Translations under genes and position numbers: made by a program
Part shown: positions 1 to 64,000 of the stretch, in pieces
Position numbering within the stretch: the stretch's first letter is position 1
How the letters are laid out: every line of letters begins with the position of its first letter
DNA from: Pseudomonadota bacterium
Lineage (GTDB): Bacteria; Pseudomonadota; Alphaproteobacteria; Rhizobiales; Hyphomicrobiaceae
Assembly (NCBI GenBank): GCA_018242255.1
Contig: JAFECH010000345.1
Location: forward strand, 45,799 to 109,798
DNA: 64,000 bases
Direction of reading: 5' to 3'
The notes under the pieces: generated by a model
What the model was told of the DNA's origin: nothing
Databases searched by the model: none
What the model saw: only the letters and a program-made list of their open reading frames with translations

Positions 1-6
1 GCCTGG

Positions 7-417
7 TCACTTGATGAAAAATTCATTTTCAAGCGGAAGCGATGTCTTCCAGAACGATTGCTTGTCGGAGTTGGTGAGAGACGCCCACAAAGATGTGCCG
101 GCCGGCAAGTTTTTATCCAGCTTGACGCTGAAGTCGTTGTGCGCGCCCGCGTCGAGCTTCACACTGCCGACAACATTGTCATTGGCTTTGCCGGAGCCGT
201 TTGAGCCATAAATAACGAAGTGCCCAGCAGATGGCATGAAGGCATAGGTGACGTTAATTTCGCCGTTCTTGGGCTTCTGGTTGAACACGATCACCGACGG
301 CGGCGTTTGCGACATGGTGCTAGCGCCATTTTCGACGAGGGCGTAAGCCGAAATCGGAACACCGAACAGCATGAGAGAGGCCGCGACAATTCCACTGCTG
401 ATTTTCAGACGAGACAT
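7..417 (-). CDS. Hypothetical secreted protein (small beta-rich domain)
   Basis: ORF 7..438, with likely start at the second Met (MSRLKISSGIVAASLMLFGVPISAYA), which reads as a Sec signal peptide. No family recognised with confidence. Confidence 0.6.
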   Translation of the reverse strand: MSRLKISSGIVAASLMLFGVPISAYALVENGASTMSQTPPSVIVFNQKPKNGEINVTYAFMPSAGHFVIYGSNGSGKANDNVVGSVKLDAGAHNDFSVKLDKNLPAGTSLWASLTNSDKQSFWKTSLPLENEFFIK

Positions 418-647
418 AAAGGATCTCCATTCGGTCAAATTGACTATAGCGTCCCGAAGACCTGCCCACGCCCCGTCCGAGTTGCGCGAGCGGGAATTTA
501 AGATCGCTATATTGGAGGTATGGAGTTAGTCGCAGAAAAAAAGTCAGCCGATTGGGTGTGTTCGTTCACGTTTGTTTGAGCCCGATGTGACGCTCTCTGC
601 GAGGCGCCGGCTGTTCAGTCTTAAACTGCATTTGTGATGATCGCCGG

Positions 648-1622
648 TTAGGTACCGTCGACTTTGTCGTAATAGTTCGACGTTTTGCCGCTGAGACCGG
701 AAAAGCTCCCGATCGCTTTTGCAAGGCTTGATGCGCCTTTTGCCGAAGTCTTCTCGCCGGGCTTACGTGCGAATGGCTTCAGTACGGATCCGGCTGCGAC
801 CAGCAAGAGCCCGACGAGGAATCGTCGGATAATGCTAGGCAAGCGATTCCGCGTGGCCTTGGCACGGCCATCGTGCACGACACGGAAAAAAGAATTGGAC
901 GCTGCGATCATGTAATTGCGCTGTAGATGCCGTTTCATATCGAGACGTCCCGCTGGAACGTCCTCGATGACTTTGGCCTCAGCAACGCTGACGATACGCA
1001 CGCCCTTGTTATAGGCGCGGCGAAAGAAATCGATGTCTTCTGCGCCGTGAAGAAAACGTTGATCGAATGTGAGGCTCAGGCCGTCCGCCGATACAAGGCG
1101 CGAGCGAAAGAGAACGTTGTTCGTATACGCATCGCGGCGGAATTCGCCAGTGACATTGCGTGAGTCTGCGACGGGCTTCCACCACGGAGGCGGTGTCCCC
1201 TCTGGAATTTGTACGATCGGTCCGGTCGCAACCTCCGCGTCGTATTTCAGGCAGGCGTCGTGAAGCGTGACGAGCCAATCGCTCGGAACCCGCTCGTCGT
1301 CGTCCATCATCGCGATCCAGTCGGCACCGAGCGCTATTGCTTCCGCGAGCGCACGATTGCGCGCGAACGGAATTCCAATCGTGGGTTCGACAACATAAGT
1401 GATCGGGAATGGAGAGGTCGTCCGGAAAGAGTCAACGACGCCGGCTGATCGTTCGGACCTGTCGTTTTCGACGACGACGATCGACACTCTTCCGCCGTTT
1501 GGAACAGACAGCTTCATCAATGACTGCAGTGCCGAACCAAGCATCTTCTCCCGCTTCGCGGTGCAGACGGTGACCGCGAAAAGAGGCGCGGAGCTCGGTT
1601 CGTTGCTTGTAGAGGTAGACAT
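648..1622 (-). CDS. Glycosyltransferase family 2 (GT-A fold)
   Basis: N-terminal VTVCTAKR...IVVVEND, GIPFARN, DxD-type MMDDDE motif, EDIDFFRR. Start placed at MSTSTSNEP (1622). Confidence 0.85.
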   Translation of the reverse strand: MSTSTSNEPSSAPLFAVTVCTAKREKMLGSALQSLMKLSVPNGGRVSIVVVENDRSERSAGVVDSFRTTSPFPITYVVEPTIGIPFARNRALAEAIALGADWIAMMDDDERVPSDWLVTLHDACLKYDAEVATGPIVQIPEGTPPPWWKPVADSRNVTGEFRRDAYTNNVLFRSRLVSADGLSLTFDQRFLHGAEDIDFFRRAYNKGVRIVSVAEAKVIEDVPAGRLDMKRHLQRNYMIAASNSFFRVVHDGRAKATRNRLPSIIRRFLVGLLLVAAGSVLKPFARKPGEKTSAKGASSLAKAIGSFSGLSGKTSNYYDKVDGT

Positions 1623-1960
1623 GTGTCGCGTTCTATCCGCGGATCGAAGATGAGTAGACCTGAATCGTGCAGTCAATATCATGAACGCCATTGCATAGGG
1701 CGGCAAGCTCAGCCCGGACTGAAACACGATGCGCGTCTGCATTCGGTGTGTATGCAGCGTTCAAGAGTGACAATGCATCTTTATCCGTGCGGCGGACACC
1801 AACCGGGCGGGCTCTGTGTACCAAATCATTTCCGCCCATTTTTGCTGTCATCAAACTGACATATTGGACATTGAATTGCGCATAATTTTCAAGGCATTAG
1901 CGAAGCTAAAACACTTTTGCTCTAATGCCGGCCCCGGTTCAACCGGCAGCATAGATCCTC

Positions 1961-4459
1961 ATGAAAGTGCCTTTCGTTTTCCGCTTCGGCATCGCCGCCA
2001 AAGCTGCGGTGCTCATCGTCTCCCTTGGCGCGCTATCGGCGCTGGCCAACTTCTTCGTTCTTGAAGGGGCGCAAAGCCTCGACAGAGTCAATCGCGCGGT
2101 GATTGAACGTGCTGCGCCGGCGCGCCTTGCGTTGTCAGATGCCAAGGCGGCATTGAACGGTGTCGGCTTGGCTGTCTACAAAAGTATGTCCGCATCGGAC
2201 TTGGAAGATGCGCGGATGGCCAGCCGCGAAGCCATCAATCAAATCGCCTCCGCACACCGCTGGATCTCCGCTGTCACAGATTATTTCCCGGCGCGCGCCG
2301 CGGACTGCGAACTCATCCAGAGCAAGCTTCGCTATCTTGAAGGCACCGTGCTTCCGCTGCGCGACGCGATCCTGTCCAATGACCAGAGGCGTCGTGCCGA
2401 CGAAACGCTCGATCTCCGCTTCGAAGCGGCCCTCGACGATGCGCTTGGGCAGATGAACCGGTTGACGAATCTTATCGGCGCCGAGTCGCGCGAAGTCCTT
2501 GCTCAGGCCGAGACCGAGCAGAACTCAACGCTTGCGATCATTATCGCGATTTTGGTCATCGGTACATCGTTGATCGTGATATTGGCTTTGGCACTTGTTC
2601 ACTATTCGCAGGCGCGTCCGTTGAGCCAACTCAGCGAAGCTGCGTTACGGGTCCGAGAAGGCGGCGCGATGTCCTTGGGTCTCGACGACAACGTGCTCCG
2701 TAGATCGGACGAAGTCGGCACGCTTGCGCGCTCATTCCAATCGATGCTGACGAAGCTCGCCGAGGCCCAGGAGTCGCTGGCTGTTCAATACGCTCGTGTC
2801 GATGCGGCGATCAATAATTTGCCCCAGGGTCTATGCATGTTCGACGCTGAGCAAAATCTCATTATCTGCAATCGCCGCTACGCCGAGCTTTACGGTTTAA
2901 AGCCTGAACAGACTGCTACGGGCACGCCACTTCGATCGATATTGCAGCAGCGCCGAAAAAATGGCCGTTTCTCGAAGTTTCAGGAAATGGCGTTGGTTGA
3001 TCATCTTGAGTCGGCCACCGGCGGGGATCCCATCTATCGCATCGAAGAACTGACCGATGGCCAAGTCATCGCTATTTCCCACCAGCCGATGCGCGACGGC
3101 GGCTCCATCGCAATTCATGAAGACATCACCGAGCGGCGCAAGATGGACGCCAAAATCGCCCACATGGCGCATCACGATGCTTTGACCGACCTTCCCAACA
3201 GAGTGCGGTTCCACGAGGCCATGGAAATGGCGCTTAAGGGTGCGGAGGTCGGACGCACCGTCTCGATCCTTTGTCTCGACCTCGACAACTTCAAAACGGT
3301 CAACGACACGCTTGGGCATCCGGTGGGAGATGCCTTGCTCCAAGCTGTGTCGGATCGGCTGCGCGCTTGTGTCCGCAAACATGATATCATCGCGCGCCTT
3401 GGCGGGGATGAGTTCGCGATCGTCCAGATCGATGCCGATCAGCCTCTCGGTGTCACGATCCTCGCGCAGCGCATTATCGCCGAATTGAGTGCGCCGTTCG
3501 AAATATTGGGCCACCAAGTCGCTGTGGGCGTTAGCATCGGCATCGCGATGGCGCCGACGGATGGCAAATCCGTCGATCAGTTGATGAAGAACGCAGACAT
3601 GGCTCTGTACCGCGCCAAAGAGGCGGGCCGCGGCATATATCATTTCTTCGAGCCCGGCATGGATGCCAAGCTTCAGGAACGCCGCACGCTCGAAATCGAT
3701 CTGCGCAAGGCGATCGACGGTAACGAGTTCGAGCTGTATTACCAGCCTCTGATCTCTCTCGATACGAACGAGATCGCAGGTTTCGAAGCGCTCGTGCGCT
3801 GGCAACACCCGACGCGCGGAATCGTTTCTCCCATGGAATTCATTCCGCTTGCGGAAGAGATAGGTCTGATCGGCGCTATCGGCAATTGGGTGCTGGGCCG
3901 CGCCTGCGCCGACGCAATGAAATGGCCAGCGGATGTCAAGGTCGCCGTCAACCTTTCGCCGCTGCAGTTCAAGAACAATGCCCTCGTTCTTCAGGTTATC
4001 GGCGCGCTGGCGAAATCGGGGCTGCCTGGGCATCGCCTCGAACTCGAAATCACCGAGACGGTTCTGTTGCGAGATACGGACGCAACAGTCGCGATGCTGA
4101 ACGAGCTGCGATCACTCGGTGTCCGCATTTCGATGGACGATTTCGGCACCGGCTATTCGAGCCTTGGTTATCTGCGGAAGTTCCCGTTCGACAAGATCAA
4201 GATTGACCGCTCATTCATTCAGGATCTCGAGGCCAACCCGGATTCCATCGCCATCGTGCGAGCGGTCGCAAGCATTGGCAGCGCGCTGGGCATGGCGACG
4301 ACGGCTGAGGGCGTCGAAACGGAGGCGGAGCTTCTCCAGCTTCGCCGTGAAGGCTGCACCGAAGTGCAGGGCTACCTCTTCAGCGAACCGCGACCGGCGC
4401 ACGAGATTTTGGCTCTAATGGCGCACCGGATGCCGACGCTGGAGCAGGAGGCCGTTTGA
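1961..4459 (+). CDS. Membrane-bound diguanylate cyclase/phosphodiesterase (periplasmic sensor-HAMP-PAS-GGDEF-EAL)
   Basis: Two TM segments, HAMP (DEVGTLARSF), PAS-like region, HDALTDLPNR, intact GGDEF preceded by RKHD (RxxD I-site), FEALVRW, ELEITE, DDFGTGYSSL. Confidence 0.95.
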   Translation: MKVPFVFRFGIAAKAAVLIVSLGALSALANFFVLEGAQSLDRVNRAVIERAAPARLALSDAKAALNGVGLAVYKSMSASDLEDARMASREAINQIASAHRWISAVTDYFPARAADCELIQSKLRYLEGTVLPLRDAILSNDQRRRADETLDLRFEAALDDALGQMNRLTNLIGAESREVLAQAETEQNSTLAIIIAILVIGTSLIVILALALVHYSQARPLSQLSEAALRVREGGAMSLGLDDNVLRRSDEVGTLARSFQSMLTKLAEAQESLAVQYARVDAAINNLPQGLCMFDAEQNLIICNRRYAELYGLKPEQTATGTPLRSILQQRRKNGRFSKFQEMALVDHLESATGGDPIYRIEELTDGQVIAISHQPMRDGGSIAIHEDITERRKMDAKIAHMAHHDALTDLPNRVRFHEAMEMALKGAEVGRTVSILCLDLDNFKTVNDTLGHPVGDALLQAVSDRLRACVRKHDIIARLGGDEFAIVQIDADQPLGVTILAQRIIAELSAPFEILGHQVAVGVSIGIAMAPTDGKSVDQLMKNADMALYRAKEAGRGIYHFFEPGMDAKLQERRTLEIDLRKAIDGNEFELYYQPLISLDTNEIAGFEALVRWQHPTRGIVSPMEFIPLAEEIGLIGAIGNWVLGRACADAMKWPADVKVAVNLSPLQFKNNALVLQVIGALAKSGLPGHRLELEITETVLLRDTDATVAMLNELRSLGVRISMDDFGTGYSSLGYLRKFPFDKIKIDRSFIQDLEANPDSIAIVRAVASIGSALGMATTAEGVETEAELLQLRREGCTEVQGYLFSEPRPAHEILALMAHRMPTLEQEAV

Positions 4460-4533
4460 GCAGTGCGGCTGGCGAGATCCGCCGCCTTGTGGACTGCAAA
4501 AGCAGGGCTCGACAGAGAGGCTGACTTGCTATA

Positions 4534-4548
4534 GAACAAAAAGTGAAC
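4534..4548 (+). promoter_or_regulatory. Alphaproteobacterial LexA (SOS) box
   Basis: GAAC-AAAAAGT-GAAC is an exact GAAC-N7-GAAC direct repeat, 29 bp upstream of the imuA start. Confidence 0.85.
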
Positions 4549-4576
4549 AATATTCGAGGCTCTTTTTGTTTTTGCC

Positions 4577-5224
4577 ATGCAGCCGCTCTCGATTTGCGCC
4601 AGTAACGCGCCCATCATTCTTCGCGAAGTCGTTGCTGGGCCAGGCCATGCCGCTGCGGCTGTCGGCTTCGGCCTGACGCTGGTAGCTCAGACGAAGGCGG
4701 TAGCCCCACGCGACGCCATGCTGTTGTGGGTGCGCGAGGCGGCGGTCATCGCGGAAACCGGAGATGTCTATGGTCCGGGATTGGCCGGGCTTGGGCTGTC
4801 TCCCGATAGCTGCATCGTTGTGGAAGCGCGTTCTCCCGTCGACGGACTGCGCGCCGCCCTTGAAGGCGCGCGTTGCAGCGCGCTGCATGCCGTTATCCTC
4901 GAAACAGTCGCTCCGATCGACCTGACAGCCAGCCGAAGATTGAAATTGGCTGCAGAGAAGTCCGGCGTCGAAATCGTGCTCATTCGGCACGGCGGCCGCG
5001 TTGCCGCCAATGCCGCGCAAATCCGCTGGCGCGTGCAGGGTGCGCCTCAACGGAAGATGGACGGTGCGCGGCGGGAAACCTTCGAGGTGTTCGTATTGAA
5101 AAGCTCGTCGGGTCTCGAAGAGAGAAGCTGTGTCGTGGAGTGGGATCATGAGCGGCGATGTTTCGCGCAGGCGGTATCTGTGCCTATGGATGCCGTTCCT
5201 GTCGTCGGACCGTTGGCAGCGTGA
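4577..5224 (+). CDS. imuA: ImuA, RecA-like accessory protein of the mutagenesis cassette
   Basis: LREVVAGPGHAAAAVGF, LLWVRE, DLTASRRLKLAAE, AAQIRWRV; first gene before imuB and dnaE2. Confidence 0.8.
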   Translation: MQPLSICASNAPIILREVVAGPGHAAAAVGFGLTLVAQTKAVAPRDAMLLWVREAAVIAETGDVYGPGLAGLGLSPDSCIVVEARSPVDGLRAALEGARCSALHAVILETVAPIDLTASRRLKLAAEKSGVEIVLIRHGGRVAANAAQIRWRVQGAPQRKMDGARRETFEVFVLKSSSGLEERSCVVEWDHERRCFAQAVSVPMDAVPVVGPLAA

Positions 5225-6689
5225 CAACGGCAGCGGCGCGTCTCTGCCGCTGGTCTTCGTTTCCAAGGTCAAAGGCGTCTCGCAATTGGCCGCGGTTGAT
5301 TCCCGGGCTCTGGCCGTCGGCCTGCGAGCCGGAATGACCCTCGCCGACGCACGGGCGCGGATGCCTCGATTGCGGGCCGTTGAGGCCAATTCCTCTGCCG
5401 ACGCCGCTTTCGTCGCGCACCTCGCCGAGCTGGCGCTCGCCTTTACGCCATCGGTCACCTTGGATCCGCCAAATGGTCTTGCACTCGATATTACAGGATG
5501 CAGCCATCTTTTCGCCGGAGAGGCGAGACTTGCCGCGCGCCTGCAAAGGGTTTTGCACGCCGCCGGTATCTCGGTTGCGAAACTGGCCGTCGCTCCGACA
5601 CCTGACATGGCGCGGGCGCTGGCCCGCTTCTCTTCCGTCAATCCGTGCTTTGTCGATGACGATCGGCTCGTGCGCACGCTCTCCGTCGCGGCGCTCGAAT
5701 GCGCGGAAGAAGACGTAACCGCCTTGCGGCGCGCCGGGCTGAGGACGGTCGCCGAGATTGCCGACCGGCCGTCGCTGCTGTTCACCGCGCGTTTCTCATC
5801 GGCTTTCACGGCTAAGCTCGCCCGGGTGCTCGGCGAGGAAGACAGACGCATCGCACCTCGGCGCAAGCCAGCACCTTATCGAGCCGAGCAGCGCTGCGCC
5901 GAGCCGGTGGCGAGCCACGAGGTTATCGCCAACATGCTCGCCGAGCTGGCTGCATCCGTGTGTGATCAGTTGGCTGCGCGAAGCGTCGGTGGCCGCATCT
6001 TTACGGGAACGTTTTTTCGCGCTGACGGCGCCGTCCGCCGCATCCGCGTCGAGACCAGTCGCCCGACGCGCGAACCCGAGGTGATCTTGCGCCTCTATCG
6101 CCACCGCCTCGATGGGCTCGCCGACCCACTGGATCCTGGATTCGGCTTCGACCTTATTTGTTTTGAGGCGACACGAGCGGAGCCGTGGACTGAGAGCCAG
6201 GGCACGTTCAATGCGCAGGACGATCAGAAAGACAAGGTCGCTCAGCTCGTCGACCGGTTGAGCATCATGTTCGGACGCGAGCGCGTGATGCGATTGCAGC
6301 CGGTCGATAGTCATCTTCCGGAACGGGCGCAGGCTATGGTTCCGGCAGCGCTTCCCACGCCCTCGCACGAATGGGATCAGGGCACGATCCGCGGTAAAGC
6401 CGGTTTGCGTCCGCCGCTGATCTATGCACGTCCGCATCCGATCGATGTCGAAGCCGATAAGAACAATATGCCGGAAAGCGTCTGCTGGCGGCGCGTTACG
6501 CATCGCATTGCGAACGCGATCGGCCCCGAGCGCATCGCCGAAGAATGGTGGAACCGGCCGTCAGACTATGGCTCGCGCGATTACTATCGTGTCGAAAGCT
6601 CGCAAGGGCGGCGGTTCTGGATTTTCCGCACGGCCGTAACGGCAGCCGATGGGCAGCATAGATGGTTTCTGCATGGAGTGTTTCCATGA
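5148..6689 (+). CDS. imuB: ImuB, Y-family DNA polymerase-like protein
   Basis: RRYLCLWMPFL, GLRAGMTLADARA, LALDITGCSHLF, C-terminal GPERIAEEWW...RDYYRVE...FWIF...WFLHGVF. The stop overlaps the dnaE2 start (ATGA). Confidence 0.92.
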   Translation: MSGDVSRRRYLCLWMPFLSSDRWQRDNGSGASLPLVFVSKVKGVSQLAAVDSRALAVGLRAGMTLADARARMPRLRAVEANSSADAAFVAHLAELALAFTPSVTLDPPNGLALDITGCSHLFAGEARLAARLQRVLHAAGISVAKLAVAPTPDMARALARFSSVNPCFVDDDRLVRTLSVAALECAEEDVTALRRAGLRTVAEIADRPSLLFTARFSSAFTAKLARVLGEEDRRIAPRRKPAPYRAEQRCAEPVASHEVIANMLAELAASVCDQLAARSVGGRIFTGTFFRADGAVRRIRVETSRPTREPEVILRLYRHRLDGLADPLDPGFGFDLICFEATRAEPWTESQGTFNAQDDQKDKVAQLVDRLSIMFGRERVMRLQPVDSHLPERAQAMVPAALPTPSHEWDQGTIRGKAGLRPPLIYARPHPIDVEADKNNMPESVCWRRVTHRIANAIGPERIAEEWWNRPSDYGSRDYYRVESSQGRRFWIFRTAVTAADGQHRWFLHGVFP

Positions 6690-9600
6690 CACCCTATGCC
6701 GAACTCGCCACCACCACGAATTTCTCGTTTCTGCGCGGCGCATCGAACCCGGAGGATTTCGTCGCGCGCGCCATTTTCCTTGGGCACACGGGTCTAGGCA
6801 TTGCCGATCGCAATACGCTTGCCGGCGTGGTCAGAGCTTACGGTGCCCTCGAAGACTTGCGGCGGGAGGGATTGCCTGCTCCGCAAAAAGTTCGCGAAGG
6901 CTCCGGTCCTGGCGAATACGTCTGGATCAACGACGCCCGCGCCGACGACTGGGCAGACATCTCAGAAGCCGTTAAGGCCCGCGCAATAGCCTTCAAGTTG
7001 CTCGTCGGCGCACGCCTCGTCTTCATCGACGGCACGCCGGAGATCATCGCCTATCCGGAAAACCGCGCAGGCTGGGCGCGGCTCTGCCGCCTGCTCACGC
7101 TAGGCAAACGGCGGGCAAAGAAGGGCGACTGCAGTCTGCAGCGCGAGGACTTGCTGTCGGATTGCGCCGATCTGCAATTGATCGTGGTCCCCACGCCAGC
7201 GCGCGATGGCCTCGAAGCGCATGTTCAGGTTGTTTCAGAAGCGGCGCCTGGAAAAACATGGCTGGCCGCCGCCATGCATTTGCAGGGAAACGATCGGGAA
7301 GAGCTGCATCATCTGATGCGCGTCGCAGCTTCTACTTGTGTGCCGCTGATCGCCACCAACGACGTGCTGTACGACATACCGGAGCAACGGCCGGTTCAGG
7401 ATATCCTGACATGCATCCGCGAAGGCTTGCGCATCGAGACGGCGGGTAGGCGGCTCGAAGCCAACGCCGAGCGCCACCTGAAACATCCTTCGGGCATGGC
7501 GCAGCTTTTCCGAGATTGCCCCTCCGCCATCTCCGCCACACAGGATCTGCTTCAGCGCATCGAATTTTCTCTTGGGCAGCTCAAGTACGAGTATCCCGAC
7601 GAGCCCGTTCCGCCCGGCTGGATGCCGCAAGGATGGCTTGAGCATCTGACGTGGCAGAAGGCAGAAGAGCGCTATCCGGCTGGCGTTCCAGATAAAGTGA
7701 GACGTCAGGTGGCGGACGAGCTGGCGCTCATCGCGAAGCTCGAGTACGCGCCGTATTTTCTCACGGTTTACGACATCGTACGCTTCGCCAATGAACATAA
7801 GATCCTGTGTCAGGGCCGAGGTTCGGCGGCGAACTCAGCCGTTTGTTACGTGCTCGGCATCACGTCGGTCGACCCTGAGAGGAATAACCTGCTCTTCGCC
7901 CGTTTCATTTCCAGTGAGCGTCGCGAGCCGCCGGACATCGACGTCGATTTCGAGCATGAACGGCGCGAAGAGGTCATCCAGTACATCTATGAGCGCTACG
8001 GACGCGAGCGTGCGGGGCTGGTGGCGACCGTGATCCGGTATCGCCCGCGCAGCGCCATTCGAGAAGTCGGCAAAGTTCTGGGTTTGAGCGAAGACATCAC
8101 CAGCCGCATCGCAGGAACCATTTGGGGAAGCGGGGGATCGAAGCTTTCCGAAGCGCATCTCCGGCAAGCCGGCATAGATCCTCGCAATCCGGTCATCGGC
8201 CAGGCGATCGCGTTTGCGACGCGCATTCTCGGTTTTCCGCGCCATCTCTCGCAGCATGTCGGCGGCTTTGTGCTGGCGCGCGGACGGCTGGACGATATCG
8301 TCCCTATCGGCAATGCCGCGATGGACGAGCGGACTTTCATCGAATGGGATAAGGACGACATCGACGTTCTCGGCCTGATGAAAGTCGACGTTCTCGCTCT
8401 GGGCATGCTGACCTGCATCCGCAAGGCCTTCGACCTGATCCGGACGCACGAAGGCAAGAGCTTCGGCCTCGCAGATCTTCCTGTCGAACAGCAGGATGTG
8501 TACGAAATGCTTCAGAAAGGCGATTCAATCGGCGTTTTTCAGGTCGAGAGCCGGGCGCAGATCAACATGCTGCCGCGCCTGAAACCGAAAGAGTTTTACG
8601 ATCTCGTCATTCAGGTCGCGATCGTGCGGCCGGGTCCAATCCAAGGCGACATGGTGCACCCCTATCTGCGTCGCCGCAAAAATCCAGACGAGATAAGCTT
8701 TCCTTCGCCTGCGCCGCCGCACAATCCTGACGAGCTTCGCGACGTCTTGCGGCGAACGCTCGGCGTCCCGCTCTTTCAGGAGCAGGCGATGCAACTCGCC
8801 ATGGTCGCAGCGAAGTTCACCGACGCCGAAGCCAATCAGCTCCGCCGCGCGATGGCGACGTTCCGCAATGTCGGCACCATCCATAAATTCGAGGCGATGC
8901 TCGTCGAGCGTATGGTCGAGCGTGGCTATGATCGCGACTTCGCACAACGCTGCTTCGAGCAGATAAAAGGCTTCGGCGAATATGGCTTTCCCGAAAGCCA
9001 CGCGGCCGCATTCGCAAGGCTCGTCTATGTATCTGCCTTCATCAAATGCCGCTATCCGGCGGCTTTCGCGTGCGCGCTTTTGAATGCGCAGCCCATGGGA
9101 TTTTATGCCCCGGCGCAGATCGTGCGCGACGCACGAGATCACGGTGTTGAAGTCTATCCGGTCGATGTCAATGAGAGCGACTGGGACAATACGCTGTGTG
9201 CCGGCGCCGACGGTAAAACGGCACTGCGTCTGGGCTTCAGGCAAATCGACGGCTTGTCGGAGACGTGGTGCGAACGGCTGATCGATCTGCGCCGGAACGG
9301 CTACGCTGACCTCGATAACCTAGCGCGGCGCACCCGCCTGCCGCAGCGGGCGCTACGCATACTGGCCGATGCCGATTGCTTCCGCTCCGTCGGCATTCAC
9401 CGCCGCGACGCATTGTGGGCGGCGCGGCGCTTGCCCGAAGCGGACGAGCTACCCTTGTTCGCAGCCGCGCGCGAGCCGGACCTGGGTGACGAACCGGATG
9501 CGCAATTGCCGTCAATGTCGCTCAGCGAGAACATTGCCGTTGACTATCAGACCGCCCGCTTGTCGCTCAAAGGCCATCCGATGGAATGTCTACGCGACAT

Positions 9601-10033
9601 CTTCCGAAGCGAAGGCATTGCCACCTGCGCCGAGCTTGCGACTCAGCGTGACGGCAGCCGGGGGCGCGTCGCCGGAGTCGTGCTCGTGCGTCAGCGGCCG
9701 GGCAAGGGCAATGCCATTTTCATAACTTTGGAGGACGAGACGGGAATTACGAATGCGGTTCTCTGGGCGCGTACGTTCGAGAAGTTCCGCAGGGAAGTTA
9801 TGGGCGGTCGGCTGCTGCTGATCGAAGGCAAGGTGCAGCGCAGTCCCGAAAACGTTATCCATCTCATGGCGGCGCGCATCATCGATCGGACAGCGGAACT
9901 TTCTCGCCTTTCCGACGCATACGAGCCGAAGATTGAATTATCTAACGCCGACGAATTCCTGCATCCCCAGCATTCACGCGCCGGCCATCCCCGCAACGTT
10001 CGTATTCTGCCGGGCTCGCGCGACTTTCATTGA
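6686..10033 (+). CDS. dnaE2: Error-prone DNA polymerase DnaE2 (ImuC)
   Basis: YAELATTTNFSFLRGAS, QGRGSAANS, PPDIDVDFEH, RHLSQHVGGF, GYGFPESHAAAF-type motif, C-terminal OB fold (VLVRQRPG...FITLEDETG). Start at 6686 via ATGA overlap. Confidence 0.97.
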   Translation: MTPYAELATTTNFSFLRGASNPEDFVARAIFLGHTGLGIADRNTLAGVVRAYGALEDLRREGLPAPQKVREGSGPGEYVWINDARADDWADISEAVKARAIAFKLLVGARLVFIDGTPEIIAYPENRAGWARLCRLLTLGKRRAKKGDCSLQREDLLSDCADLQLIVVPTPARDGLEAHVQVVSEAAPGKTWLAAAMHLQGNDREELHHLMRVAASTCVPLIATNDVLYDIPEQRPVQDILTCIREGLRIETAGRRLEANAERHLKHPSGMAQLFRDCPSAISATQDLLQRIEFSLGQLKYEYPDEPVPPGWMPQGWLEHLTWQKAEERYPAGVPDKVRRQVADELALIAKLEYAPYFLTVYDIVRFANEHKILCQGRGSAANSAVCYVLGITSVDPERNNLLFARFISSERREPPDIDVDFEHERREEVIQYIYERYGRERAGLVATVIRYRPRSAIREVGKVLGLSEDITSRIAGTIWGSGGSKLSEAHLRQAGIDPRNPVIGQAIAFATRILGFPRHLSQHVGGFVLARGRLDDIVPIGNAAMDERTFIEWDKDDIDVLGLMKVDVLALGMLTCIRKAFDLIRTHEGKSFGLADLPVEQQDVYEMLQKGDSIGVFQVESRAQINMLPRLKPKEFYDLVIQVAIVRPGPIQGDMVHPYLRRRKNPDEISFPSPAPPHNPDELRDVLRRTLGVPLFQEQAMQLAMVAAKFTDAEANQLRRAMATFRNVGTIHKFEAMLVERMVERGYDRDFAQRCFEQIKGFGEYGFPESHAAAFARLVYVSAFIKCRYPAAFACALLNAQPMGFYAPAQIVRDARDHGVEVYPVDVNESDWDNTLCAGADGKTALRLGFRQIDGLSETWCERLIDLRRNGYADLDNLARRTRLPQRALRILADADCFRSVGIHRRDALWAARRLPEADELPLFAAAREPDLGDEPDAQLPSMSLSENIAVDYQTARLSLKGHPMECLRDIFRSEGIATCAELATQRDGSRGRVAGVVLVRQRPGKGNAIFITLEDETGITNAVLWARTFEKFRREVMGGRLLLIEGKVQRSPENVIHLMAARIIDRTAELSRLSDAYEPKIELSNADEFLHPQHSRAGHPRNVRILPGSRDFH

Positions 10034-10114
10034 TATGGCCGCGCGATTTTACAATAGCCGCTGCTCGCTGAAGCAAGAGCATATCAAGCTCATCGCTTGA
10101 TTGTCCCGGCTAGC

Positions 10115-10963
10115 TTAGAAATGCAGAGTCGAGCCGATAACCGGTCCCTGTTGGAGAACGTCGTATTTGTAGAGCGTATCGCCCGAACCTTGCGAGTAGT
10201 CCACCGACAGCGCTCTATAACCGACGTAACCGTCAAGAACGTAGCCGTTCAAGAGACACATCTGCCAATTGTAGGTCGCCAATACCTGCCAGGAAAAATC
10301 GCTACCGACGCCGAAGCCGCCGAAGTCCGCGCGCAAGACCATCTCGTCGCCATTTGCGAGCTTGTTGCGCAGTCGAGCGCCGACGAAGGGATCGACCCAA
10401 TCGACAGAGCCTGATCTTTCTGTTTCCCTCACAAATGGATCGAGTACGAGCGATCCGGTTATCGTGCTGTCCTGGTGCCAATATCTGCCGCCCGCTACCA
10501 AATCGAGAGCGGACGATGCCGGCACGAGGGGGTTTGCACCAGTCCAGACTTCATATGCACCGCCGAATTCGACCGTGACCTGAGTATAGTCGGCGGACAC
10601 ATCCGCACGCAGAGGGCCGCCGCGACGTCCGCTGAAACCGGTCGAGCCGCTGAGGCTGGCATAGACGACGTCGTTAAAAAGGCCGATTGGACCGCGCCGG
10701 GCTTCCGCGTAGCTCATCCAGGCGGGTAGCGTCGACCAATCCAGATGCCCGAAAATGTCGGACGGGTTGGCGGCGACGGTGAAATCGCGTCCGCGGACAG
10801 TCGTGTTCCCGGACATCCACGGGATCCAACCATACGTCGTGAACGTCAGCGACCACTCCGACGGGTTCTGTTGCTTCGGCGCCGATCCAAAGTCCGCGCC
10901 GAACGCTGCGCCAGTGTTAAATATCAATGCAATCAATAGAGTGACGCTAGGACAAAATTTCAT
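10115..10963 (-). CDS. Putative outer-membrane beta-barrel protein
   Basis: Signal peptide from MKFCPSVTLLIALIF, alternating amphipathic strands (WVDPFVGARL, ADFGGFGVGSDFSWQ, GYRAL) and C-terminal Phe (TLHF). Confidence 0.7.
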   Translation of the reverse strand: MKFCPSVTLLIALIFNTGAAFGADFGSAPKQQNPSEWSLTFTTYGWIPWMSGNTTVRGRDFTVAANPSDIFGHLDWSTLPAWMSYAEARRGPIGLFNDVVYASLSGSTGFSGRRGGPLRADVSADYTQVTVEFGGAYEVWTGANPLVPASSALDLVAGGRYWHQDSTITGSLVLDPFVRETERSGSVDWVDPFVGARLRNKLANGDEMVLRADFGGFGVGSDFSWQVLATYNWQMCLLNGYVLDGYVGYRALSVDYSQGSGDTLYKYDVLQQGPVIGSTLHF

Positions 10964-11139
10964 AGCGAGCCCCAAAACGAAATAAACGAAAAATATCAGC
11001 CTAGTGAAAGTATCATCGATCGCGGACGAAGACTGTGATGCGTTTGCCGCAACGTGATTGCATACGCGGCTCCCGTACAACGAAACGCCGATAAAAAGCC
11101 AACGCCGTAACCAATGAAGCAATGGTTTCAGACTGTCGT

Positions 11140-12261
11140 TCAATTCGTCTTCGCGATCCGAGGCTGATTTCGGTCAGACTTCGGATCGATGGATGAAACC
11201 GCCGCGCGCATGATTATCGCCAGCTTCGCATAGTCCGGCATGATGGCGTAGTCCGCGCATCTGGCCATATTCTCTTCGAAGTCGTCCCACTGCATCGCGT
11301 CGAGCTGATGCCTCGTGAAACGCTCAAATACCGACGCTCTTTGCATTTGAACTACCGGATTGCACGCATCTGCTGCGAGGGATGCAGCATAGGCGCCCTC
11401 GTCGCTTGCGATATAGGTTAGAAACGCCTCCTGGCGCTCACGTCGTTCTTCGCCCCGATGAATAAGCGCATTGATCTCGACGAATGCGACGCCGCCCTTG
11501 CCGTTGATCGGTCCGTTTGCCGGTGTCACGGCCCGAATTTCAGAATGGCCGGCGAGCCGTGCTGGTGACGCGGTATAAGTTCCCCCCGAAATGTAGAAGT
11601 CGATGACGCCCTCGACCAATGCCCGGTTGAGCGCGTTGTGGTCGTCGGAAATGAGTTTCGCGGCCTGGAAAATGTCGCGGGCCGCACAAGAGAAAGAAAT
11701 GAAATCGCCGTCGGTGAAGGTCTGAAACGGGTTGAGGCCAGCCGCGATCGCAATATGCATAATATTGAAATCCTCGTAGGTGAGAATTCCAAAGCGCCCG
11801 TGGAAATCGCGATAAAGCGTCAGGCGAAATCCCTGCTCAGTCGCGAGAGCCCGGGAAAGGCGATTTTCATTGATGACGAGATTGAACGGCCCGCATCGTT
11901 GCGGCACGCCGATCAGGTTGCCGTCGGTTCCCGTCGCCGGTTCTTCGAAACGTGCAAACGGTTCTGAGAGATTTCGGACGTACGGATCGAATGCAGCCGG
12001 GAGAGCGCGGATCAATCCTCGCGGATAGAGTTCGGCGCGGACAAACGGCGTGTTGATATTTATGATGTCCCACGAGTTCGGGTTCTGCTGAACCAAACGG
12101 CTCGCAGCGTCGTCGGAGAGATGATTATCGCCCGCAATATCTAAGCTCGTGTCGCGCCGAAGGGCGGCTGCGAAATCGCCGTCGGCGTACCCCTCCCAAC
12201 CGAGATAGCGCAACGTCGTCATCCCAGAAATCCCATCGCCGGTGGCTATTGTCCAATTCAC
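11140..12261 (-). CDS. PotD/PotF-like solute-binding-fold protein lacking an obvious signal peptide
   Basis: LRYLGWEGYA start of fold, WDIININTPFV, GVPQRCGPFNLVIN resemble polyamine-binding SBPs. The GTG start overlaps the creatininase stop (GTGA). Confidence 0.65.
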   Translation of the reverse strand: MNWTIATGDGISGMTTLRYLGWEGYADGDFAAALRRDTSLDIAGDNHLSDDAASRLVQQNPNSWDIININTPFVRAELYPRGLIRALPAAFDPYVRNLSEPFARFEEPATGTDGNLIGVPQRCGPFNLVINENRLSRALATEQGFRLTLYRDFHGRFGILTYEDFNIMHIAIAAGLNPFQTFTDGDFISFSCAARDIFQAAKLISDDHNALNRALVEGVIDFYISGGTYTASPARLAGHSEIRAVTPANGPINGKGGVAFVEINALIHRGEERRERQEAFLTYIASDEGAYAASLAADACNPVVQMQRASVFERFTRHQLDAMQWDDFEENMARCADYAIMPDYAKLAIIMRAAVSSIDPKSDRNQPRIAKTN

Positions 12262-13010
12262 TCGAAATAAGAGTGCGCGAGTGGCGGTTTCTCAGTCTTG
12301 CCACGCTCTACGACGGCAGAGAGATCCTCGACCATCCAGGCAAACAGTTCGCGCCCCTGCTCAACAGTGGCGAGACTGGGACTGCCCGTGACGCCGTTGA
12401 GACTTGTCCTGTTCACGGGGTGTGCGAACACGAGACCGTCCGTGCGATCTGCGTCATCGGATGTTGGTACGAGTTCGTCGCGGACGATGTTGGATGCTTC
12501 GGCCAACATGAGCGCTGTTTCAGCGGCGTTCGCGTGCCAATCTTCCGCATCGGCAAAGTGCGCAGTTCGGACGCGCGCGCTGATGGCTGCAGTGTTGATG
12601 ACCGCGATCATCATATCGTCATGCTCTGCGCGAAGCATTTCGAGTGCGCAGCGGAGTGGAGCCGCGTTCGTGACGTGGCTATTGACGATAAATAGCCGAC
12701 GAACGCCGCTATGATACGCCCAATCGCCGATTTCCTTGATGATCGTGATCAAGGTTATCGGCTGAAGAGCGATCGTACCGGGCCACCTACGGCTGTGACC
12801 GAGTGAACAGCCGTAGGGAAGCGTCGGAAGCATTGGAACGCGTGTCCGCTCAGCAACTTTTCGGCAGAGCTTCTCCGCAAGGATGAAATCCATGCCGGTG
12901 CCGAGGTGCGGTCCGTGCTGCTCAGTCGCGCCAACCGGAAGAATGGCCGCATAATTGGCTTCCGCCAAATCCAGCGGCAATTCGCACCATGTCCTTTCTG
13001 CCCAATCCAT
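12258..13010 (-). CDS. Creatininase / creatinine amidohydrolase family protein
   Basis: ILPVGATEQHGPHLGTGMD, LPYGCSLGH, NSHVTN, DWHANAAET, NGVTGSPSLATVEQG. Confidence 0.9.
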   Translation of the reverse strand: MDWAERTWCELPLDLAEANYAAILPVGATEQHGPHLGTGMDFILAEKLCRKVAERTRVPMLPTLPYGCSLGHSRRWPGTIALQPITLITIIKEIGDWAYHSGVRRLFIVNSHVTNAAPLRCALEMLRAEHDDMMIAVINTAAISARVRTAHFADAEDWHANAAETALMLAEASNIVRDELVPTSDDADRTDGLVFAHPVNRTSLNGVTGSPSLATVEQGRELFAWMVEDLSAVVERGKTEKPPLAHSYFE

Positions 13011-13020
13011 TGCGCGTCGA

Positions 13021-14382
13021 TCAATAGAACTTGAGGTAGCGAGCGTGTTCCCAATCCGAAACGTGGTTGATGTAGCTCAACCACTCGTCACGCTTGAAAT
13101 CGACCCAAGCTTTCTTCATCGCCGGGCCGAAGGTCGCCTCGCTCAACGGGTCGGCGTCAAATGCATCGACGGCTTCTTCGAGCGTCCGCGGCAGGTGAAA
13201 AACGCCCATCTCTTTGAGTTCGGCTTCGCTCTTCAGGTACATGTTTTCAGTGTGCGGATCGCCGGGATCGAGCCCCTCGGCAATACCTTCGAGACCAGCC
13301 GCAAGAACGAGGGCGGCGCCGAGATATGGATTGCAAGAGCTGTCTGCAGCGCGCAACTCCACGCGACCGCCACCGAGCGGGATGCGAAGTGTGTTCGTAC
13401 GATTGTTGTTGCCGTAGCACGCCCAAACCGGTGCCCAGGTGAAGCCGGACATCGATCCCTTCAAGACGAGGCGCTTATAGCTATTCACCGTCGGCGCGAC
13501 GACGGCGCAAATGGCCGGCAGATGTTTCATGATGCCGGCGAGGAACTGGTATCCGAGCTTCGACAGGCCGCACCCTCGCGGATCGGATGCGTCCGCAAAC
13601 AGATTCTTGCCGGACTTCTTATCCGACAGCGACATATTGAAATGCGCGCCGCTGCCGGCGCGATCGCCGTATGGCTTCGGCATGAACGTCGCGAAGCCGC
13701 CGTGTTTGCGGGCAATTTCGTGGGCCATCATACGGAAGAATACATATTTATCGGCCATGGAAAGAGCATCGAAATAGCGAAAATCGATTTCGAACTGACC
13801 GATGCCGTCTTCGTGGTCGAAGCTGTAGACGTCCCAGCCGAGGCTATTCATCGCGCCGACGAGATCACTGATCCAACCGAGGTTGTCGAGCGTTCGCGCA
13901 ACGTCGTAGGCTGGCTTCTCAAGGTTCTTGCGATCGGAGAGCGGCTTGAAGCCAAGAACCGGATCGTCTTGAAGCACGAAGAATTCAGCCTCCATACCGA
14001 GGTTGAGGCCGTAGCCGAGGGCGTCGGCCTTCGCCAGCGAGCGCTTGAGAATATTGCGGCTGCAGGCTTCGAAGGGTTTTCCCTGGCACCACAGATCGCT
14101 GGCGAACCACGCCACGTCTTTATTCCACGGCAGAATTGCACAAGACGCTGCATCGGGATGCGCGGCGACCTCCTCGTCGCTGACATCCTGCGGGATGCCG
14201 TCGAGCGCCGCTCCGGTGCACAGTTCGGAACCGGCCATCATGCGGTCCATATGCGCAATCGGAACGACCTTTCCTTTGGAGACGCCGTGCATATCGACGT
14301 AGCTCGCGAGCAAAACCTTCACGCCTTCCGCGGCGAGCTTACTTTCGAGCTCTGTCGGCCCTTTGTTTACGATGGCGTCCAT
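13021..14382 (-). CDS. glnT: Glutamine-synthetase-like ligase, GlnT (type III glutamate-ammonia ligase / GmaS-related) family
   Basis: YVDMHGVSKGKVVP, GMEAEFFV, DHEDGIGQFEIDF, FMPKP...GSGAHFNMSL, GNNNRT, RVELRAADSSCNPY. Start set at MDAIVNK (14382). Confidence 0.85.
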   Translation of the reverse strand: MDAIVNKGPTELESKLAAEGVKVLLASYVDMHGVSKGKVVPIAHMDRMMAGSELCTGAALDGIPQDVSDEEVAAHPDAASCAILPWNKDVAWFASDLWCQGKPFEACSRNILKRSLAKADALGYGLNLGMEAEFFVLQDDPVLGFKPLSDRKNLEKPAYDVARTLDNLGWISDLVGAMNSLGWDVYSFDHEDGIGQFEIDFRYFDALSMADKYVFFRMMAHEIARKHGGFATFMPKPYGDRAGSGAHFNMSLSDKKSGKNLFADASDPRGCGLSKLGYQFLAGIMKHLPAICAVVAPTVNSYKRLVLKGSMSGFTWAPVWACYGNNNRTNTLRIPLGGGRVELRAADSSCNPYLGAALVLAAGLEGIAEGLDPGDPHTENMYLKSEAELKEMGVFHLPRTLEEAVDAFDADPLSEATFGPAMKKAWVDFKRDEWLSYINHVSDWEHARYLKFY

Positions 14383-14472
14383 TGGTAGGGTTACTCCGTT
14401 ATCTTTCTTGGTTTTCGTGGGTGAGGGTGGCGGCAGGCTAAACACCCCAGCCGCCGATCTGCGATCCGAAAG

Positions 14473-15486
14473 TTATTTCGCCGCGACCAGAGCGGACACG
14501 AACTTAGCGTCGAACGTGTCCTCGATCTTAGGCTCCGCTTTGATCTGTCCGCGCTTGACAAGGACATCTGCGATCAGCTTTCCGGACGTGAAGAGAGACT
14601 TCGCGTCGTCGTGCGGAGTGAAATATCCCGCCATTTCCGAAACCGGAATATTGTAGGCGCCCTTGGCTTGTTCTTTGACGTCGTCGACGGTCGTCGAAAA
14701 GTATTTCGCGACGATCGCGTAGGCTTCGTCTGGATGCTCCTTCATAAAGGTCATTCCGTCGATGTAGCCTTTGATGATCGAGTCGATCGTCTTCGGATTC
14801 TTGCTGATGTAGTCTTTTGAGAAATAAAGGACGTCAGTAATTAATCCCGGTGCAGATGCCGATGTGTAGATCGTGTGATAGCCGCCGTTGACGTCGAGCT
14901 TCAGGATTTTGCTGATATTGGGTTCGTAAGTCGCGCCCGCAGCGGCGCCTCCGACGAGCGCGCCTGCAACGTTTTCAGGCGTGGTATCGAGACCTTCGAT
15001 ATCAGCTTCGGTCAGGCCCGATTTCTGCAGGCCGTACGCGACGAGCAGGTTGTCGCAAGTCGCGAAGGGATAGGCGACCTTTTTGCCCTTGAGATCGGCC
15101 ATGGACTTTATCGATTTCAACGCGACGACGGCATCGGCGCCGTTGGAGTAGTCGATCGGCATGACGACGTTGAAGGCATTGCCATTCGCGACGAGATTAA
15201 TCACCTGATCGTACGTGTACATTGCGCCCTGGATGCCGCCGCTCTGCAGTGCCGCTGGAATAAGGGCGGGGTCCTCAAAGTCCTTCAGCGCAACCTTGAC
15301 GCCATATTTCTCGAACATGTTCTTTTCGACGGCGATATAGAACGGCGCGTATCCGATCCATGCGACGGTCGCGAGAGATACCTGTTCTTCAGCGTGAGCG
15401 GTCGTTGGCTGGAACGAACTGACGCCGACCAACGCAATCGAGCAGGCCAGTCCGGCATTTCGGAGTGCGGTCCAAAGTTGTCGCAT
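14473..15486 (-). CDS. ABC transporter substrate-binding protein, NitT/TauT (SsuA/THI5-like) family
   Basis: Signal peptide ending AHA; WIGYAPFYIAVEK, DYSNGADAVVA, DLKGKKVA, TYEP, ITDVL. Confidence 0.9.
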   Translation of the reverse strand: MRQLWTALRNAGLACSIALVGVSSFQPTTAHAEEQVSLATVAWIGYAPFYIAVEKNMFEKYGVKVALKDFEDPALIPAALQSGGIQGAMYTYDQVINLVANGNAFNVVMPIDYSNGADAVVALKSIKSMADLKGKKVAYPFATCDNLLVAYGLQKSGLTEADIEGLDTTPENVAGALVGGAAAGATYEPNISKILKLDVNGGYHTIYTSASAPGLITDVLYFSKDYISKNPKTIDSIIKGYIDGMTFMKEHPDEAYAIVAKYFSTTVDDVKEQAKGAYNIPVSEMAGYFTPHDDAKSLFTSGKLIADVLVKRGQIKAEPKIEDTFDAKFVSALVAAK

Positions 15487-15519
15487 ACAAAGTTACTCCT
15501 TGCTGATATTGGCCGGGCA

Positions 15520-16350
15520 CTATGCTTCGGCACCGATGGTTCCCTGTTCCGACCTGTCGAGAGACAGGCCAACCGTCGCGCGGATGCGCTCCATGACTTC
15601 GCGTTTGAGGGCAACGAACGCCGGATCGACTCGCATCATGACGGTGCGTTCCGCCGGCAGCGGAACCTCGTAGATTGTGTCGATGCGACCGGGATGAGGC
15701 GACATCAGAACGACACGCGAGCCGAGATAGAGCGCTTCCTCGACATCGTGTGTGACGAACACGATTGTCGTTCCTTCCTGAGCTACGACGCCCAGAACGA
15801 GATCTTGCATCACTTCTCGCGTCTGCGCGTCGAGCGCGCCGAACGGCTCATCCATCAAGATGATGGACGGCTTCGACATCAGAGCGCGGGCAATGGCTAC
15901 GCGTTGGCGCATGCCGCCGGAAAGTTGCGAAGGATAGGCGTCCTGCGCAGCAGTCAACCCGACGAGGGAAATGAGCTTTACGGCGCGAGCCTCTTCTGCA
16001 CCGCGTTCCAGCGCGAGATTGTCAGAGCTGTTGGCAGCAAGCCGCCGGCTGAACAGCACGTTCTGTTTGACGGTCAGCCAGGGAAAGAGGCTGTAGTCCT
16101 GAAAGACCATGGCGCGATCGACGCCCGGACCATTGATCGGCTGTCCGCCTACGAGAACAGCGCCGTGGTCGGCGATTTCAAGGCCGGCTACAATCCTGAG
16201 AAGCGTGGATTTTCCGCAGCCCGACGCCCCGACGATGGTCAAGAACTCGCCCGACGCGATCGACAGCGATATGTCGTCGAGCACAAGCGTGCTGCCGCGT
16301 TTGCCGGAAAAGCTCTTGACGAGATTTTTGATCTCGATGGCTTTCGTCAT
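15520..16350 (-). CDS. ABC transporter ATP-binding protein (NitT/TauT type)
   Basis: Walker A GASGCGKST, LSGGMRQRVAIARAL, Walker B LMDEPFGALD, VTHD. Confidence 0.95.
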   Translation of the reverse strand: MTKAIEIKNLVKSFSGKRGSTLVLDDISLSIASGEFLTIVGASGCGKSTLLRIVAGLEIADHGAVLVGGQPINGPGVDRAMVFQDYSLFPWLTVKQNVLFSRRLAANSSDNLALERGAEEARAVKLISLVGLTAAQDAYPSQLSGGMRQRVAIARALMSKPSIILMDEPFGALDAQTREVMQDLVLGVVAQEGTTIVFVTHDVEEALYLGSRVVLMSPHPGRIDTIYEVPLPAERTVMMRVDPAFVALKREVMERIRATVGLSLDRSEQGTIGAEA

Positions 16351-16353
16351 CGG

Positions 16354-17223
16354 CTACTGCCTCCTCAGATAGGGGAAGAGGACATGGTGCAGGGCGCGCA
16401 GCAGCTGGTCCTGGATGAGGCCGAGACAGCCGATGACGATGAGCCCGGCAAAAATCTTGTCGGTTTGCAGAAAGCGCTGCGCCTTGAGCACGGCGTATCC
16501 GAGCCCGGAATTCGCGGCGACGATTTCAGCGACCACGAGATACGTCCACGCCCAGCCAAGCGTAATCCGGCACGTCGTAAGGAGCGCCGGGGCGGCGGAG
16601 GGGAATATCACCTTGTAGAGAATCTCGCGTCGTGTTCCGCCCATGGTTTGAGCCGCTTCGATTTGTTGCAACGGCACGCGGCGGACGTCGTCCGCGAACA
16701 TCAGAACCATTTGAAAGAACGTTCCGATGAAAATGACGGCAACCTTCGACAATTCGCCGACGCCGCACCAGATCATCATCAGCGGAACGAACGCGACGGC
16801 GGGCATATATCGGATGAAGTCCATCGCCGGTTCGACAAGGGCTTCGGCGGGCTTGAACGTACCCGCGAGCAGGCCGAGCGGCAGTGCGATGACAAGCGAC
16901 GCGAGAAACCCGAGGCTTACGCGCGTGACGCTGATCGAGAGATCTCCCACGAATCCCTCATTTGCAACCCAGGACCAAAAGCGCCGGATGACATCGAGAG
17001 GGCCGGGCATGAATATTTTGGGGACGAGGGCGGCCTCGTTTAGAAAGGCCCAGACCAAGATTGGCGTCGCGACGCCGATCACCGCATAGATTGCATACTG
17101 ACGCCGGCTCAACCCGCCGCGAATGATCCACTGCCGGCGCTTTGAAGTGGGCGTGGATGGCGCAGTCGACGCGGATTTGACCGGCACATCTGCAGTCGAA
17201 GCGCTCATTACAATAGTCCGCAT
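16354..17223 (-). CDS. ABC transporter permease (NitT/TauT type)
   Basis: Multiple TM helices; EAA loop EAAQTMGG, LGWAWTYLVVAE, SGLGY. Confidence 0.93.
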   Translation of the reverse strand: MRTIVMSASTADVPVKSASTAPSTPTSKRRQWIIRGGLSRRQYAIYAVIGVATPILVWAFLNEAALVPKIFMPGPLDVIRRFWSWVANEGFVGDLSISVTRVSLGFLASLVIALPLGLLAGTFKPAEALVEPAMDFIRYMPAVAFVPLMMIWCGVGELSKVAVIFIGTFFQMVLMFADDVRRVPLQQIEAAQTMGGTRREILYKVIFPSAAPALLTTCRITLGWAWTYLVVAEIVAANSGLGYAVLKAQRFLQTDKIFAGLIVIGCLGLIQDQLLRALHHVLFPYLRRQ

Positions 17224-17294
17224 ATCGAAACGCTCACCATGTCGGCGGGGTGCATCAAAGGCATCGTGGCTTCGAAGGTCGCTTGCATGACAAC

Positions 17295-17316
17295 TAATTA
17301 AATGATCAATTAATTA
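17295..17316. promoter_or_regulatory. Candidate TetR operator between the ABC operon and divergent tetR
   Basis: TAATTAAATGATCAATTAATTA is a 22-bp palindrome with one mismatched pair. A second inverted repeat, ATGCTGC-N9-GCAGCAT, lies at about 17330-17352. Confidence 0.6.
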
Positions 17317-17431
17317 TTGACGCAAGGAAATGCTGCGCGAAAAATGCAGCATTTTTGAACAATCTTGCCACCAGGCCGCGCATTTCTCAGGCAGTCGACT
17401 GGCGTCAGGCGTTTTGGTTTTGCTATGAGGA

Positions 17432-18154
17432 ATGATGAGAGGAAGGATTCGGGGAGAAATGAGTTTGGGAAATCAAGACCGCTCGCCGCCAACCGTGCGC
17501 TCGCCACGGCGGGGAGCCCCGAAGGCCGGAGCTCGACGAACCACGCGCGTCGGACGGCCGAAGTTCGACGTCGCCGCGTTGGATGCGGAAACCCACATTC
17601 GCGAAGTATCCTTGGATCTGTTTGCGGCGCGTGGATTTTCAGCCGTGACAACCAAGGACATCGCAGATGCTACCGGCTTTAATCCGGCGCTGATCTATTA
17701 TTACTTCGGAAGCAAGGAGGAATTGTTCCGCGCGGCCGTCGCTCAGGCAGTCGAGGGAGCGTTCCACCAATTTCGTATCGCCCGCGAAGGACTGAAGCAT
17801 CCACGCGACATCATCTACGGATGGCTCGACAACCACATCAAAGAGTATGAGACGATTGCAAAGTTGATCAAGATCTCGATCGACTACGCGAAAATATCAA
17901 AACGCAATTCACGCATCGATGATGCGATACGGCGCTTTTACGAAGACGAGCGCGATGTGCTTCGTGCCGCTCTTGCCGACGGCATCAAGCGCGGAGACTT
18001 TCGTAAAGTCGATGTCGACGAGACCGCGAGCTTTATTTCGACATATCTGGACGGGGTGTTTGCTCGCGCGATGATCCTCAAAGACTTCAAACCCATCCAA
18101 TCTATCGGAGAGCTTCGTTCGTTTTTGAGCGCCTATTTGGATTGCAAGAAATAG
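17432..18154 (+). CDS. TetR/AcrR family transcriptional regulator
   Basis: HTH LFAARGFSAVTTKDIADATGFNPALIYYYFGSKEELF; divergent from the ABC/glnT operon. Confidence 0.92.
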   Translation: MMRGRIRGEMSLGNQDRSPPTVRSPRRGAPKAGARRTTRVGRPKFDVAALDAETHIREVSLDLFAARGFSAVTTKDIADATGFNPALIYYYFGSKEELFRAAVAQAVEGAFHQFRIAREGLKHPRDIIYGWLDNHIKEYETIAKLIKISIDYAKISKRNSRIDDAIRRFYEDERDVLRAALADGIKRGDFRKVDVDETASFISTYLDGVFARAMILKDFKPIQSIGELRSFLSAYLDCKK

Positions 18155-18264
18155 CGGAGCGCTCAAAAGCTTGGCATCCTCGCAACACTAGCCGATGCGG
18201 GCGCCACGGCGCCCGCTCGTTGGCGGCATTTGATCTTCCTAAAAAGCTGTGGCAATCTACTGCG

Positions 18265-18654
18265 GTGCAAAAGAGACCGCTCCAGCTTTGGTTTGCTATC
18301 CTCGGCATGGTCGCCATGCTTGGGGCCCTGGTGGCTATGCCCCTTGCTTCGACAAACGCCTTCGCAATGTCGAGTAAATCCCCCGCTTCGACAATGAATA
18401 TGGCGCACGGTGTGACCAAAGCCGCGGCAGACGAGATGCCGTGCCATAAGCCGGCTAAGCACTGCCCAAATTGTCCGGACAAAGCCTGTTCCGAAATGGG
18501 GAGCTGCCTCGTCAAATGCTTCCAATCTTTGTCGTCGCCGGCTCAATCTGCACTTCTTGACCGGAATGTTGCCGGCGAACGCGTCGTGCCGACATTGTCG
18601 CTAGCCATCATTGGCTCTCTGATCCCGCCTCTACTCAGACCTCCGAGCGTCTAA
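18265..18654 (+). CDS. Small Cys/His/Met-rich membrane-anchored protein (CopL/DUF2946-like) upstream of the copper efflux genes
   Basis: Hydrophobic N-terminus from GTG 18265, MNMAHG, MPCHKPAKHCPNCPDKAC...CLVKC, C-terminal PPLLRPP. Start codon uncertain. Confidence 0.6.
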   Translation: MQKRPLQLWFAILGMVAMLGALVAMPLASTNAFAMSSKSPASTMNMAHGVTKAAADEMPCHKPAKHCPNCPDKACSEMGSCLVKCFQSLSSPAQSALLDRNVAGERVVPTLSLAIIGSLIPPLLRPPSV

Positions 18655-18756
18655 GCCTACGCCAACGGCGTAACTGCGGTTGCGGCGCAAGCCGCGACCC
18701 TTGTGTGCGCGCGCACAGTCGCGTGCACGGCCTCAGGACAATTCGGAGATATTCAA

Positions 18757-19152
18757 ATGCAACGTTCGTCTTTGCGCGCGGCTGCGCTCTGCGTCGCGCT
18801 TCTCATGGGCATGGTCGGTTCCGCCCTTGCCGACACTAAGGACTACGAATTTCAACTCATCGACAAAGAAGTGAAGCAGGGCGCTGCCGTCATTTCGGTC
18901 AAGCTCGTGCACAAGCCATCTGGTCGAGCAGTCGCTGATGCTGTGATCTTTGCCAAGCGCATCGATATGGGGCCCGACGGCATGGAGGCGATGACCGCGC
19001 CGGTCGAAGCGGTCTCGTCGACCGAACCTGGTGTCTACAGTTTCAAGACCGACCTCGGCATGGCGGGCCGATGGGCTCTCTCGCTCGGCGCGAAGGTGCA
19101 GGGCGAGACGGGCACAGTCGAAAGCAAGCTTATCGTCAAGGCCGTCCAATGA
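18757..19152 (+). CDS. Periplasmic FixH/YtkA-like Ig-fold protein
   Basis: Signal peptide; RIDMGPDGMEAM, EPGVYSF, MAGRWALSLGAKVQGE. The stop overlaps the cusB start. Confidence 0.7.
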   Translation: MQRSSLRAAALCVALLMGMVGSALADTKDYEFQLIDKEVKQGAAVISVKLVHKPSGRAVADAVIFAKRIDMGPDGMEAMTAPVEAVSSTEPGVYSFKTDLGMAGRWALSLGAKVQGETGTVESKLIVKAVQ

Positions 19153-20594
19153 GAGTCTTGATAAGGGGAACGGCGATCGTCGCGGCACTGGTGGCTGCGA
19201 CGGGAGCCGGCATTTGGGCGGGTCAAACAGACTTACTCAAACTTCCGCTGAGTCCCGCAGCGGCAATCACCGAAGCTCGTGCCGACGAGTCGCGGCCGGT
19301 CATTTATTATCGCGATCCCGACGGCAAGCCGCTCTATTCGCCGACACCGAAAACGACCGATGACGGCCGACCCTATATTGCTGTCCATGACGGCGAAGAT
19401 GGGACGTCGTCTGCAAAGACCGCGAATCCGGAAACGAAATCTGCCGATACCGGCGGCGCCAGAAAAATCAAATTCTACCGCAACCCAATGGGGCTGCCGG
19501 ACACATCGCCTGTGCCGAAAAAGGATTCGATGGGTATGGACTACATCCCCGTCTACGAAGGCGAGGATAGCGACGACGGCTCGATCAAGGTTTCTCCCGG
19601 TAAAATTCAACGTACAGGTGTCGAGACCGTCGCGGTGACGAAACGACCGTTGGTCAAGACCATCCAGGCACCTGGCGTCGTACAGCTCGATGAGCGGCGC
19701 ATTGTCGTGTTGGCACCGCGGTTTGACGGCTACGTGGATACGGTCGGACCGGTGACCACAGGCACGCACGTCATGAAGGGTGACGTCCTGGCTAACGTCT
19801 TCGGCCAGGAAGTTCTGAATGAATCGGCGCGTCTTTTAATCGAGCAGCTTTCACAGGGGTACGTTCGCTCAGAACCCGGCGTCAAGGGACCTGCTGGCGT
19901 CGTCGGAGCCACGCGTCGGCTGCAGAATCTCGGCGTGCCCGAAGAATTCATGGACGAGGTAAAGCGTGAGAAGAGCGTTCCAGACACCTTCACATATCGC
20001 TCGCCCATCGATGGATATGTCCTCGAACGAAACTGGAGCGATGGCCAAGGCTTCAAGGCTGGGGATGTCGGCTTCCGTATCGCCGATGTTTCAGTCGTGT
20101 GGATGATGGCTGATGTCGCCGAAGGCGACATAAACGGCGTGAAGCTCGGCGAGCCCGTGACGGTCACGACGCGCGCACGACCAGGCCGCACATTCAAAGG
20201 CAAAGTCACAGTCATCTATCCGCAATTGAACAAGGAGACTCGTACAATTCCGGTGCGGATCGAATTGCCGAACCCGGAATTGGCACTGCTTCCGGGCATG
20301 TACGGAGATGTCGATATCTACACCGGCAATGATACGACGCTGACGGTGCCGACGAGCGCCGTGATCGACAGCGGAAATAAACAGATCGTTCTCGTTGATC
20401 TTGGTAACGGTCGCTATGAGCCTCGCGAAGTCAAACTCGGCCGGCGCGGCGACGGCTACGTCGAGGTCATGAGTGGCGTTTCGGACGGTGATCGTGTCGT
20501 CTCAAACGGCAACTTCCTCATCGACGCCGAAAGTAATTTGCAATCGGCATTGAAGGGCTTCGAGGCGTCCCAGAGCAAGGAGGCCAGCCAATGA
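19149..20594 (+). CDS. cusB: CusB-like RND periplasmic adaptor with N-terminal heavy-metal-binding motifs
   Basis: YYRDPDGKPLYSP and FYRNPMGLPDTSPVPKKDSMGMDY motifs, GKIQRTGV, lipoyl-like region, LLPGMY, GNFLIDAESNL. Confidence 0.9.
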   Translation: MRVLIRGTAIVAALVAATGAGIWAGQTDLLKLPLSPAAAITEARADESRPVIYYRDPDGKPLYSPTPKTTDDGRPYIAVHDGEDGTSSAKTANPETKSADTGGARKIKFYRNPMGLPDTSPVPKKDSMGMDYIPVYEGEDSDDGSIKVSPGKIQRTGVETVAVTKRPLVKTIQAPGVVQLDERRIVVLAPRFDGYVDTVGPVTTGTHVMKGDVLANVFGQEVLNESARLLIEQLSQGYVRSEPGVKGPAGVVGATRRLQNLGVPEEFMDEVKREKSVPDTFTYRSPIDGYVLERNWSDGQGFKAGDVGFRIADVSVVWMMADVAEGDINGVKLGEPVTVTTRARPGRTFKGKVTVIYPQLNKETRTIPVRIELPNPELALLPGMYGDVDIYTGNDTTLTVPTSAVIDSGNKQIVLVDLGNGRYEPREVKLGRRGDGYVEVMSGVSDGDRVVSNGNFLIDAESNLQSALKGFEASQSKEASQ

Positions 20595-23500
20595 TCGCGC
20601 GCCTTATCGCTTGGTCGGCGAAGAACCTCGTGCTGGTGCTCATCGCGGCCGCGTTTGCCGTCGTGGCGGGAATCTGGGCAGTGAGGACACTGCCGCTCGA
20701 TGCTATTCCGGACCTCTCGGATACGCAGGTCATCATTTACACCGAGTTCCCGGGCCAAGCGCCGCAGGTGGTTGAGGATCAGGTCACCTATCCGCTAACG
20801 ACCGCAATGCTGACCGTTCCGCGGTCCAAGGTGGTGCGCGGTTTCTCCTTCTTCGGCGTCTCGTTCGTCTACGTTATTTTCGAAGACGGTACCGACATCT
20901 ACTGGGCGCGTTCCCGTGTCCTTGAATACTTGAATACCGCTGCAAAGAGCCTTCCGAATGGCGTTACTCCAACGCTCGGGCCGGATGCGACCGGCGTCGG
21001 CTGGGTCTATCAGTACGCCCTGCAATCCAAGAACAAGTCGCTCGCAGATTTGCGCACGATGCAGGATTGGGAAGTTCGCTTTGGATTGTCGAAAGCTGAA
21101 GGCGTTGCGGAGGTCGCGAGCGTCGGCGGCTTCGTCAAGCAATATAGCGTTGTCGTCGATCCAAGCCGACTCAGAAGCTTCAACATCCCTTTGGACAAAG
21201 TCCGCGATGCCATCCGCGACAACAACATGGACGTTGGCGGACGCACGCTGGAACTGGCTGAGCATGAGTTCATCGTGCGCGGGCGCGGCTACCTCAGAGG
21301 TGTTAAGGATCTTGAGAACATCGTCGTCAAATCCGACCGCGGGACGCCTGTCCTTTTAAAGGACGTCGCGCACATCGAAACCACCGGCGACGAACGCCGC
21401 GGCATTGCCGAACTCAACGGCAATGGCGAAGTAGCAAGCGGGATCGCCTTGCAACGCTATGGCGCCAATGCGCTCACCGTGATCGACAACATCAAAGAGC
21501 GACTGAAGGAGATCGCCCCATCGCTACCGGCCGGGACAAAAGTCGTACCAGTCTACGATCGTTCCGAACTGATCCACCGTGCCATCGATACGCTCAAACA
21601 CACGCTTCTCGAAGAAAGTCTCGTCGTAGCTGCAGTATGCTTCGTGTTCCTGCTGCATTTTCGAAGCGCGCTGGTCGCTATCCTGATGCTGCCGGTCGGC
21701 ATCCTCATGGCATTTGTTGCAATGCGGGTGCTCGGCATTGGCTCTAACATTATGAGTCTCGGCGGCATCGCCATTGCCATTGGCGCAATGATCGATGCGG
21801 CCATCGTGATGATCGAAAACGCCCACAAGCATTTGGAACGTGCGCCAAAAGACAAGCCGCGAATTCAGATCCTCACCGAGGCGGCGGCGGAGGTCGGGCC
21901 GGCCTTGTTCTTCTCGCTGCTCATCATAACAGTCTCGTTCCTTCCGATCTTCACGCTCGAAGCACAGGAAGGGCGGATGTTTGGGCCTCTGGCCTTCACC
22001 AAGACCTTCGCAATGGCAGCTGCCGCGCTGCTGTCGGTGACGTTGGTGCCGGCGTTGATGGTAATCTTCGTGCGCGGCCGGATCATTCCGGAGCACAAGA
22101 ACCCCATCAACCGTGCGCTGATCGCGGTCTATCGCCCCGTCATCAAAGGCGTGCTGAAGGCGAAGACGCTGACCATCGTGCTGGCCGCAGTCATCCTTGT
22201 TGTCTCGATTTGGCCACTGACCAAAGTCGGCACTGAATTCATGCCGGATCTCAATGAGGGAACGCTGCTCTACATGCCGACGACGTTACCGGGTCTATCG
22301 ATTACGAAGTCAGCGGAGTTGTTGCAGACTCAGAACCGCATCATCAAGTCGTTCCCGGAGGTGGCATCCGTCTACGGCAAGGCGGGGCGCGCGGCCACGG
22401 CAACCGATCCTGCACCGACGGAGATGTTCGAGACCGTCATCAATCTCAAGCCCAAGGACGATTGGCGGCCAGGCGTCACGACGGACAGTCTCATCTCGCA
22501 AATGGACAAAGCCCTGCAGTTTCCCGGCGTTTCCAATGCCTGGACGATGCCGATCAAGGCGCGCATCGATATGCTTTCGACCGGTATCCGCACGCCGGTC
22601 GGGATTAAGGTCATCGGTAATAACCTGACTGAAATCGACAACGTCGCAAGAAAGGTCGAAGCGGCAGTCAAGTCGGTGCCGGGCACTTCCAGCGCTTATG
22701 CCGAGCGCACGTTGGGCGGCTATTACCTAGAGATCATTCCGAACCGTGAGCGGCTCGCTCGCTATGGTCTGATGGTTGCGGACGTGCAGAACGTCGTGGC
22801 TATGGCGCTTGGCGCCGAACCGATAACGACCACAGTGGAAGGCCGCGAGCGCTATACGGTTGCGATACGGTATCCACGTGACCTGCGCTCTGATCCCCAA
22901 GCGATCGCCAAAGACGTCGTGGTCTCGCTGCCTGGCGGTAAAGGTACGGTTCCAATTGGGGAGGTCGCCGATATAAAACTTACGCGCGGCCCGACCACGA
23001 TCCGTACCGAGAATGCCAAACTCGCGACCTACGTCTACGTCGACATCCGCGACCGTGACCTCGGCGGCTACATAGCCGATGCCAAGAAAGCCGTTGACGC
23101 CAAGGTGAAGATGCCGCCCGGCACCTATCTCGTGTGGTCGGGACAGTTTGAGTACCTGGAGCGCGCCGAGGCACGCTTGCAGATGGTCGTACCGGTAACG
23201 CTGATGATCATCTTCTTGCTTCTGTACCTGAACTTTCGACGACTGACCGAAACGCTCATCGTCATGCTGTCTCTGCCGTTCGCACTTGCCGGCGGTTTCT
23301 GGCTGATGTGGTGGCTTGGCTTCAACCTGTCTGTGGCGGTCGCCGTCGGCTTCATCGCGCTTGCCGGTGTTGCAGCCGAGACGGGCGTCGTGATGCTGAT
23401 CTACCTCGACAACGCCAAGCGCGAGGTCCAGGCTGAATGTCTGCTTCAGGGGCGGCCATTCACGCGCGAAGATCTCTACCATGCCATCATGGTCGGTGCA

Positions 23501-23743
23501 GTCGAACGCGTCCGGCCAAAAATGATGACTGTAGTAGCTATCATGGCCGGATTGCTCCCCATCATGTGGAGCACTGGGACCGGCTCGGAGGTCATGCAAC
23601 GCATCGCCGTTCCGATGATCGGCGGCATGGTCTCGTCAACCCTGCTGACGCTGATCGTTATCCCTGCAATTTACGGCTCGGTGAAGGGTTGGAAGCTTCC
23701 GAGCACTCAAACAGCGCGATCCCGTTTGCATCAGCGCGCATAG
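20591..23743 (+). CDS. cusA: CusA/SilA family heavy-metal efflux RND permease
   Basis: LPLDAIPDLSDTQVII, VEDQVTYPLTTAM, GPDATGVGWVYQY, MIDAAIVMIEN, RVRPKMMT, MQRIAVPMIGG. Confidence 0.97.
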   Translation: MIARLIAWSAKNLVLVLIAAAFAVVAGIWAVRTLPLDAIPDLSDTQVIIYTEFPGQAPQVVEDQVTYPLTTAMLTVPRSKVVRGFSFFGVSFVYVIFEDGTDIYWARSRVLEYLNTAAKSLPNGVTPTLGPDATGVGWVYQYALQSKNKSLADLRTMQDWEVRFGLSKAEGVAEVASVGGFVKQYSVVVDPSRLRSFNIPLDKVRDAIRDNNMDVGGRTLELAEHEFIVRGRGYLRGVKDLENIVVKSDRGTPVLLKDVAHIETTGDERRGIAELNGNGEVASGIALQRYGANALTVIDNIKERLKEIAPSLPAGTKVVPVYDRSELIHRAIDTLKHTLLEESLVVAAVCFVFLLHFRSALVAILMLPVGILMAFVAMRVLGIGSNIMSLGGIAIAIGAMIDAAIVMIENAHKHLERAPKDKPRIQILTEAAAEVGPALFFSLLIITVSFLPIFTLEAQEGRMFGPLAFTKTFAMAAAALLSVTLVPALMVIFVRGRIIPEHKNPINRALIAVYRPVIKGVLKAKTLTIVLAAVILVVSIWPLTKVGTEFMPDLNEGTLLYMPTTLPGLSITKSAELLQTQNRIIKSFPEVASVYGKAGRAATATDPAPTEMFETVINLKPKDDWRPGVTTDSLISQMDKALQFPGVSNAWTMPIKARIDMLSTGIRTPVGIKVIGNNLTEIDNVARKVEAAVKSVPGTSSAYAERTLGGYYLEIIPNRERLARYGLMVADVQNVVAMALGAEPITTTVEGRERYTVAIRYPRDLRSDPQAIAKDVVVSLPGGKGTVPIGEVADIKLTRGPTTIRTENAKLATYVYVDIRDRDLGGYIADAKKAVDAKVKMPPGTYLVWSGQFEYLERAEARLQMVVPVTLMIIFLLLYLNFRRLTETLIVMLSLPFALAGGFWLMWWLGFNLSVAVAVGFIALAGVAAETGVVMLIYLDNAKREVQAECLLQGRPFTREDLYHAIMVGAVERVRPKMMTVVAIMAGLLPIMWSTGTGSEVMQRIAVPMIGGMVSSTLLTLIVIPAIYGSVKGWKLPSTQTARSRLHQRA

Positions 23744-23759
23744 ACAAGCTCACTAGGCA

Positions 23760-23796
23760 AAGCGGATCTCCGATGACAAAGATCGGAGATCCGCTT
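23760..23796 (+). terminator. Strong hairpin after cusA (probable terminator)
   Basis: AAGCGGATCTCCGAT-GACAAAG-ATCGGAGATCCGCTT is a perfect 15-bp inverted repeat; no long U tract. Confidence 0.6.
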
Positions 23797-23999
23797 GGCT
23801 CCCGCTTATGATCAAGAGCGATGGGTGCCTAAACTTCTCGGCGTATAAACCCGCACGCAAACCCAGAGATCGTATCCGGATTGGCTCGCCTACGGCCGCG
23901 TCGGCTTCGGGTGTGTGTGTGATCCCGGACGTTGACGCAAAGACCACGCAACCCTGCAGCGACGCAACTTTGTGCAACGGAGTTCAAAGTACAGATGTC

Positions 24000-24206
24000 A
24001 GCGAAGCGAAGGTCGATAATCCAGCCTTTGGCCTTGTGTTATGGGTCGGCATGGAGCGCCAAATTGCTGACCGATGGACGATGCGTTTCAAGTACATGTT
24101 CTTTGGAGTTCGGGATGAACTGGCACTCCCGGCAAATGATGGTCCCGGGTGGCACCACAACATTGATGTTCATTCTATGAATATTGGTCTCAGTTATCAT
24201 TTCTGA
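24000..24206 (+). pseudogene. Remnant of an Omp25/RopB-type outer-membrane protein (C-terminal strands only)
   Basis: GLVLWVGMERQIADRWTMRFKYMFFG...HSMNIGLSYHF resembles the last barrel strands; no signal peptide or N-terminal half. Start boundary approximate. Confidence 0.5.
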
Positions 24207-24299
24207 TTCAATCGGAATCGTGCGCCTGCTGGACTGGCCGAATTATGCCAGACAAGCGCTTTGAGGGCATTGTCCGTCGCTAGTGACCCGAGCAGATTC

Positions 24300-25130
24300 T
24301 CATGGGTCCGAAGATAGCCACCAATCTGCCCCGGAGAACCAACTTGAAGCATCAGGCGGAATGCCTCTTCGCAGCGATTTCACATCTCGCAAACTGCCAC
24401 GCTCGAACGCGCGACCGAGTTTGTCTGCTTCGTTGTCGTCGCGCGCGCCCATGCAAGGAATGAATGCGGCGGGGTGCAAGAAGCGGGCCGCGAATGTTGT
24501 ACCATTTGAGCGAGTGACGAGAAGCATTCCGCCTAGCCCAACCCGCGGCGTCAGGGGAAACAGCAGCCGTCCGCCGGGTCGCAAGGCGTCGAGCCAGGAA
24601 TTAAGCGGCCGCGTCGCTCCGGCGCTTACGTAGATGATGTCGCAAGCTGGAATACTTCCTTCGGCGGCTGACTGAGCTTTGACCGAAATCCACGGCCAAG
24701 GCGCCAAGTTTGCCTGAGCTTTCATGGCTAAGTCTTGTTCAATCTCGTAGGCATGAACGACACCTGAGGCGCCAACAAGATGCGCTAGGATAGCCGTGTA
24801 GTAGCCTGTGCCGGTTCCGACGTGGATAGCAGTCTCGCCTTGCCGGACCTGCAACGCCGCCAAACAGCGCGCATGCAAATGTGGTTTCCCGTTGTTGATG
24901 CCGCGATCCGCGTCGATGGCAACGACCACATCCTGGTAGATGAAGCTTGGATGGTTGGATGGCGTCTCGACGTAACCACCGGCGAAGCAGTTGACCTTCC
25001 ATGGCCCTGTTCCGACAAAACGCTCACGCTCAACAATGCCAAGCGCTTCAATCAGCTTGACATCATCGGTTCCAGCTTTTCCGGAGATAAGCTGAGCATA
25101 GTAAGCCCTTATGGCTGCAGGTGCTGTCAC
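24300..25130 (-). CDS. Protein-L-isoaspartate O-methyltransferase (Pcm)-like SAM methyltransferase
   Basis: VERERFVGTGPW, INNGKPHLHA, HVGTGTGYYTAILA, YEIEQDLA, DIIYVSAG, LRPGGRLLFP. GTG start at 25130 with AAGGAG upstream. Confidence 0.85.
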   Translation of the reverse strand: MTAPAAIRAYYAQLISGKAGTDDVKLIEALGIVERERFVGTGPWKVNCFAGGYVETPSNHPSFIYQDVVVAIDADRGINNGKPHLHARCLAALQVRQGETAIHVGTGTGYYTAILAHLVGASGVVHAYEIEQDLAMKAQANLAPWPWISVKAQSAAEGSIPACDIIYVSAGATRPLNSWLDALRPGGRLLFPLTPRVGLGGMLLVTRSNGTTFAARFLHPAAFIPCMGARDDNEADKLGRAFERGSLRDVKSLRRGIPPDASSWFSGADWWLSSDP

Positions 25131-25461
25131 TAGCAACGGCTCCTTACATGACAGTTGAACATGCCGGTTGCTTCCAAGGCGCGAATGATATGCCAGTCTA
25201 CGATGACCGCATTTGGCCCGAAGCAGACACGGCATCGCGTGCCAAAAGTGACGGCTATGACGCACCCGAGTGGAGAAAGTTCGAACATCTTGCCTGCCGC
25301 GCTTGAGGAACTGGAGAGCGCCTTAGCTGAGGATTGGCAACTGTCTGAGTCATACCCCGAACCATAAATATATCTGCTCGAACTCCTCCAATATTCCAGC
25401 AGGTCAGCCGGCGACCTCGTCATGGGCGAGGTCGCGTTCATCACTGCAACAAGTTCGAGCT

Positions 25462-26019
25462 TCAGCTCACCTCGGGCGCGAACGCCGGATCGATCTCAAC
25501 CCCGCTTAGATGGTGTGTGTAGTTGCTCATCGTCTTGAGCGCGACGCCCAACAGCACTTCGAGGACTTGCTCGCGTCCGTATCCGGCAGCGACGAACTCT
25601 TCGACGATTTCAGCAGACACATGGCCGCGCTTTTCGACCATTTCCCTGGTCAGGCGCACCAAGGCCTCCAGCCTGGTGTCTGAAAGGGAGCGCCCCGCTC
25701 TGATTGCCTCCACCATTTCGGCGGGAGCCTTCATCGCGTTCTTCAGGATCGTGCTGTGCGCGGCAGTACAGTATCTGCATGCATTCTCCACGCTGGCGGC
25801 CAGCAGCACCACTTGCCGCTCCTTCGGTGAAAGGCACGACTGCCCGTAAGCCTGATCCAGCGCCATATAGCCGGACAAGAATGCTGGCGAGTGAGCAAAG
25901 ACACCGAAGAGGTTCGGAATAAACCGGAAGTCCTTCTGCACCTTTTCGACAAGGGCCTTCGAACCTTCGGGGGCGGTCGCCGTATCGAGAGGTGTGAGCG
26001 GTAATGGGGGTGTTTTCAC
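25462..26019 (-). CDS. Carboxymuconolactone decarboxylase / AhpD-like peroxidase-related protein
   Basis: FIPNLFGVFAHSP, VENACRYCTAAH (CxxC...H), EEFVAAGY, KTMSNY. GTG start with GAGGA RBS. Confidence 0.88.
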   Translation of the reverse strand: MKTPPLPLTPLDTATAPEGSKALVEKVQKDFRFIPNLFGVFAHSPAFLSGYMALDQAYGQSCLSPKERQVVLLAASVENACRYCTAAHSTILKNAMKAPAEMVEAIRAGRSLSDTRLEALVRLTREMVEKRGHVSAEIVEEFVAAGYGREQVLEVLLGVALKTMSNYTHHLSGVEIDPAFAPEVS

Positions 26020-26033
26020 AGGATATCCTCCAG

Positions 26034-26072
26034 TAGAGAGACGTGTCTGTCTCTCTATAGACAGAGCTGTCT
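26034..26072. promoter_or_regulatory. Two tandem AGAC-N6-GTCT TetR operators between divergent genes
   Basis: TAGAGAGAC-GTGTCT-GTCTCTCTA (26034-26057) and AGACAG-AG-CTGTCT (26059-26072); AGAC cores are 20 bp apart. Confidence 0.7.
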
Positions 26073-26091
26073 GTTCCTGTCAATATTGATC

Positions 26092-26643
26092 ATGTTTACG
26101 ACTGAAAAGAATAACCCCCGGTCGCGGATTCTGGAGGTCGCCGACCAGCTCTTCTATTCCGAGGGTATTCGTGCAACCGGCACCGAGAAGATCATGGCCG
26201 CGGCTGATGTCGCCAAAGCCACCTTCTATCGCCACTTCGAGAGCAAGGACGCACTCGTGCTTGCCTATCTCGACAATCGTGACAAAGCCTTTTGGGAGTA
26301 TCTCGGCGGCCCCGACGCGCCCTCCGACGTTCATTCCGCGCTTTCGATGATCGACCGTTATGTGAACCGCACCGGGGTTATCGGCTGCCCGTTCTTACGC
26401 GTTGCAGCGGAATATCCAGACCCCGATCACCCCTTGCATCGGCGCGTCGTTGCCCACAAGGACCGGTTACTCCGCTACCTTGCCAAGTTGATGCCGACAA
26501 ATTCACCCGACCCGGAAGAATTTGCTCGTATGCTTGTCGCCATTATCGATGGCGCTTTATCAATGCGGCTGGTCTTTGGCCCCGCGCAGGAGGTTCCACT
26601 GCTCGCCACTGCGGAACGTATTTTTCAGTCGCGGCGTGCGTAA
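26092..26643 (+). CDS. TetR/AcrR family transcriptional regulator
   Basis: ILEVADQLFYSEGIRATGTEKIMAAADVAKATFYRHFESKDALV; GCPF motif. Confidence 0.92.
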   Translation: MFTTEKNNPRSRILEVADQLFYSEGIRATGTEKIMAAADVAKATFYRHFESKDALVLAYLDNRDKAFWEYLGGPDAPSDVHSALSMIDRYVNRTGVIGCPFLRVAAEYPDPDHPLHRRVVAHKDRLLRYLAKLMPTNSPDPEEFARMLVAIIDGALSMRLVFGPAQEVPLLATAERIFQSRRA

Positions 26644-27150
26644 TTCGCGACGTCGAGCAAGCAAGATTCTGCGGCCAACTTCGCCCAGAGCTTGATTTGA
26701 AGCGTGGTATCCTGCGGCCCGTAGGGCCGATGGCGCGCCGGAGATGATGAAGATGAGAACTTTTACATAATTGTTACTAGAATAATTGGCTCTGAGGTTT
26801 CTTCAAAAGCCCGTTAGCTTTTTATTAACTATCCATCCCGCTCCGTGCCGGGGCGTTTCCAGGCAACGAGGAACAGGCACAGCGTCAGAACGGCCCGAAC
26901 TCAGCCCCGCAGATTACGAACTTGCGACAGAACCATGAGCACCAAGACCGCCAGCAATTATCAGAACGCTGACGTTTGTCATACGCACCGCATAGTCCGG
27001 TGCGGCCGCTCACTGCCAAACCTCTAGTAGATGCTTCTCGCCGTATAAGCGGGCAGACTGCACTCATCGCACGCTGATCGGAAATGGCGGATCCGACACC
27101 TGTGTCTTTGGCCAGGGCGATGGTCAGGACACAACGCGCGGCGCGCCTGC

Positions 27151-27405
27151 TTGAGCGCACTCATTCCTCGAACAGCGCTCGGAATTCTGGTGTGGAACAC
27201 GCCCTTTCTGATGCTGGGATTTCTGTTGCGCGTCACCGGTCATGATCCTGCCTATGTGGGGTTCTGGACTTCGATCGTGCTGGTCGCGCTGGAAGTCGCG
27301 GTCGCCTTCGGCGTCCGGCGCTTGCCGTCTCAATCGACAGAAGGCGAGCCGCCGGACGCTTCAACTCCTGACCAAATCATGGCGGGGGAGCCGGTTCGGC
27401 AATGA
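27151..27405 (+). CDS. Small hypothetical membrane protein
   Basis: 84-aa ORF with two hydrophobic segments; overlaps the 3' end of the convergent XRE gene. Confidence 0.35.
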   Translation: MSALIPRTALGILVWNTPFLMLGFLLRVTGHDPAYVGFWTSIVLVALEVAVAFGVRRLPSQSTEGEPPDASTPDQIMAGEPVRQ

Positions 27406-27616
27406 GTATGTCGCCCGGTGCGCAATCGAGAAACTCGCAGATCCGGGCGAGTGTTTCAAAGCGCACGCCTTTGACTCGCCCTTGCTTGAGCAGGGAAAGA
27501 TTGGCCTCGGTAATGCCGACATATTCGGCCAGGTCTTTGCCCTTGACCTTGCGACGCGCCATCATGACATCGAGCGTCACGACGATCTGTAGGTGGCGAT
27601 TATCGATACTTTCCAT
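27377..27616 (-). CDS. Cro/C1-type (YozG-like XRE) HTH regulator
   Basis: IVVTLDVMMARRK...LAEYVGITEANLSLLKQGRVKGVRFETLARICEFLDCAPGDIL. The start overlaps the DUF2975 stop (TAATG). Confidence 0.92.
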   Translation of the reverse strand: MESIDNRHLQIVVTLDVMMARRKVKGKDLAEYVGITEANLSLLKQGRVKGVRFETLARICEFLDCAPGDILIAEPAPPP

Positions 27617-28164
27617 TAGACGAATGCCGCATTTTCTTCTGCAAGCTCGCGATTCCTGCGTTCAACGGCGGCCGTTGCGCCGAGGATGCGGGCGAACGTC
27701 CATGTGAAGCCGGAGATGACCAGAATTGTCAGACTGCCCGTGCCGATCCTGATTGGGAAATCGGCGCCCGCTGCGCTGTCGTAGGTGAGAAAGTAGCCGA
27801 TCACCGGCGTCATGACTGCCGATGCCAACACGGCAATCATCCCCGCGCCGCCAAATCGCTGCAAGCCAAGGATGGCCTTCGGCGAAAATATCTCGCCCCG
27901 GGCAAAGCACAGAAATGACGACCTGATGCACATCAAGCCATAGGCATTGAGGAGTGCCGGCAGGCACATCAACAGCAGCACCGCAAAATTCCGCCCATGA
28001 TCGAGCCGGATCGTCGGTACGTCCAGCCACGAGGCTAGGTCGGCTGGAGACATGACGCTCCATTGCCAGACCGAACCGCCCATGAACACCGCCGCCGTGA
28101 CGATGCACACTTGAGACATCACCCCGCTCCAGCTGCTCGCCATCGCTATCTCGTCATCCGTCAT
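27616..28164 (-). CDS. DUF2975-family membrane protein
   Basis: Multi-TM protein, FARGEIFS, C-terminal LAEENAAFV; directly upstream of the YozG-type HTH. Start MTDDEIAM after a GAGAGAGGGGG RBS. Confidence 0.85.
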   Translation of the reverse strand: MTDDEIAMASSWSGVMSQVCIVTAAVFMGGSVWQWSVMSPADLASWLDVPTIRLDHGRNFAVLLLMCLPALLNAYGLMCIRSSFLCFARGEIFSPKAILGLQRFGGAGMIAVLASAVMTPVIGYFLTYDSAAGADFPIRIGTGSLTILVISGFTWTFARILGATAAVERRNRELAEENAAFV

Positions 28165-28267
28165 CGCAACCCCCTCTCTCTCTGCTAGTCGAGCCTCTTT
28201 GGCAGGAGCAGAAAGCCACCTTAGCAGCCAGTTCTCACGGTGTCGCTCTGGATATCGTCGCATCATC

Positions 28268-28294
28268 AATTATTTCTGTTTGACAGAAATAATT
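28268..28294. promoter_or_regulatory. Palindromic operator overlapping a TTGACA -35 element
   Basis: AATTATTTCTGT-TTG-ACAGAAATAATT is a perfect 12-bp inverted repeat; TTGACA lies at 28280-28285. Confidence 0.65.
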
Positions 28295-28367
28295 TGATAA
28301 TACACATGCATATTTCCAATTGCCGGGCCGAGGCGGCCCGCTAGGGAAAACGCGAAAGGAGTAACTT

Positions 28368-28994
28368 ATGAGAATTCTGGTTGCTGCGGCATGTGCATCT
28401 CTCGCCTTTTGGACCGGCGGCGCCCGCGCACAGACTGTTAATAGTGCAATAACACAGGCAAGTCCGTTCGACGGCTTCAAGGTGGGCGGAACGGTGGACC
28501 ACCGTCGCCACGAAGCGAAATTCGATGCGCCGACCACCCAGCAGCGCGTCGACGATCAGGCCGGGGGCTCTGGCTATCGGGGCTTCATCGGCGTGGACAA
28601 GGTCATCGGCAATGGCTTCGTCGTCGGTGCAGAAGCAGGCATCGGCAACGGCGGCAACAACATCAAGGGCAGCGGAACTGCCGGCAACTACACCCTCGAC
28701 CCGCAATTGAGCTGGGACTTGTCGGGCCGCGTTGGCGTGACGCCTTCACGCAGGGTCCTTATCTATGGCCGCGCCGGCTATAACTGGTTGCGGACCCATG
28801 AAACGCTCGCCAACGTTTCCGCGGGCCAATCCCCCCTCGATCGTAACGAAATACGCGGTGGCTTCCTGTGGGGCGTGGGTGCGGAGTTTTCTCTCACCGA
28901 CAACTTTGCTCTTCGTACCGAATTCAACCAGACCGACTTCGACAGCGGCCTGAAAGCCGCCCGATTGCAGGTCGGCGGCGCTGTTCGTTTCTGA
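28368..28994 (+). CDS. Outer-membrane beta-barrel protein (Omp25/RopB-like)
   Basis: Signal peptide ending ARA; SPFDGFKVG, GFVVGAEAG, GRVGV, YGRAGY, GVGAEF, LRTEFNQTDF, C-terminal VRF. Confidence 0.88.
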   Translation: MRILVAAACASLAFWTGGARAQTVNSAITQASPFDGFKVGGTVDHRRHEAKFDAPTTQQRVDDQAGGSGYRGFIGVDKVIGNGFVVGAEAGIGNGGNNIKGSGTAGNYTLDPQLSWDLSGRVGVTPSRRVLIYGRAGYNWLRTHETLANVSAGQSPLDRNEIRGGFLWGVGAEFSLTDNFALRTEFNQTDFDSGLKAARLQVGGAVRF

Positions 28995-29041
28995 GTTCCG
29001 AACTTTGGCCAGCCTCGTTGTAAGAGAACATGGGAAGCGTC

Positions 29042-29431
29042 ATGTCGAATATGAAACTTCTAGCTGCGGGATTTCTTCTTGCTTTCTCCCTGGGGCTGGC
29101 AGGTTGTGCCACCGATATCATGCGGGGATATATGGGGCGCACGCCCCAGGCTATGATGGCCCGTTACGGTCCGCCTGCCCATGTCTTTGACATGCCCGAC
29201 GGACGCCGCGCCTATCAATGGCTCGAAACCTCTGAATCGACTTCGGCTGGCTCCGAGGAAAGCCATACGCGCTGGGTAGAGCGGCATGGACGTCGGGAGA
29301 AGATAACAACCACCCAGATCAACCCGCCGGTCAATCAGACCAAGAGGTGCTTCTATACGATGTATGCGCATCGTGACCTCGACGGCGGTTATATTTTTGA
29401 CAGCTTCGAAAAGCCGGAATTTGGATGCTGA
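29042..29431 (+). CDS. Hypothetical lipoprotein
   Basis: Lipobox LAGC after a hydrophobic stretch. Confidence 0.7.
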   Translation: MSNMKLLAAGFLLAFSLGLAGCATDIMRGYMGRTPQAMMARYGPPAHVFDMPDGRRAYQWLETSESTSAGSEESHTRWVERHGRREKITTTQINPPVNQTKRCFYTMYAHRDLDGGYIFDSFEKPEFGC

Positions 29432-29898
29432 AGCGGCACCCCAAGCGCTTGCCGCTGGATCTCGAAATTCGAAGCCGCGCTTTACCGCTGCTGACTTCCT
29501 TTGTGGTCCATAAGCGCTGGCATCCTTCTTCTTTCGTCGTGGGGCTAACACCGTCACTAGTGACAGCGCTAGCACCAGTACGATTGCAGAGGAATGGTGA
29601 GGCCGCTAGGCGGCCTTCTCGACCGGGCGCTCTGACTCCCGGAAAGCCGGAGACGCAGAAAAGCGCGTCTCCGGCTTCGTGCCTTTCCGTCTTTCGCAAG
29701 ACGCTGAGTGCCGAGAACTTTAAGCCGACGCGGCGCGTCCTCAAATAATGCCAGCAATATAATGAAGTAGCCCGCCTTTCTGCGGTGGCTTTAAGCGATG
29801 GAGCTGCACCATTTCCGGTCGCAGTAATCCGATCGAGCTGCCAGGTGAAAGCACCAAGCAAATCGAAGGCTTGAAAGGGTAAGACGCCGGGTGGCGTC

Positions 29899-30129
29899 GT
29901 GGCCGTTGACCTGCCGGAGCGCCTTCCTGTGGCGTCGGAAGAGATCGCCATTCTCCGTGCCTTTCTGGCGCAGGAGATCGACTCGATACTTTTTCCAGCC
30001 GACGCGAAACCCTGGGTCAGATGGCGGAAATGTGGGCGGTACGCGCTAGTGGAACGAAAGGAAGTATTTTCGTGCGGAAGGGGAAACTGTCCGACCAGCA
30101 GCGCCGCTACGGACGGATTTCAGCACTAA
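29899..30129 (+). CDS. Small hypothetical protein resembling ORFs found next to serine recombinases in alphaproteobacterial integrative elements
   Basis: DLPERLPVASEEIAILRAFLAQEIDSILF recalls such ORFs; resemblance from memory, not verified. Confidence 0.3.
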   Translation: MAVDLPERLPVASEEIAILRAFLAQEIDSILFPADAKPWVRWRKCGRYALVERKEVFSCGRGNCPTSSAATDGFQH

Positions 30130-30176
30130 TTTATGAGTGCACGATCCAGATGACGATGATGGGCGTATCGAGCCGC

Positions 30177-30677
30177 TTAGTCGCTGCCCGGCTCGGGCTC
30201 ATCATCGGGGTCGGGGTGGTCATCATCCCAGTTGTCGCGCCAACCAGGCGGATCGCCATCGTTCTCCCAGTTATATTCATTCCAGCGCTCCATCTCGCCG
30301 TAGAATCCATAGTCATGATAGTAGTCATGCCAGTAGCTACTGAGATTGAACGTTACTAAGGGAATTTCCGCCCGCGCAGCGTAGGCAGGGACGTAAACGC
30401 GGCGCGCTTCGTGGACGAACTGAATATGAGCTCCCGACGCCCAGCCGCGAACACCAGATGCGCTCACATCGCACCAAGTATAGCGTGACACACATCCGTG
30501 AATTGTCATCGAAGATCCGGCAGCCAACCTCCCGACTGCCGGAAATCGAACACTCGGTCCGGAACGGATATTGAGATTCACGCTGGAATACCCGACATTG
30601 GTTCGAGCATAGCCTTTGCCCGCAAAAGCGATCAGGAGGAGCAGCATGGCCGTGTAGATAAGGGGGCGATTCTTCAT
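30177..30677 (-). CDS. SH3-domain (SH3b) secreted protein with acidic tail
   Basis: Signal peptide; VNLNIRSGPSVRFPAVG, GCVSRYTWCDV, GVRGWASG; D/P-rich C-terminus. Confidence 0.85.
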   Translation of the reverse strand: MKNRPLIYTAMLLLLIAFAGKGYARTNVGYSSVNLNIRSGPSVRFPAVGRLAAGSSMTIHGCVSRYTWCDVSASGVRGWASGAHIQFVHEARRVYVPAYAARAEIPLVTFNLSSYWHDYYHDYGFYGEMERWNEYNWENDGDPPGWRDNWDDDHPDPDDEPEPGSD

Positions 30678-30979
30678 GGTCTCTCCAGTCAAAAGCATCG
30701 AAGCGGCGCGCCAGACGGCGTTACGGCCAACGCACCGTTTCTCTCTCCGATTATTACTTCCCGGCTGTTGACGCAGGGGCGACGCGAGGTCGAGATTTCG
30801 TGGACGATTTCACACTGAAACTCCGATTGAGAAGAAATCTCAGGCGATGAAACGCGCCTTCACATCTCGACGTGAGGCTATCGCGTGACTCGCGTCCATA
30901 CTTCACTTCTGCACAACGGACCGTCGCACCCCCGTACTTCCAATCCCCGTCAGAAATGGTTGGGAATGCGCAGACAACA

Positions 30980-31385
30980 GGCAAGACTCGAGCCTTGCGC
31001 AACGACTACGGCGAGCCAGTCGAGGAATTCGAAATCCAGTTTATCGATGGTGAAAGCATCGACGCCGCTCTCGCGAAGGCGTGGGGACTTAGTCAGTGCG
31101 ATCTCGCGCGCTTCTTGGAAGTGACGCAAGACTGGTCGGACGAAGAGAAGCGATGCTTTATCATCGCTGTCGGCGAATGCGGCTACGATTTCGATCCGGC
31201 GAACGTCGATCCCGGCGATTTCGAAGTCGATATTTATGAGACCGACTCGCTGCGCGATCTCGCCGAAATGTTCGTGGACGAAGGTCTGTATGGGGAAATC
31301 CCGTGTCACCTTGCCAACTACATTGATTATGACGCCATCGCCCGCGATCTGGCCGTGGATTTTAGCGAAACAGAAATCGCCGGAG
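30980..31385 (+). pseudogene. ardA: Truncated antirestriction protein ArdA
   Basis: LRNDYGEPVEEFEIQFIDG...FVDEGLYGEIPCHLANYIDYDAIARDLAVDFSETEIAG is a typical ArdA core. The N-terminus and last residues are missing; boundaries approximate. Confidence 0.85.
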
Positions 31386-32089
<704 letters not shown>

Positions 32090-32160
32090 TGATAGCTCAT
32101 TCGAAGGTCGGCCGCAAACGCCATGCGACCTGATCCAATCCGAAGAACGGCGATCCGGAG

Positions 32161-32189
32161 AAAATTAAGGTGAGGCGGGACGCCTCACC
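32161..32189 (-). terminator. Intrinsic terminator of the 32266-32583 gene
   Basis: GGTGAGGCG-N3-CGCCTCACC 9-bp hairpin followed on the minus strand by TTAATTTT. Confidence 0.6.
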
Positions 32190-32265
32190 GGGCGGCTTGT
32201 AAAACGGCGCGAGCTACAACCACGAAGCTAGGACGCCCAAAAGCCCACACGTGCGTCCCAAGCCC

Positions 32266-32583
32266 TCAATATCGGCAGGGCTTGGCGACAACGACACACT
32301 TAGCGAGAAGGATTGCGCCCTTTTTGCAATCCCATTGCTTGTTCTGTGCGTTGTAAAAGTCGGCGTAGCGTCGGCCATAGAGGCGGGCAACGGTATATCG
32401 CCAATTTTCCCGCGCCTCGATCTGCGCTTTCTGGGTGCCGGCGCCTAGGATGCCCGTCGCAGATGCCGTACCTTCGACGGGCGGTCGGCAACGGGGCAGG
32501 GCGGTGGCGTCGGTGGCCGCAAGGCCGGAAGCCATGGCTCCGGCGGTCAAGGCGATGGCAGTGAGTTTGACGGTCGTGCGCAT
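32266..32583 (-). CDS. Small secreted hypothetical protein with four Cys
   Basis: MRTTVKLTAIALTAGAMASGLAATDATA signal peptide; C...C..C..C pattern. Confidence 0.7.
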   Translation of the reverse strand: MRTTVKLTAIALTAGAMASGLAATDATALPRCRPPVEGTASATGILGAGTQKAQIEARENWRYTVARLYGRRYADFYNAQNKQWDCKKGAILLAKCVVVAKPCRY

Positions 32584-32806
32584 GACAAATACTCTCCCAA
32601 GAGCGACGATTTGCAACTTTGCCGGCCGGCATCTTACATATGGACGGCGGACTTCAGCCATGGGGGCGACGCGCTGTCAACGGAACGTCTGACCCAAGCA
32701 ACAGAATGTTCTGATAGCGTGGGATAATGGCCGCGATTTCACGGCGAAGCGCATATTCCGAGGCAATTCGATAAACGACGCGCAACCGCAACCGGTCGCT
32801 TCCGCC

Positions 32807-35806
32807 ATGGCCAACAGAGAAACAATGCAGCAAACAAAAATTGAATCTGCTTCAGCTTCCGGCGACGCGGAGACCGTTCCAGTCATCAAGGGTAGCCACG
32901 TCTATCTGATCGATGGATCTGGCTACATTTTTCGTGCCTTCCACGCCCTACCGCCGTTGACGCGACCCTCTGACGGTTTGCCGGTCGGCGCCGTCCACGG
33001 CTTTTGTGCCATGCTTTGGAAGCTGCTGCGCGAGACGAAAGTCTCCGAAGCGCCGACGCACTTCGCAGTCATCTTCGATGCCGGCCGCGAGACATTCCGC
33101 AATACTATCTATCCGAAGTACAAGGCGCAGCGACCGCCGCCGCCGGAGGAGCTGCTGCCGCAATTTCCGCTGATCCGCGAAGCTGTCAAAGCCTTCAACG
33201 TCGCCTGCATCGAGCGCGACGGCTACGAGGCCGACGACCTGATCGCAACCTACGCCAAGCTCGCCGTCAACGCGGGAGGCGACGTCACGATCGTCTCGTC
33301 CGACAAGGACTTGATGCAACTCGTGCGCCCTGGCGTCACGATGTTCGACGGCATGAAAGCGAAGCGCATCGGCCGCGACGAGGTGATCGAGAAGTTTGGC
33401 GTTCCGCCTGAGAAAGTCATCGATGTTCAGGCGCTCGCGGGGGATTCGGTCGACAACGTTCCCGGCGTGCCGGGCATCGGCATCAAGACGGCGGCCGAAC
33501 TGATCACGAGTTACGGCGATCTCGATACGCTGCTAGCTCAGGCGTGCGAGATCAAGCAGCCGAAGCGGCGCGAGAAACTCATCGAGTTCGCTGAGCAAGC
33601 GCGCATCTCTCGCCAGCTCGTCTTGCTGAAGGACGATGTTCCGCTCGATACCGTCATCGAAGAGATAGGCGTGCGCGAGCCGCATTCGGATGCACTTCTG
33701 AGCTTCCTGCGCACGATGGAATTCAACACGCTGACGAAGCGCATCGCCGAAGCGCTTGGCACCGAAGCGCCGCCGCCGCTCGCCGTATCCGTCGGCGCGA
33801 GTTTGAAGGCGAAACCGCAAACGCTCTCCGACAAGATCGAAGCTTTGGAAGAAGAAGCCGCGTCGGAGGATTCAACGCCCGCCGCAGCCGTTGCTGCCGG
33901 TAGCGCTCTTGCTCGCGCCGCTGCTGTCGATCGTTCGCGCTATCAGACCGTCACGACCCGCGCGGAGTTGGAAAACTGGATCGCCAAGGCGAAGAGCGCA
34001 GGATATGTCGCATTCGATACCGAAACCTCGCGATTGAGTGCCACCGAAGCAGACCTCGTCGGCTTCTCGCTGTCGGTGACACCAGGAGAGGCTTGCTACG
34101 TACCCGTCGGACATCAATCCGGCGGCGGTGATCTCTTTGGTGATGACAGTCGTCCGCCCCAGCTGGCGGTTTCCGAAGCCGTCGCTCTGATGAAGCCGTT
34201 GCTCGAAGACCCGTCTGTTTTGAAGATCGGCCAGAACATCAAATACGACGTGCTGGTGCTGAAGCGGTATGGCGTCGAAGTTGCGCCGTTCGACGATACG
34301 TTGCTGCTCTCTTACGCGCTCGACGGCGGGCGCGGCCAGCATGGCATGGATGTCCTGTCGGAACGCCACCTCGGCCACACCTGCCTGTCGTTTTCCGAAG
34401 TCATTGACCACGCGCCCGGCGCCAAGAAAGCCGACAAGTCGTTCGCCGGCGTTCCGATTGACAAGGCGACCGAATACGCGGCGGAAGACGCCGACGTCAC
34501 GCTACGGCTCTGGATGGCCCTCAAACCACGTCTTGCCGCAGAACACATGGCGACGGTGTACGAGACGCTGGAACGTCCGCTTGTGCCCGTGATCGTCGCC
34601 ATGGAGCACGCAGGCATTAAGGTCGACCGCGATATTCTCGCACGTCTTTCCAGCACGTTCGCGCAGCGCACCCTGCAGCTTGAGGAAGAGATCTACAGTC
34701 TCGCCGGTCACAAGTTCAATCTCGGCTCGCCCAAGCAACTTGGTGAGCTATTGTTCGATCGACTGAAACTGCCGGGCGGCAAGAAGACGAAGACCGGGCA
34801 ATGGGAGACGCGCGCCAACCTGCTCGATGAACTCGCGGCCAACGAAGACCTTCACGGCGACGCCCGCCGCCTCGTCAATACGATGCTCGAATGGCGGCAA
34901 TTGACGAAGTTAAAGTCGACGTACACTGACGCGCTGCCGACGTACATCAATTCCGAAACCGGTCGCATCCACACGAGCTACGCGCTCGCCTCCACCACGA
35001 CCGGTCGTCTCGCATCGTCCGAGCCGAACCTGCAGAACATTCCGATCCGCACTAAGGAAGGCCGCGAAATCCGCACGGCCTTCATCGCCGACAAAGGCAT
35101 GAAACTCGTCTCGGCCGACTATTCCCAGATCGAATTGCGCGTGCTGGCCCACGTCGCCGACATTCCGCAACTGAAAAAGGCTTTCGCTGACGGCCTCGAC
35201 ATTCACGCTATGACGGCATCTGAGATGTTCGGAGTGCCCGTGAAGGATATGCCAAGCGAAGTCCGCCGCCGTGCCAAGGCGATCAACTTCGGCATCATCT
35301 ACGGCATCTCCGCATTCGGATTGGCGAACCAGCTCAGCATCAGCCGCGAGGAAGCCGGCGACTACATTAAGACCTACTTCCAACGCTTCCCCGGCATTCG
35401 CGATTATATGGATGCAACGAAGAAGCAGGCGCACGCGCACGGCCACGTCGAAACGATTTTCGGACGTCGCATCCATTATCCTGAGATCAACACCAAAAAC
35501 CCGTCGATGCGCGGCTTTCTTGAGCGCGCCGCGATCAACGCGCCGATCCAAGGCTCCGCCGCCGACATCATAAGGCGCGCGATGATCCGCATGCCGGCTG
35601 CTCTGGAAGCGGCAAAGCTGTCATCGGCACGCATGCTGCTGCAGGTCCACGACGAACTCGTCTTCGAGGTTCCGCTAGATCAGGCGGAAACGCTCATCAA
35701 GACCGCACGCCACGTGATGGAGACTGCCGCCGAGCCCGCAATCAAGCTGTCCGTCCCGATCCACGTCGACGCCAAGGCTGCCGACAACTGGGACGAGGCG
35801 CACTAA
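32807..35806 (+). CDS. polA: DNA polymerase I
   Basis: LIDGSGYIFRAFHA 5'-3' exonuclease, FDTET 3'-5' exonuclease, ADYSQIELRVLAH, KAINFGIIYG, LLQVHDELVFE. Confidence 0.99.
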   Translation: MANRETMQQTKIESASASGDAETVPVIKGSHVYLIDGSGYIFRAFHALPPLTRPSDGLPVGAVHGFCAMLWKLLRETKVSEAPTHFAVIFDAGRETFRNTIYPKYKAQRPPPPEELLPQFPLIREAVKAFNVACIERDGYEADDLIATYAKLAVNAGGDVTIVSSDKDLMQLVRPGVTMFDGMKAKRIGRDEVIEKFGVPPEKVIDVQALAGDSVDNVPGVPGIGIKTAAELITSYGDLDTLLAQACEIKQPKRREKLIEFAEQARISRQLVLLKDDVPLDTVIEEIGVREPHSDALLSFLRTMEFNTLTKRIAEALGTEAPPPLAVSVGASLKAKPQTLSDKIEALEEEAASEDSTPAAAVAAGSALARAAAVDRSRYQTVTTRAELENWIAKAKSAGYVAFDTETSRLSATEADLVGFSLSVTPGEACYVPVGHQSGGGDLFGDDSRPPQLAVSEAVALMKPLLEDPSVLKIGQNIKYDVLVLKRYGVEVAPFDDTLLLSYALDGGRGQHGMDVLSERHLGHTCLSFSEVIDHAPGAKKADKSFAGVPIDKATEYAAEDADVTLRLWMALKPRLAAEHMATVYETLERPLVPVIVAMEHAGIKVDRDILARLSSTFAQRTLQLEEEIYSLAGHKFNLGSPKQLGELLFDRLKLPGGKKTKTGQWETRANLLDELAANEDLHGDARRLVNTMLEWRQLTKLKSTYTDALPTYINSETGRIHTSYALASTTTGRLASSEPNLQNIPIRTKEGREIRTAFIADKGMKLVSADYSQIELRVLAHVADIPQLKKAFADGLDIHAMTASEMFGVPVKDMPSEVRRRAKAINFGIIYGISAFGLANQLSISREEAGDYIKTYFQRFPGIRDYMDATKKQAHAHGHVETIFGRRIHYPEINTKNPSMRGFLERAAINAPIQGSAADIIRRAMIRMPAALEAAKLSSARMLLQVHDELVFEVPLDQAETLIKTARHVMETAAEPAIKLSVPIHVDAKAADNWDEAH

Positions 35807-35809
35807 GCG

Positions 35810-36295
35810 CTAATCTCCGTCGCGGGAGGTAAAGTTGTCATCTTCCTGTGAATCGCGCGGCTGGTCGGGTCGAACCCAAAGTCTCGACCCAACAAAATCC
35901 AGCACGAGCACTGCGACGGCCAGAGCGGATGCTGCGACCGCCAATTGCAGTTCTCCCAACCCGCACATCAGGCCGATCGCGGCCGTAAGCCAGATCGCGG
36001 CTGCGGTCGTCAGACCTTTGACGTTCCGGATCTTGTCGCCGCGTTGAAGAATGACGCCGGCACCGAGAAAGCCGATGCCCGTCACGACGCCCTGCGCGAT
36101 ACGGCTGAACGCTGCCGCGTCACCCGTCCGCTCGCCAGCGAGCGTGGCAACGCAGGCACCGAGGCTGACGATGGCCATCGTCCGAAATCCGGTCGGCATG
36201 CGACGCAGATCGCGTTCCAGTCCGATGACGCCGCCACAGAGAACGGCTGCCACCATGCGCCAGACAACCTCGTAGTAGTCGAACGGAGTCGTCAT
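35810..36295 (-). CDS. MgtC/SapB family membrane protein
   Basis: GGVIGLER, TGFRT, VVTGIGFLGAGVIL, GLTTAAAIWLTAAIG. Confidence 0.92.
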   Translation of the reverse strand: MTTPFDYYEVVWRMVAAVLCGGVIGLERDLRRMPTGFRTMAIVSLGACVATLAGERTGDAAAFSRIAQGVVTGIGFLGAGVILQRGDKIRNVKGLTTAAAIWLTAAIGLMCGLGELQLAVAASALAVAVLVLDFVGSRLWVRPDQPRDSQEDDNFTSRDGD

Positions 36296-36348
36296 GAGAA
36301 TCCCATCCCATCAAAGATGAGCGTAGCACGACGTAACGGGCGCCGAAT

Positions 36349-37731
36349 TTATTCGCCGGCAGAAGAAGGCGAATGCTGGCCGTTGACCTCATTTAGCACG
36401 CCGTTGGCCTTTGCGCGCCAATCAGGCGCGACGTCGGGCGTATCTGTTAGTGCGCGATACGGCCTCGGCATCTTCGTGCTCTTGCCGCCTGCTAAACGCT
36501 TGAAGTTGATCGTGCGGATGAACTCGCGAATGCGTGGCTGGATTTCCGTACGCCAACGCGTGCCGTTGAAGACGCCGTAATGGCCGACGCCGGACTGCAC
36601 GTAATGGATTTTTTCGTCGTGCGGAACGCCGGCGCAGAGATCGTGCGCAGCTTCGGTCTGTCCGAGACCGCAAATGTCGTCGCGTTCTCCTTCGACCGTC
36701 ATGATCGCCGTTTTGCGGATCGCAGCGCAATCCACGAGTTCGCCGCGATGCATAAGTCTCTTGTCAGGCAAGAGATGCTCTTGGAACACGATATGGACGG
36801 TCTGGAGATAGAACTCGGCGGTGAGATCCATCACCGACAGATATTCCTCATAGAACGTCTGATGCTGCTTGACGCTGTCGCAGTCACCTTTGACGAGGTT
36901 GTTGAATAGATCGACATGCGCATTCATGTGCCTGTCGAGATTCATCGTCATGAAGCCGGTGAGCTGCATGAAGCCCGGATAGACAGGCCGCATGAAACCG
37001 GCGTGCGGGAATGGCACCGTAGAAATGACGTTATTCTCAAACCACGCAAGCGACTTCTGCGCCGCCAGATCGTTGACCTTAGTCGGATTGCGCCGCGTAT
37101 CGATCGGGCCGCCCATCAGCACGAGTGACGACGGCTGACACTGCTCGTCGCGCGCCGCCATAACGGCCGTTGCAACGAGCGCCGGAACTGCCGGCTGGCA
37201 CACCGCAATCACATGCGTGTTGGTGCCGATGAAGGTCATGAACTCGATCAGGTAATCGACGAAATCGTCGAAGTCGAACTTGCCCGAGGCGAGGGGGACG
37301 TTCCGTGCGTCCGCCCAGTCAGTGATATAGACATCGTGCTCAGGCAGCATCGCTTCGACCGTTCCGCGCAGCAGTGTCGAGTAGTGACCCGACATCGGCG
37401 CGACGATGAGCACTTTCGGATCGTGGCGTTTGCCGATGACGGATTCGTCGCGCTCGAAATGCACGAGATTGCAGAACGGCTTCGAAAGGGCGATTTCTTC
37501 GGTGATCGAGACTTTGAGCCCCGCGAGCTGCACGTGCTTAATGCCGAATTCAGGCTTGCCGTAACGCCGCGTGATGTTCTCAAACACCTCGCAAGCGGCA
37601 ATCATGTTCTTGCCCGCTGCCGTGTACCCCATTGGATTTAGAGGCCATCCCAGCGTCTGGCGCAGAGCCTGAACGCCGAATCGCACCGGGGACATGAACG
37701 CATGGGCCATTTCATAGGCGTAATAGTTCAT
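36349..37731 (-). CDS. phaZ: Intracellular polyhydroxybutyrate depolymerase
   Basis: RRYGKPEFGI, VAPMSGHYSTLLRGT, AVCQP, GGPID, VYPGFMQL, DDICGLGQT, VGHYGVFNG. Start MNYYAYEM (37731). Confidence 0.95.
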   Translation of the reverse strand: MNYYAYEMAHAFMSPVRFGVQALRQTLGWPLNPMGYTAAGKNMIAACEVFENITRRYGKPEFGIKHVQLAGLKVSITEEIALSKPFCNLVHFERDESVIGKRHDPKVLIVAPMSGHYSTLLRGTVEAMLPEHDVYITDWADARNVPLASGKFDFDDFVDYLIEFMTFIGTNTHVIAVCQPAVPALVATAVMAARDEQCQPSSLVLMGGPIDTRRNPTKVNDLAAQKSLAWFENNVISTVPFPHAGFMRPVYPGFMQLTGFMTMNLDRHMNAHVDLFNNLVKGDCDSVKQHQTFYEEYLSVMDLTAEFYLQTVHIVFQEHLLPDKRLMHRGELVDCAAIRKTAIMTVEGERDDICGLGQTEAAHDLCAGVPHDEKIHYVQSGVGHYGVFNGTRWRTEIQPRIREFIRTINFKRLAGGKSTKMPRPYRALTDTPDVAPDWRAKANGVLNEVNGQHSPSSAGE

Positions 37732-37780
37732 ATCGATCCCAACCCTTTGTTTTTTATGGTCTTTGGGGGAATAGACCACG

Positions 37781-37812
37781 CCGCAGTGCAGCGCGTTGTT
37801 GCTGCATTGCAT
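37781..37812. promoter_or_regulatory. Candidate PhaR operators upstream of phaZ
   Basis: CCGC-AGT-GCAG and CTGC-ATT-GCAT resemble the CTGC-N3-GCAG PhaR site. Confidence 0.5.
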
Positions 37813-37998
37813 AAGTATAGAACGATTATACATCGTCACAATCTAGAAATAGTTCATGAGACTAACGATTAAGCACCCCATGCATAAAGGGTACACTCGG
37901 TGGATCACGATTGCGGTGCACCATCGTAAAGACGTGCGCCCTTGATTGATGGTTCCGTTTAAGCAAAGACCGTTCCATCGTCCGTCCCGCGGGGAACA

Positions 37999-39291
37999 AT
38001 GCAAACGCCACATTCTGGGTCGCCGCGGCTGTGGTTGCGCCGTTTCGTTAATGTTGCGCCCGACGAGGTTGCAGCGCTTGTCGCGTCGTTCGCGATGTTT
38101 TTCGCGCTGCTGTCCGCCTATTACGTCATCCGCCCCGTGCGCGACGAAATCGGCGTCGCCCTGGGGAAAGATTCGCTCCACGAACTCTTCACGGTCGTCT
38201 TCTTCGTGATGCTGGCGCTGGTGCCGCTGTTCGGCTACGTCGCCGCGCGCTTTCCGCGCCGCTACGTTCTGCCCGCGATCTACGCGTTCTTCGTGACGAA
38301 CCTCGTCGTCTTCTGGCTGGTGCTTAAAGCGGCGCCGGAAAATCACATCGCGCTAGGCACCTTTTTCGTGTGGGGCAGCGTCTTCAATCTCTTCGTGGTG
38401 TCGCTGTTCTGGAGCTTGATGTCTGAGCTTTGGTCGCACGATGCGGCGAAGCGGCTGTATGGCTTCATTTCCGCTGGTGGCACCGCGGGCGCGCTCGCCG
38501 GTCCCCTGATCACGCAAGGCCTCGTGCGCATTTTTGCACCCGTCGATCTTATGCTCGTTTCGGCGGCGCTGCTGCTGGCAGCAATGATCGCGAGCCTGCT
38601 GTTGCGCCGTATCAAGCCGCCTGAAGCAACCGGCGGCGAAACTGAGCCCGCAGGCGGCGGTATTCTCGATGGCGCCATCAAGGTTTTCACGACGCCGATG
38701 TTCGCACGCATCGCGCTCTTTATTTTCATCGCGAACGTGATCGGCACGTTCTTCTATCTGGAGCAGGCGCGTCTCGTCGCGACGTCGATCCAAGGCAACG
38801 CCGACCGCGTCCTGTTTTTCTCCGGCCGCGATCTTGTCGTCAGCATCGTGACGTTTCTGATCGAGGTGTTTGGTACGGCGCGCATTCTGAAGCGCTTCGG
38901 CGTGACGGCGGCATTGCTGGCGTTGCCGGTGACGGGCGCCTTTGGCGTGCTGATGTTATCGCTGGACGCGGCACTCGGCATCGTCGCCGCCGTCATGGTC
39001 GCCGAACGCATCGTCTCGTTCGCGCTCGCCAACCCAGCAATCAAGCTGATCTACACGCTGGCGACCGCCGACGAGAAATACAAGGTGCAGAATTTCATCG
39101 ACACCGTCGTGTTTCGTGGCGGCGACGCAGCTTCTGGCTGGCTCTATGCACTACTCGGCGGAGGCCTCGGCTTTGCCGGAGGAGCGATGGGCGCCGTCGC
39201 CGTTCCGCTTGCCGCCGCTTGGCTGTGGATCGCGCAACGCCTCGGCGCAGATCACAAAAGACGGGCCTCCGAGATCGTCACTCGCGCCTGA
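37999..39291 (+). CDS. MFS-fold transporter of the NTP/NDP exchanger (TLC/AAA) family
   Basis: YYVIRPVRD, FFVWGSVFNLFVVSLFWS, AKRLYGFISAGG, EKYKVQNFIDTVVFRGGD. Confidence 0.85.
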   Translation: MQTPHSGSPRLWLRRFVNVAPDEVAALVASFAMFFALLSAYYVIRPVRDEIGVALGKDSLHELFTVVFFVMLALVPLFGYVAARFPRRYVLPAIYAFFVTNLVVFWLVLKAAPENHIALGTFFVWGSVFNLFVVSLFWSLMSELWSHDAAKRLYGFISAGGTAGALAGPLITQGLVRIFAPVDLMLVSAALLLAAMIASLLLRRIKPPEATGGETEPAGGGILDGAIKVFTTPMFARIALFIFIANVIGTFFYLEQARLVATSIQGNADRVLFFSGRDLVVSIVTFLIEVFGTARILKRFGVTAALLALPVTGAFGVLMLSLDAALGIVAAVMVAERIVSFALANPAIKLIYTLATADEKYKVQNFIDTVVFRGGDAASGWLYALLGGGLGFAGGAMGAVAVPLAAAWLWIAQRLGADHKRRASEIVTRA

Positions 39292-39360
39292 GCAGCGCTT
39301 CGGGGCCGTCAGAAGGTAGACGCTGCGTCGTCACGAGGACGGTGCAGCCGTTCGTTTTGA

Positions 39361-39654
39361 TTAGCGTCCGCCGCGACGCGGAGGTCCGCCGCCCGTGCGC
39401 GAAGCGCCAGAAGCATCACCCATCGGAGGCCGGCCGTCCTTGTGGCGGAAGTTGATGCGGCCCTTGGTCAAATCGTAAGGCGTCATCTCGACCGTCACAC
39501 GGTCACCAGCGAGGATGCGGATGCGGTTCTTCTTCATGCGGCCTGACGTGTAGGCGATGACTTCATGCCCATTGTCGAGCTTCACGCGGCAGCGGGCGTC
39601 GGGCAGAACTTCGTCCACCACGCCTTCGAACTCGAGCATCTCTTCTTTCGCCAT
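39361..39654 (-). CDS. infA: Translation initiation factor IF-1 (with G/R-rich C-terminal extension)
   Basis: [18 protein letters not shown]...[34 protein letters not shown]. Confidence 0.98.
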
Positions 39655-39685
39655 TCGATCTCCGAACGTTGTTTGTTTTACGAAT

Positions 39686-39719
39686 AAGAAAAGCGGGGAG
39701 CAGACGAGCTGCTCCCCGC
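39686..39719 (-). terminator. Intrinsic terminator between csp and infA
   Basis: GCGGGGAGCAG-N5-CTGCTCCCCGC 11-bp stem followed on the minus strand by TTTTCTT. Confidence 0.8.
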
Positions 39720-39744
39720 ATGAGTGGAGTGGCCTCGAAAACCC

Positions 39745-39951
39745 TTAGAGCGGACGCAGGTTCACGGCAGCGATCTTGCCGTTACGTCCACGCTCGGTTT
39801 CGAAATAGATCTTCTGGCCTTCGCGCAGCGACTGAAGGCCTGCACGCTCAACAGCGGAAATGTGGACGAACACATCGTTTCCACCTTCTTCCGGCTGAAT
39901 GAAGCCGTAGCCCTTCTGACCATTGAACCACTTCACAGTCCCGTTCGACAT
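39745..39951 (-). CDS. cspA: Cold-shock protein (CspA family)
   Basis: GTVKWFNGQKGYGFIQP...DVFVHISA; paralogue identity not resolved. Confidence 0.95.
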   Translation of the reverse strand: MSNGTVKWFNGQKGYGFIQPEEGGNDVFVHISAVERAGLQSLREGQKIYFETERGRNGKIAAVNLRPL

Positions 39952-40243
39952 CAATTGCCTCCAAAGCAAACATAAATTCCCCGGTAGGACACCGGAGGCT
40001 AATCAAATCGCGCGATGGAGACGTCTTAGGGCAGGCGGTAGCGCTGGTAAGAGTAAGCCAAGGCGTGTTCGACGGCGACTTATATGCCTTGCTCCTGCGA
40101 GAAAGGCAAGATCGTCGCAGCCTCTGGGCGATCCCTTCCGACCTCAAAACAGCTTGAAAATGGGACTATTTCCGCTCGTCGTCGCCAGCCGTTTACAGCA
40201 CCCGGATGAAAGAAGGCGGAAACCATGTTTCCGCCTTCAACCT

Positions 40244-40696
40244 TTAGCTGCGCCCGCTCGGCGCATTGAGCGCTACGAACCGGGGGCCGACATCGACGTG
40301 GATGTGATCCATGTCACGGTAGGTCATGGTGCCCCCGTTCCGATGGTTGGCAATGAGCCAACGGACGACTTCGGCCTTGCGGCCCGGCACCCGGAAGTCG
40401 ATCGCCTGCCCCGAAGCGTGCCTGGACGGTCGTCCCGTGCCGGCAATACGCGCGCCGGGACGGCAGGTCGAGACGATCTGGACGTTGCCAAATTGTCCGC
40501 GGATACGCGCGAGGAGGTTGCGGGCCTCCGAAGTCAGACACGTAGTCGATGTACCGGAAAGGCCGCTGATCTTGCGGCTCGTCATTGCCCGATCCCGATA
40601 ACGGTCGCCATCATCCCTGTCCGGCCGAGCTTTGGCGACGCCCGACGTTGTGGTGGCAAGTACAAGGCAAAGTACAGCAAGCGTTCCCTTGCGCAT
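40244..40696 (-). CDS. Peptidase M15A-type (D-Ala-D-Ala carboxypeptidase-like) secreted protein
   Basis: Signal peptide; IVSTCRPG, SRHASGQAIDF, HIHVDVG Zn-binding motifs. Confidence 0.85.
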   Translation of the reverse strand: MRKGTLAVLCLVLATTTSGVAKARPDRDDGDRYRDRAMTSRKISGLSGTSTTCLTSEARNLLARIRGQFGNVQIVSTCRPGARIAGTGRPSRHASGQAIDFRVPGRKAEVVRWLIANHRNGGTMTYRDMDHIHVDVGPRFVALNAPSGRS

Positions 40697-41111
40697 GGGA
40701 AGTCCTCATTCGTTTGAGTGATGAAAAGGCCCAATCGGGTCCGCTCCGCGTCGGTCCGACGCGGCTCTGGCGAGCTCAGGGCTCGAAGACCAAGCAATTG
40801 GAATAAACGGGGAACCGCGAGCGCCAGCCCCCCAGACGCGCCGCCCCCGTTTCAAATCTCATCCGAGATTGCGGTGCCCATCCCGTGGATGAGCGGCACC
40901 TTTGTGCGGCGCGCTCTGAAAGCCGGAGGGGATGGGCGAAAATGAGGCGATTTGCGCCGACGACGGAGGAACCGTTGCCGCACGCGGACAATGACGGCTC
41001 GAAATCCGCATTTTGAGCATCGGACAATGGATTTGGCCGAGCAAGCAGAGTAGCAATTGTGACGGGGAACGTCATGCGTGCGGAAGGGAAATCGGGAAGG
41101 GGGACACGACC

Positions 41112-41567
41112 ATGAATGTCTTGAAGAGTCTTGGATTCGGCTTCATCGCGGGAGTGATCGCTGCGGCGACCGTGCAAGAAGCTATCAGCTGGTTGTTCGT
41201 TCACTACTGGACAGGATGGGACGCCGAGCCATGGAGCCTTCGGCCGATGCCGAGCCTCCTCATTCCCTCGGTCGTGCTGCCTTGGATGATCGGTAACGGC
41301 ATCACAGCTGGACTATGGGGTGCTCTCTTCGGTCTTCTGTTGGGCTGGAAGCCGATCGGCATGATGACGATCCGCGGAGCCATCCTGGGACTTTTCGGTC
41401 CGGCGCTCATCGGTGCGTTCATCGTCGTCCCGTACCTCGCTGGAAAACCCTCGCCGCTGCTCGAGGGCGACGTCGGCCAGATCGTGCCCATCCTGTGCAT
41501 GTCGGCCGGGTTTGGCGCGGTCACGGCATGGTTCTACGGTCTCTTTAGCTGGGGGCGGCTGCCCTAG
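41112..41567 (+). CDS. Hypothetical multi-pass membrane protein
   Basis: About four hydrophobic segments; ATG after a GGGGGA RBS-like sequence. Confidence 0.7.
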   Translation: MNVLKSLGFGFIAGVIAAATVQEAISWLFVHYWTGWDAEPWSLRPMPSLLIPSVVLPWMIGNGITAGLWGALFGLLLGWKPIGMMTIRGAILGLFGPALIGAFIVVPYLAGKPSPLLEGDVGQIVPILCMSAGFGAVTAWFYGLFSWGRLP

Positions 41568-41672
41568 GCCATTTCGGCGCGGCGGCTGTTGCACCGTCGC
41601 GCCAATGCTTACCTCCAGTGCAACGCGCCTCCCGTCGGAGACGTGCGTCGCGCATTCTAAGCGAGGTAGGGC

Positions 41673-41927
41673 ATGCGAGAATTATTGATTGCGCTGATCG
41701 CAGCATCTGCGGCGTTTGCCGCTTCGTCCCCGGCAGCGGCGACGGATAAGCCACACGCCAGGACAAAGCATACTTGGCAGAAGCCTGCCTCCCGTGTGGA
41801 CCGCGATTGTGTGCCGATCAACGGCCGGTATGGCTATTACGGTAATCCGTGGTGCGACACCGGCTCGTCGCGGCCGCCGGACATCGAGTTTCGCGAGCGT
41901 CATCGCTGGCAGAAGCAGCGCGGATAA
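41673..41927 (+). CDS. Small secreted hypothetical protein
   Basis: Signal peptide; CVPINGRYGYYGNPWC motif. Confidence 0.65.
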   Translation: MRELLIALIAASAAFAASSPAAATDKPHARTKHTWQKPASRVDRDCVPINGRYGYYGNPWCDTGSSRPPDIEFRERHRWQKQRG

Positions 41928-41933
41928 CGCGCT

Positions 41934-42164
41934 TTAGTCTTTGGAATTTTGCCGGGCGCGTGTTTGCAGCCGTTCCAGCAACCATACGCGGACTGCACTC
42001 GAAAGCCCCGCCTCTCCGCGCGTTTTATCGATGCTATTGATTAAGCCTGCGAGTGTCATACCGTCTTCCGCCGCGGCTTCCTTGAGCGCGATCCAAAACG
42101 CGCTCTCCAGCGAAATCGAAGTTCGGTGCCCCTGGATCGAGAACGAGCGCTTTTCAGGCCTCAT
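41934..42164 (-). CDS. Ribbon-helix-helix domain protein (RHH_4 type)
   Basis: KRSFSIQGHRTSISLESAFWIALKEAA...LSSAVRVWLL. Confidence 0.9.
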   Translation of the reverse strand: MRPEKRSFSIQGHRTSISLESAFWIALKEAAAEDGMTLAGLINSIDKTRGEAGLSSAVRVWLLERLQTRARQNSKD

Positions 42165-42391
42165 TACGAGGCTGGGCTGGGATCGAAGTCATCTGCGTCG
42201 TTAGATGGGCCGTTGTCGTCGCGCCGTGCACCATCGAGTTCGCCTTGCGTCTTGCGCTGTTGCGCATCGGCAAGGCTGCGTTCAACCTTTGATTGCCCGT
42301 ACTTAAGCCGGTTCTCGTGCGCCTCTCTTTCGCGGTCGGCGCGCTCGCGGGCTTTACGGACCTTGTTGAGATTGATGATCTCGGCGGTCAT
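42164..42391 (-). CDS. DUF4169 family protein
   Basis: MTAEIINLNKVRKARERA...ENRLKYGQSK. Confidence 0.88.
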   Translation of the reverse strand: MTAEIINLNKVRKARERADREREAHENRLKYGQSKVERSLADAQQRKTQGELDGARRDDNGPSNDADDFDPSPAS

Positions 42392-42589
42392 AAAATGCTC
42401 TCCGCATGGGATGCAAATCGCATCTTGGCTTCGCACCATTTTAGGAGCACCTGCGTAACGCCGTCAAACACTCGCACACATTTTATTGTGCGAGTGCCGT
42501 TCGGTCGCAACGCATCTCACTTTCAGTGTTCGTTCAGAGAAGGCATCGCGTGAGCGGCAACTGCACGTCGATAGAACGATTTTAAGTTA

Positions 42590-43981
42590 TCACTCCGGCC
42601 CTATCATCTTTTCCGGACGCACGATCTCATCGAACTCTTTGTCTGTTACATAACCGCCGCCGACGGCTTCATCGCGCAGAGTCGTGCCGTTTTTATGCGC
42701 TGTTTTCGCGATCTTGGCGGCGTTGTCGTAGCCGATCTTCGGCGCGAGCGCCGTCACAAGCATTAACGAGCGCTCCAGCCCGGCTTTGATGTTGTCTTCA
42801 CGCGGCTCGATGCCGACGACGCAATTATCGGTGAACGACACCGCCGCATCGCTCATCAGGCGGACCGATTGCAGGAAATTATAGGCCATCACCGGATTGT
42901 AAACGTTGAGTTCGAAGTGGCCCTGGCTGCCGGCGAACGAAATCGCGGCATTGTTGCCGAAGATCTGGATGCAGACCTGGGTCAGCGCTTCGCACTGAGT
43001 CGGGTTAACTTTGCCCGGCATGATCGACGAGCCGGGCTCGTTCTCAGGCAACGACAACTCGCCGAGGCCGGAGCGCGGCCCCGATCCGAGCAGGCGGATA
43101 TCGTTCGCAATCTTGAACAGAGACGCTGCGACCGTGTTGATTGCGCCGTGCGTGAATACCATCGCGTCGTGGGCGGCGAGCGCTTCGAATTTGTTCGGCG
43201 CCGACTTGAACGGCATGCCGGTAATAGTTGCGATTCGCTCCGCAACCATTTCCGCGAAGCTCTTTGGCGCGTTGAGGCCAGTGCCCACCGCCGTGCCGCC
43301 CTGCGCAAGTTCCATCAGCTTCGGCAGTGACTGCTCGATGCGTTCGATGCCGTTCTCTACCTGCTGGGTATAACCGGAGAATTCCTGACCGAGCGTCAGG
43401 GGCGTCGCATCCTGTGTGTGCGTGCGGCCGATCTTGATGATCTTCGCCCACGCCTTGGCCTTGTCGTCGAGCGCACCCTGTAGCTTCTTGAGCGCAGGGA
43501 TCAGTCGGTTAACGACTTCCTCCGAACACGCGATGTGCATGGCCGTCGGATAGGTGTCGTTCGACGACTGGCTCATGTTGACGTGATCGTTCGGATGCAC
43601 CGGCTTCTTCGAGCCCAACTCGCCCCCGAGCATTTCGATAGCTCGGTTCGAGATGACCTCGTTGGCGTTCATGTTCGATTGCGTGCCCGAGCCGGTCTGC
43701 CAGACGACGAGCGGAAAGTGCGGATCGAGCTTGCCGTCGATGACTTCCTGCGCTGCCTTAACGATGGCATCGCCGATTTTGCCGTCGAGCCGGCCGAGCG
43801 CCATGTTCGTCTCGGCCGCCGCCCGTTTGACGATGCCAAGAGCGCGGACGATAGGGGCCGGCTGCTTTTCCCAGCCGATCTTGAAATTGCCGAGGCTGCG
43901 CTGGGCCTGCGCACCCCAATACCGGTCCGCCGCAACGTCGATGGGTCCGAAGGTGTCGGTTTCAGTGCGCGTCTTTGTCAT
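42590..43981 (-). CDS. fumC: Fumarate hydratase class II
   Basis: [46 protein letters not shown]. Confidence 0.99.
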
Positions 43982-44354
43982 GAGATCGGTCCCATCCGTG
44001 TCTGGCTCGAAAAGTCCGAGCTTCGTCGCGCATGAGGCACGTTTTGTCGAGTGTTTTTAAGCCGATCTAGATCTCCATTATGCCGCGAAATAGCAGCGTC
44101 GAGTCCTTGGAGCGGGTCGGGCGAGTGGCAGGTCTTGATCACCGGCATTCACTGACATGACCGTCGATGTTTTCGGTGCGCATGCGGTCGAGGCGAAATG
44201 CACCGGCTCTATTGCCGAAAATCGCAATTAATTCACGACAACTGCAATAAGTAATGACTCGAAAGATCATTACCTTTAAATCTGGCAGGGAAGTAAGCAA
44301 AGCGACGTTTGACTACGTGCGAAATATTTAGTCGCCGGTCCACGGAGTATTGCA

Positions 44355-46004
44355 ATGTCTGTGCAGCATTCGCCAGCCGCTTCGATCCCCGCCGATACAA
44401 AATGCAAAAGCGGTCCAGCCGATAGTATCGGTATGATTCCTATCGAAAGACGAGCGCTTCTCTTGGGCGCCGCCGCCATGACGGCAGGATCGCTCTGTTC
44501 GCCAGCGTCAGCTAAGCCTGAGGCTCCCGACCTCTCGGGGGCGTTGGAGAAATTCCGGACTACGATCCCCGGTCATTTCGACCGCGATTATATTGAGAAT
44601 GCCGTCATTCCATTTTATCTCGGCAGCGTCTTCGCGGGCGAGCGGCCTATCCTCCCGATGATCGACCTGCCGCTCACGAAGCAAAACGCGATCCCTTATG
44701 ATTTCTGGGGAATGCTTTACGACGATTGGAAGCCGACGCCGTCAGAAGGCGTCACCGTTTTTCTTGAGGGGCTAGAGAACCGCGGCGACAATAATTTGCG
44801 CAAGCGGATCTATTTCAGCGGTGTTACGCCCGACCTCTATGTTCCGAAATACCAAGCCAAGGTCGTCGCCTTCTTCGACAAGCTTCTCGATCCGAAGAAC
44901 GCCGGTAAGCCGTTCATGCGTCACTATCTCGATTATTATTGGGACATTTACTGGGATCTGCATTTGGGCTTGAAGGGCGAAGAAGTGCCCCCGCAAGTTC
45001 GCGCGATCGGAGAAAGTTTCAACACCGTCCTTGCCTATCGCAACCCTCTCGACGACATCGTCTACGAAAACTATATGGCTGTTAGGGCGCTTCGGCCGTT
45101 CCTGACAAAATGGATCGATGCCAAGCTTGACGATATTGAGAAAGGGCGCGTTTCCGAGCCCGAAAAGACCATCGCCTATTACTGGCTTAAGAATGCGGGC
45201 GATGGAAAATATTTCGCGAAGCGAGACGTCATTTTCGAATGCTTCCATAATTTTGTGGCGTTTAGCCAGTGGGGTAATTCCATCTTCGGCATCATGAACC
45301 GCCTCAATCAGAATGGTGGTGATGCCGCGGTTCGGGCGTCCTTCCAAACGACGATGAGCGGCGACTTCGACAATGCGAAAGGCGCGCCTTATACACCCCT
45401 TGAACTTCTGGTCATGGAACTGTTCCGGACGATCTCGCCTAACGGCGGCAGCATATCGGCGATCACCGATACAAGATCTTCGTCTTTTTACGGTGGCTCG
45501 CCATTCGCCGAGCTAGGGCTCCCTTACGAGCGGCACTCGTATATGAATACCCCTCACACCGCCACGAGCTTCGATAAGCGCCTGTGGCAGGAACCTTATC
45601 GCTTCGATCCCGAGCGCTATTTGAGCGTTCCCACCAGCGCTGAGATCAACGAGGAGAAATGTAAACTCGTCGGTCTTCCGCATTGCCCCTTCGACATCAC
45701 CACGCTCCCTGTCAGCGACGGCCGCAAGACGGGGATCACGAACAGCGGCTTTGGAACCGTATTCGCTGTACAAGATGGGAAGGCGGCGCCGGTCTGTGAC
45801 TACGCGGGTTTTGCGCCCTTTGGCTTCGGCTATCGACGCTGCCCTGGAGAGCAACTGACGATCGACGTGTTCGCGGATTTTCTGCGCAAGGTCTGGCGAG
45901 ATAAGATCGTTTTTCACACACTCGGCCAACCCAATCCAGGAAGAGTTCCGGTCGGTCCAGGTGCGGTGATCGACGACGACATCGGTTTCTCACGGCCGAC
46001 GTAA
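44355..46004 (+). CDS. Atypical cytochrome P450-fold protein with a twin-arginine (Tat) signal peptide
   Basis: Heme-thiolate motif FGFGYRRCPG (45819-45848), ExxR (ELFR), PERF-like FDPERY; N-terminal ERRALLLGAAAMTAGSLCSPASA. Confidence 0.8.
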   Translation: MSVQHSPAASIPADTKCKSGPADSIGMIPIERRALLLGAAAMTAGSLCSPASAKPEAPDLSGALEKFRTTIPGHFDRDYIENAVIPFYLGSVFAGERPILPMIDLPLTKQNAIPYDFWGMLYDDWKPTPSEGVTVFLEGLENRGDNNLRKRIYFSGVTPDLYVPKYQAKVVAFFDKLLDPKNAGKPFMRHYLDYYWDIYWDLHLGLKGEEVPPQVRAIGESFNTVLAYRNPLDDIVYENYMAVRALRPFLTKWIDAKLDDIEKGRVSEPEKTIAYYWLKNAGDGKYFAKRDVIFECFHNFVAFSQWGNSIFGIMNRLNQNGGDAAVRASFQTTMSGDFDNAKGAPYTPLELLVMELFRTISPNGGSISAITDTRSSSFYGGSPFAELGLPYERHSYMNTPHTATSFDKRLWQEPYRFDPERYLSVPTSAEINEEKCKLVGLPHCPFDITTLPVSDGRKTGITNSGFGTVFAVQDGKAAPVCDYAGFAPFGFGYRRCPGEQLTIDVFADFLRKVWRDKIVFHTLGQPNPGRVPVGPGAVIDDDIGFSRPT

Positions 46005-46044
46005 CGTCGACGTCTGATGCCGTCCGTAGAGACGCTCGGGCGTT

Positions 46045-46710
46045 TTATTTCTTACGGAATTGATCCAGGCTGAGGATCTTTGCGCCGCCAGTTTCGGACT
46101 GTTTCTCCGCCCCGTCTTCGTCGCCGTCGTTCGGCGGGTTTTCGCCGGCGCGCGTCGCCGGTTCCGGATTGGGCGGCAACGCCTCGGTCGGCGCGACGGC
46201 TGTCAGGGTTGAGATGTTCTGGGCATCCTTGTCAGCGGCGCGCGACTTGCGCGGCGCACGCGGCTTTTTCGGACGCGGAGCTTCGGTGCTGGCATCATCA
46301 TAAGTTGCGTCGATGGCGCGAGGTGCGGACGCGGCGGCCTCTTGCTCGCTGGTCTCTTCATCGAACTGCAGGCCGTAGCGCACGCTCGGATCGATGAAGA
46401 CCTTGATGGCCGCGAACGGTACGACGAGACGTTCCGGGATGCCGTCGAACGTCAGCTTCACCTCGAACCGCTCGTCGGAAACGATCAGGTCCCAGAACCG
46501 ATGCTGCAGGACGATTGTCATCTCGGTCGGATATTTTTCCTTGAGCCGCTTCGACAGGATCACGCCCGGAGCCTGCGTCAGAAAGGAAATATAAAAATGA
46601 TGCTCGCCCGGGAGACCGGTCTTGACGACCCGTTGCAGAACGGCGCGCACGACACCGCGCATCGCCTCTTGCTGCAGTTTCCCGTAATCTATGGACGGCC
46701 CCGATGCCAT
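46045..46710 (-). CDS. sspB: SspB-alpha, ClpXP adaptor (stringent starvation protein B family)
   Basis: IDYGKLQQEAMRGVV, HHFYISF, YPTEMTIVLQHRFWDL, C-terminal ILSLDQFRKK ClpX-binding tail; immediately downstream of ssrA. Confidence 0.93.
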   Translation of the reverse strand: MASGPSIDYGKLQQEAMRGVVRAVLQRVVKTGLPGEHHFYISFLTQAPGVILSKRLKEKYPTEMTIVLQHRFWDLIVSDERFEVKLTFDGIPERLVVPFAAIKVFIDPSVRYGLQFDEETSEQEAAASAPRAIDATYDDASTEAPRPKKPRAPRKSRAADKDAQNISTLTAVAPTEALPPNPEPATRAGENPPNDGDEDGAEKQSETGGAKILSLDQFRKK

Positions 46711-46811
46711 GCCTCAGCCTTCAATTCCGCTTTAATTCCATCTGACCTCTGAAATCAGATTTCCCGTCCCGTCAAGCCCGCCCGGCCAAGTTTGATCCGG
46801 TGCACAGGCGG

Positions 46812-47212
46812 AAAGGTGGAGGGCTTCTGTTGCCCGGTGCCCTCCGGACCGCGCCTTACCCTGCTAAGGGTAAGGGCTTCAAGTTCAGGCTAGTCGCGCT
46901 GCATTACGCAGCGAGAGCGGCCTCAGCATAGTTGTCATTGGCAACTATTCTGTATGACCCGATAACGGTGGTATCATGCCGAGCAAAAGCTAAGTCCTTT
47001 ACACCTTCGTCGATCCTATTTCGCCCCCATAACAGCTGGGCCTTACGGCCTGTGCTCGCCGGGAAATCCCGACGAAACCACCGGGCCTTGCGGCCGGCTC
47101 CCCGAAGGGAGGCGCAAGGCCCAGCATAAAATGGTGGAGGCGCCGGGTACCGCCCCCGGGTCCGATCGGCTTATTACGACCGCGTTTATCGCCATAGCCG
47201 GCAGAGCCGGCA
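46812..47212 (-). ncRNA. ssrA: Permuted two-piece tmRNA
   Basis: Acceptor piece ends GGCGCCTCCACCA at 47132; coding piece starts GGGGGCG at 47028; tag frame 46942-46904 encodes ANDNYAEAALAA-stop; TATATT -10 at about 47218-47223. Outer ends approximate. Confidence 0.93.
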
Positions 47213-47400
47213 CCCTGAATATAGGGGGCAACCGTTACGAAAAAAAGCGTTTCGGTGACCGGAGTTTCGTTCGTCCTGAAAACCTGTTACCGGCTGTGAC
47301 AGCGGGGTAACGATCAGCCTGCCCGAGGTGGTCCCCCGGGACGCCGCATTTGCGTGGGCGTTTCGTTGCAAGCGCCGCCAAAAAAAGCAGATAATCCCCC

Positions 47401-48159
47401 GTGGAAAACATAATTCAGACCTGGAAAGGCGTCGCCGTCACGGCCGTTCTGGCTGTCGGGATCGTGATCTTGGCAACCCAAGCCGGGTACGCGGCCGCCT
47501 GGCTGTTCGATGTCTGGGCGCAAATTCATGAGCCTCGCGCATTTGCCGCAGGCGAGATGGAAGCTCTGTTGACCGGCCGAGTGGCCTCTTCACTGTTTGC
47601 CTTTCAGGTGGTGACGATAGCGTCGGTTCTTCTGGTCGATGCCTATGGCCGCCGCACGACGGGCGCCAGCGCGCTGAATTTCGCCATGCCGCGCGGCGGG
47701 GTCTGGACGCTCATACTCTCCGTCATCGCCCTCGTCGCATTCGCAACCAGCTTCGCTTCGCTCGTTTTTGTCTTCAACCCGGAGGCGTTGCGTCACGATT
47801 TGCAGCCGTTTTCCGAGATGATGCAGTCGCGGACCTGGTGGCTCATCCTGCTGGCTGCAGGCATCGGTGCGCCGCTGGCGGAAGAATTGCTCTTTCGAGG
47901 GCTGATCTTCGGCGCTTTGCGGCAATCACCCCTCGGCTTCATCGGCGCGACGCTGATTACAGCGATTACTTGGGCGTCGCTCCACGCCAACTATTCGCTT
48001 TATGGCCTCGGCGCGATCACGTTTATTGGCCTTTATCTGGCTTGGTTGCGTGAGCGCACCGGCGGCCTGCTGGCTCCAATGGTTTGTCACGGGTGCTACA
48101 ACTCGTTGATCATTCTGCTTATGGTCATGGCACCCAATAGTTCGCTGACGACCGGCTGA
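47401..48159 (+). CDS. CPBP family intramembrane glutamic endopeptidase (CAAX/Abi)
   Basis: [25 protein letters not shown]. Confidence 0.9.
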
Positions 48160-48191
48160 AGGTCGTCCTAGAATCGCATAAGTCTGAAGCC

Positions 48192-48986
48192 ATGCAGCAA
48201 TATCTCGATCTTCTGCGCCATGTGCGTGACCACGGCACGAAAAAGACGGACCGCACCGGCACCGGCACGCTGTCCGTCTTCGGCCATCAGATGCGCTTCG
48301 ATCTGGCCGAGGGCTTTCCGCTCGTCACGACCAAGAAGCTGCACACCAAGTCGATCATCGTCGAACTGCTCTGGTTCCTGGCCGGCGCGACCAACACACA
48401 ATATCTGAAAGATCATGGCGTCAGCATCTGGGACGAGTGGGCGGACTCGGACGGCAACCTCGGGCCGGTTTACGGTAAGCAGTGGCGAAGCTGGGAAGCC
48501 GCCGACGGCACGACCATCGATCAGATCGCAAACGCCGTCTCGGATCTGAAGCGCAATCCGGATTCGCGCCGCATTATCGTGACGGCGTGGAACCCTGGCG
48601 ACCTGTCGAGGATGGCGCTCGCGCCGTGCCACTGCTTGTTTCAGTTCTACGTCGCCGACGGCAAGCTCTCGTGCCAGCTTTATCAGCGTTCGGCCGATAT
48701 TTTCTTAGGCGTGCCGTTCAACATCGCGAGCTATGCGCTGCTGACGATGATGATGGCGCAGGTGACCGAGCTGAAGCCCGGCGAGTTCGTGCACACGTTC
48801 GGCGATGCGCACCTTTATCTCAATCATCTCGAACAGGCCGACCTGCAGCTCTCGCGAACACCACGCCCGCTGCCGACGATGACGATCAACCCGGACGTCA
48901 CCTCGATCTTCGATTTCAAATACGAAGACTTCACGCTGTCCGGCTACGACCCGGACCCGCACATCAAAGCGCCGGTTGCGGTGTGA
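48192..48986 (+). CDS. thyA: Thymidylate synthase
   Basis: [40 protein letters not shown]. Confidence 0.99.
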
Positions 48987-49062
48987 TCTAAATTCTAACC
49001 GTCGTGCCGACGGAGGTCGGCAGCCAGACAAGCATCGGCATCAACATTGCGTTCAACTTGAC

Positions 49063-49089
49063 TGGATCCCGGCCTGAGCCGGGATGACG
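49063..49089. repeat. Solo REP-like palindromic element
   Basis: TGGATCCCGGC-CTGA-GCCGGGATGACG, whose reverse complement GTCATCCCGGC...GCCGGGATCCA has the shape of common alphaproteobacterial intergenic palindromes. Only one copy seen in the window. Confidence 0.55.
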
Positions 49090-49210
49090 TTGCTGGGCTC
49101 CATTAAGCCGTCCGCGACGGCCGGCTCTGCGAAGCAAAGTCGTCGCGGACAAACGAAAAGCTCTGCGCAGCAGAGTCGCCGCCACCAAACAAAGATGCTA
49201 TGCCCCACCG

Positions 49211-49735
49211 ATGAATGACACACTGATATCCTTGATCGTCGCCGTTTCGGAAAATGGCGTCATAGGCCGTGACGGCGGACTGCCGTGGCGGCTCTCGTCC
49301 GATCTGAAAACATTCCGCCGCCTGACGATGGACAAGCCCATCGTCATGGGGCGCAAAACGTTCGAGTCCATCGGCAAGCCGCTGGATGGCCGCGATAATA
49401 TCGTCGTCACGCGCGACCCGGCATTCGAGGTCGCGGGCGTCTCGACGTGTGACACCGTCACCGATGCGCTGACGCTCGCCCGCGTGCTGGCCAAAACCCG
49501 CGGCGCCGATGAGGTCATGGTTATCGGTGGGGTCAACGTGTTCGAAGCCGCGCTCCCCGTTGCAGATCGGATTTATCTGACCCGTGTTCACGCCGATGTC
49601 GAAGGCGATCGCCATTTTGCGGGCCTCGATGCCGCCGAATGGCGCGAGTCAAGCCGCGAGCCTCTGCAACAGGGCCCGCGCGACGACCACGCCGCCACGC
49701 TCATAATTTACGATCGTCAAAAGCAGGACGCCTGA
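49211..49735 (+). CDS. folA: Dihydrofolate reductase
   Basis: IVAVSENGVIG...LPWRLSSDLK, MGRKTFESIGKPLDGRDNIV, VIGG, IYLTRV. Confidence 0.97.
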   Translation: MNDTLISLIVAVSENGVIGRDGGLPWRLSSDLKTFRRLTMDKPIVMGRKTFESIGKPLDGRDNIVVTRDPAFEVAGVSTCDTVTDALTLARVLAKTRGADEVMVIGGVNVFEAALPVADRIYLTRVHADVEGDRHFAGLDAAEWRESSREPLQQGPRDDHAATLIIYDRQKQDA

Positions 49736-49981
49736 AAAGCCTCGCTGCCCTTGAAGGTGCCTGCCGAGGCCCCAAATTGCGATTAGCCAAACCAACGGGA
49801 AATTTGCGAACGTCGGGGCCCTGGCCTATAAGCTGCGCAAATCCGGGTTTTATCTACGTTGCTCAGGCCTTTGCAGTGCAAGTGTTTACATCCGGCGTCA
49901 CCACGGTGCCGCCTACATCTCGGAAGGCCATGGGGGGCACGATTTTAATCTTCAGCTCAAATTCGAAAGAGGCCCTTATTC

Positions 49982-51193
49982 ATGCCCTGGAGTAGTCAAG
50001 GCGGTAGCGGCAGCGGTGGGGGAAACGGCGGCCGCAAAGGTGGAGGCGGCCCGTGGGGCCAAGGGCCGTGGGGACCGCAGGGCGGCGGTAGCGGCGGCGG
50101 CAAGGAGCCGCCCGATCTCGATGAAATTCTGCGTCGCGGCCAGGATCGCATGCGTCAGGTGATGCGCGGCGGCGGCGGCAACGGCAGCGGCGGCGGCAGC
50201 TTCGGCGGCGGCGTACCTAAGCCGTTCCTGTTCTTTATCGCGATGCTCGTTCTGGCGGGCGTTGTGTTCTACGGCTTCTTCTTCCGCGTGAATCCGGATG
50301 AGCAGGGCATCGTCCTGCGCTTCGGCAAATATGAACGCTGGGTCGGCCCCGGCCTCAACTGGCGCTTGCCGTACCCGATCGAGGAAGTCCGCCTGCCGAA
50401 GGTAACGCAGCAGCGCACCATCGAAATAGGTGCCGGTCGCAGCGTCATCGGTGCGCGCGACAGCGGCTTGATGCTGACGGGCGATGGCAGCGTCGTTGAT
50501 GTCCGCTTCGTCGTCTTCTGGCGAATAAGCCCCGACAAGAACGAAGCCAACGGCCAGACCGGCGTTGAAGAATTCCTGTTCAACATCGCTCAGCCGGAAA
50601 CGACAGTGCGCGAAGTTGCCGAAAGCGCGATGCGCGAGGTCGTCGGCCAGTCCAATCTGCAGCCGCTTCTGACCGGTGGCCGTCAGGCGACGCAGGAAGC
50701 CGTGCAAAAGCTCATGCAGAAGACGCTCGACTCCTACGGCGCGGGCATCAAGATCGACCAGGTTCAGTTGAAAGAGGTCGATCCGCCTGAAGAAGTCATT
50801 CGCTCGTTCCGCGAAGTGGCGGCTGCGGCGCAGGAAAAGGAAACTCTTATCAAGCAGGCGCAGACGTATGCCGATCAGGTCGTGCCGCGCGCGCACGGCG
50901 ATGCTGATCGCATCATCGCCGCCGCCGAGGGCTATCGCGACCAGACGGTCGCCGAAGCAACCGGTCAGGCCGCCCGCTTCCTCAAGGTCTACGACGAATA
51001 TAAGAAGGCGCCCGACGTGACGCGCGAACGGCTCTATCTCGAAATGCAGGAGCGTGTGCTGTCCGGCGCCGACAAGATCATTCTCGATCAGAAGAGCAAC
51101 GGCCAGGGCGTCGTTCCGTTCTTGCCGCTGGAGCAGCTTCAGCGTCAGCCGAAAGACGATCAGACCAGCACCGATGCCGATGGAGCGAAATAA
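49982..51193 (+). CDS. hflK: FtsH modulator HflK
   Basis: MPWS...GGPWG, PPDLDEIL, VLRFGK, MLTGD, VDPPEEVIRSF, APDVTRERLYLE. Confidence 0.97.
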   Translation: MPWSSQGGSGSGGGNGGRKGGGGPWGQGPWGPQGGGSGGGKEPPDLDEILRRGQDRMRQVMRGGGGNGSGGGSFGGGVPKPFLFFIAMLVLAGVVFYGFFFRVNPDEQGIVLRFGKYERWVGPGLNWRLPYPIEEVRLPKVTQQRTIEIGAGRSVIGARDSGLMLTGDGSVVDVRFVVFWRISPDKNEANGQTGVEEFLFNIAQPETTVREVAESAMREVVGQSNLQPLLTGGRQATQEAVQKLMQKTLDSYGAGIKIDQVQLKEVDPPEEVIRSFREVAAAAQEKETLIKQAQTYADQVVPRAHGDADRIIAAAEGYRDQTVAEATGQAARFLKVYDEYKKAPDVTRERLYLEMQERVLSGADKIILDQKSNGQGVVPFLPLEQLQRQPKDDQTSTDADGAK

Positions 51194-51194
51194 C

Positions 51195-52094
51195 ATGCGT
51201 GCGTTTTTCGCTTTCATTCTCGCCGTCATCGGCGTCGCCGCGGTGGTTCTCTATTCCTCCGCTTTCATCGTCCACCAGAATGAGCAGGCACTTGTCCTGC
51301 GCTTCGGTAAGGCGCAACCGGCTGTCACTCAGCCGGGCTTGCATTGGAAGATGCCGTTCATCGATACGGTCGAGAAATTCGACAAGCGTATTCTCGATCT
51401 CGACACGACCGAGCAGGAAGTCACGGCGTCCGATCAGCAGCGTCTCATCGTCGACGCCTACGCCCGCTATCGCATTGTCGATCTGTTGAAGTTCTATCAG
51501 AACGTTCACGATGAAGACCGCGTCCGAGAAGTCGTCGGTCCGCTGATCGAATCTGAAATCCGCCGAGTGCTTGGTTCGGCGACCTTGCAAGAGGTCGTGA
51601 AGGACAAGCGTGAATCGCTGATGAAACAGATCGCGGATCAGGTGAACGCGGAAGGCCGCGACTATGGCCTCGAAGTTGTCGACGTCCGCATCAAGCGCGC
51701 CGATCTTCCGCAGGAAAACCTCGTCAAGGTTTACGACCGCATGCGGGCCGACCGTGTCCGCGAGGCAACCGAGCTTCGCGCCCAGGGTGAGGCTGAAAGC
51801 AACCGCGTCCGCGCCAACGCCGACAAGGACGTCACGATCATCAAGGCGACGGCCACGCAGAAGTCGGACGAAATCCGCGGCGACGGCGAGGCCAAGCGCA
51901 GCCGCATCTTCGCCGAAGCCTTTGGTCAGGATCCGGACTTCTTCCGCTTCTACCGGTCGATGCAGGCGTATACGACGGCCCTAAAACCGGGCGATACCCG
52001 CATGCTGTTGTCGCCCAACAGCGAATTCTTCCGGTATTTTGAGGATCCTAACGGTAAGGCTCCCGCGGCGGCTGCACCCGAGCCGCAGCGATGA
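51195..52094 (+). CDS. hflC: FtsH modulator HflC
   Basis: ALVLRFGK, GLHWKMPF, DKRILD, VVDVRIKRADLP, DPDFFRFYRSMQAY. Confidence 0.97.
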   Translation: MRAFFAFILAVIGVAAVVLYSSAFIVHQNEQALVLRFGKAQPAVTQPGLHWKMPFIDTVEKFDKRILDLDTTEQEVTASDQQRLIVDAYARYRIVDLLKFYQNVHDEDRVREVVGPLIESEIRRVLGSATLQEVVKDKRESLMKQIADQVNAEGRDYGLEVVDVRIKRADLPQENLVKVYDRMRADRVREATELRAQGEAESNRVRANADKDVTIIKATATQKSDEIRGDGEAKRSRIFAEAFGQDPDFFRFYRSMQAYTTALKPGDTRMLLSPNSEFFRYFEDPNGKAPAAAAPEPQR

Positions 52095-52276
52095 ACGACA
52101 TCCTGGCCGGACTGGGCGTAGCCCTCGTCCTCGAGGGACTGTTATGGGCCGCCGCGCCACAGTTTGCGCGGCGGACCGTTGAAGAGATTGCGAATTTCTC
52201 CACCGGACGCATCCAGATCTGCGCCGTCGCCGCAGTGGCCGTTGGCGTATTTGTCGTCTGGCTCGCGCGGGGGTAG
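52091..52276 (+). CDS. DUF2065 family small membrane protein
   Basis: DILAGLGVALVLEGLLWAAAP; conserved position after hflC. Confidence 0.85.
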   Translation: MNDILAGLGVALVLEGLLWAAAPQFARRTVEEIANFSTGRIQICAVAAVAVGVFVVWLARG

Positions 52277-52396
52277 GCAACTTATCCCCGCATACTGGCA
52301 ATATGCTACCTTGCCATGTTCACGCTTTGATGTTGGGCGAGCTAGCATAGGTCCGCGGCTGTCTACGGGTGCCGGTCAGACTTGGAGTTTCATGCA

Positions 52397-53863
52397 ATGA
52401 TGAAGAACGGTTCGGCGCTTCTTCTCGGTTTCGTTTTCAGTCTTGGCCTGTTAAGCGCTCCAGGCGCCTGGGCCGAGACCTTCCAATACGGTCCGGCATC
52501 TGTCGCGCCGCTGGCCAAGAAGCTCTCCGACGCCGTCGTCAATATCTCGACCTCGCAGACCGTGAAGGGCCCCGCCGGCGTGCCGCTGCCGAAGGTGCCG
52601 AAAGGCGCGCCGTTCGAAGACTTCTTCGATGATTTCTTCAACAAGCGCGGCGGCGTCCCGCACGGCGACCGCAAGATCTCCTCGCTCGGCTCCGGCTTTG
52701 TCATCGACGGCAAAGAAGGTCTGATCGTCACCAACAACCACGTCATCGATGGCGCCGAAGAAATCGACGTGAATTTCCACGACGGCTCGAAGCTGGTCGT
52801 CGAAAAGATCATCGGTCGCGATACTAAGTCCGACCTCGCGCTTTTGAAGGTGTCGCCGAAAAAGCCGCTCGCCGATGTAAAGTTCGGTTCCTCCGACGCC
52901 ATCGAAGTCGGCGACTGGGTGATGGCGATCGGCAACCCGTTCGGACTCGGCGGCTCGGTGTCGATGGGCATCATCTCGGCAAAAAGCCGCGACATCAATT
53001 CCGGCCCCTACGACGATTACCTGCAGACCGACGCTGCCATCAACAAGGGCAACTCCGGCGGTCCGCTGTTCAACATGAACGGCGAGGTGATCGGCGTGAA
53101 CACCGCGATCATCTCTCCGACCGGCGGCTCGATCGGCATCGGCTTCGCCGTGCCATCGGACACCGTCTCGAACGTCGTGGACCAGTTGAAACAGTACGGC
53201 GAGGTTCGGCGCGGCTGGCTTGGCGTCAAAATTCAATCGGTGACCGACGAGATCGCCGAAACCCTCGGGCTCGATGAAAACGCGGGCGCGCTTGTTGCAG
53301 CCGTCACCCCCGACAGCCCCGCCTCGAAAGCCGGATTGCAGCCGGGCGATGTCATCTTGAAGTTTGACGGCAAGGAAGTGACGAGCATGCGCGGCCTGCC
53401 GAAGATCGTCTCGCAGGCGCCTATCGGCAAGGCCGTCGATGTTGAGCTTCTGCGCAAGGGCAAACAGGAAAGCACGAAGGTAACGGTCGGCCGTCTCGAA
53501 GAAGATGACGATAACGCCAGTGACCTGAAAAGCGGCGGCGACGCCGAAGACGAAGATCCGAAAGGCTCAGCCGTCATCGGCATGCGCCTGTCCCCGCTGA
53601 CCGACGAGCTGCGCAAGAAATATGGTTTCGACTCCAAGGTCACCGGCGTCGTCATCGAAGCCATCGATCCGCAAAGCCCGGCGGCAACCAAGGGACTGAA
53701 GGCGGGCGACGTCATCGTCGAAGCGGCTCAGGACTCGGTGTCCGATCCGCAGGATGTCGCCAAAAGCATCGAAAAGGTGAAGAAGTCCGGTCGCAAGGCT
53801 GTGCTATTGCGGGTCGAGGATTCGAAGGGGGATCTTCGTTTCGTCGCCGTACCGGTGTCGTAA
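52397..53863 (+). CDS. DegP/DegQ (Do) family serine endoprotease
   Basis: SLGSGFVI, TNNHVI, DLALLK, QTDAAINKGNSGGPL, two PDZ domains. Confidence 0.97.
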   Translation: MMKNGSALLLGFVFSLGLLSAPGAWAETFQYGPASVAPLAKKLSDAVVNISTSQTVKGPAGVPLPKVPKGAPFEDFFDDFFNKRGGVPHGDRKISSLGSGFVIDGKEGLIVTNNHVIDGAEEIDVNFHDGSKLVVEKIIGRDTKSDLALLKVSPKKPLADVKFGSSDAIEVGDWVMAIGNPFGLGGSVSMGIISAKSRDINSGPYDDYLQTDAAINKGNSGGPLFNMNGEVIGVNTAIISPTGGSIGIGFAVPSDTVSNVVDQLKQYGEVRRGWLGVKIQSVTDEIAETLGLDENAGALVAAVTPDSPASKAGLQPGDVILKFDGKEVTSMRGLPKIVSQAPIGKAVDVELLRKGKQESTKVTVGRLEEDDDNASDLKSGGDAEDEDPKGSAVIGMRLSPLTDELRKKYGFDSKVTGVVIEAIDPQSPAATKGLKAGDVIVEAAQDSVSDPQDVAKSIEKVKKSGRKAVLLRVEDSKGDLRFVAVPVS

Positions 53864-53907
53864 CAGGCGTGCTATCGCGCCATCAGAAAAATCACGCCAG
53901 GAGATAA

Positions 53908-54624
53908 TTGGTGTCCGAGGGTCACGGCTTACTCGATACGATCTTTGACCAGCTTTCCCCGGTGCATCCCGATGGACACAAGTTCATCGCGATCGCAGCT
54001 GCGGTGACGCTGCTGTTCTTCTTTCTTTATCCGCCGCTGGGCTGGCTCTGCGCCGGCATAACGGCGTGGGTCATCTACTTCTTCCGCGACCCGCTGCGCG
54101 TGACGCCGCTTCGACCTGGCCTGGTCGTATCGGCCGCCGATGGCAAAATCTCCGGCGTCGAGAAGATCGTTCCGCCGGCAGAGCTTGGCCTGGGCTCGGA
54201 GGAACGCGTTCGCATTTCGACGTTCCTGTCGGTCTTTGATGTTCACATCAACCGTTCGCCCGTCGCCGGACGCATCATTCGCTCGCTATACGTTCCGGGC
54301 AAATTCCTGAACGCAGCCCTCGATAAGGCGAGCGAGGACAATGAGCGGCGCATTCTCGTTATCGAAACGCCGACCGACGGTGACGTCGGCGTCGTTCAGA
54401 TCGCAGGCCTCGTCGCTCGGCGCATTGTGACGTTTTCGGAAGTCGGCGACGCCGTCGGCGCGGGGCAGCGATTCGGTCTGATTCGCTTCGGTTCGCGCGT
54501 GGACATCTATCTGCCACCAGGAAAAACGGCTCTTGTCAGTGTAGGCCAACGTGCAGTTGCGGGCGAAACCGTTTTAGCGGATCTTCACTCGCCGGAGCCG
54601 GAACGTGAGGCGCGTCGCGCCTAG
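53908..54624 (+). CDS. psd: Phosphatidylserine decarboxylase proenzyme
   Basis: FFRDP, SAADG, FLSVFDVHINRSP, RFGLIRFGSRVD (GS cleavage site). Confidence 0.95.
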   Translation: MVSEGHGLLDTIFDQLSPVHPDGHKFIAIAAAVTLLFFFLYPPLGWLCAGITAWVIYFFRDPLRVTPLRPGLVVSAADGKISGVEKIVPPAELGLGSEERVRISTFLSVFDVHINRSPVAGRIIRSLYVPGKFLNAALDKASEDNERRILVIETPTDGDVGVVQIAGLVARRIVTFSEVGDAVGAGQRFGLIRFGSRVDIYLPPGKTALVSVGQRAVAGETVLADLHSPEPEREARRA

Positions 54625-54689
54625 AGGCCGGGTGATCGGGACGTTGTCGAGAGGCGTGGTCAATTCGGCATGGGGGCAAGGAGGCTGCC

Positions 54690-55607
54690 ATGGATAACGA
54701 TGAGCCGTTTATCGAAACCGAAACGCGCCGCCGCAGGCGCCGCTCTCTGTTTCGCCATCGGCGCGTTCCGGTGCGCATGCTCGTTCCGAACTTCTTCACT
54801 CTGCTCGGGCTATGCGCCGGTCTGACGTCGATCCGCATGGGCATCGAAGGCCGCTGGGATCTCGCCATCGCTGCGATCGTTTTCGCCGCCTGTCTTGACG
54901 GCATCGACGGCCGCATCGCCCGGCTGTTGAAAGCCTCGTCACGCTTCGGCGCAGAACTCGATAGCCTCGCAGACTTCGTGAACTTCGGCGTCGCGCCCGC
55001 CTTCCTCATTTTCAATTGGGGTCTCGGCGACTTGAAGAGCGCAGGCTGGATCTGCGTCATGATTTTTGCCTTGGCTTCGGCTCTGCGGCTCGCGCGCTTC
55101 AATGCGGCGCTGGATGACGAGCGGCCGAAATGGCAGTCGAACTACTTCATGGGTATGCCCACGCCCGCTGCCGCCATTGCCGTGCTGCTGCCGCTCTATC
55201 TCTTTCAGCTCGGACTCGATGAAACCAAGTCGCAGTGGGTGCTGAAATTCGTGCTCGCCTACACTGTCTTCATCGCCTTCATGATGGTGTCGAACATCCC
55301 GACCTATTCGGGAAAGCTGCTCGGCGAGCGAGTCGGCCGCGAATGGGTGCTGCCGATCTTCGTTCTTGCCATCGGCGTCGTCGCGTTTCTCTTCACCTAC
55401 CCCTACGAGACGCTGACGGCTCTAACGTGCCTCTACCTCGGCTTCATTCCGTGGAGCTGGCGCGCATACCGCAACAAGAGCGAAGGTGAGGGCGCCGCCT
55501 CCGCCGCGGCGTCGCTGGAAGGCGTTCCGCCCGGCAGCGCGTCGGGAAAGCCCGAAACGACGGGTGGCCGCGTCTTTGCCTTCCGTCCGAACGATCCCGG
55601 CAAATAA
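54690..55607 (+). CDS. pssA: CDP-diacylglycerol-serine O-phosphatidyltransferase
   Basis: PNFFTL, LDGIDGRIAR...FGAELDSLADFVNFGVAP, LRLARFN, FMGMPTP. Confidence 0.95.
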   Translation: MDNDEPFIETETRRRRRRSLFRHRRVPVRMLVPNFFTLLGLCAGLTSIRMGIEGRWDLAIAAIVFAACLDGIDGRIARLLKASSRFGAELDSLADFVNFGVAPAFLIFNWGLGDLKSAGWICVMIFALASALRLARFNAALDDERPKWQSNYFMGMPTPAAAIAVLLPLYLFQLGLDETKSQWVLKFVLAYTVFIAFMMVSNIPTYSGKLLGERVGREWVLPIFVLAIGVVAFLFTYPYETLTALTCLYLGFIPWSWRAYRNKSEGEGAASAAASLEGVPPGSASGKPETTGGRVFAFRPNDPGK

Positions 55608-55642
55608 ATTTATGACGTAAGGGCGCGGATGTCCGCGCTCCT

Positions 55643-57088
55643 CTACTTCGTCTCTTCGGGCTGGCGATTGTAGATGTCGTCGGTGCGATGAATATCGTCC
55701 TCGCCGAGGTATGACCCGATCTGCACCTCGATGATCTCGACGGGAACCTTGCCGGGGTTCTGCAGCCGGTGCCACTGCGTCGCGAAAATGTAGACGCTCT
55801 CGTTCTCGCGCACGAGCTGCTCTTTATCGCCGATCGAAACCTGCGCCGTGCCCTGCACCACGATCCAATGCTCGGAACGGTGATGGTGCATTTGCATGGA
55901 CAGCTTGCCGCCCGGCTTCACATGCAGCAGCTTGACCTGGAACCGCGGCCCGATGTTCAGCGTCTCGAAGTAACCCCACGGACGGTAGTTCCGGAGGTGC
56001 TGCTCCTGCTCCTTACGGTTCGACTGTTTGAGCCGCTGGACGACTTTCGAGACATCCTGCGTGCGGCTCTTGTCGGCAACGAGCAGAGCGTCGGGCGTGT
56101 TGACGATGATGAGATCGTTGAGACCGATGGTCGAAACGAGCGACTTCTCGGAGTGGACGTAGCAGCCGGTCGTGTCCTCCAGAACCGCTTCGCCCTTGAT
56201 GAAGTTGCCCTTCTCATCGCGCGGCGCGATATCCCAAAGCGACGACCATGAGCCGACATCGTTCCAACCGACATCCATCGGCAGGATCGCGGCCTTGTCC
56301 GTCTTCTCCATCACCGCATAGTCGATGGAGATGTTGGGCGACGCCGCAAAGCTTGTCTTATCCAGTCGCAAGAAACCGAGGTCTTCGCTGGCGCCGTCGA
56401 GCGCACCGCGCGCAGCTTCAAGAATTTTCGGTTCGTACCGCTCGATTTCTTCGAGAAAAGTCCGGGCGTTGAGCGCGAAGATTCCGCTGTTCCAGAGATA
56501 AGAGCCATCCGCCAGATAGCGCTCGGCAGTCGCACGATCCGGCTTTTCCGCAAAGCTCGAAACATCGAACGCCAGTCCGTCGAAACCCGGTAGCGCCGCA
56601 CCGCGCTTGATGTAGCCGTAGCCCGTGTGCGGCTCGGTCGGCGTAATGCCGAAGAGAACAAGTTTGCCTGTCTCGGCAACGGCGGCTGCACGCCGGATGT
56701 TCTCTGCAAAGAGCGCTTCATCGCCGATCACATGATCGGACGGCATGACCGCAAGGATCGCATCGGGATCGTCGCGAAGCGCAAGCAGAGCTGCAACCGC
56801 GATCGCCGGCGCCGTGTTGCGCGCGACCGGTTCGAGGATGATGGCCTTGGGCTCGATGCCGGCGCGGTCGACTTCCTCGCGCACGAGGAAGCGATGATCG
56901 TTATTGCACAGCAGGATCGGCGCCTCGAAACCGGCCTTTTGCGGCAGGCGGGCCAATGCCGATCCGAGAAATGACGTATCCTGGCCGTTGAAGAAGCGGA
57001 TGAATTGCTTCGGATACATCGAGCGGGAAAGGGGCCAAAGCCGCGTCCCAGAACCGCCCGACAATATAACTGGGTAAATGGCGCTCAT
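55643..57088 (-). CDS. manC: Mannose-1-phosphate guanylyltransferase / mannose-6-phosphate isomerase
   Basis: VILSGGSGTRLWPLSR...PKQF, RNTAPAI, WNSGIF, ISIDYAVME, DVGSW, cupin RPWG...HHHRSEHW. Confidence 0.97.
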   Translation of the reverse strand: MSAIYPVILSGGSGTRLWPLSRSMYPKQFIRFFNGQDTSFLGSALARLPQKAGFEAPILLCNNDHRFLVREEVDRAGIEPKAIILEPVARNTAPAIAVAALLALRDDPDAILAVMPSDHVIGDEALFAENIRRAAAVAETGKLVLFGITPTEPHTGYGYIKRGAALPGFDGLAFDVSSFAEKPDRATAERYLADGSYLWNSGIFALNARTFLEEIERYEPKILEAARGALDGASEDLGFLRLDKTSFAASPNISIDYAVMEKTDKAAILPMDVGWNDVGSWSSLWDIAPRDEKGNFIKGEAVLEDTTGCYVHSEKSLVSTIGLNDLIIVNTPDALLVADKSRTQDVSKVVQRLKQSNRKEQEQHLRNYRPWGYFETLNIGPRFQVKLLHVKPGGKLSMQMHHHRSEHWIVVQGTAQVSIGDKEQLVRENESVYIFATQWHRLQNPGKVPVEIIEVQIGSYLGEDDIHRTDDIYNRQPEETK

Positions 57089-57239
57089 CGAACGGTCTGA
57101 CCCCGGGTAAGAAAAATTAAAATCTAGATCTCAATGCCTTGCCAAGCGAGACATCACGATAGCGCGGAAAAATGACAATTTCCAAGGTGGATCGTTTTCG
57201 ACGATGAACCCGTAACTGCGCCCCCATGCGAACTCAGGA

Positions 57240-59234
57240 TCAAGAACGAGCCAGTCGTTCGCGTAGCGATCTGAGCGTATCGAAGGTGCTCGCCGTGGCG
57301 GACGCTCCTGGCTTGGCCGCTGGTGCCGAGGACGCGGCGTTCCCGGTTGGAGCGAGACCATCCGACGGCGCCACTGAGGCGTCGCGGCGCACGATTGAGC
57401 TGTTGGGACGCGTCGTCGAGACCGAACCTGGATATGGTGGCGGCATCGTGGCCGGTCGATATCCGGCAGGCTCCGGCGGGACGTCGTACGCGGGCGCCTC
57501 CGTCGATTGCGACCCGTGAATGCCGAGGGCGTCGGCCATCATCGCAAGTTGGGTCGACACGCCGTCGGCCGTTACCGGAATGGCCGATGCGCGCCAACGC
57601 TCGACGATCTGATCGAGGAAACCTTCGTCGTTGAGCGAAGTCTGCCAACGCTTCGAGAAAATCGCGGTCGAGGATCGCGGCAATCCGTGCTTGGGCAATT
57701 CGTCGAACTTGATGCGGGCAGGAAGCGCCATGCCGTCGCCGAAGGCGATAGCTTCTCGTTGTCCGAGCGATGGCAGGAATTCCAGAAGACCAGCGCCCGT
57801 ATCCGCAACGGCCGATTGCACGATCGCCTGGTCGCGGTCGTTCGACATGCGCAGTGCGAACACGGTATTGCACTGGGAAAGAATTGTCGGATCGATTTCA
57901 GCCGGACGCTGCGTCACGATGCAAAGCGAAGCGCCGTATTTGCGGCCTTCCTTAGCGATCTTTGCGATCGAGCGTTTGCAAGGCTCGAACCCCAAAGCAG
58001 AGTTCGCGGGAACATAACGGTGCGCTTCTTCGCACACGAGCGTAACCGGAACCTGGCCTTCGCTCCACAACGCGAAGTCGAAAGTCATGCGGCACAACAC
58101 CGAAACGACGACGTTGACGACCTCCGATGGAATTCCCGTCAATTCCAGAATGGTGATGGGCTTGTCGTTCACCGGCACGCGGAACAGGCGGCCCAGAACC
58201 TGCGCCATGGAATCGTAGACGGTGCGCGAGCCGAACATGAAGGCGTAGCGGCCGTCCTGAGACAGCGTCTCGATGCGGTTTTTCAGAACGCGGTAAGGCG
58301 CGAGGTCTTTGCGGTTTTCGAGTTTGCCCATCCGTTCGTCGATGAGCGAAACCAAATCCGAGATGCGGTAGGGGACGGGCGTATCGACCGTATAGCGGCT
58401 TGCGTCTCCCAGTCCGCGCCGGGCGCGGGGCGGCTCTCCCGCGCGTCCCGTCGCGTAGCGCGTTTTCGCGATCGGAATGAGGTCCTGCAGCACTTCGATT
58501 TCGGACTTGCGATCACCGTCGCCGACGAGGACTTCCACCATCTCCTCGAACGTCAGCAGCCAGTAGGGCAACTGCATGTTGCGCGGGGAGATGACCTCGG
58601 CCCACTCGCGGAAAGCGCTCGCGTATTCGTTATGCGGATCGAGCAGAACGATATGAGCGGCTGGGTTCTTTTCGACGATCGAACGTAGGATGAGCGCCGT
58701 CGAGCACGACTTGCCCGTGCCGGTCGTGCCGAGAATGGCGAAATGCTTGCCGAGCAGTTCGTCGACGCGAACCATCGCAGGAATGCTGTTGTCCTGGCGG
58801 ATGGTGCCGATGCGCACCATGGCCGAGAGATCACCGCAAAACGTCGCCTCGAGTTCGTGCTTCTGCGCTAAACGCACACGGTCACCGAGCGCGGGATAGG
58901 CTGTGACGCCACGATTGAACGACGGCGAACCGCCGGATTTTTCGGAAGCCAGCTCGCCGACGAGCCCCAGCTCCGCAATCCACACTTCGCCTTCCCCCTC
59001 GCGCTGCGAGGGAACCGGAACGCTCAGAGCAGAGACGATAGCAAGAACAGTCGAGCGTGACGTGTCGATAGCGAGAAGCGTACCCATCTCCGGGCGGCTT
59101 TCGGGCGCGCGACTGCGCAGATCGCCGCCGCTGTCGAGCAGCACGATGGCTTTCGAACCGGTGACGGAGACGATACGGCCGATCGAGGCGTCTTTACCCT
59201 CGTTTGCGGAAGTAGGGGTACTGATGCTTTGCAT
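57240..59234 (-). CDS. HerA/FtsK-superfamily ATPase (DUF87 / HAS-barrel type)
   Basis: N-terminal barrel (IGRIVSVTGS), Walker A GTTGTGKS, LDPHNEY, Walker B CEEAHRY, AKEGRKYG, TQRPAEI, LSQCNT. Confidence 0.9.
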   Translation of the reverse strand: MQSISTPTSANEGKDASIGRIVSVTGSKAIVLLDSGGDLRSRAPESRPEMGTLLAIDTSRSTVLAIVSALSVPVPSQREGEGEVWIAELGLVGELASEKSGGSPSFNRGVTAYPALGDRVRLAQKHELEATFCGDLSAMVRIGTIRQDNSIPAMVRVDELLGKHFAILGTTGTGKSCSTALILRSIVEKNPAAHIVLLDPHNEYASAFREWAEVISPRNMQLPYWLLTFEEMVEVLVGDGDRKSEIEVLQDLIPIAKTRYATGRAGEPPRARRGLGDASRYTVDTPVPYRISDLVSLIDERMGKLENRKDLAPYRVLKNRIETLSQDGRYAFMFGSRTVYDSMAQVLGRLFRVPVNDKPITILELTGIPSEVVNVVVSVLCRMTFDFALWSEGQVPVTLVCEEAHRYVPANSALGFEPCKRSIAKIAKEGRKYGASLCIVTQRPAEIDPTILSQCNTVFALRMSNDRDQAIVQSAVADTGAGLLEFLPSLGQREAIAFGDGMALPARIKFDELPKHGLPRSSTAIFSKRWQTSLNDEGFLDQIVERWRASAIPVTADGVSTQLAMMADALGIHGSQSTEAPAYDVPPEPAGYRPATMPPPYPGSVSTTRPNSSIVRRDASVAPSDGLAPTGNAASSAPAAKPGASATASTFDTLRSLRERLARS

Positions 59235-59248
59235 TCAGGATCCGGGGG

Positions 59249-60133
59249 TCATGGGGACGAAACAGCGCTGAAAGTAGATTGCGACGAATCCACGGGGCTG
59301 ACGCTGTCGCTCGCCGGGAATGCCAAGACGACATCGGTTCCCGACCCCTTCTTCGATCTGATCTCAATGACGCCGCCGTGCAGCTCGACGAGAGCCTTGG
59401 CGATCGGAAGACCCAGGCCAATGCCTTCGCGCCAGCGCGACCGGCCGCCATCGACCTGACCGAACGGCGTCATCGCAATATCGATTTCTTCGGCCGTCAT
59501 GCCAAGTCCGCTGTCGCGAATGGCGATGATCGTGCCACCGCTGACGCTACGATGGGCGATCACCTCGATGATGCCCGTCGCCTGGGTGAACTTCAGCGCG
59601 TTCGCAATGATATTCATGAAGATCTGGCGCAGCTTCGTCGCGTCGCCGCGAATGGTCGGCAAATCGGCGGCAATATCAGGCCGCAGATCGACATGCGCCT
59701 CGCTTGCCATCATTTGATAAGACTTGACGCAGTCCGCGAGAATGTTCCCGACGTTGATCTGCTGCGCGTCGAGCGTGTACTTGCCGCTCTGAATTTTCGA
59801 GATGTCGAGAATATCGTTGATGACCGAGAGCAAGTGCTCGGCCGCGTCGTGAATGAGATTGGCGTAGTCGACGATGTCTTTGTCGGCGAGCTTGCGCTCA
59901 TCGTGCTGCGAGAGCAGTTTAGAAAAGCCGATGACCGTATTGAGCGGCGTTCTGAGCTCGTGGCTCATGTTCGCGATGAATTCGGATTTGATTTTGTTTG
60001 CGAGTTCGGCCTGGATGCGCGCCGATTGCTCGGCGGTGCGAGCACGGTGACGCAAAACCGCGTCACTCAAGAGCGATGCGTACTCGTCCATCAACGAGTT
60101 GGATTTGACCTGTCCAACCGACCCAAACATCAT
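59249..60133 (-). CDS. Soluble sensor-less histidine kinase, PleC/DivJ-like HisKA-HATPase
   Basis: FIANMSHELRTPLNTVIGFS, INDILDISKI, N box NIIANALKFT, DSGLG, PFGQV, GIGLGLPIAK. Only about 45 residues precede the DHp domain; no TM segment. Confidence 0.92.
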   Translation of the reverse strand: MMFGSVGQVKSNSLMDEYASLLSDAVLRHRARTAEQSARIQAELANKIKSEFIANMSHELRTPLNTVIGFSKLLSQHDERKLADKDIVDYANLIHDAAEHLLSVINDILDISKIQSGKYTLDAQQINVGNILADCVKSYQMMASEAHVDLRPDIAADLPTIRGDATKLRQIFMNIIANALKFTQATGIIEVIAHRSVSGGTIIAIRDSGLGMTAEEIDIAMTPFGQVDGGRSRWREGIGLGLPIAKALVELHGGVIEIRSKKGSGTDVVLAFPASDSVSPVDSSQSTFSAVSSP

Positions 60134-60186
60134 CGAACGCCGCTCAACGCGATTACAATTGCTCGCCTCAACTTATCGGCGACTGC

Positions 60187-60201
60187 CTAACCCAAGGTTA
60201 A
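60187..60201. promoter_or_regulatory. Candidate CtrA box
   Basis: Minus strand TTAA-CCTTGGG-TTAG, i.e. TTAA-N7-TTAA with one mismatch, about 55 bp upstream of the kinase start. Confidence 0.55.
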
Positions 60202-60299
60202 TCACAGTCCGCCGCGCGGCTGAGCGCGAACGAATTCATAAATGTTGCGTTAAATTGCAGGCGAATTGAGCGGCCGACGGCGACAATTTCCGCGGGCGC

Positions 60300-61019
60300 T
60301 CACCGCATGATGAATTTGAACGGCTGCGTGAAGGCGAGCGGCTTGACGCTGACGTCCGGCGGGATGGGTGGGAACGGTGCGGCCCGATCGAGCGCGTCGG
60401 TCGCCGCATCGTCGAGCTGCTTGACGCCCGAGCTTGTCGCGATCTCCCTCGACAGGATGTGGCCGTCGACGCCGATTGTGTAGCGGAGCACCACCGTCCC
60501 GGATGCCGGAACGCGCGGATTGCGCTTTGCCTTTTGAACCCGGTCGTTGATCTGGCTCATGTAGCGGCCGAATGCCTTGGCGTTGCCGCCGGACGCTTGC
60601 CCCGCGCTACGCACTTCGAGAACGGCGATCTGAGCAGGCTGCGTGATGGTCTGCACTACCTCCGGCGGCGGAGGCGGCGTATCGGGTGGCGGCGGCGGTT
60701 CCTCGGCCTTGACGACTTGCTGCTCGACCGTGCCCTCGGCCGACGAGATGACGTCGTGCAACTCGTCCGGCTTCTTTTCTTCCGGCGGCGGTGGAGGGGC
60801 AGCCTGCATAGCAGCGATTTCGGGGACTTCGCGCGTCTCCGAAGAATCGCCCTTCGTAACGCCTTCGTTCGACTCGGCGCCCTGGACCAGCATCACGTCC
60901 ATGCCCTTGCCCATGTCCATGGCAGGCGAACTGGTGTCCAGCAGATGTGGGAGCATCGCGTAGCCGACTGCCCCGTGAATGATCAGGGCAAAAAGTATGG
61001 CGGCAATTCGCAAGGACAT
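60300..61019 (-). CDS. tonB: Energy transducer TonB family protein
   Basis: N-terminal TM with HG, Pro-rich linker, C-terminal domain (GTVVLRYTI...SSG...LDDAATDALDRAAPFPPIP). Confidence 0.88.
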   Translation of the reverse strand: MSLRIAAILFALIIHGAVGYAMLPHLLDTSSPAMDMGKGMDVMLVQGAESNEGVTKGDSSETREVPEIAAMQAAPPPPPEEKKPDELHDVISSAEGTVEQQVVKAEEPPPPPDTPPPPPEVVQTITQPAQIAVLEVRSAGQASGGNAKAFGRYMSQINDRVQKAKRNPRVPASGTVVLRYTIGVDGHILSREIATSSGVKQLDDAATDALDRAAPFPPIPPDVSVKPLAFTQPFKFIMR

Positions 61020-61037
61020 CCCGGGCGGCTCTCGTCG

Positions 61038-61520
61038 TCAGTTGTTGGCCGTCGCCCCCGATGGGGCGGCACCGGATGCGGCGGTCGACGATGGCGCCGG
61101 CTGAGACAGCAGCGACACTCGGGCGTAGCCAGAATCGCCGACGCGTCCCAAAAGCTCCATCACATCGCCATAAGGAATTTTCCGGTCTGCGCGAACGTAG
61201 ACGACGGCGTCGCCTTCCTGCGCCTTGATCTGCTCAAGCCGGGGAACGAGCGTATCGCGCGTCACCTCTTCGTCACGAATATAGAGTTTGCCATCCGGCG
61301 CCAGCGAAACGACCATCGGCTTTTTTTGTGAACCGATCTTGGAAGCGGTCGTCTTCGGCAGTTCGAGTGGCACGCCTTGAACCATCAGCGGTGCAGCGAC
61401 CATGAAGATGATCAGCAGCACGAGCATGACGTCGACGAACGGCGTGACGTTGATTTCGGCGAGAGGCTTATAGCCTCCGTCGTCATCACCGCCCGACCCA
61501 TTGCCAACAGCCATTCCCAT
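61038..61520 (-). CDS. exbD: ExbD/TolR family protein
   Basis: EINVTPFVDVMLVLLIIFMVAAP, VRADRKIPYGDVM. Confidence 0.92.
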   Translation of the reverse strand: MGMAVGNGSGGDDDGGYKPLAEINVTPFVDVMLVLLIIFMVAAPLMVQGVPLELPKTTASKIGSQKKPMVVSLAPDGKLYIRDEEVTRDTLVPRLEQIKAQEGDAVVYVRADRKIPYGDVMELLGRVGDSGYARVSLLSQPAPSSTAASGAAPSGATANN

Positions 61521-62203
61521 TAGTTTGCACCCTCGAGGCCGCGCCGCGACATGATCCGCGCGATGCCGACGATCGCTGGCATGACCCGGTCGGACGCACG
61601 TCCCAGTGCGACTGTGATCTGGTTATAGAAAATGACTGCGGGAATGGCGGCAGCAAGGCCGACAGCGGTAGCAAACAGCGCTTCGGCGATGCCCGGTGCA
61701 ACGACCGCGAGGCTCGTGTCCTTCTGCTGCGCGATCGCCGTGAATGAATTCATGATGCCCCAGACGGTGCCGAAGAGACCGATGAAGGGCGCGGCGGAGC
61801 CAATCGTCGCCAGGAACGGCAGCCCTTGTTCGATGCTCTTGAGTTTGCGTTTGACGGCCGCGCGCATGGCGACTTCGAGCCGGTCGCGCACTTCGCCGGT
61901 CGAAGCGTCGTTGCCCGCTTCGCTCCATTCCGTGCGTGCGGCCTCGCCGACGGCGCCGATCAGGCTGGAAGACCGTGCTTCCGGCAAGTTGGCGGAGACA
62001 CTGCTCTTTTCGAGCTTGCCGATCTCGCGGTTGATCATCCACACGCGAATGAGCTTTTCGAACGCCATGGCCCAGCAGATGACCGAGGCAGCGAGCAGGC
62101 CCAAGATGATGCATTTCACGACGATGTCGGCGTGATGGAAGAGCCCCATGATCGAAAGATCTTTGGCGGCGATTTCCGCGGACATCACAAATAAGGGGTT
62201 CAT
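61520..62203 (-). CDS. exbB: ExbB/TolQ family proton channel
   Basis: LATIGSAAPFIGLFGTVWGIMNSF, VAPGIAEALFATAVGLAAAIPAV. Confidence 0.93.
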   Translation of the reverse strand: MNPLFVMSAEIAAKDLSIMGLFHHADIVVKCIILGLLAASVICWAMAFEKLIRVWMINREIGKLEKSSVSANLPEARSSSLIGAVGEAARTEWSEAGNDASTGEVRDRLEVAMRAAVKRKLKSIEQGLPFLATIGSAAPFIGLFGTVWGIMNSFTAIAQQKDTSLAVVAPGIAEALFATAVGLAAAIPAVIFYNQITVALGRASDRVMPAIVGIARIMSRRGLEGAN

Positions 62204-62207
62204 CGCG

Positions 62208-62696
62208 TCACTTTGAAAGTTGAACTTTTGTCAGAGAGGTCGTCTTGAGCTGATCGAGGCAACCGGGAACCGGTCCCGAGTCGGCCTTGCACTCCATGAC
62301 GTCGTTGATCAGAAACGATCCGATCTTGTCGCACTGGATACCGTCGATCTCGAACAGCTTGACGGATTTCTTTTTCGCCTTGAGCGGCGCCAGATCGATC
62401 GAAAAGCGCTTGCCGATCACACCGTCCGTCTGAAACAGCACAAGGTCGATCTTGTACGACTTGTACGTTGTCTCAGCGGGGTTATCGACGACGATATAGG
62501 CACGACAGCCTTTTGAAGAAGCTTCGAGCTTGTTCAATTCTACGTGGACACCGGCGCTGGGCGCTGGGGCCGTTTCTTCCGCATGCGCGGCCGACGCAGG
62601 CGCCGCATCCGGATCGGCATTTGCAAGTGTCGCCCACAGGCATGCGGGAAGAACAAGCAGACAGGAAAGCGAGAAACGCTTCTGGGTTCTGTTCAC
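62208..62696 (-). CDS. Uncharacterised secreted Cys-containing protein heading the exbB-exbD-tonB operon
   Basis: GTG start at 62696 with GGAAA RBS, signal peptide ending ANA; VELNKLE...CRAYIVVDN...DLVLFQTDGVI...KLFEI; four Cys in the mature part. Confidence 0.75.
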   Translation of the reverse strand: MNRTQKRFSLSCLLVLPACLWATLANADPDAAPASAAHAEETAPAPSAGVHVELNKLEASSKGCRAYIVVDNPAETTYKSYKIDLVLFQTDGVIGKRFSIDLAPLKAKKKSVKLFEIDGIQCDKIGSFLINDVMECKADSGPVPGCLDQLKTTSLTKVQLSK

Positions 62697-62816
62697 GCTA
62701 AGGTTTCCATTGCGTTTGAATTGAAATTCCCCAAACGCGTGTAGCCACTTTGGCCCTTTGTTGCCAGTGTGAAATTCGTAAGAATATGCAGTTCTATCGC
62801 TACGATGAGGTTTTGA

Positions 62817-62833
62817 TTTAGAACAATTTTCAC
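62817..62833. promoter_or_regulatory. Possible Irr box (iron control element)
   Basis: TTTAGAACAATTTTCAC matches 14 of 17 positions of TTTRGAAYNRTTCYAAA, upstream of a TonB operon. Confidence 0.4.
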
Positions 62834-63025
62834 ACGAGGTTAGGGCCAAAGCTCAGCACACTTTTTGTCGTCGCGGCGCACCAAGAAATATTCCCGAAAC
62901 GCGCCAGGAAAAGCTCCCATCGGAGATTATCGGGATGGGACGTCTGCAACGTCCGGTCGCGCTGGCAGTCGGATATTTGAAAGTAAGCATAGTCGACGGC
63001 GCATCGGCAGCGACGCCATCCGACC

Positions 63026-64000
63026 TCAAGCAGCCCGGTCGACAGCGGGCAGGCGAGCCGCGCGCAGGATCTCGTCGAACATGGCAGCGAAGCTCATGAA
63101 ACCAGCATCGCGATCATCCGAAATATCGGCGAGCACCGCCCCCGCGATCTTGCGCTGGTTCGCTTCGAGGAGTGCCACGGCCTTCTTCGCAAGCGCGCGC
63201 GGCGTCCGGTGCCAAGCCGTCAAGAATACGATTTGATCGGCAAGATCCGCCAGAATTTGCGCGTCATCCGCTTCGAGCAGCGGTGGCGCCGAGATGACGA
63301 TCGTCGGGAAGCGCGCCTTCAGGTGCTGAAACGCGGCTGTGAATGCTACCGAGCGCAGCGCCGCCGGCATCGCGAGCGGAATGGGCGCCGAACCGCACGA
63401 CGGCAGGAAATGCAAACCTGTCAGGCTGTCGCGCAGAATGACGTTCTCGACCGGCGCATGCGATGCGATCTGATCGAGCAGCCCTGGTGGAGCGTGCGGG
63501 GTCAGCTCGCGGCTGAGAAATTTGGCGTGAAAATCGCAGTCGACCAGCAGCGTTTTCTGTCCGTCGACCGCTAGATGATGCGCGATGTTCGATGCAAACG
63601 GTTCGGCGCCTTCACCGGACAGCGCCGATACGGTCAGGATAACGCGCGGACCCTCGCCGCTGGCCCGCGCCTTGAGCGCTTCGCACGCAGCGCGTACCGC
63701 TTCGGCATAACGGCATCCGGGCTCCGCAATGATCAATCGCGCCCGCCGCATCGAATGCGTTGCCTCATCGTCGTGCGCCACCGCGGGGAGCGATGTCATA
63801 TGCGGACAGGCAAGCATCTGCTCGACTTTACGCGTCCGCAGCCGCGTGTCGCGTTCGAGCAGAACGGCTAGCGCCAACATAAGAAAAAGCGTCGAAATTG
63901 CTACGGTTAAGGCGATGCGGAAGCGTTTTGGTCCCGTCGGCAGCTCCGGTATTTTGGCAGCCTCTACGATGCGCGAGCCGGTCAGATTCCGAGTGAGTCC
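63026..64000 (-). CDS. 3' part of a Wzc/GumC-like polysaccharide co-polymerase with a degenerate tyrosine-kinase domain (runs off the window)
   Basis: The frame is open to 64000: SRIVEAAKIPELPTGPKR, then a TM segment, then a BY-kinase-like domain (LLVDCD, GLHFLP). Confidence 0.85.
   Translation of the reverse strand, partial: GLTRNLTGSRIVEAAKIPELPTGPKRFRIALTVAISTLFLMLALAVLLERDTRLRTRKVEQMLACPHMTSLPAVAHDDEATHSMRRARLIIAEPGCRYAEAVRAACEALKARASGEGPRVILTVSALSGEGAEPFASNIAHHLAVDGQKTLLVDCDFHAKFLSRELTPHAPPGLLDQIASHAPVENVILRDSLTGLHFLPSCGSAPIPLAMPAALRSVAFTAAFQHLKARFPTIVISAPPLLEADDAQILADLADQIVFLTAWHRTPRALAKKAVALLEANQRKIAGAVLADISDDRDAGFMSFAAMFDEILRAARLPAVDRAA

Follow-up and report, generated by a model that had tools for sequence, protein, structure and literature searches.

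Gene content and layout

The window (the whole 64-kb stretch of DNA that was analysed) holds at this locus a TetR-family regulator gene on the plus strand and seven divergent genes on the minus strand (Table 1), and all eight genes listed by the earlier note were recovered at their coordinates. The window sequence was recovered in DNA metagenome runs only.

Table 1. Genes and regulatory element of the locus, with the matches on which each assignment is based.
Feature	Position	Strand	Basis
TetR-family regulator	17432..18154	+	TetR_N 61 bits; BetI-type C-terminal domain
Palindromic element overlying the operon promoter, probable TetR operator	17295..17316	.	22 bp, AT-rich
ABC importer permease, NitT/TauT family	16354..17223	-	BPD_transp_1 92 bits; TauC/SaoP-like
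ABC importer ATPase	15520..16350	-	ABC_tran 116 bits; best matches NitT/TauT-type
Periplasmic SBP of the importer, NMT1/SsuA type	14473..15486	-	NMT1 75 bits; SsuA_fam 117 bits
GS-like ATP-dependent glutamate ligase, 'S/D' clade	13021..14382	-	Gln-synt_C 324 bits; TIGR03105 535.6 bits
Creatininase-fold binuclear metallohydrolase	12258..13010	-	PF02633 220 bits
Leaderless PotD/PotF-fold protein	11140..12261 (ATG start 12222 probable)	-	AlphaFold fold; no Pfam/NCBIfam match
Small outer-membrane beta-barrel protein	10115..10963	-	Signal peptide; C-terminal Phe; AlphaFold

Gaps between the minus-strand genes were 3 nt (permease to ATPase), 33 nt (ATPase to SBP gene), 90 nt (SBP to ligase gene, start ATG 14382) and 10 nt (ligase to creatininase-family gene). 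For the ligase, a 474-aa GTG-start ORF was rejected as over-extended, and ATG 14382, preceded by a GGAG Shine-Dalgarno sequence, was taken as the true start, giving 453 aa. For the PotD-fold gene two starts come into question: 12261, where a GTGA would overlap the stop codon of the hydrolase gene, and 12222, an ATG that leaves a 35-nt gap and is the one used in the database gene call. The start of the barrel gene is most likely ATG 10963 (282 aa), leaving about 176 nt upstream.

The barrel protein had no Pfam match, and its model was all-beta (pLDDT 82.5), with TM-scores of 0.5-0.58 to 10-12-stranded barrels and small outer-membrane barrels as best matches, so that the fold claimed earlier was borne out. 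The gene was not found in related operons, and its 69%-identical homologue from a different Hyphomicrobium genome (L160) is unlinked to the operon. Given the larger gap and this unlinked homologue, its membership in the cluster is doubtful, and it does not count among the conserved components of the system.

The divergent TetR gene and its palindrome were both confirmed. The arms of the palindrome (TAATTAAATGA/TCAATTAATTA) pair at 10 of 11 positions, and phylogenetic footprinting shows it conserved in four Hyphomicrobium relatives of the locus (L001, L005, L006, L092), with an invariant core (ATTAATT..TTTAATTA) and varying flanks; the element is probably the operator, a candidate put forward from sequence comparison. 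TetR homologues with 35-84% identity flank relatives of the window ligase (clade iii, below) in at least 14 loci, and the subfamily travels with the ligase clade. One of these loci, the riboswitch-bearing L095, has a TetR homologue 63% identical to that of the window and a similar intergenic element (TTAATTGATTGATTAA).

Ligase clade and amine pocket

The ligase was placed on a phylogenetic tree with GmaS, a check proposed by the earlier note, and fell in a separate clade of 53 sequences (clade iii; SH-aLRT 98), while 7cql, 9qur and the mgs/mgd-adjacent genes of M. bullatum, R. laguerreae and Acinetobacter fell in two other clades, about 40-52% identical to it. The best PDB matches were 9qur (397 bits) and 7cql (RhGmaS, 292 bits), and the TIGR03105 score passes the cut-off of 469.6 for this GmaS model, by which the clades are not told apart. 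With GmaS the window ligase shares the GS-like fold, the ATP/glutamate residues and the catalytic D177, E186 and R312. In true glutamine synthetases, Asp50' and the Glu-flap glutamate bind and deprotonate ammonium; the ligase, like GmaS, has other residues at these two positions (T for Asp50', W300 for the flap residue), and an ordinary glutamine synthetase was excluded on this ground.

Alignment showed that T48'/S175/D188/N237 occurs in every one of the 53 clade members, in contrast to A48'/Q175/N188/H237 in all nine GmaS-type sequences compared. Of the RhGmaS methylamine-pocket set (Y147, Q175, D177, E179, E186, N188, K30'), the clade keeps all but Q175 (S) and N188 (D), two residues that line the methylamine pocket (PMC7948447). 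Searches of the 64-kb window gave no hit to mgs, mgd, tmm, tdm or PuuD-type genes, in line with the earlier observation that the N-methylglutamate (NMG) genes are absent, and no mgsABC/mgdABCD genes were found in any of 62 clade-iii loci. The separate clade, the replaced Q175/N188 and the lack of mgs/mgd neighbours exclude a bona fide GmaS/GlnT. The label 'GlnT' given earlier is misleading, since in Rhizobium and Acinetobacter the classical glnT genes adjoin mgsABC/mgd, are NMG-pathway GmaS and are about 40% identical to the window ligase. On the gamma-glutamylputrescine synthetase model the ligase scored 244 bits (cut-off 650). It belongs to an uncharacterised clade, sister to GmaS.

Neighbours of clade members include a MetX-like hydrolase (20 loci), a creatininase-like gene (17 loci), a PotD-like gene (17 loci, in several arrangements), guanidine-degradation genes, Amt, Tmm/Tdm (L089) and sponge-symbiont EamA/S-methyltransferase loci, a set of partners that differs from that of GmaS. 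In five loci (L116, L128-L131) a GmaS-type gene occurs together with one of clade iii, an argument that the two differ in function.

Hydrolase, PotD-fold protein and importer

The hydrolase scored below the equivalog cut-offs of TIGR04448 (creatininase; 114 against 235), MftE (111 against 172) and IolN, and identities as any of the three were rejected on the basis of these scores. Aligned to P. putida creatininase (PDB 1j2t/1q3k), it keeps the fold, the catalytic His and every ligand of the binuclear metal site (E, H, D, H, E). The creatinine contacts are not kept: V/T stand in place of Y121/E122, and the glycine-rich motifs are altered as well. Creatinine, the substrate of creatininase, is a cyclic acylguanidine.

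No Pfam or NCBIfam match was found for the PotD-fold protein; the fold named by the earlier note was upheld by an AlphaFold model (pLDDT 94.8) with TM-scores of 0.70-0.80 to PotD/PotF at 13% identity. The protein shares with these the type-II SBP fold and the amine-anchoring N-terminal W-x-x-Y motif, and the acidic positions of PotF/PotD are also kept. It differs in being leaderless and without partner PotABC, with its gene adjoining the ligase. A signal peptide is impossible since the DNA upstream is the hydrolase gene, and the protein is therefore predicted to be cytoplasmic. The sole ABC system at the locus has its own NMT1-type SBP; a periplasmic PotD/PotF-type solute-binding protein was rejected on these two grounds. 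Tat-exported paralogues serve ABC importers in other loci, which carry an APH kinase, class-III aminotransferases, SDR, acylating aldehyde dehydrogenase, BMC shell proteins and diol dehydratase and look, from gene content, like amino-alcohol catabolic loci. The leaderless lineages, which are old, lie outside this Tat-exported transporter clade and differ from it at eight conserved positions, D151 and H195 among them.

The SBP, permease and ATPase all match NitT/TauT families, as in GimABC-type importers, and in this the importer resembles the guanidine importer GimABC, whose NitT/TauT-family component GimA, from the same family as the window SBP, has a KD for guanidine of 97 nM (PMC12704784). 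The permease is 57% identical to one lying directly behind a Guanidine-I riboswitch (L106). Matches of the SBP to NMT1, SsuA_fam and TIGR03427 (urea-carboxylase-associated SBP, 78 bits) are all below equivalog cut-offs, and its identity to riboswitch-linked SBPs is 24-28% (28% to those of riboswitch-GdmH operons). Among Hyphomicrobium operons the type of transporter changes (an ABC importer in the window, an APC permease in L002), while ligase, hydrolase and PotD-like genes remain grouped.

Guanidine riboswitches in related loci

Searches covered 0.78 Mb of clade-iii loci, in which guanidine riboswitches were present, and 146 kb of control loci, in which none was found. None was found in the window or near the loci pairing a PotD-like gene with the ligase. 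The ligase clade lies in or beside guanidine-riboswitch operons in four independent lineages. In the GdmH-HypAB type (L127, L128, L129, L131, L140, L145), a Guanidine-I riboswitch (78-80 bits) controls an agmatinase-family gene, HypA, HypB, the ligase and an ABC importer. In the guanidine carboxylase type (L106), Guanidine-I (87 bits) precedes permease, ATPase and UAAP1/2 genes, followed by Guanidine-II, urea-type carboxylase, allophanate hydrolase and the ligase. In the methylguanidine-oxygenase-like importer type (L095), Guanidine-I (74.5 bits) controls an SBP, a 2OG-Fe(II) oxygenase, a hypothetical protein and a permease, and this set adjoins the TetR gene, a divergent ligase 79% identical to that of the window and a creatininase-like gene. 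The fourth is a Hyphomicrobium relative with the same operon (L008), where a cation/proton antiporter gene adjoining the operon is preceded, at a distance of 18 nt, by a mini-ykkC element with two ACGG-loop hairpins.

These riboswitches suggest guanidine or a small guanidino compound as the substrate, and the generic amine or amide proposed earlier is improbable. For the riboswitch-less Hyphomicrobium operon itself, guanidine would be the substrate by extension from these loci. Only two guanidine degradation routes are published (PMC11018352, PMC12623156), and neither uses such a ligase or creatininase-fold enzymes. The known operons (Synechocystis gdmH-ghaAB-gimABC; Gca, CgdAB and allophanate hydrolase) have in common with the window a NitT/TauT ABC importer, and relatives of the ligase lie inside both types, behind Guanidine-I/Guanidine-II riboswitches (PMC12704784, PMC12508155). 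In contrast, the window has no GdmH, Ni maturases, carboxylase, CgdAB, allophanate hydrolase or riboswitch, with TetR as the likely means of control.

Proposed pathway and alternatives

We consider it probable that the operon serves guanidine-type nitrogen assimilation. The full reading, a nitrogen-scavenging operon that is repressed by TetR, serves free guanidine or a small guanidino compound close to it and works by the steps below, is put forward tentatively, and the ligase-first chemistry in particular is more tentative still. The compound would be taken up by the GimABC-like importer and joined in the cytoplasm, at the expense of ATP, to the gamma-carboxyl of glutamate by the ligase, whose amine pocket would be larger and more acidic than that of GmaS, producing gamma-glutamylguanidine. 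Gamma-glutamylguanidine is an acylguanidine, far less basic and easier to hydrolyse than guanidinium. The creatininase-fold metallohydrolase would then split the activated guanidino group, for a net yield of glutamine and urea. The PotD-fold protein may bind the cationic substrate or intermediate in the cytoplasm, either capturing it and handing it over to the ligase or acting as a ligand sensor with TetR. The order of ligase and hydrolase is inferred, as are the bond that the hydrolase would split and the part played by the PotD-fold protein.

Several observations stand against this reading. Textbook creatininase action on gamma-glutamylguanidine would give glutamate and guanidine, and the cleavage proposed is of a different bond. 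The window SBP is distant from those of riboswitch-GdmH operons and below the TIGR03427 cut-off, no riboswitch was found in the window or near any pair of PotD-like and ligase genes, and many clade members, such as those beside MetX-like, Amt, Tmm/Tdm or EamA/S-methyltransferase genes, are without recognisable guanidine context. The L127 and L106 operons encode complete known guanidine routes, in which the ligase could merely capture released ammonia.

This last arrangement is also what favours the reverse order, in which the creatininase-fold enzyme would cleave the guanidine or guanidino compound to ammonia and urea, and the ligase would be a substrate-induced glutamine synthetase trapping the ammonia; the net reaction is identical. 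Amt-family ammonium channel genes adjoining the ligase (L086, L089, L117), an amidase and AllG nearby in L119-L121, and the weak use of ammonium by RhGmaS (Km 8.7 mM) point the same way. We nevertheless regard it as unlikely, as the ligase is without both ammonium residues of GS and the change of Q175 to S would enlarge the pocket, where a smaller substrate would call for a narrower one; moreover, GSI already handles ammonia in cells, and we know of no creatininase-fold enzyme that hydrolyses free guanidine. A methylamine or small-alkylamine module, with an N-methyl amide or methylguanidine imported, methylamine freed by the hydrolase and the ligase acting as a second GmaS isozyme, is quite unlikely: the clade stands apart from every NMG-linked GmaS, none of its 53 members keeps Q175 or N188 in the pocket, mgs/mgd genes adjoin no clade member and were not found in the 64-kb window, and GmaS-type and clade-iii genes coexist in the five loci named above. 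The TIGR03105 score, the GmaS structures as closest matches, the retained GmaS catalytic residues and a 78%-identical ligase homologue between an Amt gene and Tmm-Tdm genes (L089) speak for it, as does methylamine use via the NMG pathway in Hyphomicrobium species (PMC5023228). The gamma-glutamylmethylamide formed would feed an NMG pathway whose genes lie in another part of this methylotroph's genome.

PuuA- or GlnA4-like gamma-glutamylation of an amino alcohol or diamine, with the PotD-fold protein marking a polyamine-like or amino-alcohol substrate, would account for the conserved W-x-x-Y and acidic positions and for the Tat-exported paralogues in amino-alcohol-like loci. It is very unlikely, because the operon is without oxidase, dehydrogenase and PuuD-type gamma-glutamyl hydrolase, the ligase is far below the gamma-glutamylputrescine synthetase cut-off, the leaderless lineages have diverged from the Tat clade at the eight positions given above, and the riboswitches favour guanidine. 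By analogy, PuuA/PuuD (putrescine), IpuC/IpuF (isopropylamine) and GlnA4 (ethanolamine) would share ATP-dependent GS-like ligation to glutamate and a later hydrolase. The window has no oxidation step and a creatininase fold in place of the class-I GATase-type gamma-glutamyl hydrolase, and in the guanidine route preferred here the attached group would be activated for cleavage, whereas in those pathways the amine is shielded during oxidation.

The core of the earlier proposal, an import, ligation and hydrolysis route distinct from GmaS/NMG and PuuA, is supported by the clade and the pocket, with its details partly corrected. The clustering with bona fide GmaS that the earlier note named among its refuting outcomes was not seen, and no match to a described pathway was found in the searchable literature. 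With relatives lying behind guanidine riboswitches, the ligase is a candidate for a so far undescribed route by which nitrogen is obtained from guanidine.

Operon organization and control region

By ORF listing and family scans, all eight genes that the earlier note had claimed for this locus were recovered (table), in a window whose homologues place it in Hyphomicrobium. The listed ligase start is shared with the 120 closest homologues of the enzyme, and an upstream GTG is not the start. From the permease to the PotD-like gene, successive genes are separated by 3, 33, 90 and 10 nt, and then by a 4-nt overlap or a 35-nt gap; ~176 nt lie between the PotD-like gene and the last gene. The window sequence was found in sediment and wastewater metagenomes only, all DNA, and comparison of the locus with plasmids (megablast) returned short ABC ATPase matches and nothing else.

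The arms of a 22-bp palindrome pair at 10/11 positions, and since its core is unchanged in four other Hyphomicrobium loci while the flanks vary there, the palindrome behaves like an operator. The stretch from there to the TetR gene contains a further, perfect inverted repeat and a GATTGTTCAAAAA box; both are conserved in related loci and may serve a second regulator or form the tetR promoter.

Features of the operon and other elements recorded in the window
Feature	Position	Strand	Basis or remark
TetR	17432-18154	+	family scan
Palindrome, 22 bp	17295-17316
Second inverted repeat (AAATGCTGC N9 GCAGCATTT) and GATTGTTCAAAAA box	17328-17354 and 17355-17375
Permease	17223-16354	-	family scan
ATPase	16350-15520	-	family scan
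NMT1/SsuA-type binding protein	15486-14473	-	family scan
GS-like ligase, 453 aa	start ATG 14382	-	GGAG upstream
Creatininase-family protein	13010-12258	-	family scan
PotD-like protein, 360-373 aa	12261 or 12222 to 11140	-	family scan without match
Exported protein, 282 aa	10963-10115	-	last gene
tmRNA, two-piece alphaproteobacterial	46815-47250	-	303 bits
tRNA gene	32004-32077	-

For the product of the last gene, which has no family match, the model (pLDDT 82.5) shows an all-beta fold, that of a small outer-membrane barrel. Its gene was not found in related operons, and another Hyphomicrobium has a 69% homologue at an unlinked site; a part in the pathway was accordingly rejected as unsupported, and the gene is treated as a neighbour outside the system.

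Ligase phylogeny and active site

The window ligase passes the cut-off of TIGR03105 ('type III glutamate--ammonia ligase'), and its closest solved structures are two gamma-glutamylmethylamide synthetases (GmaS), 9qur (397 bits) and 7cql (292 bits). On Rhizobium and Acinetobacter plasmids, the genes named glnT are, like a Methylobacterium bullatum homologue, only ~40% identical to it; they adjoin mgsABC and sarcosine-oxidase-like mgd genes, which identifies them as GmaS of the N-methylglutamate (NMG) pathway. A maximum-likelihood tree of 64 sequences separated alpha-type NMG GmaS from a beta/gamma-type group and from a third clade (SH-aLRT 98), which comprises 53 sequences, the window ligase among them.

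The methylamine pocket residues were taken from the published RhGmaS work (PMC7948447). A48', Q175, N188 and H237 occur in 9/9 GmaS-type sequences, and T48', S175, D188 and N237 in 53/53 members of the third clade, which have F at 176 and 189, retain the catalytic D177, E186 and R312 as well as W300, and lack the ammonium-handling residues of true GS. Compared with GmaS, the third-clade pocket is larger (Gln to Ser), with an added carboxylate (Asn to Asp) and new aromatic side chains, and we infer that it would fit planar guanidinium better than ammonium or methylammonium. On the tree and these residues, the ligase was rejected as the ordinary GmaS of a methylotroph.

Single contigs (L116, L128, L129, L131) carry GmaS-type (Q/N pocket) and third-clade (S/D pocket) ligase genes a few kb apart, which is useful natural evidence against redundancy. 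Because both types share contigs (L116, L128-L131), the third clade is, as judged from sequence, a distinct enzyme with a single fixed specificity and not GmaS.

Genomic contexts of the third-clade ligase

The context survey covered 62 loci from genomes and metagenomes. The ligase gene is adjoined by a MetX-like alpha/beta hydrolase gene in 20 of these, by a creatininase-like gene in 17, by a leaderless PotD-like gene in 17, and by an arginase-family gene in 7; a related TetR gene is present in at least 14, and the transporter differs between loci (NitT/TauT ABC, APC permease, Amt or EamA). The PotD-like gene occurs in several arrangements, among them EamA, PotD-like, ligase in sponge symbionts; TetR, ligase, Amt, PotD-like (L086); and, in Hyphomicrobium, TetR, APC permease, ligase, hydrolase, PotD-like (L002), or TetR and PotD-like genes as a bicistron, with the ABC importer and ligase genes running divergently (L004). 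Relatives of the operon also occur in H. facile-like genomes.

Two of the surveyed loci gave separate observations. In L089, two divergent GS-like genes, a P450 and a class-I GATase (2332-7086), beside Amt, ligase, Tmm and Tdm, resemble an isopropylamine-type cluster such as IpuC/IpuD/IpuF. In L098, a match to the '5' ureB sRNA' model (1376-1677), ~6 kb from a cluster of TetR, APC permease, creatininase-like and ligase genes, points to urease genes nearby, a proximity compatible with urea as a product of the module.

Association with guanidine riboswitches

Guanidine, recognised only recently as a widespread bacterial nitrogen source, is sensed by four riboswitch classes. The GdmH hydrolase is nickel-dependent and the carboxylase pathway biotin-dependent. 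According to recent papers, guanidine degradation has two pathways, GdmH and the carboxylase route (PMC11018352, PMC12623156). Guanidine is taken up by the NitT/TauT-type importer GimABC, and the substrate-binding protein (SBP) of GimABC binds it at 97 nM (PMC12704784).

A scan with Rfam riboswitch models (threshold at the gathering score) yielded eight Guanidine-I and two Guanidine-II matches, spread over four independent lineages, in 0.78 Mb around third-clade members, and no guanidine riboswitch in 146 kb of control loci. In L127 and the L128 group, Guanidine-I precedes tightly packed genes for an agmatinase-family protein, HypA, HypB, ligase, SBP, permease and ATPase, which is the gdmH-ghaAB-gimABC layout (PMC12704784) plus an inserted ligase. 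In L106, Guanidine-I comes before permease and ATPase genes and UAAP1/UAAP2; Guanidine-II then precedes genes for a urea-type carboxylase (1960 bits), an allophanate hydrolase, the ligase and a MetX-like hydrolase. L106 is a guanidine carboxylase operon to which the ligase has been added. In L095, Guanidine-I lies 18 nt 5' of an NMT1 SBP gene, followed by genes for a 2OG-Fe(II) oxygenase, a 309-aa protein with no Pfam match and a permease; in gene order, the oxygenase and the 309-aa protein resemble the methylguanidine hydroxylase/lyase pair MgdH/MgdL (PMC12508155). This set adjoins a TetR gene (product 63% identical to that of the window), a divergent ligase gene (79%) and a creatininase-like gene.

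In L008, a Hyphomicrobium MAG carrying the window-type operon, a mini-ykkC (Guanidine-II) element with two ACGG tetraloop hairpins (11383-11426, minus strand) scored barely above threshold (32.6 vs 32). It lies 18 nt 5' of a CaCA/ChaA-like cation/proton antiporter gene (10187-11365) that directly adjoins the PotD-like gene; the antiporter could represent a guanidinium exporter of a new type. Within the window, neither a riboswitch nor known guanidine-degrading, NMG or TMA genes were found. The window permease shares 57% identity with the L106 permease, which is under riboswitch control, and the window SBP only 24-28% with riboswitch-linked SBPs.

The PotD-like protein

The model of the PotD-like protein, built from an 85-sequence alignment (pLDDT 94.8), resembles PotD/PotF in fold (TM-scores 0.70-0.80; sequence identity 13%), and a profile search aligned its WEGY motif with WSDY/WSEY, which binds the amine in PotF/PotD. 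Since its gene begins where the hydrolase gene ends, no signal peptide is possible. In a comparison of 74 family members drawn from 80 genome loci, a twin-arginine (Tat) leader is present on every copy with ABC ATPase and permease genes downstream, and all copies adjoining a GS-like gene are leaderless. The Tat-exported copies form a single clade (support 100), outside which the leaderless copies make up several older lineages; eight otherwise conserved positions, D151 and H195 among them, differ between the two. As the leaderless lineages are old, conserved and outside the Tat clade, a decayed transporter SBP was rejected. The PotD-like protein may capture or sense a ligand, since its gene is persistently linked to the ligase gene and, in L004, to the TetR gene; the leaderless-specific Asp/His pair leaves open an enzymatic role. 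Neither the PotD-like/ligase loci nor other leaderless PotD-like loci contained a riboswitch, so the protein has no independent link to guanidine.

Other leaderless copies (L010, L018, L021, L030; L039, L059, L063) neighbour either hydantoinase A/B-type ATP-dependent hydrolases, a DAO-type oxidase, RidA and an AstE-like deacylase, or paired Rieske oxygenases; the cytoplasmic form thus recurs with catabolic enzymes besides the ligase. Tat-exported paralogues (~40% identical) head ABC importers in marine Alpha- and Gammaproteobacteria and sponge symbionts. These loci (L046, L051, L055, L058, L071 and about 40 others) also encode an APH-family kinase, class-III aminotransferase-like proteins, SDR, acylating aldehyde dehydrogenase, BMC shell proteins, and diol dehydratase with reactivase, and look like an amino-alcohol (1-amino-2-propanol or ethanolamine) microcompartment with an undescribed importer.

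Proposed route and alternatives

Aligned with P. putida creatininase, the creatininase-like protein has the same five metal ligands and catalytic His, but not the residues that contact creatinine; it is predicted to be an active metallohydrolase with a substrate other than creatinine. Creatinine is a cyclic acylguanidine, and joining guanidine to glutamate would yield a linear one. After import, guanidine would be gamma-glutamylated by the third-clade ligase at the cost of one ATP, and the resulting gamma-glutamylguanidine would be cleaved at its activated guanidino carbon by the creatininase-fold enzyme to glutamine and urea. The carboxylase pathway likewise spends ATP to activate guanidine ahead of deimination. 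In Hyphomicrobium, a guanidine-responsive TetR repressor would replace the riboswitch, and the cytoplasmic PotD-fold protein would assist by capturing guanidinium or the intermediate. As a whole, this third, biotin- and nickel-independent assimilation route, with its TetR and PotD-fold components in Hyphomicrobium, is put forward tentatively, as a possibility that may well prove wrong. The earlier reading of the operon as an import, ligation and hydrolysis route for an unspecified nitrogen compound was supported in part and is sharpened here to a substrate that is probably of the guanidine type.

The main rival reverses the order, with the hydrolase freeing ammonia that the ligase then traps, for an identical net reaction; it fits both the Amt neighbours of the ligase and the presence of the ligase in operons already holding complete guanidine routes. 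The acylguanidine parallel with creatinine, together with a pocket that appears suited to guanidinium, favours gamma-glutamylation between import and hydrolysis. Weaker are a methylamine reading of the module, given the separate clade and altered pocket of the ligase, and an amino-alcohol reading, given that the leaderless PotD-like lineages lie outside the Tat clade.

Significance

In the searchable literature, no GS-like ligase or creatininase-like enzyme in guanidine metabolism and no gamma-glutamylguanidine was found, and queries on GS-like and creatininase clusters, Hyphomicrobium gamma-glutamyl pathways, ykkC with glutamine synthetase, and glutamylguanidine or guanidine ligase returned nothing relevant; within that literature, the function of the window ligase and hydrolase is undescribed. 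At present, third-clade ligases carry the annotation 'type III glutamate--ammonia ligase' or are included in gmaS counts, so environmental surveys using gmaS as a methylamine marker may miscount. The conserved ligase and hydrolase pair sits in guanidine-sensing operons of several phyla, and alone with an importer in Hyphomicrobium; it would account for unassigned passengers of such operons and could be a third route, with TetR as a candidate protein sensor for guanidine. The locus also offers a case of a solute-binding-protein fold working intracellularly beside an enzyme, and capture of guanidinium or the intermediate by the PotD-fold protein, if true, would be a new role for that fold.

Follow-up and report, generated by a model that had tools for sequence, protein, structure and literature searches.

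All bacterial P450s studied so far are, to our knowledge, cytoplasmic and fed by NAD(P)H partners or, rarely, by H2O2. The CYP152 enzymes (P450BS-beta, P450SP-alpha and OleT) combine the P450 fold and a Cys thiolate with an I helix that lacks the acid-alcohol pair; they are driven by H2O2 and need no redox partner. These proteins are cytoplasmic, about 415 aa long, and use an I-helix Arg-Pro to bind the substrate carboxylate. CYP74 (allene oxide synthase and hydroperoxide lyase) and CYP8A1/CYP5A1 (prostacyclin and thromboxane synthases) rearrange (endo)peroxides without O2 or a reductase, and their I helix has no conserved Thr and bears an amide side chain (Asn) instead. The CYP74 enzymes belong to plants or metazoans, carry an insertion in the Cys loop and are not known to be Tat-exported.

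A precedent for the export of a haem enzyme is the DyP-family protein EfeB/YcdB, a haem-b protein that acquires its fold and its cofactor in the cytoplasm, crosses the membrane through the Tat pathway and uses peroxide in the periplasm. Its fold is unrelated to that of P450s, its axial ligand is His rather than Cys, and its genomic context is efeUOB. Fungal unspecific peroxygenases (UPOs) and bacterial UPO-like haem-thiolate enzymes (PMC13394420) act outside the cytoplasm on hydrophobic substrates, using H2O2 alone and a distal acid-base pair. Their fold is smaller and is not that of a P450. Channels of the COG4313 (PF13557) family, among them SphA (sphingosine), TcpY (chlorophenol) and Pput2725, have been linked to the uptake of hydrophobic compounds, for example sphingosine, chlorophenols and aromatics; the paper ties the channels to hydrophobic uptake and degradation and makes no mention of a P450-type partner in the periplasm (PMC4493636). 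The literature searched, which covered few subscription journals, gave no account of a native P450 that is Tat-exported or periplasmic.

The 64-kb stretch of DNA analysed here (the window) contains a gene that a sequence-only reading had described as a Tat-exported, partner-less P450 with a non-canonical I helix, and had set beside CYP152 and CYP74. Its features are listed in Table 1.

Table 1. Features of the P450-like gene and its product in the window
Feature	Coordinates	Strand	Remarks
Complete P450-fold gene	44355..46004	+	549 aa, stop codon included; ORF listing
Shine-Dalgarno sequence GGAG	44344..44347	+	7 nt 5' of ATG; read from sequence
Predicted Tat signal peptide, residues 1-53	44355..44513	+	variable n-region 1-30, E31-R32-R33, h-region ALLLGAAAMTAGSL, c-region SPASA
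I helix, residues 289-317, kink at S304	45219..45305	+	DSSP on model: H289-303, H305-317
I-helix signature FECFHNFVAFSQWGN, residues 294-308	45234..45278	+	replaces A/G-G-x-D/E-T
K-helix ExxR, E355-L-F-R358 (ELFR)	45417..45428	+	E355 and R358 invariant; aligned with PDB P450 ExxR by the family profile
PERF-type FDPERY, residues 417-422	45603..45620	+	F417, P419 and R421 invariant; aligned with CYP1A2, CYP76 and CYP152 PERF regions
Extended meander, residues 425-488, PERF to Cys loop	45627..45818	+	strands E459-463, E469-473, E476-478 (model); C444 and C481 conserved
Haem-thiolate loop FGFGYRRCPGE, residues 489-499	45819..45851	+	invariant in alignments; Pfam p450 match
Terminator-like hairpin, then T-rich tail	46029..46046	+	between convergent P450 and sspB genes; consensus scan only

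P450 fold and distal pocket

The ORF is intact and forms a lone, lower-GC insertion between fumC (42590-43981) and sspB (46045-46710), both on the minus strand; genes that we take, by eye only, to be thyA and folA lie downstream. No ferredoxin or reductase gene occurs within about 5 kb, and the isolated position first read from the neighbouring genes thus stands. The hairpin downstream of the gene is weak evidence for a terminator, since the regional count of such sites lies within the shuffle range. An upstream inverted repeat with TGA-N9-TCA, which resembles an RirA/IRO box, has no conserved counterpart ahead of the gene in 76 other loci and so gives no evidence for iron regulation.

The P450 hallmarks initially noted (FGFGYRRCPG at residues 489-498, ELFR at 355-358 and FDPERY at 417-422) are all present. 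The Pfam p450 model (PF00067) scored the window protein at 20.9 bits against a cut-off of 22.8 and matched the Cys loop only (residues 483-501), so the original P450 call stood on genuine, if thin, sequence evidence, which the fold and a family profile now strengthen. Some relatives exceed the threshold (P0125, for example, at 24.3 bits). When the PDB was searched with the single sequence or with a close-family profile, chance matches (FMDV VP1, botulinum toxin) came out ahead of insignificant P450s, and significant P450 matches needed a profile that included divergent family members. This family profile reaches PDB P450s, CYP1A2 at E = 8e-7, with ExxR, PERF and Cys loop aligned in order; the sub-threshold Pfam score therefore reflects a limit of model sensitivity and does not count against homology.

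An initial AlphaFold model built from 31 close homologues was of low quality (pLDDT 65.9), with CYP152 at the top of its ranking. When 49 more diverse sequences were used, a confident AlphaFold (AF2) model was obtained, with pLDDT 85.1 and pTM 0.85. Foldseek found 970 matches to it in the PDB at E<=1e-3; every one of the 50 listed is a P450, and all are distant, with target-normalised TM values of 0.43-0.62 over 420-516 aligned columns. Model and matches together fit the P450 fold, which is marked by an I helix that is long and kinked, a K helix, a meander, a Cys pocket and an L helix; here the meander, with a 35-residue insertion, is longer than in typical P450s. Judged by this model, the window protein is a P450-fold protein with a predicted haem-thiolate site, and it would bind haem b. 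Its Cys pocket, F489-G-F-G492-Y-R494-R-C496-P-G498, has the canonical F-x-x-G-x-R-x-C-x-G spacing, which makes C496 the predicted axial haem ligand.

Conservation across the family follows these motifs. FGFGYRRCPGE is found in 216 of 246 members, and ExxR, FDPERY and the thiolate loop are near-invariant. In an alignment of 31 sequences spanning five phyla or classes, R32, R33, E295, H298, N299, Q305, W306, E355, R358 and C496 are invariant, which places the quoted motifs beyond chance. Most invariant residues stay so after the addition of members 28-43% divergent.

The A/G-G-x-D/E-T motif is typical of monooxygenase P450s, not universal. The window protein has FECFHNFVAFSQWGNS at residues 294-309, and the family consensus of the I helix is FE(C)FHNFVA(F/L)SQWGN, with E295, H298, N299, A302, Q305 and W306 invariant in the alignments and F303-S304-Q305-W306-G307 placed at the kink. 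The pattern [AG]G.[DE][TS] occurs in the I helix of none of the 246 members, which bears out the reported lack of an oxygen-activation motif and acid-alcohol pair. Which of the conserved residues would face the haem is judged from the helix kink of the model alone.

Of the two families named for comparison, CYP152 gave a weak, local signal, and kinship with CYP74 found no support. The CYP152 model NF053744 scored the window protein without significance (E 0.026; 13.1 bits against an equivalog cut-off of 600 bits) and matched 27 of the 31 relatives, with a best E of 4.6e-5; the CYP152 chains 6fyj, 9jqm and 1izo appeared in profile searches, and the structural matches listed include OleT and P450BS-beta. 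CYP152 thus gives the best family-specific sequence signal, a weak one confined to the PERF and Cys-loop regions, with TM of about 0.5. The CYP152 Arg-Pro has no counterpart in FSQWG, and there is no Arg in I-helix residues 294-312 (FECFHNFVAFSQWGNSIFG), in a register taken from the kink. Once the model included diverse sequences, the lead to CYP152 gave way to a ranking in which no P450 family stood out, and a specific relationship was dropped. Neither the 50 Foldseek matches listed nor the PDB sequences listed for the profile search include a CYP74 or a CYP8A1/CYP5A1 enzyme, and the canonical Cys-loop spacing of the family differs from the CYP74 insertion. A likeness, seen by eye, between FSQWGN and the CYP74 I-helix motif was also rejected, its register clashing with the upstream HN and the structural ranking giving no support. 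By analogy, the invariant Q305 and N299 could act like the Asn of CYP74 and CYP8A1/CYP5A1.

Twin-arginine signal and signal-less relatives

The N-terminus contains E31-R32-R33, followed by ALLLGAAAMTAGSLCSPASA and K54. The whole region, IERRALLLGAAAMTAGSLCSPASA followed by K, fits a motif of the S/T-R-R-x-F-L-K type, followed by an h-region of weak hydrophobicity and a c-region with AxA. The AxA rule suggests cleavage between A53 and K54 (ASA/K), and the protein would accordingly be a candidate for Tat export into the periplasm. The twin arginine and an uncharged stretch occur in 111 of 117 full-length close homologues, with the consensus (M/V)ERR(T/A)(L/V/F)L(L/K)GAAA, and many homologues have a textbook MERRxFLKGAA. 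The signal model TIGR01409 matches 5 of 31 relatives (best E 7.6e-4), and the window protein matches neither it nor PF10518 (TAT_signal). Relatives bear the NCBI name 'twin-arginine translocation signal domain-containing protein'. Residues 1-55 are the sole low-confidence part of the structural model.

Translation from a start downstream of the twin arginine would have removed the signal. The only in-frame Met past R33 is M42, which falls within the h-region and lacks conservation; GGGAG-N7-8-ATG stands at the same aligned position upstream in 17 related loci, and in the window the Shine-Dalgarno sequence and ATG span 44344-44357. The twin-arginine signal is conserved and lies within the translated product, in support of the first reading.

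The family is present in 376 out of 185,579 species genomes and makes up more than 1,300 clusters at 90% identity, with more than 1,340 homologue clusters at 62-85% identity. The signal region drifts in sequence and retains its features, and about 70% of the columns of the mature part are identical across phyla. The signal peptide is missing from a large clade of cyanobacteria and from further clades, so the description 'periplasmic P450 family' suits the close homologues and not the family as a whole. The catalytic domain of the cyanobacterial copies is almost identical to that of Tat-bearing members, and the two groups differ consistently in one alignment column only, which argues for chemistry independent of cytoplasmic reductases. 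C296, C444 and C481, considered as periplasm-specific disulfide cysteines, are conserved in the signal-less members too and thus provide no such signature. No characterised homologue was found, and in particular none known as an ordinary reductase-dependent P450.

Gene neighbourhoods of relatives

All ORFs within 6 kb of the gene were clustered in 80 related loci. An adjacent COG4313 (PF13557) outer-membrane channel was identified by HMM in 53 loci and is absent from the other 27, a patatin-like lipase occurs near the gene in 15, a GntP-like permease in 10 and a NOX-like membrane flavocytochrome in 5; no other recurrent neighbour was of note. The relatives therefore contradict the term 'partner-less', which does describe the window itself: tblastn found no channel, patatin, GntP-like, MipA or NOX-like partner in its 64 kb. 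Neither a ferredoxin or reductase nor a cytochrome c recurs within the 6-kb flanks of the 80 loci, and the claim that no conserved redox partner of the ferredoxin or reductase type accompanies the gene has held.

On a Serratia plasmid and a Paraburkholderia replicon, the P450-like and channel genes form a cassette between IS elements. The channel belongs to the family of the SphA, TcpY and Pput2725 uptake systems, with which the arrangement shares the logic of a dedicated outer-membrane entry beside a substrate-handling enzyme (PMC4493636). It differs from them in that the first enzyme would itself be periplasmic, and in that the window has no channel. A link to lipids through the patatin neighbours would be indirect, because the patatins have no obvious signal peptide.

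In a separate case, one signal-less member adjoins a ferritin-like gene and lodA/lodB, which belong to a family of H2O2-releasing amino-acid oxidases (PMC4417212). As leads to a peroxide source, the NOX-like and lodA/lodB neighbours are anecdotal.

Proposed reaction, alternatives and distribution

Our preferred reading, held tentatively and with a little less than an even chance, is that the gene encodes a Tat-exported thiolate-haem enzyme of P450 fold that is peroxide-driven or redox-neutral and acts on a hydrophobic substrate. The haem-b enzyme would fold and take up haem in the cytoplasm, be exported by the Tat pathway and be freed into the periplasm by cleavage after the ASA motif (53/54). 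There it would transform a hydrophobic or amphipathic small molecule, most likely lipid-type or aromatic, which in most relatives would enter through the dedicated COG4313 channel encoded next to it. The reaction would be driven by H2O2 or an organic hydroperoxide (the 'shunt'), or would be a redox-neutral rearrangement or dehydration of an oxygenated substrate, with the invariant set E295...H298-N299...Q305-W306 standing in place of the acid-alcohol pair. We infer this substrate class and oxidant; our best guess is a hydrophobic substrate that is imported and then converted in a peroxide-driven or redox-neutral way, because the acid-alcohol pair is missing, no ferredoxin or reductase is conserved and the signal-less cyanobacterial domain is nearly the same. 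Unspecific peroxygenases may be the closest functional analogy, with no sequence or structural match seen between them and the window protein.

Mono-oxygenation with O2 and NAD(P)H appears unlikely. A conventional O2 monooxygenase in the periplasm, receiving two electrons through a NOX/ferric-reductase-type flavocytochrome or through unlinked cytochromes c or cupredoxins, is an improbable alternative that nonetheless has precedents, since some P450s, such as EryF and P450cin, function without the I-helix Thr. It also has a candidate electron source in the NOX-like neighbour (Ferric_reduct, FAD and NAD-binding), which lies 0-4 kb away in differing arrangements and bacterial classes, is 74-78% identical between Yersinia and Alphaproteobacteria and aligns over its full length with PDB 8qq7/8qt6. 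This protein could supply electrons or superoxide/H2O2 to the periplasm, and could equally signal electron delivery, as in conventional monooxygenation. However, it accompanies only 5 of the 80 loci and is missing from the plasmid two-gene cassette, and neither cytochrome c nor ferredoxin genes are recurrent neighbours. All members lack the proton relay, its acid as well as its alcohol, and the signal-less cyanobacterial proteins have virtually the same sequence, proximal face included.

Two further explanations are less probable again. That the protein is not released into the periplasm, the twin-arginine segment being an uncleaved N-terminal membrane anchor or the protein being cytoplasmic, would agree with the unusually long n-region of 30 residues, the missing match to the TAT signal models and the many members without any signal, yet we think it quite improbable: the twin arginine, the uncharged Ala/Gly-rich h-region and the AxA c-region are kept in the 111 homologues despite the surrounding drift, the textbook motif is frequent, a co-encoded outer-membrane channel is sensible for a periplasmic enzyme, and an uncleaved anchor would still leave the enzyme on the periplasmic side. 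Slightly more doubtful still is a periplasmic haem-binding, haem-/iron-handling or sensing protein on a P450 scaffold, an analogue of EfeB and not a small-molecule enzyme. In Yersinia the gene does lie between a ferric-reductase-like gene and an iron-chelate-type transporter (Peripla_BP_2/FecCD/ABC), and EfeB itself is a Tat-exported haem-b protein of iron uptake; iron-transport neighbours do not recur in the 80 loci, however, and the partner that is conserved, a channel for hydrophobic molecules, is no TonB-dependent receptor. The invariant distal I-helix residues and the roughly 70% of columns identical across phyla are typical of a precise catalytic pocket, which also speaks against a mere binding role.

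A peroxide-driven or redox-neutral exported enzyme can be extended to a bolder version, which we consider possible and less probable than the reading it builds on. It would be the first P450 system in nature to work outside the cytoplasm, with a Tat-exported haem-thiolate enzyme and a COG4313 channel as a mobile two-gene 'uptake-and-transform' module, running on periplasmic peroxide (in some genomes possibly from the adjacent NOX-type oxidase), with E295/H298/N299/Q305/W306 as a new distal set and with signal-less cyanobacterial and ferritin-like-fused or -adjacent members using the same chemistry in the cytoplasm. An exported, haem-loaded P450 family would take P450 chemistry into a nucleotide-free compartment, define a new distal-pocket solution for oxidant activation and reveal what some of the COG4313 channels, a large and poorly understood family, are for. 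For biocatalysis, a partner-free, secretion-competent P450 scaffold would also be attractive.

The family is common in bacteria of acid soil and peat, including Bradyrhizobium, Roseiarcus, Acidobacteriota, Verrucomicrobiota and Paraburkholderia, and occurs on Serratia plasmids and in Yersinia frederiksenii. This distribution suggests that the substrate is probably an abundant environmental or plant-/fungus-derived lipid or aromatic.

An apparent fusion of fumC and sspB interiors, a contig joint from 43740 to 46481 in run X1, has 45 letters of a contig 83% alike as its basis and was set aside as an artefact. Metagenome runs of wastewater, sediment and freshwater origin contain DNA near-identical to that of the window. 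Possible transcription is suggested by contigs that match exactly within the gene in two runs guessed to be RNA.

Fold and distal pocket

The assignment of the putatively exported protein to the P450s, proposed by the sequence-only reading, is barely supported by sequence alone; the AlphaFold model and the Foldseek search settle the fold. The Pfam p450 score was 20.9 bits against a cut-off of 22.8, with the match restricted to the Cys loop, and neither NCBIfam nor a single-sequence PDB search with the window protein gave anything significant. A profile of 31 close homologues, run against 1.84 billion representative proteins, reached only 878 proteins at E ≤ 1e-3 and no ordinary P450s; hence, the family is compact and isolated. 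The profile including divergent members (36–45% identity) reached PDB P450s significantly (CYP1A2 at 8.4e-7, then CYP76, CYP152, CYP1B1 and CYP120), with ExxR, PERF and the Cys loop in the right order. Modelling with AlphaFold on 49 diverse homologues gave a pLDDT of 85.1 and a pTM of 0.85, with disorder only at residues 1–55. Foldseek returned 970 PDB matches at E ≤ 1e-3, and all 50 of those listed are P450s, with alignments that span nearly the entire domain. The listed matches are distant (target-normalised TM 0.43–0.62, rmsd 7–10 Å, most 7–8.5 Å), and no subfamily stands out among them, with CYP120A1, CYP21A2, CYP51, CYP46A1, CYP97 and OleT interleaved. The P450 fold is virtually certain, and the thiolate pocket is intact. 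As judged from the model, membership in the P450 superfamily is established, and membership in any known P450 family is not.

The I-helix was found to be non-canonical, as had been proposed. The oxygen-activation motif [AG]G.[DE][TS] is absent from the I-helix region of all 246 full-length family members, each of which carries FE(C/V/S)FHNF(V/L)A(L/F)SQWGN; E295, H298, N299, A302, Q305 and W306 are invariant in the family alignments. The model features a long helix (289–317) broken at S304, and the break occupies the usual site of the oxygen-binding kink. The residues at the kink are F303-S304-Q305-W306-G307, and on this register Trp-Gly would take the place of the acid-alcohol pair. Which of the invariant residues faces the haem can be suggested only from this register.

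The CYP152 peroxygenases are functionally the closest P450s and give the best weak sequence signal; however, the equivalog model gives 13 bits where 600 are required, and there is no Arg in the I helix. A specific kinship was rejected. CYP74, CYP8A and CYP5A share the partner-free logic, but no affinity to them is detectable among the listed Foldseek matches, and the Cys loop spacing of the family is canonical. The DyP-type EfeB is a precedent for a Tat-exported haem-b enzyme, and the UPOs, extracytoplasmic haem-thiolate peroxygenases, offer a functional analogy with a different fold. No description of a native exported P450 was found in the literature searched, whose incomplete coverage makes this absence of evidence only.

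Export signal and signal-less relatives

RR followed by an uncharged Ala/Gly-rich stretch is present in 111 of 117 full-length close homologues; the remaining six comprise one MERRKFLK, for which the filter was too strict, and five gene calls starting inside the h-region. The consensus (M/V)-E-R-R-(T/A)-(L/V/F)-L-(L/K)-G-A-A-A fits the textbook Tat motif S/T-R-R-x-F-L-K, and many homologues start with MERRTFLKGAA. TIGR01409 is reached by 5 of the 31 relatives, and several relatives were named by NCBI after the signal. The window protein itself has no match to the curated signal models and, like its Hyphomicrobiales relatives, has about 30 additional, poorly conserved residues ahead of RR. A GGAG lies 7 nt 5′ of its ATG, and the ATG and a GGGAG box align in 17 of 17 related loci, so the long N-terminus is translated and R32-R33 lie within the product; the proposed Tat signal is thus both conserved and translated. 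The signal region varies in sequence with its features kept, and conservation of about 70% begins right after the AxA site, as expected of a cleaved signal peptide. A periplasmic location is highly probable.

Searching from a divergent member brought up a large cyanobacterial clade without a signal (Nostocaceae, Calothrix, Scytonema, Symploca, Okeania, Crocosphaera, Leptolyngbya), whose proteins start with MSFFPILD and whose short forms begin directly at the mature domain. The RR signal occurs in only 18 of the 107 proteins of this search. Signal-bearing members can be told from signal-less ones at a single alignment column, and both share the conserved cysteines, so the same catalytic machinery appears to lie on both sides of the membrane, which argues that catalysis would not depend on a cytoplasm-only reductase. 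P0126, a signal-less member of 800 aa, has a PF12902 ferritin-like domain fused to the P450-like domain, and at locus L094 the P450-like gene precedes a stand-alone PF12902 gene, with lodA/lodB next in order. LodA-type quinoproteins are amino-acid oxidases releasing H2O2, with LodB as a flavoprotein partner, and ferritin-like PF12902 genes were noted earlier beside fungal lodA/lodB (PMC4417212). This single locus is compatible with a peroxide supply and proves nothing; PF12902 and lodA/lodB may represent a second, cytoplasmic partnership of the family.

Recurrent neighbours and a possible source of oxidant

A one-genome-per-species scan detected the gene in 376 of 185,579 species; 80 loci were fetched for the neighbour survey. 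An HMM of the downstream gene from the first contexts revealed a PF13557/COG4313 outer-membrane barrel, the channel, directly adjacent in 53 of them. It mostly follows the gene in the same orientation, at a distance of 30–80 bp; in some loci it precedes the gene or converges on it. COG4313 channels have been linked to the uptake of hydrophobic molecules (SphA, sphingosine; TcpY, trichlorophenol; Pput2725, beside aromatic-degradation genes; PMC4493636). On a 214-kb Paraburkholderia replicon, IS elements bracket a cassette made up of the P450-like and channel genes. On a Serratia fonticola plasmid (locus L096), the Tat-P450 gene is immediately followed by a 'transporter' gene at the channel's position in other loci; this cassette is bounded by IS91/IS21 elements and by an S-type pyocin/immunity pair with more transposases beyond. 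The module is mobile. Two MAGs, MFD01138.bin.1.84 (L021 and L023) and MFD06092.bin.2.145 (L025 and L040), have two copies each on different contigs, and the channel adjoins all of these except L040.

A patatin-like lipase with no obvious signal peptide is found in 15 of the 80 loci, often immediately adjacent and also where the channel is missing, and a GntP-like permease in 10. Patatin neighbours, often with the permease, occur for example in L009, L010, L015, L037, L062, L066, L068, L072, L074, L076 and L086. Among the gene families that recur near the gene in the 80 loci there is no ferredoxin, ferredoxin reductase or cytochrome c. The description of the enzyme as partner-less therefore holds for redox partners, but the channel and the other recurrent neighbours count against it; the underlying observations were confirmed and the interpretation is supported only in part. 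The family is a widespread, highly conserved, uncharacterised branch of the P450 superfamily. Its predicted location and its distal pocket are unusual, and most genomes, though not that of the window, add a dedicated outer-membrane channel.

Our explanation, held tentatively and at slightly below even chances, is that haem would be inserted in the cytoplasm, the folded protein would pass Tat and be cleaved after A53, and the periplasmic enzyme would convert a hydrophobic or amphipathic compound, the oxidant being a peroxide or the substrate already carrying its oxygen (as in a rearrangement or a dehydration). Taken by itself, independence from classical redox partners is marginally favoured. 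The main rival comes from a 439-aa membrane protein with Ferric_reduct, FAD- and NAD-binding domains, present in 5 of the 80 loci (Yersinia L001, and L014, L053, L070 and L087 from four alphaproteobacterial or proteobacterial MAGs). It shows 74–78% identity between classes, and its whole length can be aligned with PDB 8qq7/8qt6, which we take to be the Streptococcus pneumoniae NADPH oxidase. NOX-type proteins take electrons from NAD(P)H in the cytoplasm and deliver them to the outside. This candidate periplasmic oxidant or electron source can be read in two ways, either as a supplier of superoxide/H2O2 in the periplasm or, as the rival holds, as a true electron donor.

The gene in the window

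The reading frame lies exactly where it had been placed, and Pfam identifies both flanking genes, confirming a lone gene between fumC and sspB.

Features in the window and in related loci
Feature	Sequence	Coordinates	Strand	Remarks
Peptidase_M15/DUF882 protein	window	40244-40696	-	small; signal-like N-terminus
fumC	window	42590-43981	-	Pfam; flanks P450-like gene
Low-GC segment	window	44000-45800		P450-like gene and upstream spacer; 52–55% GC vs 58–65% in flanks
GTAATGA-N9-TCATTAC	window	44251-44273		perfect 7-bp inverted repeat
P450-like ORF	window	44355..46004	+	549 aa
Antisense ORF	window	44772-45347	-	rejected
Antisense ORF	window	45513-45929	-	rejected
sspB	window	46045-46710	-	Pfam; flanks P450-like gene
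ORF opposite hflK	window	49976-51229	-	rejected
hflK	window	49982-51193	+	
NOX-like gene	L001	6846-8165	-	Yersinia
P450-like, PF12902, lodA/lodB genes	L094	7001-14756		
Tat-P450 and 'transporter' genes	L096	8878-11512		Serratia fonticola plasmid pR28_180

The wider window is ordinary core chromosome, with dnaE, an RND efflux pair, polA, a PHB depolymerase, an MFS transporter, hflK/hflC and degP (Pfam), and thyA and folA identified by eye. Given the low GC-content and the absence of fumC or sspB next to any homologue in the 80 loci, the gene seems to have entered this lineage as a single-gene insertion, consistent with horizontal acquisition of the P450-like gene alone, without its usual channel partner. 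The window contains no channel, patatin, GntP-like or NOX-like partner, and two further divergent Tat-bearing members are equally solitary.

The inverted repeat, which contains TGA-N9-TCA, lies in an AT-rich 373-bp intergenic region about 80–100 bp 5′ of the start codon. It is not retained in the corresponding upstream regions of 76 other loci, where TTGAC-N17-CTACGA is often seen, and may be an insertion-specific operator. The antisense frames within the gene have 'homologues' in 57–60 of the 80 loci and were rejected as shadows of the conserved sense frame; the frame opposite hflK was rejected for the same effect. The cell-wall peptidase-type protein, upstream of the fumC region, is unrelated to the P450-like gene.

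One low-depth contig of the metagenome run X1 seems to join the interior of fumC (43740) to that of sspB (46481), skipping 2,740 bases; because one side spans 45 letters and the contig is only about 83% alike, the joint probably reflects misalignment and not a strain without the gene. Short contigs identical to 45272-45550 and 45486-45682 occur in two sequencing runs, guessed to be RNA, from a coded 'organism A', and a DNA run from the same organism holds 44142-44486, which hints weakly at the strain living with that organism and transcribing the gene.
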